Source: Halomarina litorea (GTDB lineage Archaea; Halobacteriota; Halobacteria; Halobacteriales; Haloarculaceae). From it: DNA of 24,000 nucleotides. The stretch covers positions 1,609,655 through 1,633,654 of the forward strand of contig NZ_CP100448.1 in the NCBI RefSeq assembly GCF_024227715.1, given 5' to 3'. The stretch's first letter is position 1, and each line of letters starts with the position of its first letter. Under the pieces are notes generated by a model. That model worked only from the letters and a program-made list of their open reading frames with translations, was not told the DNA's origin and ran no database searches. Below are positions 1-24,000 of this stretch, piece by piece. A program made the translations under genes and the position numbers.

Positions 1-299
1 GCGGCCTCGTCGATGGCGGCGGCGGCTTCGGTCACCCCCGCCGCGTACTCGTCCCGGTCGCGTCTCCCCTCGACGTACGTCTCCACGAACTCGCGGACGC
101 CCGTCGTCTCGCTCGGATACAGCACCTCGGCGGCGGCGACGAGGGTGGAGAGCGCAGCCGTCACGTCCGCCGACCCGGCCGTCTCACCGTCGCTCTCGGT
201 CTCTCTCGTCTCACGGCGGGCGGTGACCGCCGCGCCGCCCCCGCCGACGATTCCCGCCCCGGCGAGCACGGCGAGTGCGTCCCGACGGGTCAGTTCCAT
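1..299 (-). CDS. Partial CDS (N-terminal about 99 aa; runs off the left edge): Tat-signal protein, resembles the gluconate 2-dehydrogenase subunit 3 family
   Basis: My reverse-complement translation from the ATG at 299-297 gives MELTRRDALAVLAGAGIVGGGGAAVTARRETRE...TLVAAAEVLYPSETTGVREFVETYVEGRRDRDEY. It has a twin-arginine motif (TRRDAL) followed by a hydrophobic stretch, is acidic, and has high GC3. It is absent from the ORF track because it is open to the window edge. The family assignment is from memory of haloarchaeal homologues. Confidence 0.55.
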   Translation of the reverse strand, partial: MELTRRDALAVLAGAGIVGGGGAAVTARRETRETESDGETAGSADVTAALSTLVAAAEVLYPSETTGVREFVETYVEGRRDRDEYAAGVTEAAAAIDEA

Positions 300-318
300 G
301 TCGCGCGGATTTGGCCGA

Positions 319-330
319 CCTAAACTTAGG
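319..330 (-). promoter_or_regulatory. TATA-like box (CCTAAACTTAGG, near-palindromic) about 26 nt upstream of the minus-strand start at 299
   Basis: An AT-rich element in an otherwise GC-rich intergenic region. The spacing fits a leaderless archaeal promoter. A second AT-rich element (GTTAAGC, about 367-373) lies about 27 nt upstream of the plus-strand ATG at 397. Confidence 0.35.
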
Positions 331-396
331 GGTTGTCATCGGGTTCGGGACGCCGGCGGGACACAACGTTAAGCCGAGTCGTCACGTCCGGCGGGC

Positions 397-1299
397 ATGG
401 ACGCCGAAGCGCAGTTCGTCGACGTGCCGACCGGGGAGACCATCGCCTACCGCGTGCGAGAGGGCGACGACGGGGACGCGACCCCGATAGTGCTCCTCCA
501 CGGTAACATGACCTCCTCGGTCCACTGGGACCTCGTCTTCGAGGAGATGGACCCCCGCTACACGCTGTACGCCGTCGACATGCGCGGGTTCGGCGAGTCG
601 ACCTACGAGACGCCGGTGGACTCGCTGGACGACTTCGCCGACGACGTGGCGGGCGTCGTCGACGCCCTCGGCCTCGACCGGTTCCATCTGATGGGCTGGT
701 CGACGGGCGGCGGGGTCGCGATGGCCTACACCGCAGAGCACACCGACCGCGTCGAGCGACTCGTCCTCGTCGCCCCCGTCAGTACGCGCGGCTACCCCAT
801 CTACCGGAAGGACGAGGAGGGCCAACCGACCGACGAGGTGCTGACCACGAAGGAGGACATCGCCGCCGACCCGGTGCAGGTCGCGCCCATCCTCGCCGCC
901 TACGAGAACGAGGACCGCGAGATGCTCAGGACCGTCTGGGACGGCCTCATCTACACGGACACCCAACCCGACGAGGAACGCTACGAGAAGTACCTCGACG
1001 ACATGCTGACCCAGCGGAACCTCGTGGACGTGGACTACGCGCTGGCGTACTTCAACGTCAGCGACGAGGAGAACGCCTACGGGTCGGGTGACGGCCGGGC
1101 GAACGACGTCACCGTTCCGACGCTCGTTCTCCGCGGGGAGCGCGACCTCGTCATCGGCGCCGGGATGACCGAGGAGGTGATGGCGGACCTGCCGAACGCG
1201 GAGTTCGTGGAACTGACCGATGCGGGCCACTCCCCGTTCGTGGACGACCTCGACGCCGTCCTCGCCGAGGTGGAGGGGTTCCTCGCGGGCGAGGAGTGA
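397..1299 (+). CDS. Alpha/beta-fold hydrolase
   Basis: 300 aa. It has an HG oxyanion motif (VLLHGN), a nucleophile elbow G-W-S-T-G-G, and a C-terminal catalytic His context (DAGHSPF). Acidic, high GC3. Confidence 0.9.
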   Translation: MDAEAQFVDVPTGETIAYRVREGDDGDATPIVLLHGNMTSSVHWDLVFEEMDPRYTLYAVDMRGFGESTYETPVDSLDDFADDVAGVVDALGLDRFHLMGWSTGGGVAMAYTAEHTDRVERLVLVAPVSTRGYPIYRKDEEGQPTDEVLTTKEDIAADPVQVAPILAAYENEDREMLRTVWDGLIYTDTQPDEERYEKYLDDMLTQRNLVDVDYALAYFNVSDEENAYGSGDGRANDVTVPTLVLRGERDLVIGAGMTEEVMADLPNAEFVELTDAGHSPFVDDLDAVLAEVEGFLAGEE

Positions 1300-1316
1300 G
1301 GGTCCGTCGGGGTGGG

Positions 1317-2090
1317 CTACTCCGGGACGCGGAAGGTGTTCCGCAGGACGCCGACGCCCTCGACGTCCACCTCGACGGTGTCGCCGTCCCTGATGGGACC
1401 GACGCCGGAGGGGGTGCCCGTCGAGACGAGGTCGCCGGGTTCGAGCGTCATGTACCGCGTTATCTCCTCGATGAGTTCCGGGACGGAGAAGATGAACTGG
1501 TCGCGCGAGGAGTCCTGCCTGAGTTCGCCGTTGACCCGCAGGCGGACGTGCGCGTCCTCGGGGACGACCTCGGGTCGGGCGACGACGGGACCGAACGGGG
1601 CGGCCTTGTCGAAGGCCTTGCCGCGCACCCAGTTCTGCTCGCGGTCCTGATCGTCGCGGTTCGAGACGTCGTTGAGGCAGGTGAACCCGCGGACCACGTC
1701 CATCGCGTTCTCGGCCTTGACGTTGCGCGCGCGGTCGGAGATGACCACCGCGAGTTCCGCCTCGTGGTCGATGCGCTCCTTCCCCGCGGGGAGGGTAATC
1801 TCCTCGTTGTGGGCGGCGACGGTGTTGGGCGTCTTGAGGAACAACAGGGGTCGGTCGGGCACCTCCTTGTTCCGCTCGGCGGCGTGGTCGGCGTAGTTCA
1901 GCCCCACGCAGACGATCTTCGAGGGGTCACACGGCGGGAGGACGTCGACCTCGTCCTGCGAGAACGTCTCGCCGTCCATCGTCAGGCGGCCGCCGTACGT
2001 CTCGCGGGCCGTTATCTCCTCGCCCGGGGTGTCGCTCCACTCGCCTCGGCGGACGTTGCCCGCGGGGTCCCGAAAGCGTACCAGTCGCAT
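1317..2090 (-). CDS. Fumarylacetoacetate hydrolase (FAH) family protein (2-keto-4-pentenoate hydratase / oxaloacetate decarboxylase-like)
   Basis: Family motifs are present: IVCVGLNYADHAAE, HEAELAVVI and GDLVSTGTPSGVGPI. I trimmed the start from 2129 to the ATG at 2090 (MRLVRFRDPAG). A TATA-like box lies about 27 nt upstream. Confidence 0.9.
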   Translation of the reverse strand: MRLVRFRDPAGNVRRGEWSDTPGEEITARETYGGRLTMDGETFSQDEVDVLPPCDPSKIVCVGLNYADHAAERNKEVPDRPLLFLKTPNTVAAHNEEITLPAGKERIDHEAELAVVISDRARNVKAENAMDVVRGFTCLNDVSNRDDQDREQNWVRGKAFDKAAPFGPVVARPEVVPEDAHVRLRVNGELRQDSSRDQFIFSVPELIEEITRYMTLEPGDLVSTGTPSGVGPIRDGDTVEVDVEGVGVLRNTFRVPE

Positions 2091-2110
2091 GGCCCACCAA
2101 TCAGTCTCAT

Positions 2111-2121
2111 CCGAAATAAGT
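2111..2121 (-). promoter_or_regulatory. TATA-like box (minus-strand CTTATTTCGG) for the FAH-family gene
   Basis: The only AT-rich element in the 2091-2161 gap, centred about 27 nt upstream of the ATG at 2090. Confidence 0.35.
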
Positions 2122-2161
2122 CTACACACCTCCGGCGGCCGTGAGATGGTGGCGGAGACGA

Positions 2162-3394
2162 TTACAGCGTCCCCGTCCGGTAGTCGAGGGCCACCACGCG
2201 CCCGTCACCGTACCGGACGAGCACCTCGCTGTCACCGTCCCCGTCGAGGTCCGTGAGCGTGACGTGCGTCCAGATGGGCACGTCGCGGTCGTAGGTCGCC
2301 AGTTGCTCGCCCGTCGCCGGGTCGAGGACGCTCACGGCGCCATCGTGGGCGGCGACGGCGAGTTCCCGGTCCCGGTCCCCGTCTACGTCCCCCAGCACCG
2401 GCCCGGGGGCGTTCAGCCGCGAGTCCGCCGACAACTGTGTCGTCCACTCCACCTCTCCTGTCCGGGCGTCGAGAGCCGCGACGCGGTTCTCGCTGTAGCT
2501 GACGTACGCCTCCGCGCGCCCGTCTCCATCGCCGTCCGCAACCGTCCGGACGACCGGCGTCCCCGAGAGGTTCGTCGTCCACTCGACGCGCCCGTCGGCC
2601 CCGTCCAGCGCGCGGACGGTCCCGAGACGCGTCGTCACGAGTTCGAGGGCCGGGTCGTCGTCGGCCTGCGCCGCCTCGTAGTGTTCGGACCCGAGGGGGA
2701 CCGACCAGCGAAGGTCCCCGGTCCCGGCGTCGAGAGCGACGGTCCGGTTGGCCGCGCCGACGACCACCTCCCGGACGCCGTCGGCGTCCACGTCGGCGAC
2801 GGTCGGCGCGTGGTAGACGCCCGCCCCGAGGGCGCGCCGCCAGACCACGCTGCCGTCCCCCCGAACGACCGAGACCTGTCCGTCGATGTCGCTGACGACC
2901 ACCTCTGGCGTCGAGTCGTCGGTCACGTCGGCCACCGTGGGCCGGGCGTAGCCGAACGACGAGAGGTTCACGCGGAACTCCTCCTCGCCCGAGTCGGCGT
3001 CGAGCGAGAACAGCACCCCTTCGGTGCTCGCGGCCAGCACCTCGCGGACGCCGTCGCCGTCGACGTCCGCGATGGCCGGTTCCGTCAGCGAGTGGAGCGT
3101 GCAGTTCGCCGGCGGGACGCCGTAGCGCCACAGCGTGCCCCCGCTCGCCGGGTCGAGGCGCACCAGCACACAGGAGAACTCGCCGATTCCCTCGGTGCCG
3201 CCCGGTTCTCCTACGGGGGCGACGACGAGTCCGCCGTCGGCGCCGACGGCGTGGTGGTTCACCCGGTTGTCGCGGGCGGTGTCGCTCACCCAGCGTTCCT
3301 CGAGGCTCCCGCCGCCGCCGAGGACGGCGACCAGCGCGGCGCCCGAGAGGGCGAGGACGACGCACAGGACGGCCACGACGGTCCGAATCCGCAT
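2162..3394 (-). CDS. Membrane-anchored beta-propeller protein with FG-GAP / PQQ-like repeats
   Basis: About 410 aa. There is an N-terminal hydrophobic anchor (MRIRTVVAVLCVVLALSGAALVAVLGG). About 7 repeated blades follow, each carrying a DxDxDG-type loop (DVDGDGVREV, DVDADGVREV, DGDGDGRAEA, DVDGDRDREL, DLDGDGDSEV). I trimmed the start from 3433 to the ATG at 3394. Confidence 0.8.
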   Translation of the reverse strand: MRIRTVVAVLCVVLALSGAALVAVLGGGGSLEERWVSDTARDNRVNHHAVGADGGLVVAPVGEPGGTEGIGEFSCVLVRLDPASGGTLWRYGVPPANCTLHSLTEPAIADVDGDGVREVLAASTEGVLFSLDADSGEEEFRVNLSSFGYARPTVADVTDDSTPEVVVSDIDGQVSVVRGDGSVVWRRALGAGVYHAPTVADVDADGVREVVVGAANRTVALDAGTGDLRWSVPLGSEHYEAAQADDDPALELVTTRLGTVRALDGADGRVEWTTNLSGTPVVRTVADGDGDGRAEAYVSYSENRVAALDARTGEVEWTTQLSADSRLNAPGPVLGDVDGDRDRELAVAAHDGAVSVLDPATGEQLATYDRDVPIWTHVTLTDLDGDGDSEVLVRYGDGRVVALDYRTGTL

Positions 3395-3489
3395 TACGCG
3401 AGGTGGGCCGCCGACGCGGATACCGGTTTCCATTTCCGGGGTCCCCGCGAACCAGCAGCCTCTTTCGCCCCCACCGCCGACGGGACGGT

Positions 3490-4860
3490 ATGCGCCGGTC
3501 CAGCGCGACGCTCGCGGGACTCCTCGCCCTCGTATCCCTCGCGGGCGCGACGGGCGTGGCCCGCGCCCACGAACTCGGAGGGACCCGGTTCGAGGCCCCC
3601 ATCCCCTTGCCCCTCCTGCTCGTCGGAGCGGGGCTGACGGTGGGGGTCACCGCGGCCGTCCTCGCACGCGCGGACCGGGGGGACCGACCCCCCGCAAGCG
3701 AGGACCCGACGGACGGTGGCGAGTGGGAGCGCTCCCGCCGACTGGGGACGGTCTCACCGACGATAGGCCGCACCCTCCGGACCGTGGTGAGCGTCGGCTT
3801 CCTCGCGGTGTTCGTCGGCGTCCTGCTGGCGGGCCTGTTCGGGTCGCGGAACGCACTGGACAACCCCGCGACGCTGTTCGTCTGGGCGGTCTGGTTCCGC
3901 GGGCTGGGCCTCGTGAGCGCCCTCGCGGGCAGTCCGTGGCGCGTCCTCGCCCCGTGGCGGATCATCTATCGGGGGTTCGTCGCGCTGGAGGGGCGGACGG
4001 TCGGCCCGTTCGACTACCCGGAGCGACTGGGCCACTGGCCCGCGCTCGTGGGGTTCCTGCTCCTCCTCGGCGTCGGCGAGAACCTCACCGTCGCCCCCCG
4101 GACGGTGTCGCTGACGGTCCTCGTCGTCGTCGCGTACGCGCTGGTCATGCTCGCGGGGGCCCTGCTGTTCGGCCCGGTCTGGTTCGAGCGCGCCGACCCG
4201 CTGGACGTGCTCTACCGCCTGTTCGGGCGGGTCGCTCCTCTCAGGTTCCGACGGACCGGTAAGGGGGGCTACACCGTCCACCTCCGGGTGCCGTGGGGGT
4301 CGGGCGGGGCCGTCGCCGACGCCGCCGTCGCGGCGTTCGTCGTCGCCGCCGTCTACACCGTCAGTTTCGACGGGTTCGACGGGACGCCCGAGTACCGCAC
4401 GCTGGCGGAGTCGCTGGGCCGGGCGACGGGTCTCGGACCGCTCGTGGACCTGCCGCTGTACCTCGCGGGCCTCCTCGCCTTCGTCGGGACGTTCGCGCTG
4501 GTCGCGCGCCTCACGCGGTCCGGGCCGACCCGGGGGGCGCTGGTCGCCCTCGCGCCGACCGTCCTCCCCATCGCCGTCGCCTACGAGGTGGCGCACAACT
4601 ACCCGTACGTCCTCTCGCGGGCCGGACGGCTGGTCGAGGTGCTCGTCGGAGTCGGCGCGGACCCACTGGCGTGGCTCTCGGTCCCCGCGTTCTGGGCATC
4701 GCAGGTCGCACTCGTCGTCGCCGGCCACCTCGTCGCCGTCGTCGCGGCCCACCTCGCCCTGCGGGGGCGTCCCGCGCGGGCGGAAGTGCCGCTGACGGCC
4801 GCGATGGTCGGGTACACGGTGCTCTCGCTGTGGATCATCTCGCGACCCGTCGTCGCCTGA
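3490..4860 (+). CDS. Polytopic membrane protein of unknown function (about 10 TM segments, N-terminal signal-like sequence)
   Basis: About 456 aa from the ATG at 3490 (MRRSSATLAGLLALVSLAGATGVARA/HELGG). It has repeated hydrophobic helices, with conserved-looking polar motifs in the TM regions (YEVAHNYPY, AGHLVAVVAAH). The upstream extension to 3403 is Arg-rich and unlikely to be coding. Confidence 0.75.
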   Translation: MRRSSATLAGLLALVSLAGATGVARAHELGGTRFEAPIPLPLLLVGAGLTVGVTAAVLARADRGDRPPASEDPTDGGEWERSRRLGTVSPTIGRTLRTVVSVGFLAVFVGVLLAGLFGSRNALDNPATLFVWAVWFRGLGLVSALAGSPWRVLAPWRIIYRGFVALEGRTVGPFDYPERLGHWPALVGFLLLLGVGENLTVAPRTVSLTVLVVVAYALVMLAGALLFGPVWFERADPLDVLYRLFGRVAPLRFRRTGKGGYTVHLRVPWGSGGAVADAAVAAFVVAAVYTVSFDGFDGTPEYRTLAESLGRATGLGPLVDLPLYLAGLLAFVGTFALVARLTRSGPTRGALVALAPTVLPIAVAYEVAHNYPYVLSRAGRLVEVLVGVGADPLAWLSVPAFWASQVALVVAGHLVAVVAAHLALRGRPARAEVPLTAAMVGYTVLSLWIISRPVVA

Positions 4861-4941
4861 GGTCCGGTGGCGTTTACGGTCCCCCGCGAGATGGCCCCCA
4901 CGCGTACGATTAAGTGGCGAACGTCCGATGTGACGACCGTC

Positions 4942-5667
4942 ATGGAACTCACCTGGCACGGCCACTCGACGTGGTACGTCGAAGTCGGCGACACGACGAT
5001 GCTCATCGACCCGTTCTTCGACAACCCGAAGACCTCGCTCGACCCGAGCGACGTGGAGGACCCCGACTTCCTCCTGCTCACGCACGCCCACCAGGACCAC
5101 ATCGCCCACGCGGGCGAGTTCACGGACGCCACCGTGGCCGCGACGCCCGAGCTCTGTGGCTTCGTCGCCGACGAGATGGGCCTCGACGACCACGTCGGCG
5201 GGATGGGGATGAACCTCGGCGGGACCGTCGAGTGCGGCGACGCCTACGTGACGATGCACCGCGCCGACCACACGAACGGCGCGAACACGGGCTACGAGTA
5301 CGACGTGGGGATGCCCGCCGGCTTCGTCATCAGCGACACGAAGCCGACGCAGATGGCCGACGAGGACTCGACGACGTTCTACCACGCGGGCGACACCGGC
5401 CTGATGACCGAGATGCGCGAGGTCATCGGCCCGTACCTCGAACCCGACGCCGCGGCCGTCCCCATCGGCGACCACTTCACGATGGGGCCGTGGCAGGCCG
5501 CCATCGCGGTCGACTGGCTGAACGTCGACCACGCCTTCCCGATGCACTACGACACGTTCCCGCCCATCGAACAGGACCCCGAGGACTTCGCCCGCGAGGT
5601 GGAGGCCGCAGGCTCCAGCGCCGAGGTCCACGCCCTGGAGGGCGACGAGACGTTCACGCTCGAATAG
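4942..5667 (+). CDS. UPF0173-type metal-dependent hydrolase (metallo-beta-lactamase fold)
   Basis: 241 aa from [27 protein letters not shown] canonical HxHxDH motif is present (LTHAHQDHI). I trimmed the start from 4867. Confidence 0.9.
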
Positions 5668-5735
5668 GCGGTCCCCGATCGGGCGCCGACGAACGACCTA
5701 CCTTTTTGCCGTGTCGCCCCGACGCCACGGACGCA

Positions 5736-6134
5736 ATGGCAGACATCGAGACCACCACCACGTCCGAGGAGGGCTACACGAGCGTCAGCCGCGTCGGCGA
5801 CTTCGAACTGACCGTCGACGCCACCGGCGAGGAGGGTCCCTCGCCGAACGAGGTACTGGCCGCCGACTACGCCTCCTGTTTCATCCCCGCGTTCCGCGTC
5901 GGCGGGAACAAGGAGGGCCACGAGGACCTCGGCAAGATTTCGGTCGAAGTCGAGGCCGACCTGAACGACGACGACGACCTCTCCGCGATTCGCTTCGTCA
6001 TGCACGTCGGGGCCGACCTGAGCGACGACGAGTTCGACGCCATCGTCGACCGCGCCGAGGACATCTGTCACGTCCACGCGGCGCTCCGCGAGGACCTCCA
6101 CGCCGACATCACGGTCCACGGCGGCCAGTTCTGA
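5736..6134 (+). CDS. OsmC/Ohr family protein (peroxiredoxin-like)
   Basis: 132 aa (MADIETTTTSEEGYTSVSRVGDFELTVDATGEEGPSPNEVLAADYASCF...EDICHVHAAL). It has the two conserved Cys contexts typical of OsmC. It sits at the C-terminal end of a spurious 406-aa ORF-track entry. Confidence 0.85.
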   Translation: MADIETTTTSEEGYTSVSRVGDFELTVDATGEEGPSPNEVLAADYASCFIPAFRVGGNKEGHEDLGKISVEVEADLNDDDDLSAIRFVMHVGADLSDDEFDAIVDRAEDICHVHAALREDLHADITVHGGQF

Positions 6135-6217
6135 GCCGGCGTTCGCACCCCTCGAACCTCGACTTCTTTCGGCCGACCGCTCGGCCAGCGACTGCTTCGA
6201 CGGGTCCGGGGGGTCCG

Positions 6218-7303
6218 TCAGTTCCGTTCGTCGCCGTCGCCGTCCACCCCACCGTCGTTCTTTCCCCCGGCCAGCCGTCGCCACTCCTCCTGCGGCCGGT
6301 TCACCGCCCGGTAGACGGCGGCCACGTGGAACGGGTGCCACTCCTCGTCGCCGAAGGACAACTCGCGGTCCACGAGCGCCCTGCCGTAGTTCTCCGCCAG
6401 CCTGAGGGACTGGTCGGCGGCGGTCAGCATCGGGACGTGTGTGTCCGACGACCGGGCGATATCGAGTGCGTACGCGGGGTCGTTCGCCCAGTCTGAGGTC
6501 CGAAGGCGGGGTCTCACGCCCCGGTGGTCGACGCGGAACCCGCGTTCTTCCGTGTCGCCGTCGTCGGTTCGGAGGGCGCGGTCGAACCCCCTCGTCGTGA
6601 GGTACTCGGGGTCGGTGTACGGGGCAGGGATGTCCCACTCCAACTGGTCGACGACGCGTTCGGGGTCGACCCCGTTGTTCGTGAGGAATTCGCAGACCTC
6701 GCTCGCGACGGCGGCCCGGCAGGTCTGCCGGAGGCGGTTCGCCGCCTTCACGAGGTGACCGTTCCCGATTCCCTCGTAGAACTCGTGGCCGTGCGAGAGG
6801 GCTTCGACGACAGGTCTCGCACGCTCGTAGTCCTCGCGGGTCCCGCCGACGAACATCGAGTACGAGGGGCCGAGGCCGTCGTCGAACTCGCCCGGCCCCT
6901 CGTGTGTGATGCCGCAGTCGACGTAGCCCGCCTCCCGGTCGTGACACACCGACTGATAGTGGAGGTCCACGTCCGGCGGTGTCGTCCCCGTGTCGACGAC
7001 GACCTGTCCGGCGTCGAGCGTCTCGAGAACCCCATCCGCGCCCTCCATCACCCGTTCGACCACTTCCCGGCCGGGGAGCGAGAGCAGGACGAGTTCGACT
7101 TGCTCGGTGAGTACCGCGGGACTCCCCGCTTTCGTCGCGCCCTTCGAGACCGCCGCCTCGACGGCGTCTTCGTCCACGTCGCAGACGACCGGGTCGTACC
7201 CCGCCTCGACCAGTTTCGCGACGAACCACTGACCGACGCGTCCGACGCCGACGATGCCGACTTCCGTTCGGTCGGTCCGTTCGCTATTGCTACCGTGTGA
7301 CAT
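6218..7303 (-). CDS. NAD(P)-dependent oxidoreductase, 3-hydroxyisobutyrate / 6-phosphogluconate dehydrogenase-like
   Basis: 361 aa. It has an N-terminal Rossmann motif (VGIVGVGRVGQWFVAKLVEAGYDPVVCDVD) and a downstream all-alpha domain. I trimmed the start from 7363 to the ATG at 7303 (MSHGSNSER). Confidence 0.85.
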   Translation of the reverse strand: MSHGSNSERTDRTEVGIVGVGRVGQWFVAKLVEAGYDPVVCDVDEDAVEAAVSKGATKAGSPAVLTEQVELVLLSLPGREVVERVMEGADGVLETLDAGQVVVDTGTTPPDVDLHYQSVCHDREAGYVDCGITHEGPGEFDDGLGPSYSMFVGGTREDYERARPVVEALSHGHEFYEGIGNGHLVKAANRLRQTCRAAVASEVCEFLTNNGVDPERVVDQLEWDIPAPYTDPEYLTTRGFDRALRTDDGDTEERGFRVDHRGVRPRLRTSDWANDPAYALDIARSSDTHVPMLTAADQSLRLAENYGRALVDRELSFGDEEWHPFHVAAVYRAVNRPQEEWRRLAGGKNDGGVDGDGDERN

Positions 7304-7389
7304 TGGCCTGACGATACTGTCATCGGACCACGAGAAAGGGCTACTGGTCGCTACGAGCCGCAAACGCGCTCGCTCCAGCGTCGTTCACG

Positions 7390-7533
7390 TCACTCCCGCG
7401 CGATGGCGATGTTCCGGACCGCGCCGCCGCACTCCGGACAGCGGCCGACGTGTTCGGCCGACGACTTCCGGTCGCCACAGGTGACGCACTCGTAGTAGGA
7501 CTGTTCCGCGTGGTACGGGTCAACGTTGTGCAT
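7390..7533 (-). CDS. Small rubrerythrin-like zinc-ribbon protein
   Basis: 47 aa: MHNVDPYHAEQSYYECVTCGDRKSSAEHVGRCPECGGAVRNIAIARE, with CxxC...CxxC. The 15-codon extension up to 7578 has very low third-position GC, unlike every real gene here, so I chose the ATG at 7533. Confidence 0.7.
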   Translation of the reverse strand: MHNVDPYHAEQSYYECVTCGDRKSSAEHVGRCPECGGAVRNIAIARE

Positions 7534-7617
7534 ACGTAGCTGTACGTCTGCACGACTTTGAGTGTTGCGAGCTAGCACACTGATACCATATGGGCGGATA
7601 TGGGGTGTATAATCGAA

Positions 7618-8166
7618 TTATCGGCGCGCGCGGAGGACGAACGTCTCGCGGCGCTCGCTGGCGTGTTCGACGGTGAACCCCGCGTCCGTGAGGGCGTCCA
7701 TCGCGTCCTGTAGCGCGTAGCGTTCGTCCGTCGGCGGCCCCTCGCCGCCCTCGCCGTTTCGGGTCCAGTCCGCGATGCCGAGGAGTGCGTCGGGTCGCAG
7801 GACGCGGGCGAGTTCCCCCAGTGCCTCGTCGCTCGCGAACTCGTGATAGGTCATCGTCGAGAACGCGCCGTCCAACTGGTCGTCGGCGAACGGGAGGTCC
7901 GCGATCTCCGCGACGACGAACTCCACGTTGTCGGGAGCGCCCTTCTCGCGGTAGTACTCGTGCATCTCGTCTTGCACGTCCACGGCGTGGACCGTCTCGG
8001 CGTAGGGGGCGACGTGGTCGGTGTAGAACCCCGTTCCGCTCCCGAGGTCGGCGACGGTACCCTGCGGGTCGAACAGGGCGAGCAGTTCGTCCACCGAGAG
8101 GTACTGGTAGCGCGTCGGGTCCTCCAGGTTGTCGGCCCGGGATGGGTCGTACGTGTGAAATCCCAC
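7618..8166 (-). CDS. Class I SAM-dependent methyltransferase
   Basis: 182 aa. Motif I is VADLGSGTGFYT, and an acidic residue after beta-2 (AVDVQDEM) is present. It appears to use a GTG start at 8166. Confidence 0.9.
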   Translation of the reverse strand: MGFHTYDPSRADNLEDPTRYQYLSVDELLALFDPQGTVADLGSGTGFYTDHVAPYAETVHAVDVQDEMHEYYREKGAPDNVEFVVAEIADLPFADDQLDGAFSTMTYHEFASDEALGELARVLRPDALLGIADWTRNGEGGEGPPTDERYALQDAMDALTDAGFTVEHASERRETFVLRARR

Positions 8167-8255
8167 GTCCGACCCAGTGGCCCCACGGGGATAACTCTCC
8201 GCTCCCCGGGCGAGGTCCCGGCGGATTCATACCGACCCGTCGCTATCGGACCCAC

Positions 8256-8426
8256 ATGGTCACTATCACCCCCCCGACCGAACGCACCTGCGAACGCTGT
8301 GGCCGGTCCGACCGCTGGGACGACGACGCCGGGACGTGGCTCATCGACGGCGAGGCGGGCGACCCCTACTGCCTCCACGAGTGGGACATCAACGGGACGT
8401 ACAACCCGGTCGGCGAAGCCCCCTGA
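8256..8426 (+). CDS. HEWD-family small protein
   Basis: 56 aa: MVTITPPTERTCERCGRSDRWDDDAGTWLIDGEAGDPYCLHEWDINGTYNPVGEAP. It contains the eponymous HEWD motif and a CxxC...C arrangement. It sits at the C-terminal end of a spurious 213-aa Arg-rich ORF-track entry. Confidence 0.7.
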   Translation: MVTITPPTERTCERCGRSDRWDDDAGTWLIDGEAGDPYCLHEWDINGTYNPVGEAP

Positions 8427-8456
8427 CTTTTCTCCGGTCCGCGCCATCGGGCGTCC

Positions 8457-8759
8457 ATGCCGACCGCGTACGTCACGGCTCCGGCCGAGGCCGCCACCGA
8501 CCTCGCCAGAACGCTCGTCGAGGAGCGACTCGCCGCCTGCGTCAACGCCGTCGACTGTCGCTCCACCTACCGCTGGGAGGGCGAGGTGGTCGAAGAGGAG
8601 GAGGTGCTCCTGCTGGCGAAGACGACCGACGAGCGGTACCCCGACCTCGCCGCACGGGTCGCTGAACTCCACCCCTACGATGTGCCCTGCATCGAACGCT
8701 TCGAGGAGTCCGACCTGTCCGCCGACTTCGCGGCGTGGCGCGAGGAGTCGGTCGCCTGA
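8457..8759 (+). CDS. cutA: Divalent-cation tolerance protein CutA
   Basis: 100 aa. CutA-type sequence: LVEERLAACVNAV...STYRWEGEV...EEVLLLAKT...LHPYDVPCIE. Confidence 0.9.
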   Translation: MPTAYVTAPAEAATDLARTLVEERLAACVNAVDCRSTYRWEGEVVEEEEVLLLAKTTDERYPDLAARVAELHPYDVPCIERFEESDLSADFAAWREESVA

Positions 8760-8802
8760 GGTCGACGGGTGACTCGACACGGCGTTCGACCCAATCACGG
8801 GG

Positions 8803-8809
8803 TTTAATA
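8803..8809 (+). promoter_or_regulatory. TATA box (TTTAATA) upstream of the 8842/8869 gene
   Basis: A clear AT-rich box in the 8760-8841 gap. The predicted TSS is around 8832-8836, just upstream of the GTG at 8842. Confidence 0.4.
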
Positions 8810-8841
8810 GCACGAATCGACGCACACAGGTATGGACGCTG

Positions 8842-9258
8842 GTGGCGGTGTCGGTGCGGGGGGAGGGGATGCGTAACGCCCTCTGTCGGGACCTGACCGG
8901 GAGTTTCGTGGGCTGTGACGCCGCTCCCACGCGCGCCACCTGCAGCTTTCACGACCGCTCGCGCGACCTCCGGGCCGGCGACGTCCTCCAGCTGGAGGTC
9001 GAACTGATGGACGGCGAGTGGATGCCGCTCTTCCATCGCTGCGCCGACCACGCCGTCGACGCCTTCCCCGAGGCGCACACCGTCTTCGGGACGCCCCAGG
9101 CGCTCGTGACGACGTACCTCGAACCGACGGGCGCGTACCTTCCGGGGACGAACGAGTTCCACCCCGACGCGCTCACCGTCGGCGAGGTCGAGGTGGTCGA
9201 CGTCTCGGCCGTCGACGAGGGCCTTCGCTCGCCGCTGTGGGACTGGATGGACGAGTAG
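8842..9258 (+). CDS. Hypothetical Cys/His-containing acidic protein
   Basis: 138 aa from the GTG at 8842 (alternative ATG at 8869, MRNALCRD). High GC3 and an acidic C-terminal half. I recognise no family. Confidence 0.6.
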   Translation: MAVSVRGEGMRNALCRDLTGSFVGCDAAPTRATCSFHDRSRDLRAGDVLQLEVELMDGEWMPLFHRCADHAVDAFPEAHTVFGTPQALVTTYLEPTGAYLPGTNEFHPDALTVGEVEVVDVSAVDEGLRSPLWDWMDE

Positions 9259-9267
9259 GGGGTCGAA

Positions 9268-10020
9268 TCAGAGGAACGTCTGCTCGTGGAGCGACCCGGC
9301 GACGTCGTCCATGAGCGTCCGGAGATTGACGGTGTCCGCGCGGTTGTAATCGACGAGCGTCTCCAGCGAGTCCGTCGAACCACGCTCGTACTCCCGCCAG
9401 AGGCGCACCGCGTCGCGCCCGGAGATGTCCGGTCGGTCGCGCTCGATGCCGACGTCCTTCTCGATCTGCTTCAGGCCGCCCGACAACCCCAGTTGCTTGC
9501 AGGGGTACATGAGGTCGATGTGGGGGGCGTCGAGCGTGCACTCGAAGGTCGCTTCGAGGAAGGGGACGTCGAAGCGCTTGCCGTTGAACGTCACGAGCAG
9601 GGGGGCGTCGCCCAGCGCCGACAGGACCGCCTCGCGGGTGAGCGGTTCGCCGACGACCGGGTCGGGGTCGTTGACGAACGTGCGCGTCTCGCCGTCGCGG
9701 TGGAGGCTCACCGTCGTCACGTCGTCGCGGTAGTGTGAGAGGCCGGTCGTCTCGATGTCGAAGAAGCAGGCGTCCTCGCGGAAGTTCTCGTACAGTCGCC
9801 ACTGCTGGCCGGAGGGGAACGCCTCGTCGAAGTAGCGTACGTCGCCCGCCGCGAGGCGCTCTCGCCCCTCGCTGATGAACGACTCGATGCGCTCGCCCGT
9901 CTTCTCCCCCACGGCGCTCGGGTCGAAGTCGTCCCAGTGGGTGATGCCTCGCTCCCAGAGGTTCCGTTCGGTCGCCTCCCCGACGCCCCTGACGGGGATG
10001 AAACTGTTCTCGATTCGCAC
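9268..10020 (-). CDS. RNase H-like (YprB/DEDDy-type 3'-5' exonuclease fold) domain protein
   Basis: 250 aa. Exo motifs are present: FFDIETTGL (I), TFNGKRFDVPFL (II) and YNRADTVNL (III). There is an N-terminal helix-hairpin-helix-like segment (IPVRGVGEATERNLWERGI). It uses a GTG start at 10020, with an in-frame stop 9 codons upstream. Confidence 0.85.
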   Translation of the reverse strand: MRIENSFIPVRGVGEATERNLWERGITHWDDFDPSAVGEKTGERIESFISEGRERLAAGDVRYFDEAFPSGQQWRLYENFREDACFFDIETTGLSHYRDDVTTVSLHRDGETRTFVNDPDPVVGEPLTREAVLSALGDAPLLVTFNGKRFDVPFLEATFECTLDAPHIDLMYPCKQLGLSGGLKQIEKDVGIERDRPDISGRDAVRLWREYERGSTDSLETLVDYNRADTVNLRTLMDDVAGSLHEQTFL

Positions 10021-10041
10021 AAGCCGTCTGGGGCACCGCCG

Positions 10042-10049
10042 TATCTAAA
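10042..10049 (-). promoter_or_regulatory. TATA box (minus-strand TTTAGATA) for the RNase H-like gene
   Basis: Centred about 26 nt upstream of the GTG start at 10020, consistent with a leaderless transcript. Confidence 0.4.
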
Positions 10050-10344
10050 CCCTGCGATGGAACGGGGTTTCGGGGGTCGAAGAGTTCGTCCCCGACGCCG
10101 TTCGAGGACGACTGGCACGTCGCGGCGACCACGCGACTCGCGGGTCGCCTCCCGCCCTGCGACCTACCACTTCCGTGGTGACGACTGCCTGCGGGCGTGG
10201 CTGTCGCCGTGCGAGTGAAGGTTCAAGTACGATAGAGGGGCCATCACCGGCGTGTCCTGACCGGGACCGCCGGGCGTCTGCGGGTGTGCGACGCACCGTC
10301 CGGCGGGCGGTGCGCGCGTCGCCTGTTCGCCCCGGAGAGCGACG

Positions 10345-11019
10345 CTACTCCTGTGGAACCTCGGCCTCTGCCCCGACGCTGATGAGGCGGGCCACCTCGG
10401 CCGGGAGGCTCTGTTCGCCCGCCGGCCCGGCGACGGTGACCATTCCGAACGGCGCGACTTCGAGTATCTCGATGGTCACGCCGGGTTCGATGCCCGACTT
10501 CCCGAGGTAGCGCAGTTCCTCGTCCGTCCGGTGGCGGACGCGCTGGACGACGACGCGGTCGCCCTCCTCGCACTCGTCCAGCCGTCGCCCCGGCACCGCC
10601 TCCGGCGCGGAGAGGTCCGCGCGGGGGATGGGGTCGCCGTGGGGGTCCACCGTCGGGTCGCCGAGCACCTCGGCGATGCGCTCCTCGAAGCGCTCGCTGA
10701 TGTGGTGTTCGAGGCGGTCGGCCTCCTCGTGGACGTCCGTCCAGTCGTAGTCCAGCGCCTCGGCCAGGTACGCCTCGATGAGCCGGTGGTGTCTGAGCAC
10801 CTCGATGGCGACCGTCTCGCCCTCGGGCGTCAACTCGACGCCACGGTACTTCTCGCGTTCGACCAAGCCGCGTTCGCCGAGTTTGTCCAGCATGCTCGTG
10901 ACCGTCGGCGAGGTGACGCCGAGGCGTTCCGCGATGGCCGACGTGGAGACTCGTTCGCCCGTCTCCTGCTGGAGGATGTAGATCGTCTTGAGGTAGTCCT
11001 CCATCACGGCGCTGAGCAT
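10345..11019 (-). CDS. Metal-dependent transcriptional regulator, DtxR/SirR/MntR family with a C-terminal FeoA/SH3-like domain
   Basis: 224 aa. It has a wHTH (STSAIAERLGVTSPTVTSMLDKL), metal-site and dimerisation region (RHHRLIEAYL, DVHEEADRLEHHIS), and a C-terminal FeoA-like segment (GDRVVVQRV...GIEPGVTIEILEV). The ATG at 11019 is preferred over the TTG at 11034. Confidence 0.9.
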   Translation of the reverse strand: MLSAVMEDYLKTIYILQQETGERVSTSAIAERLGVTSPTVTSMLDKLGERGLVEREKYRGVELTPEGETVAIEVLRHHRLIEAYLAEALDYDWTDVHEEADRLEHHISERFEERIAEVLGDPTVDPHGDPIPRADLSAPEAVPGRRLDECEEGDRVVVQRVRHRTDEELRYLGKSGIEPGVTIEILEVAPFGMVTVAGPAGEQSLPAEVARLISVGAEAEVPQE

Positions 11020-11040
11020 GTCCGAACGAAGCAAGTCGCG

Positions 11041-11050
11041 GGATAAAACG
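11041..11050 (-). promoter_or_regulatory. TATA box (minus-strand CGTTTTATCC) for the DtxR-family regulator
   Basis: Centred about 27 nt upstream of the ATG at 11019. This implies the regulator has its own promoter, separate from the upstream aglB-DUF368 pair. Confidence 0.4.
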
Positions 11051-11094
11051 GTTCCCCCTTCCCGGTTCGGGCGGGGGTCGGTGGGTCCGCGTGG

Positions 11095-12066
11095 TTACTT
11101 GACGGTCGGCGCAGGCCGCTCGTCGGGTTCGCCGTCGAGGTCGATGTCGCCGGTCACGTGGTCGATGCCGACGACGAGAGCGGCACCGACGACGGCGGCG
11201 CCGAGGATGGCGGCGCTGGTTCCCGCCGACCACGTCTCGACGTTCGTGAGCACCTGCTCCGCCGGGTAGCGCAGCGCCCCGACCATCAGTGCGACGAGGA
11301 AGGTGAGCGTCGCCTCCCGGTAGTGCCGGAGCGCGTACTTCACGGCGTGGGCGATAGAGAACAGGCCGACCATCGCCCCGAGAACGAACACGACGACGAC
11401 GGTGCCGGGTTCGATCAGCGCGCCCACGTCGGTCCCCCCGGCGACGCCGAGGAGCGTGTCGACGAACCCCGAGAGCGTCTCGGTCAGGAAGAGGTACTGC
11501 CCGAGCAACAGGAGGATGAGCGCCCCCGAGATGCCGGGCAGAATCATCGCGCAGATGGCGATGGCACCGGCGAGGCCGACGACGGGGAGGGTGTGCGGGA
11601 GCGCCCCCGACACCTCCCCCGCGAGTACGAACGCGAGGCCGAACCCCGCGATACCGGCGGCGAGGCGCGACGGCCCGTCGACCGACACCTCGTCGCGGAG
11701 GATGACGGCGCTCGCCGCGATGAGGCCGAAGAAGAACGCGAACAGGAGCGCCGGGGCCGTCTCCTCGGCGTAGTGGACCGCCCGCGAGACGGTGATGAGG
11801 GCGGTGACGATGCCGAACCCGAGCGCCATCAGGAACGGCACGTCCATCGCCACGAGTCGCTCGCGGAGGCGGGCGCGCCCGGATGCGCTGGCGACGCCGG
11901 GCAGGAGCGCGATGGCCGTCGGGTCGAGTTCCGTGATGGCCGTGATGAGTCGCTCGTAGATGCCCGTGATGAGGGCGATGGTACCCCCGGAGACGCCGGG
12001 CACGGCGTCGGCCGCACCCATGGCGATGCCCTTCAGGTAGACGCCGACGAGTTCACGTCCGGCCAT
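11095..12066 (-). CDS. DUF368 family membrane protein (PopT-type polyprenyl-phosphate transporter family)
   Basis: 323 aa. It has the hallmark N-terminal motif GIAMGAADAVPGVSGGTIALITGIYERLI and an internal repeat (ILPGISGALILLLLGQY), and is polytopic. Its ATG (12066-12064) is 1 nt from the aglB stop codon (12070-12068). Confidence 0.9.
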   Translation of the reverse strand: MAGRELVGVYLKGIAMGAADAVPGVSGGTIALITGIYERLITAITELDPTAIALLPGVASASGRARLRERLVAMDVPFLMALGFGIVTALITVSRAVHYAEETAPALLFAFFFGLIAASAVILRDEVSVDGPSRLAAGIAGFGLAFVLAGEVSGALPHTLPVVGLAGAIAICAMILPGISGALILLLLGQYLFLTETLSGFVDTLLGVAGGTDVGALIEPGTVVVVFVLGAMVGLFSIAHAVKYALRHYREATLTFLVALMVGALRYPAEQVLTNVETWSAGTSAAILGAAVVGAALVVGIDHVTGDIDLDGEPDERPAPTVK

Positions 12067-12067
12067 C

Positions 12068-15000
12068 TCAGGCCGCCCCGGCGCGGAGTGTCGACTGCGT
12101 CACCGGGCCGACGAGCGCGGACGCGTTGGCCTCGGACGCGTTCCCGGACTCGTTCGAACCGTTCCCACCGGTCGACCCGTTCGAGGCGTTCCCGCCCGCG
12201 TCGGAGCCGTTCTCCGCGGCGTCCGGCGACTCGGTGGTGTTGCCGGGGTCGGCGGGCGCGTCGGTGCCGTTCGTCCCGTTGCTGGCGTTCGCGCCGTCCG
12301 GTTCGATAACCTCGGACTGTTCGAGGGTCACCTCGATGGGGCCCTCGCGCTCGCCGACGACGTTCGCCTCGTTCACGTCGGCCGTCGCGTTGTACACCGT
12401 CGTGGTGAGGTTCTCGCTCTGCGTGGCGGCGCGGAACTCGTAGGGGCCGGCCGCGCGGACGCTCACGTTCGTGTAGCCCTCCTCGGTCCCCCACTCGTCG
12501 TACCCGGTCGTCGAGTACGGCAGAGTCATCGTGAACTGCCCCTGTGCGTCGGTCTGGGCCTGCTGGACGTAGGTGAAGTTCTGCCCCGGCCCCGGAATCC
12601 GCAGCTGCACGCGAGCCGTGACCGTCGTGTTCGCGGGGCCGGTCCCCTCGACGGTCGCTCCGTCGACGCGCTCGAAGGTCTTGACCCACTGACCGACACC
12701 GCCCGCGGTGGCGTCACTCGCGTGGACCAGCCGGTAGTGTTCGAGCGCCTCGACCTGCTCGGCGGGGATGCCGGGGAGGCCGCCGATCTGCGAGGTGGAG
12801 TCGTTCTGGACGTACTCCTCGGCCGCGGCGAGACTGTCGAAGGTCTTGTACACCTGCCCGTCGGACGGGACCGCGGCCAGCGGTTGGGTCGTCTGGCTCC
12901 CGACCGTGAACTGTCGGGTCTCCCAGTCGACGACCAGCACCTTCCCGTTGGGGAGGGTGGGGCCGGCAGCGCTCCCGTGGAATCGGTAGAGCCTGACGCG
13001 CATGCTCTCGTAGTGATCCTGACTGCGGACGAGTTGGGCAGTCCGCGGGGCCTCGGTCGTGGACCGCTGCGTGTAGATTCGGGCGCTGAGCAGGTCGGCG
13101 GAGCTGACGCCGATGGTGTCGAAACTCGCCGGCGCGGTGTACTTACCCGAGCGCGGGTCCGCGAGCTTCCAGTCGACCATCACGTAGCGGCTGGACCCGT
13201 TGTCCACGGTCATGTACTCGTTCGCCTGACTCTCGTTCTGGCCGAGCAGGAAGTTCGCCGCACGGGTCGCCCCCTGCTGGAACGGGTTGGCGTCGGGGAT
13301 GCGCTGGCCCTCGACGGTGATGAAGTGCCCGTAGTCCCACCACGCCATGACCCCGTAGGCTCCCTCGGGGTAGTCGTAGTCGTCGGTCTGTCCGAAGTTC
13401 TCGTAGTACGGCATCGCCTCGCCGTCGGGGTTGGCGTACTGGCCTTCCTTCGGCGTGTTCTCCGAGAGCCACTGCAGGCTGCCCTGCCACGCGGTGACCT
13501 CGCCGGGACCGTTGTTCTCCGCGCGTTCGACGGACTGGAGGGATATCGCGCCGGGTTCGACGCCGCCGGACTGCGGGAACAGCGGGCCGGTGACGGCCAC
13601 GAACGGGGCGAAGACGATGAGGACGATGACTGCGATGGTCATCACCTGCGAGGCGTCGAGGTCCGAGAGGCTCCCGACGGTGTCGAGGTCCGCGAGGGCG
13701 ACGACCTGTGCGACGACGTACGCCGTCAGCGCCCCCACCGGGACGGCGAGGTAGTAGCCAAAGCGGTTCTGGGTGAGCGTCGCGAGCACCATCATCGCCC
13801 CCCAGAGGACGAGCAGGAGGGCCTCACCGCGCGGGTCGTCGTCGAGCAGGTAGCGCCCGAGGAGGACGAGGCCGCCGACGACGGCCGCGAAGAACGCCAG
13901 CCCGTAGGAGCCGAAGAAGTACGAACTGGCCCGTCCGAGCGGGATGGGCTGGGCCTCGTTGACCGTCCGGACCTTCGCGTTGGCGTCCAGCCCGTAGATG
14001 CGGAGGGACTGGTCGACGAAGAACGAGAACGTGTCGGGCAGGACGACGGCGAACAGGAGCGTCCCGAGGGCGATGGCCCCGAGGATGCCCCCGACGTAGA
14101 CGGTGGTCGCGTCGTCGCGCCCCTCGACTCGCCGGGCGAGTGCGGCCATGACGGCCAGTCCGCCGGCCAGCAGGACGAACAGCGTCGGCTGGAGCAACGA
14201 GAAGTCGGTCGCGGTGAACTCGAACTTGGTGATGCGGACCGCAGAGAACACCCCCGCGACGAGGAACATGACGACGCCGACGATGGCGACGTGTTCCGGG
14301 CTGTGGCCCTTGAGGAACGTGACGATGAGGTGGGCGAGGAAGAACAGTCCGAGGACGGAGACGACGAAGATGCCGGGCGGCCACACCCAGATGTAGAGCG
14401 CGATGGCGACGCCCGCGAGGGCCGCGAAGCCGAGCGGCCGGCGGAGCGTCGAGAACTCGCGGGACGAGAGCTGTTCGAAGACGGGTTTCTCGCGCTCGGC
14501 GGCGGTGACCGCGACCATCACGCCGAGCATCGCGAGGACCTGGAAGAACACCTCCGCAATGTGGTGGTCCGACCAGCCGACCAGCCCCCGGAAGAGGAAC
14601 GCACCGGGGGTCAGCGCGAGGACGGTGACGGCGACGACGCCGCCCGCGCGGCCCCCGAAGCGCTTGGCGAGGAAGTAGGCGGGGACGGCGACGAGGGTGC
14701 CGAAGACGGCGGGGGCGAACAGGAGCGCGAACGCCGTCGCCTGCTCCTGGGGCATGACGAGACCGAGGACGAGGGCTACCGTGGCGATCAACTGGTCGAA
14801 CAGCGTCCCGAACTGCCCCGGGGCGGTCCCGTACGGGAAGAACGTCCACGGATCGAAGTTCATCGTGAACGGCCAGTTGCTCACCGTGAAACTCGTCTGG
14901 CGGAAGTGGTACCAGGCGTCGTTCCCGCTGAAGAGGATGTCGCCCCCTCTGGTGTAGTTCTCCCACGTTCTCACACGGTTCCACAACATGAAGACGAACA

Positions 15001-15100
15001 GGAGCGCGAGCAGCGGGACGTGATACCACTCGCGGGCCCGGTCGAGGAGGGCGTCCGTGTCGAACGCCAACCGGTCCTCCCGCTCCGTCGGTTGACTCAT
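12068..15100 (-). CDS. aglB: Archaeal oligosaccharyltransferase AglB (STT3 family)
   Basis: About 1010 aa. It has a multi-TM N-terminal half with an SGNDAWYHF loop motif. The catalytic WWDYG motif (VMAWWDYGHF) is encoded at 13328-13342. A large soluble C-terminal domain follows. I trimmed the start from 15127 to the ATG at 15100 (MSQPTEREDRLAFDTD) because 15125-15127 lies inside the putative TATA element. Confidence 0.95.
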   Translation of the reverse strand: MSQPTEREDRLAFDTDALLDRAREWYHVPLLALLFVFMLWNRVRTWENYTRGGDILFSGNDAWYHFRQTSFTVSNWPFTMNFDPWTFFPYGTAPGQFGTLFDQLIATVALVLGLVMPQEQATAFALLFAPAVFGTLVAVPAYFLAKRFGGRAGGVVAVTVLALTPGAFLFRGLVGWSDHHIAEVFFQVLAMLGVMVAVTAAEREKPVFEQLSSREFSTLRRPLGFAALAGVAIALYIWVWPPGIFVVSVLGLFFLAHLIVTFLKGHSPEHVAIVGVVMFLVAGVFSAVRITKFEFTATDFSLLQPTLFVLLAGGLAVMAALARRVEGRDDATTVYVGGILGAIALGTLLFAVVLPDTFSFFVDQSLRIYGLDANAKVRTVNEAQPIPLGRASSYFFGSYGLAFFAAVVGGLVLLGRYLLDDDPRGEALLLVLWGAMMVLATLTQNRFGYYLAVPVGALTAYVVAQVVALADLDTVGSLSDLDASQVMTIAVIVLIVFAPFVAVTGPLFPQSGGVEPGAISLQSVERAENNGPGEVTAWQGSLQWLSENTPKEGQYANPDGEAMPYYENFGQTDDYDYPEGAYGVMAWWDYGHFITVEGQRIPDANPFQQGATRAANFLLGQNESQANEYMTVDNGSSRYVMVDWKLADPRSGKYTAPASFDTIGVSSADLLSARIYTQRSTTEAPRTAQLVRSQDHYESMRVRLYRFHGSAAGPTLPNGKVLVVDWETRQFTVGSQTTQPLAAVPSDGQVYKTFDSLAAAEEYVQNDSTSQIGGLPGIPAEQVEALEHYRLVHASDATAGGVGQWVKTFERVDGATVEGTGPANTTVTARVQLRIPGPGQNFTYVQQAQTDAQGQFTMTLPYSTTGYDEWGTEEGYTNVSVRAAGPYEFRAATQSENLTTTVYNATADVNEANVVGEREGPIEVTLEQSEVIEPDGANASNGTNGTDAPADPGNTTESPDAAENGSDAGGNASNGSTGGNGSNESGNASEANASALVGPVTQSTLRAGAA

Positions 15101-15124
15101 TGGTGGGAGAAGCCGCAAAACGCG

Positions 15125-15135
15125 CATAAGCCTTT
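15125..15135 (-). promoter_or_regulatory. Candidate TATA-like element (minus-strand AAAGGCTTATG) for aglB
   Basis: About 28 nt upstream of the ATG at 15100 in the 120-nt divergent intergenic region. A CTTAACC element at 15193-15199 sits about 25 nt upstream of the divergent GT2 ATG at 15221. Confidence 0.3.
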
Positions 15136-15220
15136 TGACCTCGTGTCACCGGAAAAAAGCGCCCCGGGCACCGACGAGCGAAGAGAAAGCGGCTTAACCT
15201 CGGCTGTAAACTGCCGGAGT

Positions 15221-16162
15221 ATGCGCGTCTCGGTCGTCGTCTGCACTCACACCACCGACCGCTACCCGGACCTCCGCGAGGCCGTCGAGAGCGTCCTCGC
15301 GAACACCTACGAGGACCGTGAGGTGGTCGTCGTCAGCGACGGGAGCGAGGCGGTGTACGACCGGGCAGTGGCGGACTTCGGCGACCACCCGGATGTCCGC
15401 GTCCACCTCCAGCCGGAGAACCGGGGGTTGCTCGCGGTGCGAAACACCGGTGCGCGCGTCGCCGAGGGGGACGTGGTCGCGTTCCTCGACGACGACGCCA
15501 TCGCGGAGGACCGCTGGCTGGTCGAACTCGTCGCGGCCTACGACGAGGGCGACGCTCGCGCCGACGACGGCCGGGTGCTCGCGGCCGGTGGCCGGGTCGT
15601 CCCCGCGTGGGTCGCCGGCGAACCCGCCTTCCTCCCCGAGGAGTTCCACTGGCTTATCGGCGTCACCCACCGGGGGTTCGCCGACGGCCCCGGCGAGGTC
15701 CGGAACACGAACGGCTCGAACATCTCGTTTCGCGCCGACGTCTTCGAGGAACTGGGCGGGTTCGACACCGACGTCGGCGGACGGAAGGGCGACAACCACC
15801 TGCAGGGCGGCGAGACGGAACTCTGTGCCCGCCTGCGCGAGGAGTTCGGCGTCGGCGTCCAGTACAACCCCGCGGCCCGCGTGGCCCACAAGATATTCGA
15901 CTACCGCACGGACCCCCGCTGGCTCGTCGAACGGGCGTTCTGGCAGGGGTACTCGAAACGCGGGATGGAGAAGTTCGTTCCCGAGTCGACCGGCGAGGAG
16001 GAGGAGTTCCTCGGCGACCTGCTGTTGCGGTTCGTCCCGGACCGCGTGCGTGGACTCCTCCTCGGTCCCTCACTGGCCTCGTTTCTCCAGTTGGTGTTCC
16101 TGTTCGTCCTCACGGGGGCGGTGGGGGCGGGCTACCTCTACGGCATCGTCAAGTGGCGCTGA
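15221..16162 (+). CDS. GT2-family glycosyltransferase, AglG-like (dolichyl-phosphate-linked glycan elongation)
   Basis: 313 aa (MRVSVVVCTHTTDRYPDLREAVESVLANTYEDREVVVVSDGS...). It has a DxD motif (AFLDDDA) and a C-terminal TM helix (FLQLVFLFVLTGAVGAGYLYGIV). It is divergent from aglB, in the position aglG occupies in Haloferax volcanii as I recall it. It is the only real part of the 1146-aa ORF-track entry 12722..16162. Confidence 0.85.
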   Translation: MRVSVVVCTHTTDRYPDLREAVESVLANTYEDREVVVVSDGSEAVYDRAVADFGDHPDVRVHLQPENRGLLAVRNTGARVAEGDVVAFLDDDAIAEDRWLVELVAAYDEGDARADDGRVLAAGGRVVPAWVAGEPAFLPEEFHWLIGVTHRGFADGPGEVRNTNGSNISFRADVFEELGGFDTDVGGRKGDNHLQGGETELCARLREEFGVGVQYNPAARVAHKIFDYRTDPRWLVERAFWQGYSKRGMEKFVPESTGEEEEFLGDLLLRFVPDRVRGLLLGPSLASFLQLVFLFVLTGAVGAGYLYGIVKWR

Positions 16163-16171
16163 GGGGTCGGG

Positions 16172-17017
16172 TCAGTCGAGGGCCGCGGGCGCGTCGCTCT
16201 CGTACTCCCAGACTAAATCGAAGTAGCGGTTGAGCCCCGCGACGAACGCCCCGTTTTCGGTGATTGCCGCCTGTCGCATGTAGTTGGGCACGTCGTCCTC
16301 CTGAACCAGCAGGATGGCCTCGCCGGTGTCGTAGGCCATGCTCGGGTCGGCGAGCGTCCCGCGCCACGGCAGGGCGTTCGTGGAGTAGCGGATACCGACC
16401 TCGGGGTACGCCGCCCGGAGGTGGTCGACCACGTCCCGCTGGCGTTCGCGGTTCTCCGGGTCCAGCGTGTCCGGGTGGAGCAAGAGCGCCCGGAGGTCGA
16501 TGCCTCGGTCGACGGCGTCCGCGACGGCGGGTTCGACCGTCTCGAAGTACTCGAAGGCCTTCGTGAGCACGCGCACGCGCTCGTCGGCCTCGTGGTAGAT
16601 GCGCCGGGTCTCGCGCTCGCTCGGTTCGCCCACGTCGACGACGTAGAACAGTTCCTCGGCGGCGGTGATGTCCTCGCCCGCGCGCTCGAAGCGAGGGCCG
16701 AACTCCGCGAGGAACGACTCCCGTTCGGCCTCGATGTCGCCGACGAACGCCTCGTAGTCCTGCCGGCGGTTCTCCTCCGCGCGGTCGAGAATCTCCTCGG
16801 GAGGGTGTGGCTGGTAGTGCTTCGGTCGGCCGGGGATGACCTTCACGTACCCCTCGTCGGCCAGCGAGTCGAGGACGCCGTAGACGCGGGCCTTCGGGAT
16901 GCCCGCCGCCTCGGCGAGGGTGGGTGCGGTCGTGCGACCGAGCGAGAGCAGTTCGGTGAGGGCCGTCCGCTCGTACTCGGTGAGACCGAGTCGCTCGAAC
17001 ACGTCCGTCTCGCTCAT
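16172..17017 (-). CDS. TrmB-family transcriptional regulator
   Basis: 281 aa. It has the N-terminal TrmB wHTH (FERLGLTEYERTALTELLSLGRTTAPTLAEAAGIPKARVYGVLDSLADEGYV) and a C-terminal TrmB-type effector domain region. It is convergent with the GT2 gene, with a 9-nt gap. Confidence 0.9.
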   Translation of the reverse strand: MSETDVFERLGLTEYERTALTELLSLGRTTAPTLAEAAGIPKARVYGVLDSLADEGYVKVIPGRPKHYQPHPPEEILDRAEENRRQDYEAFVGDIEAERESFLAEFGPRFERAGEDITAAEELFYVVDVGEPSERETRRIYHEADERVRVLTKAFEYFETVEPAVADAVDRGIDLRALLLHPDTLDPENRERQRDVVDHLRAAYPEVGIRYSTNALPWRGTLADPSMAYDTGEAILLVQEDDVPNYMRQAAITENGAFVAGLNRYFDLVWEYESDAPAALD

Positions 17018-17110
17018 ACCCCCTCTGCCCCGCCGCCGGCCGTAAATCCGCCGGTGTCGTCGGCGTGATGCGTACCACTACTGCCCGCGAAGCGACGGCG
17101 GGCCGGAACG

Positions 17111-17118
17111 ATTAATAG
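17111..17118 (+). promoter_or_regulatory. TATA box (ATTAATAG) upstream of the palindrome and micro-ORF
   Basis: The only strong AT-rich box in the 17018-17152 intergenic region. The predicted TSS (about 17138-17146) falls inside the inverted repeat. Confidence 0.4.
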
Positions 17119-17129
17119 GATTCGATGAG

Positions 17130-17152
17130 AGTTACTCACTCAGCGAGTAACT
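17130..17152. promoter_or_regulatory. Perfect 8-bp inverted repeat AGTTACTC-N7-GAGTAACT (contains TACT-N8-GAGTA): candidate TrmB operator
   Basis: Read directly from the sequence. The arms are 17130-17137 and 17145-17152, and the repeat abuts the ATG at 17153. It is about 115 nt upstream of the divergent TrmB-family gene start. It matches the TACT-N7-8-GAGTA motif reported for Halobacterium salinarum TrmB, cited from memory. Confidence 0.45.
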
Positions 17153-17275
17153 ATGAGCCGAACCTCGACGAAGGACGACGACCGCGCGCATCTCGACGAC
17201 CTCGAAGACGGCTGTGGCTGTGCGGAGGTGTGGGAGCACCTCAGCGAACGCCGCGCGGCCGAGGCCGACGACTGA
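17153..17275 (+). CDS. Micro-ORF, 40 aa, acidic CxC protein (unannotated; below the ORF-track cutoff)
   Basis: My translation is MSRTSTKDDDRAHLDDLEDGCGCAEVWEHLSERRAAEADD. About 35 of 40 codons end in G/C, like the real genes here, and it is acidic. It sits directly after a TATA box plus palindrome. Confidence 0.45.
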   Translation: MSRTSTKDDDRAHLDDLEDGCGCAEVWEHLSERRAAEADD

Positions 17276-17338
17276 GCGCGGTCGGTCCCCGGTCGGCTCT
17301 CCCCTGTGTCCCTGTCACAGAGTTCCTGGCGCGAGGCC

Positions 17339-17352
17339 AGCAAGCTTTTGCT
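17339..17352 (+). promoter_or_regulatory. AT-containing near-palindrome AGCAAGCTTTTGCT, a candidate TATA/operator for the aglJ-like gene
   Basis: The CTTTTG core is centred about 28 nt upstream of the ATG at 17375. The flanking arms AGCAA/TTGCT are complementary. Confidence 0.3.
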
Positions 17353-17374
17353 CGCGTAGCATGGACTTCCCACG

Positions 17375-18364
17375 ATGACCGACTCCGAGGTGTGCGTCCT
17401 CGTCCCCACGCTCGACGAAGCCGAGACCATCGGCGAGGTGCTCGACGGCTTTCGCGAGCGAGGGTTCGACGACCTCCTCGTCGTCGACGGCGGTTCGACC
17501 GACGGCACCCGCGACGTCGCCGAGGACCACGGCGCGCGGGTCGTCGTCCAGTCGGGCCGGGGGAAGGGACAGGCCATCCGCGAGGCGCTCACCTACATCG
17601 ACGCCCCGTACGTGCTGATGCTCGACGGGGACGCGACCTACGACCCCGCGGACGCCCAGCGGATGCTCGAACCCCTCTACGAGGGACGGGCGGAACACGT
17701 CATCGGCGACCGCTTCGCCGACATGCACGAGGACGCGATGCCGCGGCTCAACATGTTCGGAAACCGCCTCATCAACGGCGCGTTCTCGACCATCCACGGG
17801 CGCGACCTCGGGGACATCCTCAGCGGCTACCGCGCGTTCACCCGGGAGTCCGTCGAGCGCTTCGAACTCGAATCGGACGGCTTCACCATCGAGACGGAGA
17901 TGGCCGTCGAGTGCGTCAAACACCGGGTCCCGACCGCGGTCGTCCCCGTGAGCTACCACCCGCGGCCCGACGAGTCCGACACGAACCTCCACCCCGTCAA
18001 GGACGGCGGACGCATCATCGTCTCGCTGTACAGCCTCGCGAAGACGAACAACCCCCTGTTCTACTTCGGGAGCGTCGGCCTCGCCAGCGCACTCGTCGGC
18101 GGACTGGTCGCCGCGTGGGTCGGCTACGAGTACCTCTTCCGTGGTATCTCCCACGAGGCGTTCGCGGTGGTCGCCGCCGCGGGCATCCTCCTCGGCGCGC
18201 AACTGCTGATGTTCGCGGTGCTCTCGGACATGATCGTCGCCGTGAACCGCGAACAGACCCGCAGACTGGAGGAGATGAGCGACCGACTCGCGCGGACACA
18301 GGGCGGCCGCGGGACGGCCCGCGCGTCCCACTCCGACCCCGAACCGCTCCACGCCGAGGACTGA
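17375..18364 (+). CDS. aglJ: Dolichyl-phosphate hexosyltransferase-type GT2 (AglJ / DPM1-like)
   Basis: 329 aa. It has a GT2 catalytic domain (CVLVPTLDEAETIGEVLDGFRERGFDDLLVVDGGSTDGT, DxD as MLDGDATYD). C-terminal TM helices follow (FYFGSVGLASALVGGLVAAWVGY, AVVAAAGILLGAQLLMFAVL). The symbol is assigned by family resemblance and locus context only. Confidence 0.8.
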   Translation: MTDSEVCVLVPTLDEAETIGEVLDGFRERGFDDLLVVDGGSTDGTRDVAEDHGARVVVQSGRGKGQAIREALTYIDAPYVLMLDGDATYDPADAQRMLEPLYEGRAEHVIGDRFADMHEDAMPRLNMFGNRLINGAFSTIHGRDLGDILSGYRAFTRESVERFELESDGFTIETEMAVECVKHRVPTAVVPVSYHPRPDESDTNLHPVKDGGRIIVSLYSLAKTNNPLFYFGSVGLASALVGGLVAAWVGYEYLFRGISHEAFAVVAAAGILLGAQLLMFAVLSDMIVAVNREQTRRLEEMSDRLARTQGGRGTARASHSDPEPLHAED

Positions 18365-18381
18365 GGTCCCCTCTCGACTGC

Positions 18382-18711
18382 CTACAGCCCGACCAGCGAG
18401 CGGAGGCGGTCGAGGAACCCGCCGCCGCCCTGCGCGCGCGCCTCCTCGAACACCGGGTGGAGGGCGTTGAGGAACTCCTGTTCGTTCTCGAAGTGCTCGA
18501 CGGCGGTGCGCTCCAGCGCCTCGGCGACCGTGATGGTCGCCCCGGAGGCGTTGTAGGGGACCGCCTCGTCACCCATCGCTGAACGGACCGTCGCCGCGTC
18601 CGCCGGGAACGCGACGTCGCTCTCGTCGAGGCGGGCGTCGAGTGCGGCGATACCGAACGCGATGGTGTCCGGGCCGTCGTCCATGTCGTCTGTCGGTGGG
18701 CGGACGCTCAT
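18382..18711 (-). CDS. Hypothetical acidic protein (possibly DUF5789/DUF2795-like)
   Basis: 109 aa, high GC3, acidic. There is an alternative ATG at 18684. The family hint is weak and from memory. Confidence 0.6.
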   Translation of the reverse strand: MSVRPPTDDMDDGPDTIAFGIAALDARLDESDVAFPADAATVRSAMGDEAVPYNASGATITVAEALERTAVEHFENEQEFLNALHPVFEEARAQGGGGFLDRLRSLVGL

Positions 18712-18799
18712 ATCCGGTGAGTAGGGCCGTCCCGGTGTAAAACCCCCGTCTCGTGACGCTTCACAACCCCTATGCCGTCGCGCGGCGTCGACTCACCCG

Positions 18800-19009
18800 A
18801 TGACGGAGTACACCACCGTCTCTATCCCGAAGGACCTCGCCGAACGCGTCGAGGGCACCATCGAGGGGACGAGCTTCTCGAGTACCAGCGACCTCGTCCG
18901 GTTCCTCCTCCGGAGCATCGTCATCCAGCACCAGCGCTCTGGGGGCCTCTCGGAGGCGGAGTTCGAGGAGATAGCGACGCAACTCCGCGACCTCGGCTAT
19001 CTGGAGTGA
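18800..19009 (+). CDS. Ribbon-helix-helix (CopG-like) DNA-binding protein
   Basis: 69 aa. It has an N-terminal beta-strand followed by helices (TTVSIPKDLAERVEGTIEGTSFSSTSDLVRFLLRSIV), which is typical of RHH proteins. Confidence 0.8.
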   Translation: MTEYTTVSIPKDLAERVEGTIEGTSFSSTSDLVRFLLRSIVIQHQRSGGLSEAEFEEIATQLRDLGYLE

Positions 19010-19012
19010 GGC

Positions 19013-19435
19013 TCAGGTGACCGACTCGACGGGCGGTTCCGCGTCGAGGACGGTCAGGTCGAGGCGCGTCCCGTACCGGTCGTACGCGACGACTTCCTCC
19101 CAGGGCGGAACGGCAACGAACACCACCTCGTGGAAGTCGTCGGTCTGTTTCAGCGTCCGCGCCCCGTCCGGGTGCGAGACGAACCGGCCCTGCGTCCGGG
19201 GGCTGGCGAGGTCCATGCCGAACACCGCCCGTACCGACCCGCCCGTGTCCGGCAGGTAGAAGTGCGTGAACACCGGCGTGTCGGACGGCACGCCGTCGAG
19301 TGGGCCGTCCTCCGACGCCGACGCGACTAGCGTCCCCGCCGGAGTGACCGAGAGGCCGATGGTGACCGACCGGGGCTCTCTGTCGCTGGCGAATCCGAGA
19401 AGCGCCTCGGCCAGTCCCGCAGTGATGTACACCAC
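19013..19435 (-). CDS. JAB/MPN-like domain protein with a degenerate JAMM motif
   Basis: 140 aa. Its layout resembles small archaeal JAMM proteins: YITAGLAEALLGFA...EPRSVTIGL, then LPDTGGSVRAVFGMDL, then GRFVSHPDGARTLKQTDDF. Canonical enzymes have H-S-H-P...S-x-x-D in this last position. Here the first His is Val. It uses a GTG start. Confidence 0.6.
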   Translation of the reverse strand: MVYITAGLAEALLGFASDREPRSVTIGLSVTPAGTLVASASEDGPLDGVPSDTPVFTHFYLPDTGGSVRAVFGMDLASPRTQGRFVSHPDGARTLKQTDDFHEVVFVAVPPWEEVVAYDRYGTRLDLTVLDAEPPVESVT

Positions 19436-19513
19436 GTCGTACCGTCGCCGGGAACGGACAAGAAGCCGCCGCCTATCCTCACTGGAAAGTTTACTATGCC
19501 GTCATTAATGTGC

Positions 19514-19526
19514 AAATATTTATTAT
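19514..19526 (+). promoter_or_regulatory. Strong AT-rich TATA region (AAATATTTATTAT) for the 44-aa micro-ORF
   Basis: The most AT-rich stretch in the window. It ends about 26 nt upstream of the ATG at 19552, which suggests a leaderless transcript. It lies in a 116-nt divergent intergenic region shared with the JAB-like gene. Confidence 0.45.
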
Positions 19527-19551
19527 CGCCGGCTCTGACTGACATGACGTA

Positions 19552-19686
19552 ATGTCCGACAGCCCACTCACACAGTACCTCGCGGAGCACCCCAAGATGA
19601 CCGGCGTCCTGTTCACCATGCTGCTACTCCTCTCGCAGGCGGGGTCGGTCGCCGCCGGCGTCGGCACGGCCAACCCCGGCCCGTAA
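19552..19686 (+). CDS. Micro-ORF, 44 aa, single-TM hydrophobic peptide (unannotated; below the ORF-track cutoff)
   Basis: My translation is MSDSPLTQYLAEHPKMTGVLFTMLLLLSQAGSVAAGVGTANPGP. It has high GC3 and a strong upstream TATA. Its stop (19684-19686) is 7 nt from the stop of the convergent 700-aa gene. Confidence 0.5.
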   Translation: MSDSPLTQYLAEHPKMTGVLFTMLLLLSQAGSVAAGVGTANPGP

Positions 19687-19693
19687 TCTCCCC

Positions 19694-21796
19694 TCAAAGG
19701 TCGTCCAGCGACAGTTCCTCACTCCAGTGGAGGTCACCGTCGACGTACACCGGCGTCGGCCCGAGGCGTAACAACGCCGAGAGGTCCTCCTTCTCGACTG
19801 CGAACTCCCGGCTGACGTTCCCCGCGAGGAAGTTCCGGCCCACCCCGCGGAGCGCTGGCGTCGCGGTGGTGCCAAGCCCACAGAGGCGCGTCGGGTACGC
19901 TCTGAAGCGGACGGTGTAGCGCTCGCCGTCCGGTTCGACGTAGAGGATGAACGGGGTGATGGTCTCGGCCTGCGCCACCTCCACGTTCCCGTCGCCCACC
20001 ACGAGGTACTGCCCGCCGACGACGCTCTCCTTGCTCGCGATGTTGAGCGCCGCCTGCACCGGGAACCCGCCGTTGAGCAGGCGGGCCATCGTCATCCCCA
20101 CCGTCGTCGCCCCGGCGTTGATGACCTCGTCGAAGGTGCTGACGCCGCCGATGGCGCCCCCCTCGACGAGCGCCATCCCCTGCTCGTAGGAGCGACAGGC
20201 GTTCAGGAAGAACACGTCCACCCCCACCCGGTCGAGCGTCCGGGCGTCGAGATGACCGTCGGGACAGCGCAGTCCCTCGTCGTCGATGTGGCCGATGTAG
20301 TGCAGGAAGTCGACGTCGGACTCGAGGACGAGTCTGAGGCGGTCCGTCGAGAGGTTCCGGTAGAACGTCACGTCGAACGGGAGTTCGTCGCGCGACCCGT
20401 AGACGTCGCGTGCCGTCTCCTGCTCGGTCAGCATCTCGGGGTCGTTACAGACGACGGCGATTCCGAAGTCCGCCATCGTCGGCTCCTGGTCCAGCCGGTT
20501 GCGGTAGGCCTTCACCGTCACCTTGCTCGCCCCGACGGGGGCGTCCGCCCCGGCCCACGCCTGTTCGAGCGAGTCGACCGGCTCGGGTCGCACCAGCCGC
20601 GGCGGACACCCCGCCGTCCCGCACGACTGGTCCGGGTGCGACCCGCGCGTGTCGCGCATGAACGTCTCGATGGCCGCCGACTGCGCCTGCGCGGGCGTCA
20701 GCTCCTCGCCACGCGGCGTGCGAATCACCGCGAGGTCGTCGACGAGGAAGGGGAGCGTCTCGACGCGATCCGGCGTCGGTTCGACGTGTCCCGTCAGCTT
20801 CCACGTCGGCATGTGGGGTTCGAGCGCCTCGAACGGAGCCGTGAGGTACGTCGCGAGCTGTTCGGTCAGCGACTGGTCGTACGTCTCCGCGAGGTCGAAC
20901 GGGAGGACCCCCGCGTCCTCGACGGCCCGTCGCTCGTAGAGGTCGACCGGGTAGTACCCCTCCGTGCGGACCAGACAGTCGAGGAAGAACACCTGTTTCA
21001 GCGTCCGTTCGACCACCGTCTCGAACCCCTCCGGGCCGTCGAGCGGGTGGACGAACCCCCGGTCCGTGACCACGCGGGGGCTGTCGCCAGGGACGACGTC
21101 CGCCCCGAGGTAGTACGCGAGCGGGGCGACGACGAACGCGGACTCGACCGAGGGCGGCACCTCGATGGTCACGCCGTTCTCGGGGCGTTCGAGCCCCGCC
21201 GGGACGTGGAACGCCTCGCCGAGTTCGATGGCGGGCGGGTGCCCGCGCAGGGTGGGGTACGAGCGCTCCGGGCTGACCGTCTTCAGCGCCGACCCGAGGT
21301 ACGAGACGGCCCGGAGCAGGTCCTCGGGGTCCTCGGTCGTCGTGATGGTCGCGGCGGGCCGGTCGTGGTACGAGCGCGCCCCCGCGAACACCGTGGGGTC
21401 GCCCTCGAGGTCCACGGAGACCGTAGTCGCGTCGGAGGTCACCCGGAGTGGTCCCTCGACGCGGAGGTAGAGCTTGATGGGCGCGCTGAACTCGACGGTG
21501 TAGACGCCCTCCGGGAAGCGCTGTTCCTCGAAGTGGCCGATCTCCCTGACGAGGGTGCCGTCGGCGTCGCGGACGTAGGTGTCGACGAGTTGCGGGAAGA
21601 CGAGGCCGTCGGTCTCCACGACTACGGCGGTGTCGACGGGGACGACGAACGGACTGCCGTCGACGACGCGCGCCGTCACTTCCGATTCGGTGTGGAGGTC
21701 ACAGCGCCGTCGCTCGATGCGGTCGGTGACGCGGAGTCCCCCACCACCGGGGAGGGTGTCGATTTCGACGAAGGTCACGTGCGTCGACCCTCCCAC
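19694..21796 (-). CDS. Large orphan protein: about 440-aa N-terminal region of unknown fold plus a C-terminal CHAT/caspase-like Cys-protease domain
   Basis: 700 aa, acidic, high GC3. Residues about 443-602 follow the CHAT pattern: IAVVCN strand, DFLHYIGH(503)IDDEG, VFFLNAC(534)RSYEQG, LVEGGAIGGVSTFDEVIN...ARLLNGGFPVQAALNIA. The H503 codon is at 20288-20290 and the C534 codon is at 20195-20197. It uses a GTG start at 21796 (alternative GTG at 21777), and there is no nearby ATG. Confidence 0.8.
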   Translation of the reverse strand: MGGSTHVTFVEIDTLPGGGGLRVTDRIERRRCDLHTESEVTARVVDGSPFVVPVDTAVVVETDGLVFPQLVDTYVRDADGTLVREIGHFEEQRFPEGVYTVEFSAPIKLYLRVEGPLRVTSDATTVSVDLEGDPTVFAGARSYHDRPAATITTTEDPEDLLRAVSYLGSALKTVSPERSYPTLRGHPPAIELGEAFHVPAGLERPENGVTIEVPPSVESAFVVAPLAYYLGADVVPGDSPRVVTDRGFVHPLDGPEGFETVVERTLKQVFFLDCLVRTEGYYPVDLYERRAVEDAGVLPFDLAETYDQSLTEQLATYLTAPFEALEPHMPTWKLTGHVEPTPDRVETLPFLVDDLAVIRTPRGEELTPAQAQSAAIETFMRDTRGSHPDQSCGTAGCPPRLVRPEPVDSLEQAWAGADAPVGASKVTVKAYRNRLDQEPTMADFGIAVVCNDPEMLTEQETARDVYGSRDELPFDVTFYRNLSTDRLRLVLESDVDFLHYIGHIDDEGLRCPDGHLDARTLDRVGVDVFFLNACRSYEQGMALVEGGAIGGVSTFDEVINAGATTVGMTMARLLNGGFPVQAALNIASKESVVGGQYLVVGDGNVEVAQAETITPFILYVEPDGERYTVRFRAYPTRLCGLGTTATPALRGVGRNFLAGNVSREFAVEKEDLSALLRLGPTPVYVDGDLHWSEELSLDDL

Positions 21797-21832
21797 CCGT
21801 CGCGCCTACACATTGTCACGAGTACTATTCCG

Positions 21833-21848
21833 ATTTTTTAGATAAAAA
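21833..21848 (-). promoter_or_regulatory. AT-rich TATA region (minus-strand TTTTTATCTAAAAAAT) for the 700-aa gene
   Basis: A prominent AT tract in the 92-nt gap, about 40-45 nt upstream of the GTG at 21796. This implies a short 5' leader. Confidence 0.4.
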
Positions 21849-21888
21849 CGCTTCGGCCATTCGACACTGTCCGTTCTCACGGGTCGGC

Positions 21889-22563
21889 TCAGCGCAGGAA
21901 CTCGCGCATCGCCTCCACGTACAGCCCCGGCGCGCGCCGCCGCGAGTTGCGGACCGTGTCCCGAATCGCGGCCGCCGCGTCGGTCATGACGCCCTCGCCG
22001 TGGCCCATCACGACCCGCTCGACGTCGTAGCCGGCGAGTTCCCGCGGCGGCAGGAGGCGGAGCATCGGGTGGACGCCCACGCGTTCGCCCGCCGTCAGGA
22101 AGTACGACGCGGTGCCGAGTGCCTCGGGGACCACGAGGGTCCCGTCCTCGGGGTGGTGGAGGTACGCCTCGCGCCAGACCGGCGAGTCCCTGAGCTTCCG
22201 GACCCGGTAGCCGGTGTCGTCGACCTCGTCTCCGAGGTCACGCACGGGCACGTCGTAGTTCGAGTCGATGCTGTCCATCCACGCCGGGCGGTGGACGGAG
22301 ACGCCGTGACGGGCGGCGATATCGTTCGCGTCGCGGTTGTGCCGGTCGAGGAGGACGACGATGCCCGCGACCTCCCCCGCCTCGGCGAGCAGGTCGTCGA
22401 GACCCTCGGCGTCGACCGGGTCGACCAGCCAGACGTCGCCGTCGCTCACGAACGCGTGGCTCGCTCGTTCCATCCCCTCGTCGGGGTACGCGAGCCACCC
22501 GAACCCGCCGTCCCAGCGGTCGATTTCACGCAGCGAGGTCGCACCGGACCCTTTCAGCGACAT
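21889..22563 (-). CDS. MBL-fold-like protein with a degenerate metal-binding motif
   Basis: 224 aa from the ATG at 22563 (MSLKGSGATSLREID). It has the MBL-like layout (ASHAFVSDGDVWLVDPVD...AGIVVLLDRHNRDANDIA), but HxHxDH is replaced by D-R-H-N-R-D. The upstream extension to 22719 is Ser/Arg/Pro-rich and unlikely to be coding. Confidence 0.75.
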   Translation of the reverse strand: MSLKGSGATSLREIDRWDGGFGWLAYPDEGMERASHAFVSDGDVWLVDPVDAEGLDDLLAEAGEVAGIVVLLDRHNRDANDIAARHGVSVHRPAWMDSIDSNYDVPVRDLGDEVDDTGYRVRKLRDSPVWREAYLHHPEDGTLVVPEALGTASYFLTAGERVGVHPMLRLLPPRELAGYDVERVVMGHGEGVMTDAAAAIRDTVRNSRRRAPGLYVEAMREFLR

Positions 22564-22654
22564 AACAGTGGGTAGGGGCGGGCGCCGGATAAACCGTCGC
22601 GAGGGGGCAAGCGAGCGGGACCCCGGGGATGGGACGCGGGCCGGGGTGGCAGTT

Positions 22655-23362
22655 ATGTCCCCGCCCGTGCGAGATAGCGACATGCTCACGTCGCTCGCGT
22701 GGCTCGCCCTCGAAGTCAAGTACCTCGACCCCGCTCGCGAGTTCTACGAGACCCACCTCGATCTGCCCGTCGCCCGGGAGCGCGAGGGCGAGGTGGCGTT
22801 CGCCGCGGGCGACACCGACCTCGTGTTGCGCGCGCCGGGACCCGTCCCGCGGGGCGGCCTCCACGTCCACTACGCCATGTCGACGCCCGCGGACCGCTAC
22901 GACGACTGGTGGAAGCGACTGGAGGGCGACTTCGACCTCGACGAGCACACGTTCGGGAGCGCGCGCTCGCTGTACTTCTACGACTGCGAGGGCAACTGCG
23001 TCGAAATCGGCCAGTCAGACGACGGGGGTGCCGACATCACCGGCGTCTTCGAGGTGGTCCTCGAGGTCGAGGATCTCGCGCGCGCCGAACGGTTCTACAG
23101 CGCCCTCGGGATGGACGTCGTGGACCGCGGCGAGGGCCGGAAGCGCGTCAGGCTGACCGCCGGTCCCTTCGACTTCGAACTGTGGGAGCCACACCTCGGC
23201 CTCGCGGACGCCCGCGGCGGTGTCCACGTCGACCTCGGCATCGAGACGGAGGACCCGACGGGAGCGGCCGACGCGGTTCGCGGGCAGGCGCTCGCCGCGA
23301 CGCCCGTCGAGGAGGGGATGCGCGTCCGCGACCCCGACGGGCACTACCTCACCTTCCTGTGA
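22655..23362 (+). CDS. VOC-family (glyoxalase / bleomycin-resistance / dioxygenase) two-module protein
   Basis: 235 aa from the ATG at 22655 (alternative ATG at 22682, MLTSLAWLALEV). It has two beta-alpha-beta-beta-beta modules with the typical ends (LYFYDCEGNCVEI; VRDPDGHYLTFL). Confidence 0.85.
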   Translation: MSPPVRDSDMLTSLAWLALEVKYLDPAREFYETHLDLPVAREREGEVAFAAGDTDLVLRAPGPVPRGGLHVHYAMSTPADRYDDWWKRLEGDFDLDEHTFGSARSLYFYDCEGNCVEIGQSDDGGADITGVFEVVLEVEDLARAERFYSALGMDVVDRGEGRKRVRLTAGPFDFELWEPHLGLADARGGVHVDLGIETEDPTGAADAVRGQALAATPVEEGMRVRDPDGHYLTFL

Positions 23363-23414
23363 GCCTGCCCCCCGCGTCCTGTAGACTCTTTGCGGCCGGT
23401 TCCCTACGCTCGCC

Positions 23415-23924
23415 ATGACCGACGCACCCGGCTACCGTCACGTCGTCGTCGACGACCTGCCCGACGCCCCGAACCCGACCCGTCACAAGAAGGAGGTGGA
23501 CGAGGCGGTCGGCGCGAGCGAGTTCGGCTTCAACGTTATCACGGCCGCCCCCGGCGAGCGCCTCCCGTGGGGCTACCACCGCCACCCGGACCACGAGGAA
23601 CTGTTCTACGTCCTCGCGGGGACCGTCGCCTTCGAGACCTCGGAGGGGACCTTCGAGGTGGGTGCCGGCGAGGCGTTCTTTGTCCCGCGGGACGCCCCGA
23701 ACCGGGGCGTCGCCGTCGGCGAGGCGGCCGCGAGGGTGGTCGCGGTGGGCGCGCCCAAGGCCAGCGACGACGCGGCCATCGAGGAGGAGTGTGCGGTCTG
23801 TGGAGCGGTGACCGGCCGGGAGTTCGCGGTGGTCGACCACGAGGGCGAACGCGCCTACCAGTTGTCGTGTGCGGACTGCGGCGCGGAACTGGACCTGCTG
23901 ACCGCGGGCCCGTCCGGGTCCTGA
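23415..23924 (+). CDS. Cupin-domain protein with a C-terminal CxxC...CxxC zinc-ribbon extension
   Basis: 169 aa. Cupin motif 1 is WGYHRHPDHEELFYVLAG and motif 2 region is GEAFFVPRDAPNRG. The C-terminal segment is CAVCGAVTGREFAVVDHEGERAYQLSCADCGAEL. Confidence 0.85.
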   Translation: MTDAPGYRHVVVDDLPDAPNPTRHKKEVDEAVGASEFGFNVITAAPGERLPWGYHRHPDHEELFYVLAGTVAFETSEGTFEVGAGEAFFVPRDAPNRGVAVGEAAARVVAVGAPKASDDAAIEEECAVCGAVTGREFAVVDHEGERAYQLSCADCGAELDLLTAGPSGS

Positions 23925-24000
23925 CCCGGCGGTCGACTCGCCAAGGAGCCCCGGAGACTACCCGAGTCGGTCGGTGTCGATGTGGACGCCGGGCGGCGAG

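Follow-up and report, generated by a model that had tools for sequence, protein, structure and literature searches.

Bacterial members of the DUF368 family have been shown by others to function as C55-P translocases (reported in the preprint text of Roney & Rudner, bioRxiv 10.1101/2022.02.03.479048), and they alter surface-exposed free C55-P and not lipid-linked glycans (bioRxiv 10.1101/2022.02.03.479048, preprint text; PMC12826051). According to the same preprint text, 37% of the archaeal duf368 genes are found in N-glycosylation clusters, often adjoining aglB, and a PopT-mediated recycling of Dol-P has already been proposed on that basis (bioRxiv 10.1101/2022.02.03.479048). Furthermore, Sit et al. 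(PMC9876793) observed a partial rescue of the V. cholerae DUF368 mutant delta-vca0040 by HVO_RS12060 of H. volcanii, which is presumably the aglB-linked DUF368 gene of that organism; the complementation of a bacterial mutant that was put forward as a check in the original prediction for the present locus is in this form partly on record. The literature searched contained no archaeal experiment in which DUF368 was tested directly, deletion phenotypes included, and within that literature the original prediction still appears right in stating that experimental proof of a Dol-P re-translocase is lacking for archaea. The linkage of aglB to duf368 constitutes the best genomic clue to how Dol-P gets back to the cytoplasmic side once the glycan has been transferred, a step of archaeal and, by analogy, of eukaryotic N-glycosylation.

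The stretch of DNA that we analyzed (24,000 nucleotides of Halomarina litorea, from here on the window) carries both genes on the minus strand. The first, aglB (12068..15127), encodes an archaeal oligosaccharyltransferase of the STT3 family and the second (11095..12066) a DUF368/PopT-like protein of 323 amino acids, a putative polyprenyl (dolichyl) phosphate translocase. In this sequence of 69% GC, both ORFs show the distribution of GC over the codon positions that is typical of real genes, with a GC3 of 0.92-0.93. The aglB ORF is open from ATG 15127 to the stop codon TGA at 12070-12068 (1019 aa counted from the first ATG) and matches the Pfam families STT3 (PF02516), AglB_core-like and AglB_L1 (PF22627, PF18079), all above the cut-offs. 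Its product scored 808.7 bits against the NCBIfam model TIGR04154 (archaeo_STT3, cut-off 450) and is 43% identical to AglB of H. volcanii over ~1000 aa. The WWDYG catalytic motif is located at residues 596-600 and the acidic motif of the first loop lies within a block, FSGNDAWYH, that occurs unchanged in AglB of H. volcanii. The role of WWDYG and of the acidic residues in the first loop is established from the structures of AglB and PglB.

The ORF offers a second ATG at 15100, and after comparison with H. salina the first ATG (15127) was dropped as the start in favor of this one. The annotated start of the H. salina orthologue is the ATG equivalent to 15100, and the window and H. salina have the same nucleotides throughout the block GAGGTCAAAAGGCTTATGCG, in which the first ATG is situated, with divergence of the 'codons' 3' of it. 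Given the annotation and this identity followed by divergence, ATG 15100 is probably the true start of aglB, which agrees with the end coordinate that had been proposed for the gene originally.

The second gene scores 211.6 bits with PF04018 (E 1.7e-62; gathering score 26), over profile positions 1-235 of 246. Its start, ATG 12066, is without any upstream in-frame start codon and the homologues align with the window protein from residue 1. The protein is 100% identical to the DUF368 protein of Halomarina litorea, 60% to that of H. volcanii and 37-38% to those of the Vibrionaceae (3 loci). It scored 194.8 bits against NF052564 ('polyprenyl-phosphate transporter', V. cholerae type) and 84.1 bits against NF052563 (PopT), in both cases below the equivalog cut-off of 400. 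Judged by its sequence, the protein is clearly homologous to the polyprenyl-phosphate translocases of bacteria but belongs to a distinct archaeal subfamily, and considering the scores under both equivalog cut-offs, neither the same substrate nor the same direction of transport is guaranteed. The AF2 model predicts an all-helical, polytopic protein with 15 helices (mean pLDDT 80, pTM 0.72). When the N- and C-terminal halves were aligned with each other in search of the two-fold inverted repeat that, with re-entrant loops, characterizes the family, the only similarity consisted of the motifs PGVSGG (residues 23-28) and PGISGA (residues 177-182), which is not significant by BLAST. A sequence search of the PDB yielded no significant relative, and neither did a Foldseek comparison of the model with the PDB; the best hits, ZIP transporters and BacA, had E > 0.3.

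The scores under the cut-offs of the bacterial models are also in line with a protein that belongs to the glycosylation pathway and yet does not return Dol-P: it could flip the Dol-P-linked glycan outward, or carry a different lipid required by AglB, either polyprenyl-linked or a phospholipid. Synteny with aglB by itself gives neither transport direction nor substrate, and the outward flippase of haloarchaeal N-glycosylation has been assigned only tentatively, in that PMC12624080 calls Agl29 a 'flippase or flippase-related protein'. Nevertheless, we regard such a role as improbable, considering that bacterial members act on free C55-P at the surface rather than on lipid-linked glycans (bioRxiv 10.1101/2022.02.03.479048, preprint text; PMC12826051) and that the H. 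volcanii orthologue can in part stand in for the C55-P translocase of V. cholerae (PMC9876793).

The two genes meet at a TGA-g-ATG junction (12064..12070, minus strand), which reads ...GCC GGG GCG GCC TGA g ATG GCC GGA CGT... and in which a single G (12067) separates the aglB stop codon (12070-12068) from the DUF368 start codon (12066-12064); the original prediction, with stop and start 1 nt apart on the same strand, was exact on this point. It had also claimed that no promoter-like element lies between the genes, and this was borne out by a scan of 6.1 kb around the locus for AT-rich hexamers (no more than one G or C among the six bases). The scan retrieved only 10 clusters, three of which are located in the aglB/aglG intergenic region, and no such TATA-like hexamer was found in the 1 kb that precedes ATG 12066 or anywhere between 11543 and 13073. 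The only AT-rich elements near aglB are those in the divergent aglB/aglG region (15101..15220), the putative aglB promoter, and include on the minus strand TTTTTT at 15158-15153 and TCAAAAGGCTTAT at 15137-15125. The sequence CTTAT at -30 to -26 relative to ATG 15100 would occupy the TATA position expected for a leaderless haloarchaeal mRNA. Just 3' of the DUF368 stop codon (11043..11077, minus strand), sequence inspection and the AT-rich scan revealed a GC-rich hairpin, CCCCC G CCCG-AAC-CGGG AA GGGGG (11077-11054), followed by TTTTAT (11048-11043), which may mark where a transcript of the two genes ends, may serve the following gene as its TATA box, or both. A scan for sigma-70 promoters and intrinsic terminators, made with a tool not designed for archaea, gave no promoter matches. 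Its only intergenic terminator-like match (15172-15158, minus strand) precedes aglB, at a place where no gene ends, and was rejected in favor of an assignment to the T-rich promoter region. All promoter and terminator assignments in the window are putative and were made by inspection of the sequence.

Given the shared strand, the tight abutment and the lack of a TATA-like element nearby, co-transcription of aglB and the DUF368 gene is likely and translational coupling possible. Most likely a single mRNA would start from the promoter in the divergent aglB/aglG region, and the DUF368 cistron would probably be translated by ribosomes that end at the aglB stop codon 1 nt upstream (termination-reinitiation). 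Promoters inside coding regions are frequent in haloarchaea, and an internal promoter in the 3' part of aglB could in principle drive the DUF368 gene independently, adjacency not being equal to co-regulation; moreover, the gaps of 19-103 nt at 5 of the 22 loci compared below could hold a promoter. For the window, however, such independent expression is very unlikely, as the 1-nt spacer is too small for an intergenic promoter, the kilobase upstream of ATG 12066 is devoid of AT-rich hexamers and the final 133 nt of aglB are 74% GC.

The adjacency, originally noted for this one genome, is not unique to it: aglB was found directly upstream and on the same strand in 22 of the 28 haloarchaeal DUF368 loci examined (18 of 23 in the contig survey part of the sample), a sample that was made up of the relatives scoring best with the query and therefore favors aglB-linked orthologues. 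The gap between the genes was at most 1 nt in 13 of the 22 pairs (the window counted), often in the form of a TGATG or GTGA overlap, at most 11 nt in 17 and 19-103 nt in 5; over the 21 loci other than the window it ranged from -4 to +103 nt. Overlaps of 1 or 4 nt occur in three named genomes added to the contig survey, those of H. salina, Halococcus qingdaonensis and Halobacterium sp. R2-5. The flanking genes differ among genera, and the pair is kept across at least 8 genera. Considering its recurrence in 22 of 28 loci despite these differing flanking genes, the adjacency goes far beyond chance. The linkage is not obligatory, as DUF368 is found away from aglB in 5 of the 28 haloarchaeal loci and in the methanogen loci examined; in a Thermoplasmata MAG, an STT3 gene is located 2 kb upstream of DUF368 on the same strand.

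In haloarchaeal genomes, neighbouring genes on one strand commonly overlap by a short stretch, and several haloarchaeal and methanogen DUF368 genes sit in unrelated contexts. Both observations would fit a general housekeeping function in membrane or salt adaptation, in which DUF368 would sustain the polyprenyl-phosphate flux of every envelope pathway under high salt, the position next to aglB being an inherited gene order without specific functional coupling. The enrichment of DUF368 in halophiles, including Halobacteria, and its sodium- and pH-dependent contribution (Sit et al., PMC9876793) point in the same direction. Such a function is nonetheless an unlikely explanation for the locus, because the pair has been kept across at least 8 genera while the neighbours on both sides turn over, and because a gap of at most 1 nt in 13 of 22 pairs is hard to keep without selection for co-expression. 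There is also little probability that AglB and the DUF368 protein form one membrane complex in which Dol-P is handed from the active site directly to the translocase, and that the abutment was selected for stoichiometric co-production; if true, the complex would be a transfer-and-recycle machine instead of two independent enzymes. AglB-DUF368 fusion proteins, which would have pointed to a physical association, were absent from the best 120 hits and from the 150 best cluster representatives (50% identity), the longest of these representatives being 479 aa.

The genes around the pair have counterparts in the agl core of Haloferax volcanii. Divergent from aglB lies an aglG-like GT2 gene (15221..16162, plus strand; frame assigned by GC3 phase), predicted to encode a glucosyl-dolichyl phosphate glucuronosyltransferase, with 463.1 bits against NF041394 (the AglG equivalog, cut-off 440) and 52% identity to the GT2 that H. 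volcanii encodes divergently from its aglB. It is followed by a gene for a TrmB-family transcriptional regulator (16172..17017, minus strand; PF01978, E 6e-19), which separates it from an aglJ-like GT2 gene (17375..18364, plus strand; TIGR04182 AglJ equivalog, 441.5 bits, cut-off 325), whose product would charge Dol-P with the first hexose. Given the AglJ and AglG equivalogs, the locus would both consume and release Dol-P, and by gene content the window is the H. litorea counterpart of the H. volcanii core. Downstream of DUF368 is a gene for a SirR/DtxR-family metal-dependent regulator (10345..11034, minus strand, with start TTG 11034 or ATG 11019; Pfam Fe_dep_repress, Fe_dep_repr_C and FeoA). 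This neighbour is also present in H. salina and absent from that place in Halococcus and Halobacterium, and it is not part of the aglB-DUF368 module. Scans of the window for tRNA genes and Rfam families gave no matches.

Taken together, we consider it likely that the locus is the H. litorea version of a conserved haloarchaeal aglB-duf368 pair, co-expressed and Dol-P-returning, within a small agl cluster (aglJ, trmB-like regulator, aglG, aglB, duf368). AglB would move the Dol-P-linked glycan to Asn at the outer face and release Dol-P there, the DUF368 protein, as a homologue of PopT and VCA0040, would most likely bring Dol-P back to the cytoplasmic face, and AglJ would recharge it at that side of the membrane.

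As such, the window is a real but ordinary instance of an already known synteny, one more example from another genus, and the only, small addition is that a coupling-type junction is conserved in most haloarchaea sampled. This junction marks species with the direct operon, such as Halobacterium, as slightly cleaner deletion systems than H. volcanii. The work by Roney & Rudner also appeared in Nature (613:729, 2023). The biology of the original interpretation, in terms of pairing, likely co-transcription and DUF368 homology, stands, but its novelty does not, as the preprint text of these authors and their publication in 2022-23 preceded it. The available preprint text makes no mention of the abutting junction.

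Compared with the known systems, the locus shares with the H. volcanii agl cluster the same two families in the same order and orientation, the AglJ and AglG equivalogs, the divergence of aglG from aglB, and a downstream methyltransferase that is 63% identical in the window. In H. volcanii, however, aglB and duf368 are separated by aglM, which runs on the opposite strand, whereas in the window and in most haloarchaea sampled the two genes abut (-4 to +11 nt). With the synteny described by Roney & Rudner it has the functional hypothesis in common, that is, the recycling of Dol-P after AglB. Like PopT of S. aureus (SAOUHSC_00846) and VCA0040 of V. cholerae, the DUF368 protein belongs to PF04018 and has a polytopic, all-helical predicted fold and a duplicated PG[VI]SG motif. 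Its carrier would be dolichyl phosphate, which is alpha-saturated, instead of C55-P, and its partner gene encodes an oligosaccharyltransferase, whereas the bacterial partners are cell-wall genes. Finally, bacterial DedA/UptA transporters that adjoin PAP2 and UppP phosphatases, or form fusions with them, represent the same kind of genetic link between an outer-face enzyme that liberates the carrier and a transporter that returns it (bioRxiv 10.1101/2022.02.03.479048), although the transporter family is unrelated and the partner enzymes are different.

Both genes lie on the minus strand of the window, which has a GC content of 69%. The aglB ORF (12068-15127) encodes an oligosaccharyltransferase with the Pfam domains STT3, AglB_core-like and AglB_L1, which matched NCBIfam TIGR04154 with 808.7 bits (cut-off 450), carries the motif WWDYG at residues 596-600 and shares 43% identity with AglB of H. 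volcanii. The second gene (start ATG 12066-12064, end 11095; 323 aa) scored 211.6 bits against PF04018 (DUF368/VCA0040-like; cut-off 26), and its product is 100% identical to the annotated Halomarina litorea DUF368 protein. The original prediction had the two genes separated by a single nucleotide, and its coordinates for the junction are right: the aglB stop TGA (12070-12068), the spacer G (12067) and the ATG can be read directly, both ORFs have the GC3 of ~0.92 that real genes in this DNA should have, ATG 12066 is the earliest possible start in its frame, and the alignment with homologues begins at residue 1 of the protein.

To inventory the adjacency, genome contigs were scanned with 13 aligned DUF368 proteins from haloarchaea, which returned 80 loci. 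In 18 of 23 haloarchaeal loci, aglB was recovered directly upstream on the same strand (tblastn with the AglB of the window), with stop-to-start gaps of -4, -1, -1, -1, -1, 0, 0, 0, 0, 5, 6, 6, 11, 19 or 31, 28, 42, 74 and 103 nt. Overlaps of 1 or 4 nt were found in three more genomes, namely those of H. salina (TGATG), Halococcus qingdaonensis and Halobacterium sp. R2-5. Counting the window, the direct pair is thus present in 22 of 28 haloarchaeal loci and not unique to this genome, with a gap of at most 1 nt in 13 of the 22 and of at most 11 nt in 17, although the loci kept were the best-scoring relatives of the query and these proportions do not represent an unbiased census. The flanks vary by genus (on the upstream side GT1 or GT2, on the downstream side SirR, DUF8048 or an unknown gene), so that the pair is retained while its surroundings turn over. 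In H. volcanii, an aglM gene on the opposite strand is inserted between aglB and the DUF368 gene. The Halobellus locus has an aglM-like gene upstream and lacks aglB within 7 kb, and the same absence within 7 kb holds for two Natrialbales loci, one Halonotius locus and one MAG; the DUF368 neighbours in the Natrialbales loci and the MAG are unrelated to glycosylation. Outside the Halobacteria, a Thermoplasmata MAG carries an STT3 gene 2 kb upstream of DUF368 on the same strand. No aglB was found within the flanks of three methanogen loci, one of which has an adjoining sugar epimerase gene. The contig CAZENJ010000103.1, assigned to an 'uncultured Thermotogae bacterium', holds the 3' end of a haloarchaeal-type aglB and a DUF368 gene that overlap as TGATG; the encoded DUF368 protein is 47% identical to the query, and the contig is probably a mis-binned haloarchaeal one.

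The start of aglB was originally placed at 15100, where the ORF has its second ATG, probably correctly, as AglB of H. salina is annotated from the equivalent ATG. The first ATG lies within GAGGTCAAAAGGCTTATGCG, a 20-nt block that is identical in H. litorea (15122-15141) and H. salina (1430-1449 of the compared locus L083), while the 'codons' that follow it diverge, as does the sequence around the block. This is the pattern that a promoter element would show, and the block is a likely TATA/BRE-like promoter element from which aglB would be transcribed as a leaderless mRNA. Because of the ATG inside it, the ORF seems longer by 9 codons. A sigma-70-based promoter scan is uninformative for archaea. 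We therefore scanned 6.1 kb around the locus for hexamers with at least 5 A/T bases, which are rare in this GC-rich DNA (ten clusters). Three of the clusters fall in the divergent aglB/aglG intergenic region, including CTTAT, at -30 to -26 as counted from ATG 15100, and TTTTTT (15158-15153). The segment 11543-13073 contained no such hexamer, and the 1 kb that precedes the DUF368 start thus lacks anything TATA-like, in line with the claim that no promoter-like element separates the genes. Beyond the DUF368 stop follow a GC-rich hairpin (11077-11054), TTTTAT (11048-11043) and a gene for a SirR/DtxR-type regulator. This predicted layout of signals fits a two-gene aglB-duf368 transcript.

On basis of sequence similarity, the DUF368 protein is clearly a homologue of the bacterial transporters, with 37-38% identity to Vibrionaceae members and an E value of 2e-57 against NCBIfam NF052564 ('polyprenyl-phosphate transporter'). 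It does not reach the equivalog cut-off of either bacterial model, so that placing it in an archaeal subfamily is most appropriate. In the AF2 model the protein is all-helical and polytopic (pLDDT 80), and each half contains one related motif, PGVSGG (23-28) and PGISGA (177-182), the internal repeat not being significant by BLAST. No solved relative was found in the PDB, by sequence or by fold. The family comprises 5018 representatives (50% identity, E of 1e-3 or better), and there was no AglB-DUF368 fusion among the best 150 of these.

Some other features deserve mention. The C-terminal tail of AglB (89 residues, 931-1019; 12068-12335) is acidic and of low complexity. Of the 20 N-X-S/T sequons in AglB, 11 fall in this tail, compared to 0-7 in the last 100 residues of 14 haloarchaeal homologues; the extracellular tail may be heavily glycosylated by the enzyme itself. 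A gene-like ORF of 700 aa (19694-21796, minus strand; GC3 0.92) could not be matched to any Pfam or NCBIfam family, even with E values of up to 5, and displays a His/Cys pattern (HYIGH...FLNACRS) reminiscent of CHAT or caspase-like proteases. A predicted polytopic membrane protein of 485 aa (3403-4860, plus strand), which begins with a signal-like segment and is rich in hydrophobic stretches, had no family match.

The observed adjacency of aglB and DUF368 is confirmed. The claim of novelty is not supported, considering that the hypothesis was already published by Roney & Rudner (bioRxiv 10.1101/2022.02.03.479048, later Nature 613:729), whose Figs. 3B and S13 illustrate this synteny together with the cluster of H. 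volcanii. They placed 37% of archaeal duf368 genes in N-glycosylation clusters, frequently beside aglB, and proposed that PopT recycles Dol-P. An enrichment of DUF368 in Halobacteria was described by Sit et al. (PMC9876793), who also observed partial complementation of a V. cholerae DUF368 mutant (delta-vca0040) by the H. volcanii homologue HVO_RS12060. No later paper testing a DUF368 protein in an archaeon was found in the literature searched, and in recent papers on Halobacterium N-glycosylation the cluster still ends at AglB, without any reference to recycling or DUF368. The experimental gap that had been pointed out therefore remains, though a recognised one. All that is added to published work is the coupling-type junction, whose wide occurrence suggests selection for co-expression. 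A physical AglB-PopT complex is speculative and rather improbable.

The gene divergent from aglB encodes an AglG equivalog (15221-16162; 463.1 bits, cut-off 440), 52% identical to the product of the correspondingly placed gene in H. volcanii, and further on lies an AglJ equivalog (17375-18364; 441.5 bits, cut-off 325). The TrmB-family sugar-type regulator gene between them (16172-17017, minus strand) may control the agl genes locally. On the other side, a small class-I SAM methyltransferase (7618-8166, minus strand) is 63% identical to one downstream of DUF368 in H. volcanii. It recurs a few genes past DUF368 in Halomarina, Haloferax (locus L081, 9398-9952) and Halobellus (locus L017, 8420-9013) and may likewise belong to the conserved neighbourhood. 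The window encodes the enzymes for loading dolichyl phosphate (Dol-P; AglJ), for an extension step (AglG) and for the release of Dol-P outside the cell (AglB), as well as the candidate recycler, the DUF368 protein; the proposed transfer-and-recycle mechanism is plausible and consistent with all sequence evidence. Given the AglG and AglJ equivalogs and a methyltransferase like that of H. volcanii, the window corresponds, in H. litorea, to the core of the agl cluster known from H. volcanii.

Follow-up and report, generated by a model that had tools for sequence, protein, structure and literature searches.

In a 24,000-nucleotide stretch of the Halomarina litorea genome (hereafter the window), we identified a large gene whose product carries a divergent domain of the CHAT/caspase-hemoglobinase fold, and convergent to it a gene for a 44-aa micro-protein of the family DUF7503. 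We hold with moderate confidence that this locus is a two-gene module confined to the Halobacteria, composed of a cytoplasmic CHAT protease and a dedicated DUF7503 membrane micro-protein partner that may be cleaved by the protease or tether it. DUF7503 and the UniProt name 'CHAT domain-containing' already exist as uncharacterised database labels, and it is the pairing that is newly described here; in the literature searched we found no description of DUF7503, of the Haloferax volcanii micro-protein, of the large family or of their association.

A large gene coding for a divergent CHAT-type protein

The 700-codon open reading frame delimited by the earlier note is confirmed, lies on the minus strand and opens with GTG (Table 1). 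A second GTG at 21778, six codons downstream, is the probable true start, being favoured by both the NCBI annotation and the alignment of homologues, and would give a protein of 694 aa; a hypothetical protein of this length from H. litorea is a 100% match to the large protein of the window. The gene has a GC3 of 0.92 and its product an acidic composition. No transmembrane segment or signal peptide was found in the sequence, and we read the protein as cytoplasmic. Its two flanks had been proposed to be the most AT-rich promoter regions of the window. By composition they indeed rank first (80-nt segment at 19481, upstream of the DUF7503 gene, GC 0.41) and joint-second (80-nt segment at 21801, GC 0.46), but the region ~19480-19550 would hold the promoters of the convergent DUF7503 gene and of a divergent 140-aa gene, not that of the large gene.

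Table 1. Features of the two-gene locus (positions in the window; residues numbered from the GTG at 21796)
Feature	Position	Strand	Description and basis
Large gene, predicted CHAT-type cysteine protease	19694..21796	-	ORF of 700 codons; GTG start at 21796
N-terminal module, residues 1-362	20711..21796	-	Beta-sandwich (~10-145) and alpha/beta-helical domain (~150-360); AlphaFold model
Linker, residues 363-432	20501..20710	-	Disordered in model; length varies among homologues; ends in conserved SLEQAW...GASK
CHAT/caspase-hemoglobinase-fold domain, residues 443-602	19991..20470	-	H499, predicted catalytic H503 and C534; Foldseek and conservation
C-terminal beta-rich domain, residues 613-700	19697..19960	-	Secondary structure, pLDDT 64-82, conservation
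DUF7503 micro-protein gene, 44 aa, MSDSPLTQYLAEHPKMTGVLFTMLLLLSQAGSVAAGVGTANPGP	19552..19686	+	Convergent to large gene, stops 7 nt apart; Pfam PF24335
AT-rich TATA-like element, AATGTGCAAATATTTATTATCG region	19505..19530	+	About 25-35 nt upstream of the DUF7503 ATG; read from sequence, putative promoter
AT-rich TATA-like element, TTTTTATCTAAAAAAT	21833..21848	-	Upstream of large gene; read from sequence, putative promoter

The proposed dyad motifs are present within the domain limits given earlier: LHYIGH, ending in H503 (codon at nt 20288-20290), and then FFLNAC, ending in C534 (nt 20195-20197), each close a hydrophobic strand. A Foldseek search with the full AlphaFold model returned a SAVED-CHAT protease as best PDB match (8tl0, E=6.7e-6, 21% identity over 179 columns). 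Other matches were separase (5u1s, E=6e-4), Csx29 (7zoq, E=2.7e-3; 7y84, E=7.9e-3), gingipain and, as a weak structural match, procaspase-3 (E=7e-3). The top PDB matches are all clan-CD proteases, CHAT first, with probabilities of 0.98-1.00, for a domain whose model quality is modest (pLDDT 64-91). By contrast, the window protein has no match even at E<=10 in Pfam, NCBIfam, PADLOC or PDB sequences, including the Pfam CHAT model (PF12770), and a profile built from 70 family members found nothing relevant among PDB sequences. The Pfam CHAT model was however matched below threshold by 22 of 70 relatives (E<=1, best E=8e-6), and Peptidase_C14 (caspase/metacaspase/orthocaspase) by neither the window protein nor any of the 70. 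The large family is a divergent outlier of the Pfam CHAT model. The C-terminal CHAT/caspase fold put forward in the earlier note is thus borne out by structure and by the sub-threshold matches of relatives, and not by any profile match of the window protein itself. As modelled, residues ~445-600 adopt a caspase-hemoglobinase fold closest to that of CHAT proteases.

Conservation of the dyad, which the earlier note had proposed to check, is nearly complete: 71 of 72 diverse homologues retain H503 and as many retain C534, down to 34% identity (range about 34-60%), together with the flanking residues H499, G502, N532 and S536. N451, D/E452 and E458, located after strand 1 of the domain, are also conserved. 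The sole exception to the dyad is a paralogue (P0177) that has lost both residues together. The pattern is that expected of a cysteine protease, in which H503 and C534 would be the catalytic residues.

An N-terminal module without a solved structural relative

The earlier note had described the preceding part of the protein as an unknown module of 440 aa. It does lack a known family or solved fold, but it really consists of a folded module of 362 residues followed by a disordered linker of ~70 residues. The folded module is the best-conserved and best-modelled part of the protein (pLDDT 94.7, pTM 0.90). It has six residues invariant in the alignment of homologues (R141, R184, P188, Y229, R277 and W332) and two conserved motifs, ERSYPTLRGHPP and LKQxFFLDCxxRTEGY. 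Structure searches with this module gave no PDB match at E<1e-3 (TM ~0.2) and no viral match in BFVD, and neither SAVED nor CARF structures were returned. Piwi/Argonaute and RecA-like matches obtained with the full model were discarded because of their low TM scores and because the N-terminal model did not return them. We suggest that the module would be the regulatory or recognition part of the protein.

The linker has a pLDDT of 25-36 over residues 361-432 and carries large insertions in some homologues. In the C-terminal beta-rich domain, G642 is invariant, and P682 and W691 nearly so.

The DUF7503 micro-protein

Conservation of the neighbouring micro-ORF, which the earlier note had suggested checking, proved the most productive lead. 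The ORF matches Pfam DUF7503 (PF24335) over its full length with 78.9 bits (cut-off 27, E=2.1e-22), and its substitutions by codon position follow the order 3>1>2, a coding signature. From the position of its TATA-like element, its transcript may be leaderless. The DUF7503 family is similar in size to that of the large protein, with 1,565 clusters against at least 1,861.

DUF7503 proteins begin with a short acidic segment that carries the motif Y-L-x-E-(N/H)-P-(R/K)-M, and continue with ~30 uncharged, mostly hydrophobic residues. No copy that fits the motif lacks the basic residue, Met comes next in 167 of 177, and Glu occupies P4 in 124 of 177; the conserved E-x-P-(R/K)-M may be where the protease docks or cuts. 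Downstream of QxG, the tail has a length of 13 aa in 141 of 177 sequences, bears a charge in just 14 of 177, and ends in Gly-Pro in 169 of 179, while its sequence is hypervariable and lineage-specific. With a 19-residue hydropathy of 1.85 in the window copy, the hydrophobic stretch probably forms a membrane helix; the membrane location is made uncertain by one divergent member (L002) that has lost most of its hydrophobicity. A signal peptide with n-h-c regions and an AxA-like site, releasing a secreted peptide of 8-9 residues, is possible, but we do not favour it because the N-region carries a net acidic charge and no part of the protein is more conserved than the N-terminal motif.

Reciprocal association of the two genes

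DUF7503 is adjacent and convergent to the large gene in 67 of 80 genome loci according to tblastn and in 72 of 80 with the HMM, and three further loci hold a divergent copy, a rearranged copy and a copy beside an assembly gap. The association also holds in reverse: among 30 true DUF7503 ORFs collected from metagenomes with a loose degenerate DNA pattern followed by HMM filtering, 28 are flanked by the large gene in convergent orientation, the remaining two being placed at the edge of a locus (28 of 28 assessable). All three plasmid paralogues examined keep their own DUF7503, and so does the catalytically dead paralogue, indicating that cleavage is not the sole basis of the pairing. No other neighbour of the large gene is conserved in more than 34 of the 80 loci. 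The idea of DUF7504 as a third universal component was rejected, as it is confined to one clade and absent from the window. Sister clades show links to DUF7504/HalOD1 and to a response regulator-HalX gene.

As to which part of the large protein may coevolve with DUF7503, a mirror-tree regression weakly favours the N-terminal module, whereas column-level mutual information shows no domain enrichment and disagrees with it. The two proteins may interact physically, but a convergent, non-co-transcribed arrangement is unusual for interacting partners.

This arrangement raises the possibility that the genes are coupled solely at the RNA level, through antisense or transcriptional interference between overlapping 3' ends (mutual exclusion, or a device similar to a type I toxin-antitoxin), with no relation between the proteins. 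The stops are separated by 0 nt in 23 loci and by -4 nt in 8, together about half of the loci, so that in these only immediate termination would keep the transcripts from overlapping, and no terminator-like site was found between the two genes. In its size, its composition and its convergent overlap, DUF7503 also recalls the small hydrophobic toxins of type I systems, although the antisense partner would here be the mRNA of a 700-aa protein. However, overlap is not obligatory: many loci have gaps of 20-161 nt, and in one of them DUF7503 is on the same strand 650 nt away. Moreover, a functional protein pair better accounts for the strict reverse dependence and for the duplication of both genes together in every ancient paralogous clade, and peptide motifs are conserved at both ends of DUF7503, beyond its hydrophobic core. 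We therefore consider coupling by RNA alone unlikely.

A vertically inherited family of the Halobacteria

The large protein had been called an orphan, but its family comprises at least 1,861 homologous clusters (798 at 50% identity) and at least 346 loci in species genomes. The phyletic survey that had been suggested shows that it is spread across the whole class Halobacteria and confined to it. Several orthologues are already automatically named CHAT- or caspase-domain proteins in UniProt. The family is split into ancient paralogous clades, and its chromosomal synteny is conserved clade by clade, implying vertical descent. Additional copies are found on megaplasmids, with an expansion of paralogues there in Halorussus and Haladaptatus, which is atypical for a simple housekeeping gene. 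All plasmid copies are on non-mobilizable replicons, and no viral or phage copies were found. The two-gene module looks like a part of the cell's own equipment, handed down vertically and with ancient paralogues, rather than like a mobile defence system.

A role as antiviral or abortive-infection effector, as in Craspase, SAVED-CHAT or CHAT-gasdermin systems, nonetheless deserves consideration: a sensor would activate the CHAT protease, which would free the hydrophobic DUF7503 peptide to disrupt membranes as a toxin. The closest solved structures are CHAT proteases involved in defence, the partner is small, hydrophobic and uncharged with a hypervariable tail, and the paralogues have expanded on megaplasmids. 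Against this stand the class-wide distribution with its clade-specific synteny, the immobile plasmids and the lack of copies in viruses. In addition, there is no PADLOC match at E<=10, no defence gene in the window or in the conserved contexts, and no SAVED, TPR, CARF or Cas partner could be found. Neighbours of the large gene are instead housekeeping or regulatory (AglB, AglJ, TrmB, DtxR-type genes, hydrolases). The defence-island or Craspase-like setting envisaged by the earlier note is not supported by these results, and we regard a role as defence effector as improbable.

Comparison with known CHAT proteases

In the SAVED-CHAT protease 8tl0, the best structural match of the catalytic domain, a sensor domain precedes a CHAT domain that likewise carries a His-Cys dyad, and activation is allosteric (bioRxiv 10.1101/2023.06.23.546230). 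However, the sensor of this type III-B CRISPR/CBASS-associated protease is a SAVED (CARF-like) domain, of which the large protein has no trace by Pfam or fold search. SAVED-CHAT is accompanied by cyclase/Cas10 genes and has PCaspase as substrate, whereas neither gene lies nearby here and the partner is a 44-aa micro-protein. The large family also differs in being restricted to Halobacteria and vertically inherited.

A comparable layout occurs in separase-securin, where a CHAT-like caspase-fold protease with a large non-catalytic N-terminus is regulated by a small partner protein. Separases cut after Arg in (S/D/E)xExxR (PMC11506125), and the conserved E-x-P-(R/K)-M of DUF7503 contains an ExxR-like core; this resemblance is short and could be due to chance. 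The N-terminus of separase is nevertheless a helical/TPR-like superhelix, in place of the beta-sandwich and alpha/beta domain modelled here. DUF7503 would be a genetic analogue of securin as a small dedicated partner, but is hydrophobic and probably membrane-embedded. Unlike separase, the large gene has no link to SMC/kleisin genes in its neighbourhood.

Craspase TPR-CHAT (Csx29) shares CHAT similarity and has a genetically linked dedicated substrate, as the large protein has a linked DUF7503 partner. The large protein has no TPR, however, and no gRAMP/Cas7-11, Csx30/Csx31/sigma factor or CRISPR locus occurs in the window or in related loci. Finally, the transmembrane anti-sigma factor DdvA of Myxococcus, which carries TPR-CHAT, provides a precedent for CHAT domains in membrane-associated signalling by regulated proteolysis near a transmembrane helix (PMC11506125). 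In DdvA a periplasmic TPR-CHAT and, on the cytoplasmic side, a zinc anti-sigma domain belong to one transmembrane polypeptide, whereas here the protease would be soluble in the cytoplasm, a gene of its own supplies the hydrophobic element as a 44-aa product, and a sigma factor is absent.

A possible proteolytic switch at the membrane

According to the two-gene module reading, the large protein would be a multi-domain cytoplasmic cysteine protease in which the N-terminal module is joined by the flexible linker to the divergent CHAT domain and the small C-terminal beta-domain. It would dock on the cytosolic Y-L-x-E-(N/H)-P-(R/K)-M motif of DUF7503 and might cut after its invariant Arg/Lys. The micro-protein would then anchor the protease to the membrane, serve as its substrate or regulate it in the manner of securin, as part of a membrane-bound proteolytic switch. 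Both the membrane location and the cleavage site of DUF7503 are here predicted from sequence.

A more specific version is a new archaeal proteolytic signalling system, in which a separase-like CHAT protease with a new-fold sensor would cut DUF7503 at E-x-P-(R/K)|M, or be restrained by it as a securin-like tether. The cut would free a hydrophobic peptide of ~28 residues ending in Gly-Pro, as a membrane or extracellular signal or effector. We put this forward as a speculative and rather doubtful proposal. The paralogue-specific tails of DUF7503 and the regulatory links seen in sister clades would fit a signalling role.

Alternatively, the CHAT domain may be a non-catalytic scaffold, with the conserved function residing in the N-terminal module. 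Pfam CHAT does not match the window protein, at least one natural member without either dyad residue still has its partner, and the N-terminal module is indeed the part best conserved and best modelled. Yet the retention of His and Cys in 71 of 72 members, along with their four conserved flanking residues, is hard to explain without catalysis, making a pseudo-protease very unlikely.

The caspase-like activity of Haloferax

The earlier note saw in the gene an obvious candidate for the caspase-like activity of haloarchaea, but that the large protein is the source of the zVAD-FMK-sensitive, LEVD/IETD-cleaving activity of H. volcanii appears highly improbable, because the DS2 lineage used in the assays carries a frameshifted allele. 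The assay strain DS70 is a DS2 derivative, and in DS2 the loss of 2 bp from a (GC)n run of the gene leaves a fragment of at most 418 aa; the truncated DS2-type product is present on 272 contigs. It is true that a caspase-fold His-Cys enzyme exists in Haloferax, and that the 2013 paper found no clear caspase homologues in archaeal genomes and left the proteins behind the activity unidentified. The 418-aa fragment, furthermore, retains the whole CHAT domain without the putative regulatory module, so that a deregulated fragment may act. However, it would need an internal start and promoter. The conserved N451, D/E452 and E458 suggest, by analogy with metacaspases, a preference for a basic residue rather than Asp at P1. 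A 2019 follow-up by the same group, to judge from its title as cited in PMC9415839, ties the activity to the proteostasis machinery. The survival of DS2 with this allele also indicates that the module is dispensable in the laboratory.

Implications for haloarchaeal biology

CHAT proteases are known mainly as eukaryotic separase and as bacterial CRISPR/CBASS defence effectors. The predicted CHAT protease described here belongs to the genes that an archaeal class as a whole normally carries and inherits vertically, and it brings a confidently modelled module of 362 residues that has no solved structural relative. Through its pairing with DUF7503, whose design is highly stereotyped, a Pfam DUF and a micro-protein, a kind of gene that is difficult to study, acquire a context linked to function. 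According to an older statement haloarchaea lack homologues, yet their genomes do code for a caspase-fold enzyme; the laboratory lineage of H. volcanii in which caspase activity was assayed carries a broken copy of its gene. The DS2 frameshift, set against the intact alleles of sister strains, offers a ready-made natural genetic contrast.

The large gene encodes a predicted CHAT-type cysteine protease

The window (GC ~0.69) comes from the chromosome of Halomarina litorea, a haloarchaeon, and its large gene is a 700-codon minus-strand frame read from 21796 to 19694. This ORF and its motifs are real: DFLHYIGH(503)IDDEG and VFFLNAC(534)RSYEQG lie in the translation exactly where the earlier note had placed them, and the GC3 of 0.92 is the level expected of a genuine gene in this genome. 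The frame given there stands, but the gene probably begins six codons downstream, at a GTG at 21778 where NCBI places the start and where the nearest homologues have their N-termini, giving 694 aa; the database match is a 694-aa H. litorea hypothetical protein at 100% identity (residue numbers here count the 700-codon frame). Long Arg/Pro-rich ORFs that overlap the true genes on the opposite strand or in another frame are spurious, as is typical at high GC, and GC3 filtering parts them from the true frames. Since we could not find any transmembrane segment or signal peptide by sequence analysis, and the composition is strongly acidic, the large protein is predicted to be cytoplasmic.

Searched directly against Pfam, NCBIfam, PADLOC and the PDB sequence set, the protein gave zero matches even at E<=10, so that assignment to CHAT needed homologues and structure. 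The full-length AlphaFold model was built from a 20-sequence alignment (pLDDT 69.7, pTM 0.65). Foldseek against the PDB ranked SAVED-CHAT 8tl0 first (E=6.7e-6) and yeast separase 5u1s second (E=6e-4), followed by Csx29/TPR-CHAT (7zoq and 7y84), gingipain RgpB and procaspase-3; all listed matches are clan-CD peptidases of the caspase-hemoglobinase fold, with CHAT members heading the order. Among 72 family members, down to 34% identity, the putative catalytic residues H503 and C534 are each kept in 71, and H499, G502, N532 and S536 are invariant or nearly so. The sole exception, the family member P0177, has both dyad residues replaced (H to E, C to N), a joint loss that would be expected of a coupled dyad. 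When 70 relatives were scanned singly, 22 reached Pfam CHAT (best E=8e-6), four weakly touched Peptidase_C25 and none matched Peptidase_C14. Based on the structural matches, the dyad conservation and these sub-threshold profile matches, we accept the fold proposed in the earlier note as a divergent CHAT-type protease domain, whose peptidase activity is predicted only.

Modelled alone (29 sequences), residues 1-362 reach a pLDDT of 94.7 and a pTM of 0.90. We could not find any match to this module in the PDB at E<1e-3 or in BFVD; its beta-sandwich has a weak likeness (TM ~0.2) to accessory domains of GH31/36/38/81 enzymes, and the rest has none. The "unknown 440-aa module" of the first reading resolves into this folded part, which lacks a solved structural relative, and a disordered linker. 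Most of the invariant residues of the family sit here (R141, R184, P188, Y229, R277, W332), as do the motifs ERSYPTLRGHPP and LKQxFFLDCxxRTEGY, and several of the invariant residues, being Arg or aromatic, might line a ligand pocket.

A large haloarchaeal family with variable neighbours

The protein had been taken for an orphan, which is contradicted by the size of its family. At least 1,861 homologous clusters turned up in a word-indexed search that scored 8,000 candidates; the top 120 are all full-length, share 48-84% identity and belong to many genera. HMMER, run exhaustively over 1.84 billion representatives, returned 798 clusters at 50% identity (602 at E<=1e-30), the top 150 being all proteins of roughly 700 aa. 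At least 346 genome loci carry the large gene, and every named locus among the matches listed is from Halobacteria, the remoter members belonging to Natrialbales and Natronomonas. Some genomes have several copies, and 35 copies lie on 27 non-mobilizable haloarchaeal megaplasmids, mostly of Halorussus and Haladaptatus; none was found in virus records. Three 46-aa sequences (P0281, P0283, P0284) that share a 90%-identity cluster with a 665-aa Natronococcus occultus member are most likely fragments, or else an oddity of the clustering.

The suggestion of a defence system finds no echo in the window, which contains no defence island and gives no PADLOC match for the large protein. Its genes are ordinary chromosomal ones: hydrolases, a DtxR-type repressor, TrmB-type regulators, DUF5789, a small RHH protein, glyoxalases, a cupin, and AglB and AglJ, part of an N-glycosylation cluster that spans 11095-18364. 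The RHH protein shows 81-94% identity over 17 loci of different genera, against ~40-75% for its neighbours, which marks it as a small DNA-binding protein of unusual conservation.

Features of the window, of related loci and of the large protein
Feature	Position	Strand	Remark
VCA0040-like undecaprenyl-phosphate translocase-like gene	11095-12066	-	N-glycosylation cluster
AglB oligosaccharyltransferase	12068-15127	-	N-glycosylation cluster
TrmB-family regulator	16172-17017	-	between AglB and AglJ
Arg/Pro-rich ORF	17125-18582	+	spurious
AglJ	17375-18364	+	N-glycosylation cluster
Ribbon-helix-helix (CopG-like) gene	18800-19009	+	69 aa
140-aa gene	19013-19435	-	just beyond DUF7503
DUF7503 micro-protein gene	19552-19686	+	44 aa; full-length Pfam match, E=2e-22
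Large gene	19694-21796	-	predicted CHAT-type protease
Arg/Pro-rich ORF	20252-21841	+	spurious
276-aa gene	21889-22719	-	directly upstream of large gene, same strand
DUF7504, locus L206	7322-8035	-	clade B
DUF7504, locus L204	2034-2870	+	clade B
DUF7504, locus L202	962-1696	+	clade B
Large gene of P0177, locus L201	1555-3633	+	
DUF7503 gene, locus L201	3641-3796	-	51 aa
Divergent DUF7503, locus L002	~8075-8206	-	Halomarina oriensis
Beta-sandwich	residues ~10-145		AlphaFold model
Alpha/beta-helical domain	residues ~150-360		AlphaFold model
Disordered linker	residues 361-432		AlphaFold model
Alpha/beta/alpha domain	residues 445-600		AlphaFold model; beta-rich C-terminal domain follows

All groups of a neighbour-joining tree retain DUF7503. 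In clade A, to which the window belongs, the gene pair sits between the 276-aa gene (19 of 80 loci) and the 140-aa, RHH and DUF5789 genes. The 140-aa gene, without any Pfam or NCBIfam match, is kept beside DUF7503 in 17 of 80 loci, the two being transcribed divergently from one AT-rich region. In clade B, DUF7504 (PF24336) immediately precedes the large gene in the same orientation (34/80 loci); the 276-aa gene holding the equivalent position in clade A is unrelated to it, and has only very weak matches to metallo-beta-lactamase-like and RlaP models. One Haladaptatus plasmid copy of DUF7504 is fused to a HalOD1 output domain, a Halorussus plasmid has an IS5 transposase between DUF7504 and the large gene, and a response regulator-HalX gene often accompanies DUF7503 (21 loci); DUF7504, HalOD1 and response regulator-HalX are all absent from the window. 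A Haloarcula clade and a Haladaptatus-specific one form further groups. The presence of clades A and B in the same genomes indicates that they are ancient paralogues.

Obligate pairing with the DUF7503 micro-protein

The DUF7503 gene is convergent to the large gene, 7 nt separating the stop codons. Across 80 related genome loci, tblastn places a convergent DUF7503 directly after the large gene in 67 and an HMM does so in 72, every other window neighbour being conserved in just 3-19. The eight remaining loci include a truncated one, one with an assembly gap where DUF7503 is nevertheless present, one with DUF7503 on the same strand 650 nt off, and L002, whose divergent copy keeps FLESHPKLM and a C-terminal NNGP. 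This Halomarina oriensis sequence (MESKQLKSFLESHPKLMEYAFAGTMAAGTIGVEMSTIAANNGP), not caught by the HMM, retains the N-terminal motif and the C-terminal Gly-Pro, with most of the hydrophobic core gone. The two stops abut (gap 0 nt) in 23 loci and overlap (gap -4 nt) in eight. Conversely, the large gene is the convergent neighbour of 28 of 30 true metagenome DUF7503 ORFs recovered by DNA pattern, the other two lying at locus ends. The two families are of similar size, and each of three plasmid paralogues examined has its own DUF7503. The micro-ORF evolves as a protein, as judged from 0.26, 0.16 and 0.49 substitutions per site at codon positions 1, 2 and 3. The pairing is thus dedicated and obligate across a whole archaeal class; a literature search found neither DUF7503 nor D4GX86, the H. 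volcanii micro-protein, mentioned in any paper, and no description of the large-protein family.

In 179 distinct DUF7503 sequences, an N-terminal region (median 12 residues, net charge -1.75) carries the motif Y/F-L-x-E-(N/H)-P-(R/K)-M; all motif-fitting copies have R/K, followed by Met in 167/177, and P4 is Glu in 124/177. Next come a hydrophobic stretch, GVLFTxxLLL(S/T)QAG (median 19-residue hydropathy 1.63), and an Ala-rich segment; the tail after QxG has exactly 13 residues in 141/177 and is charged in just 14/177, and 169/179 sequences end in Gly-Pro. Most economically, DUF7503 would be a micro-protein that spans the membrane once and keeps its N-terminal peptide in the cytosol; alternatively, it could resemble a signal peptide and be the precursor from which a short peptide is secreted.

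A possible recognition mechanism

Known CHAT proteases have dedicated, genetically linked protein targets and allosteric control: Craspase cuts Csx30, and securin restrains separase. SAVED-CHAT forms filaments upon cA3 induction and then cleaves PCaspase (bioRxiv 10.1101/2023.06.23.546230), separase cleaves (S/D/E)xExxR on the C-terminal side of Arg, and DdvA has a CHAT domain beside a TM helix within a signalling cascade (PMC11506125). By analogy, and taking DUF7503 as a membrane micro-protein, we propose that the cytoplasmic protease docks on its cytosolic motif and possibly cuts after the invariant R/K, while the new-fold N-terminal module would supply recognition or regulation. The co-evolutionary signal is weak: across 91 pairs, distances between DUF7503 copies follow those of the N-terminal domains (regression weights 0.28 and 0.20) and not those of the CHAT domain (0.02); column-level mutual information between DUF7503 and the large protein showed no domain enrichment. 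The catalytically dead P0177, probably a pseudo-protease still using its partner, retains DUF7503 7 nt from its stop, which argues that the pairing rests on binding and not on cleavage alone. The convergent, frequently overlapping gene arrangement leaves room for RNA-level coupling as a rival explanation. All functional claims on the two proteins are inferential.

Haloferax and caspase-like activity

The earlier note saw here a candidate for haloarchaeal caspase-like activity. In H. volcanii DS70, a plasmid-cured DS2 derivative, a 2013 paper found LEVD-type activity, sensitive to zVAD-FMK, to predominate, and described archaeal genomes as without clear caspase homologues, the responsible proteins being unknown then. 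The Haloferax family member is a 681-aa gene with a 0-nt gap to DUF7503, intact in other H. volcanii, alexandrinus and lucentense strains. Comparing the Haloferax loci L205/L207/L211 with L206/L208, we found that a (GC)n run (GAGCGCGCGCGCGACC) is 2 bp shorter in the DS2 allele and in assemblies of lab strains derived from it, a deletion that frameshifts the gene at about residue 245; the annotated product (ELY28044.1, on 272 contigs) has 418 aa. In L207 the adjacent trmB gene is gone too, pointing to an engineered strain. Since DS70 derives from DS2, the full-length protein cannot explain the measured activity; an N-terminally truncated fragment holding the CHAT domain could, formally, be its source. 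Acidic residues conserved after strand 1 (N451, D/E452 and E458) suggest a basic P1 preference, not Asp. A 2019 follow-up, by its title as cited in PMC9415839, reportedly linked the activity to proteostasis.

What is new is the obligate, class-wide pairing with DUF7503 in Halobacteria, the N-terminal module without a solved structural relative, and a natural frameshift of the large gene in a model strain, H. volcanii DS2.
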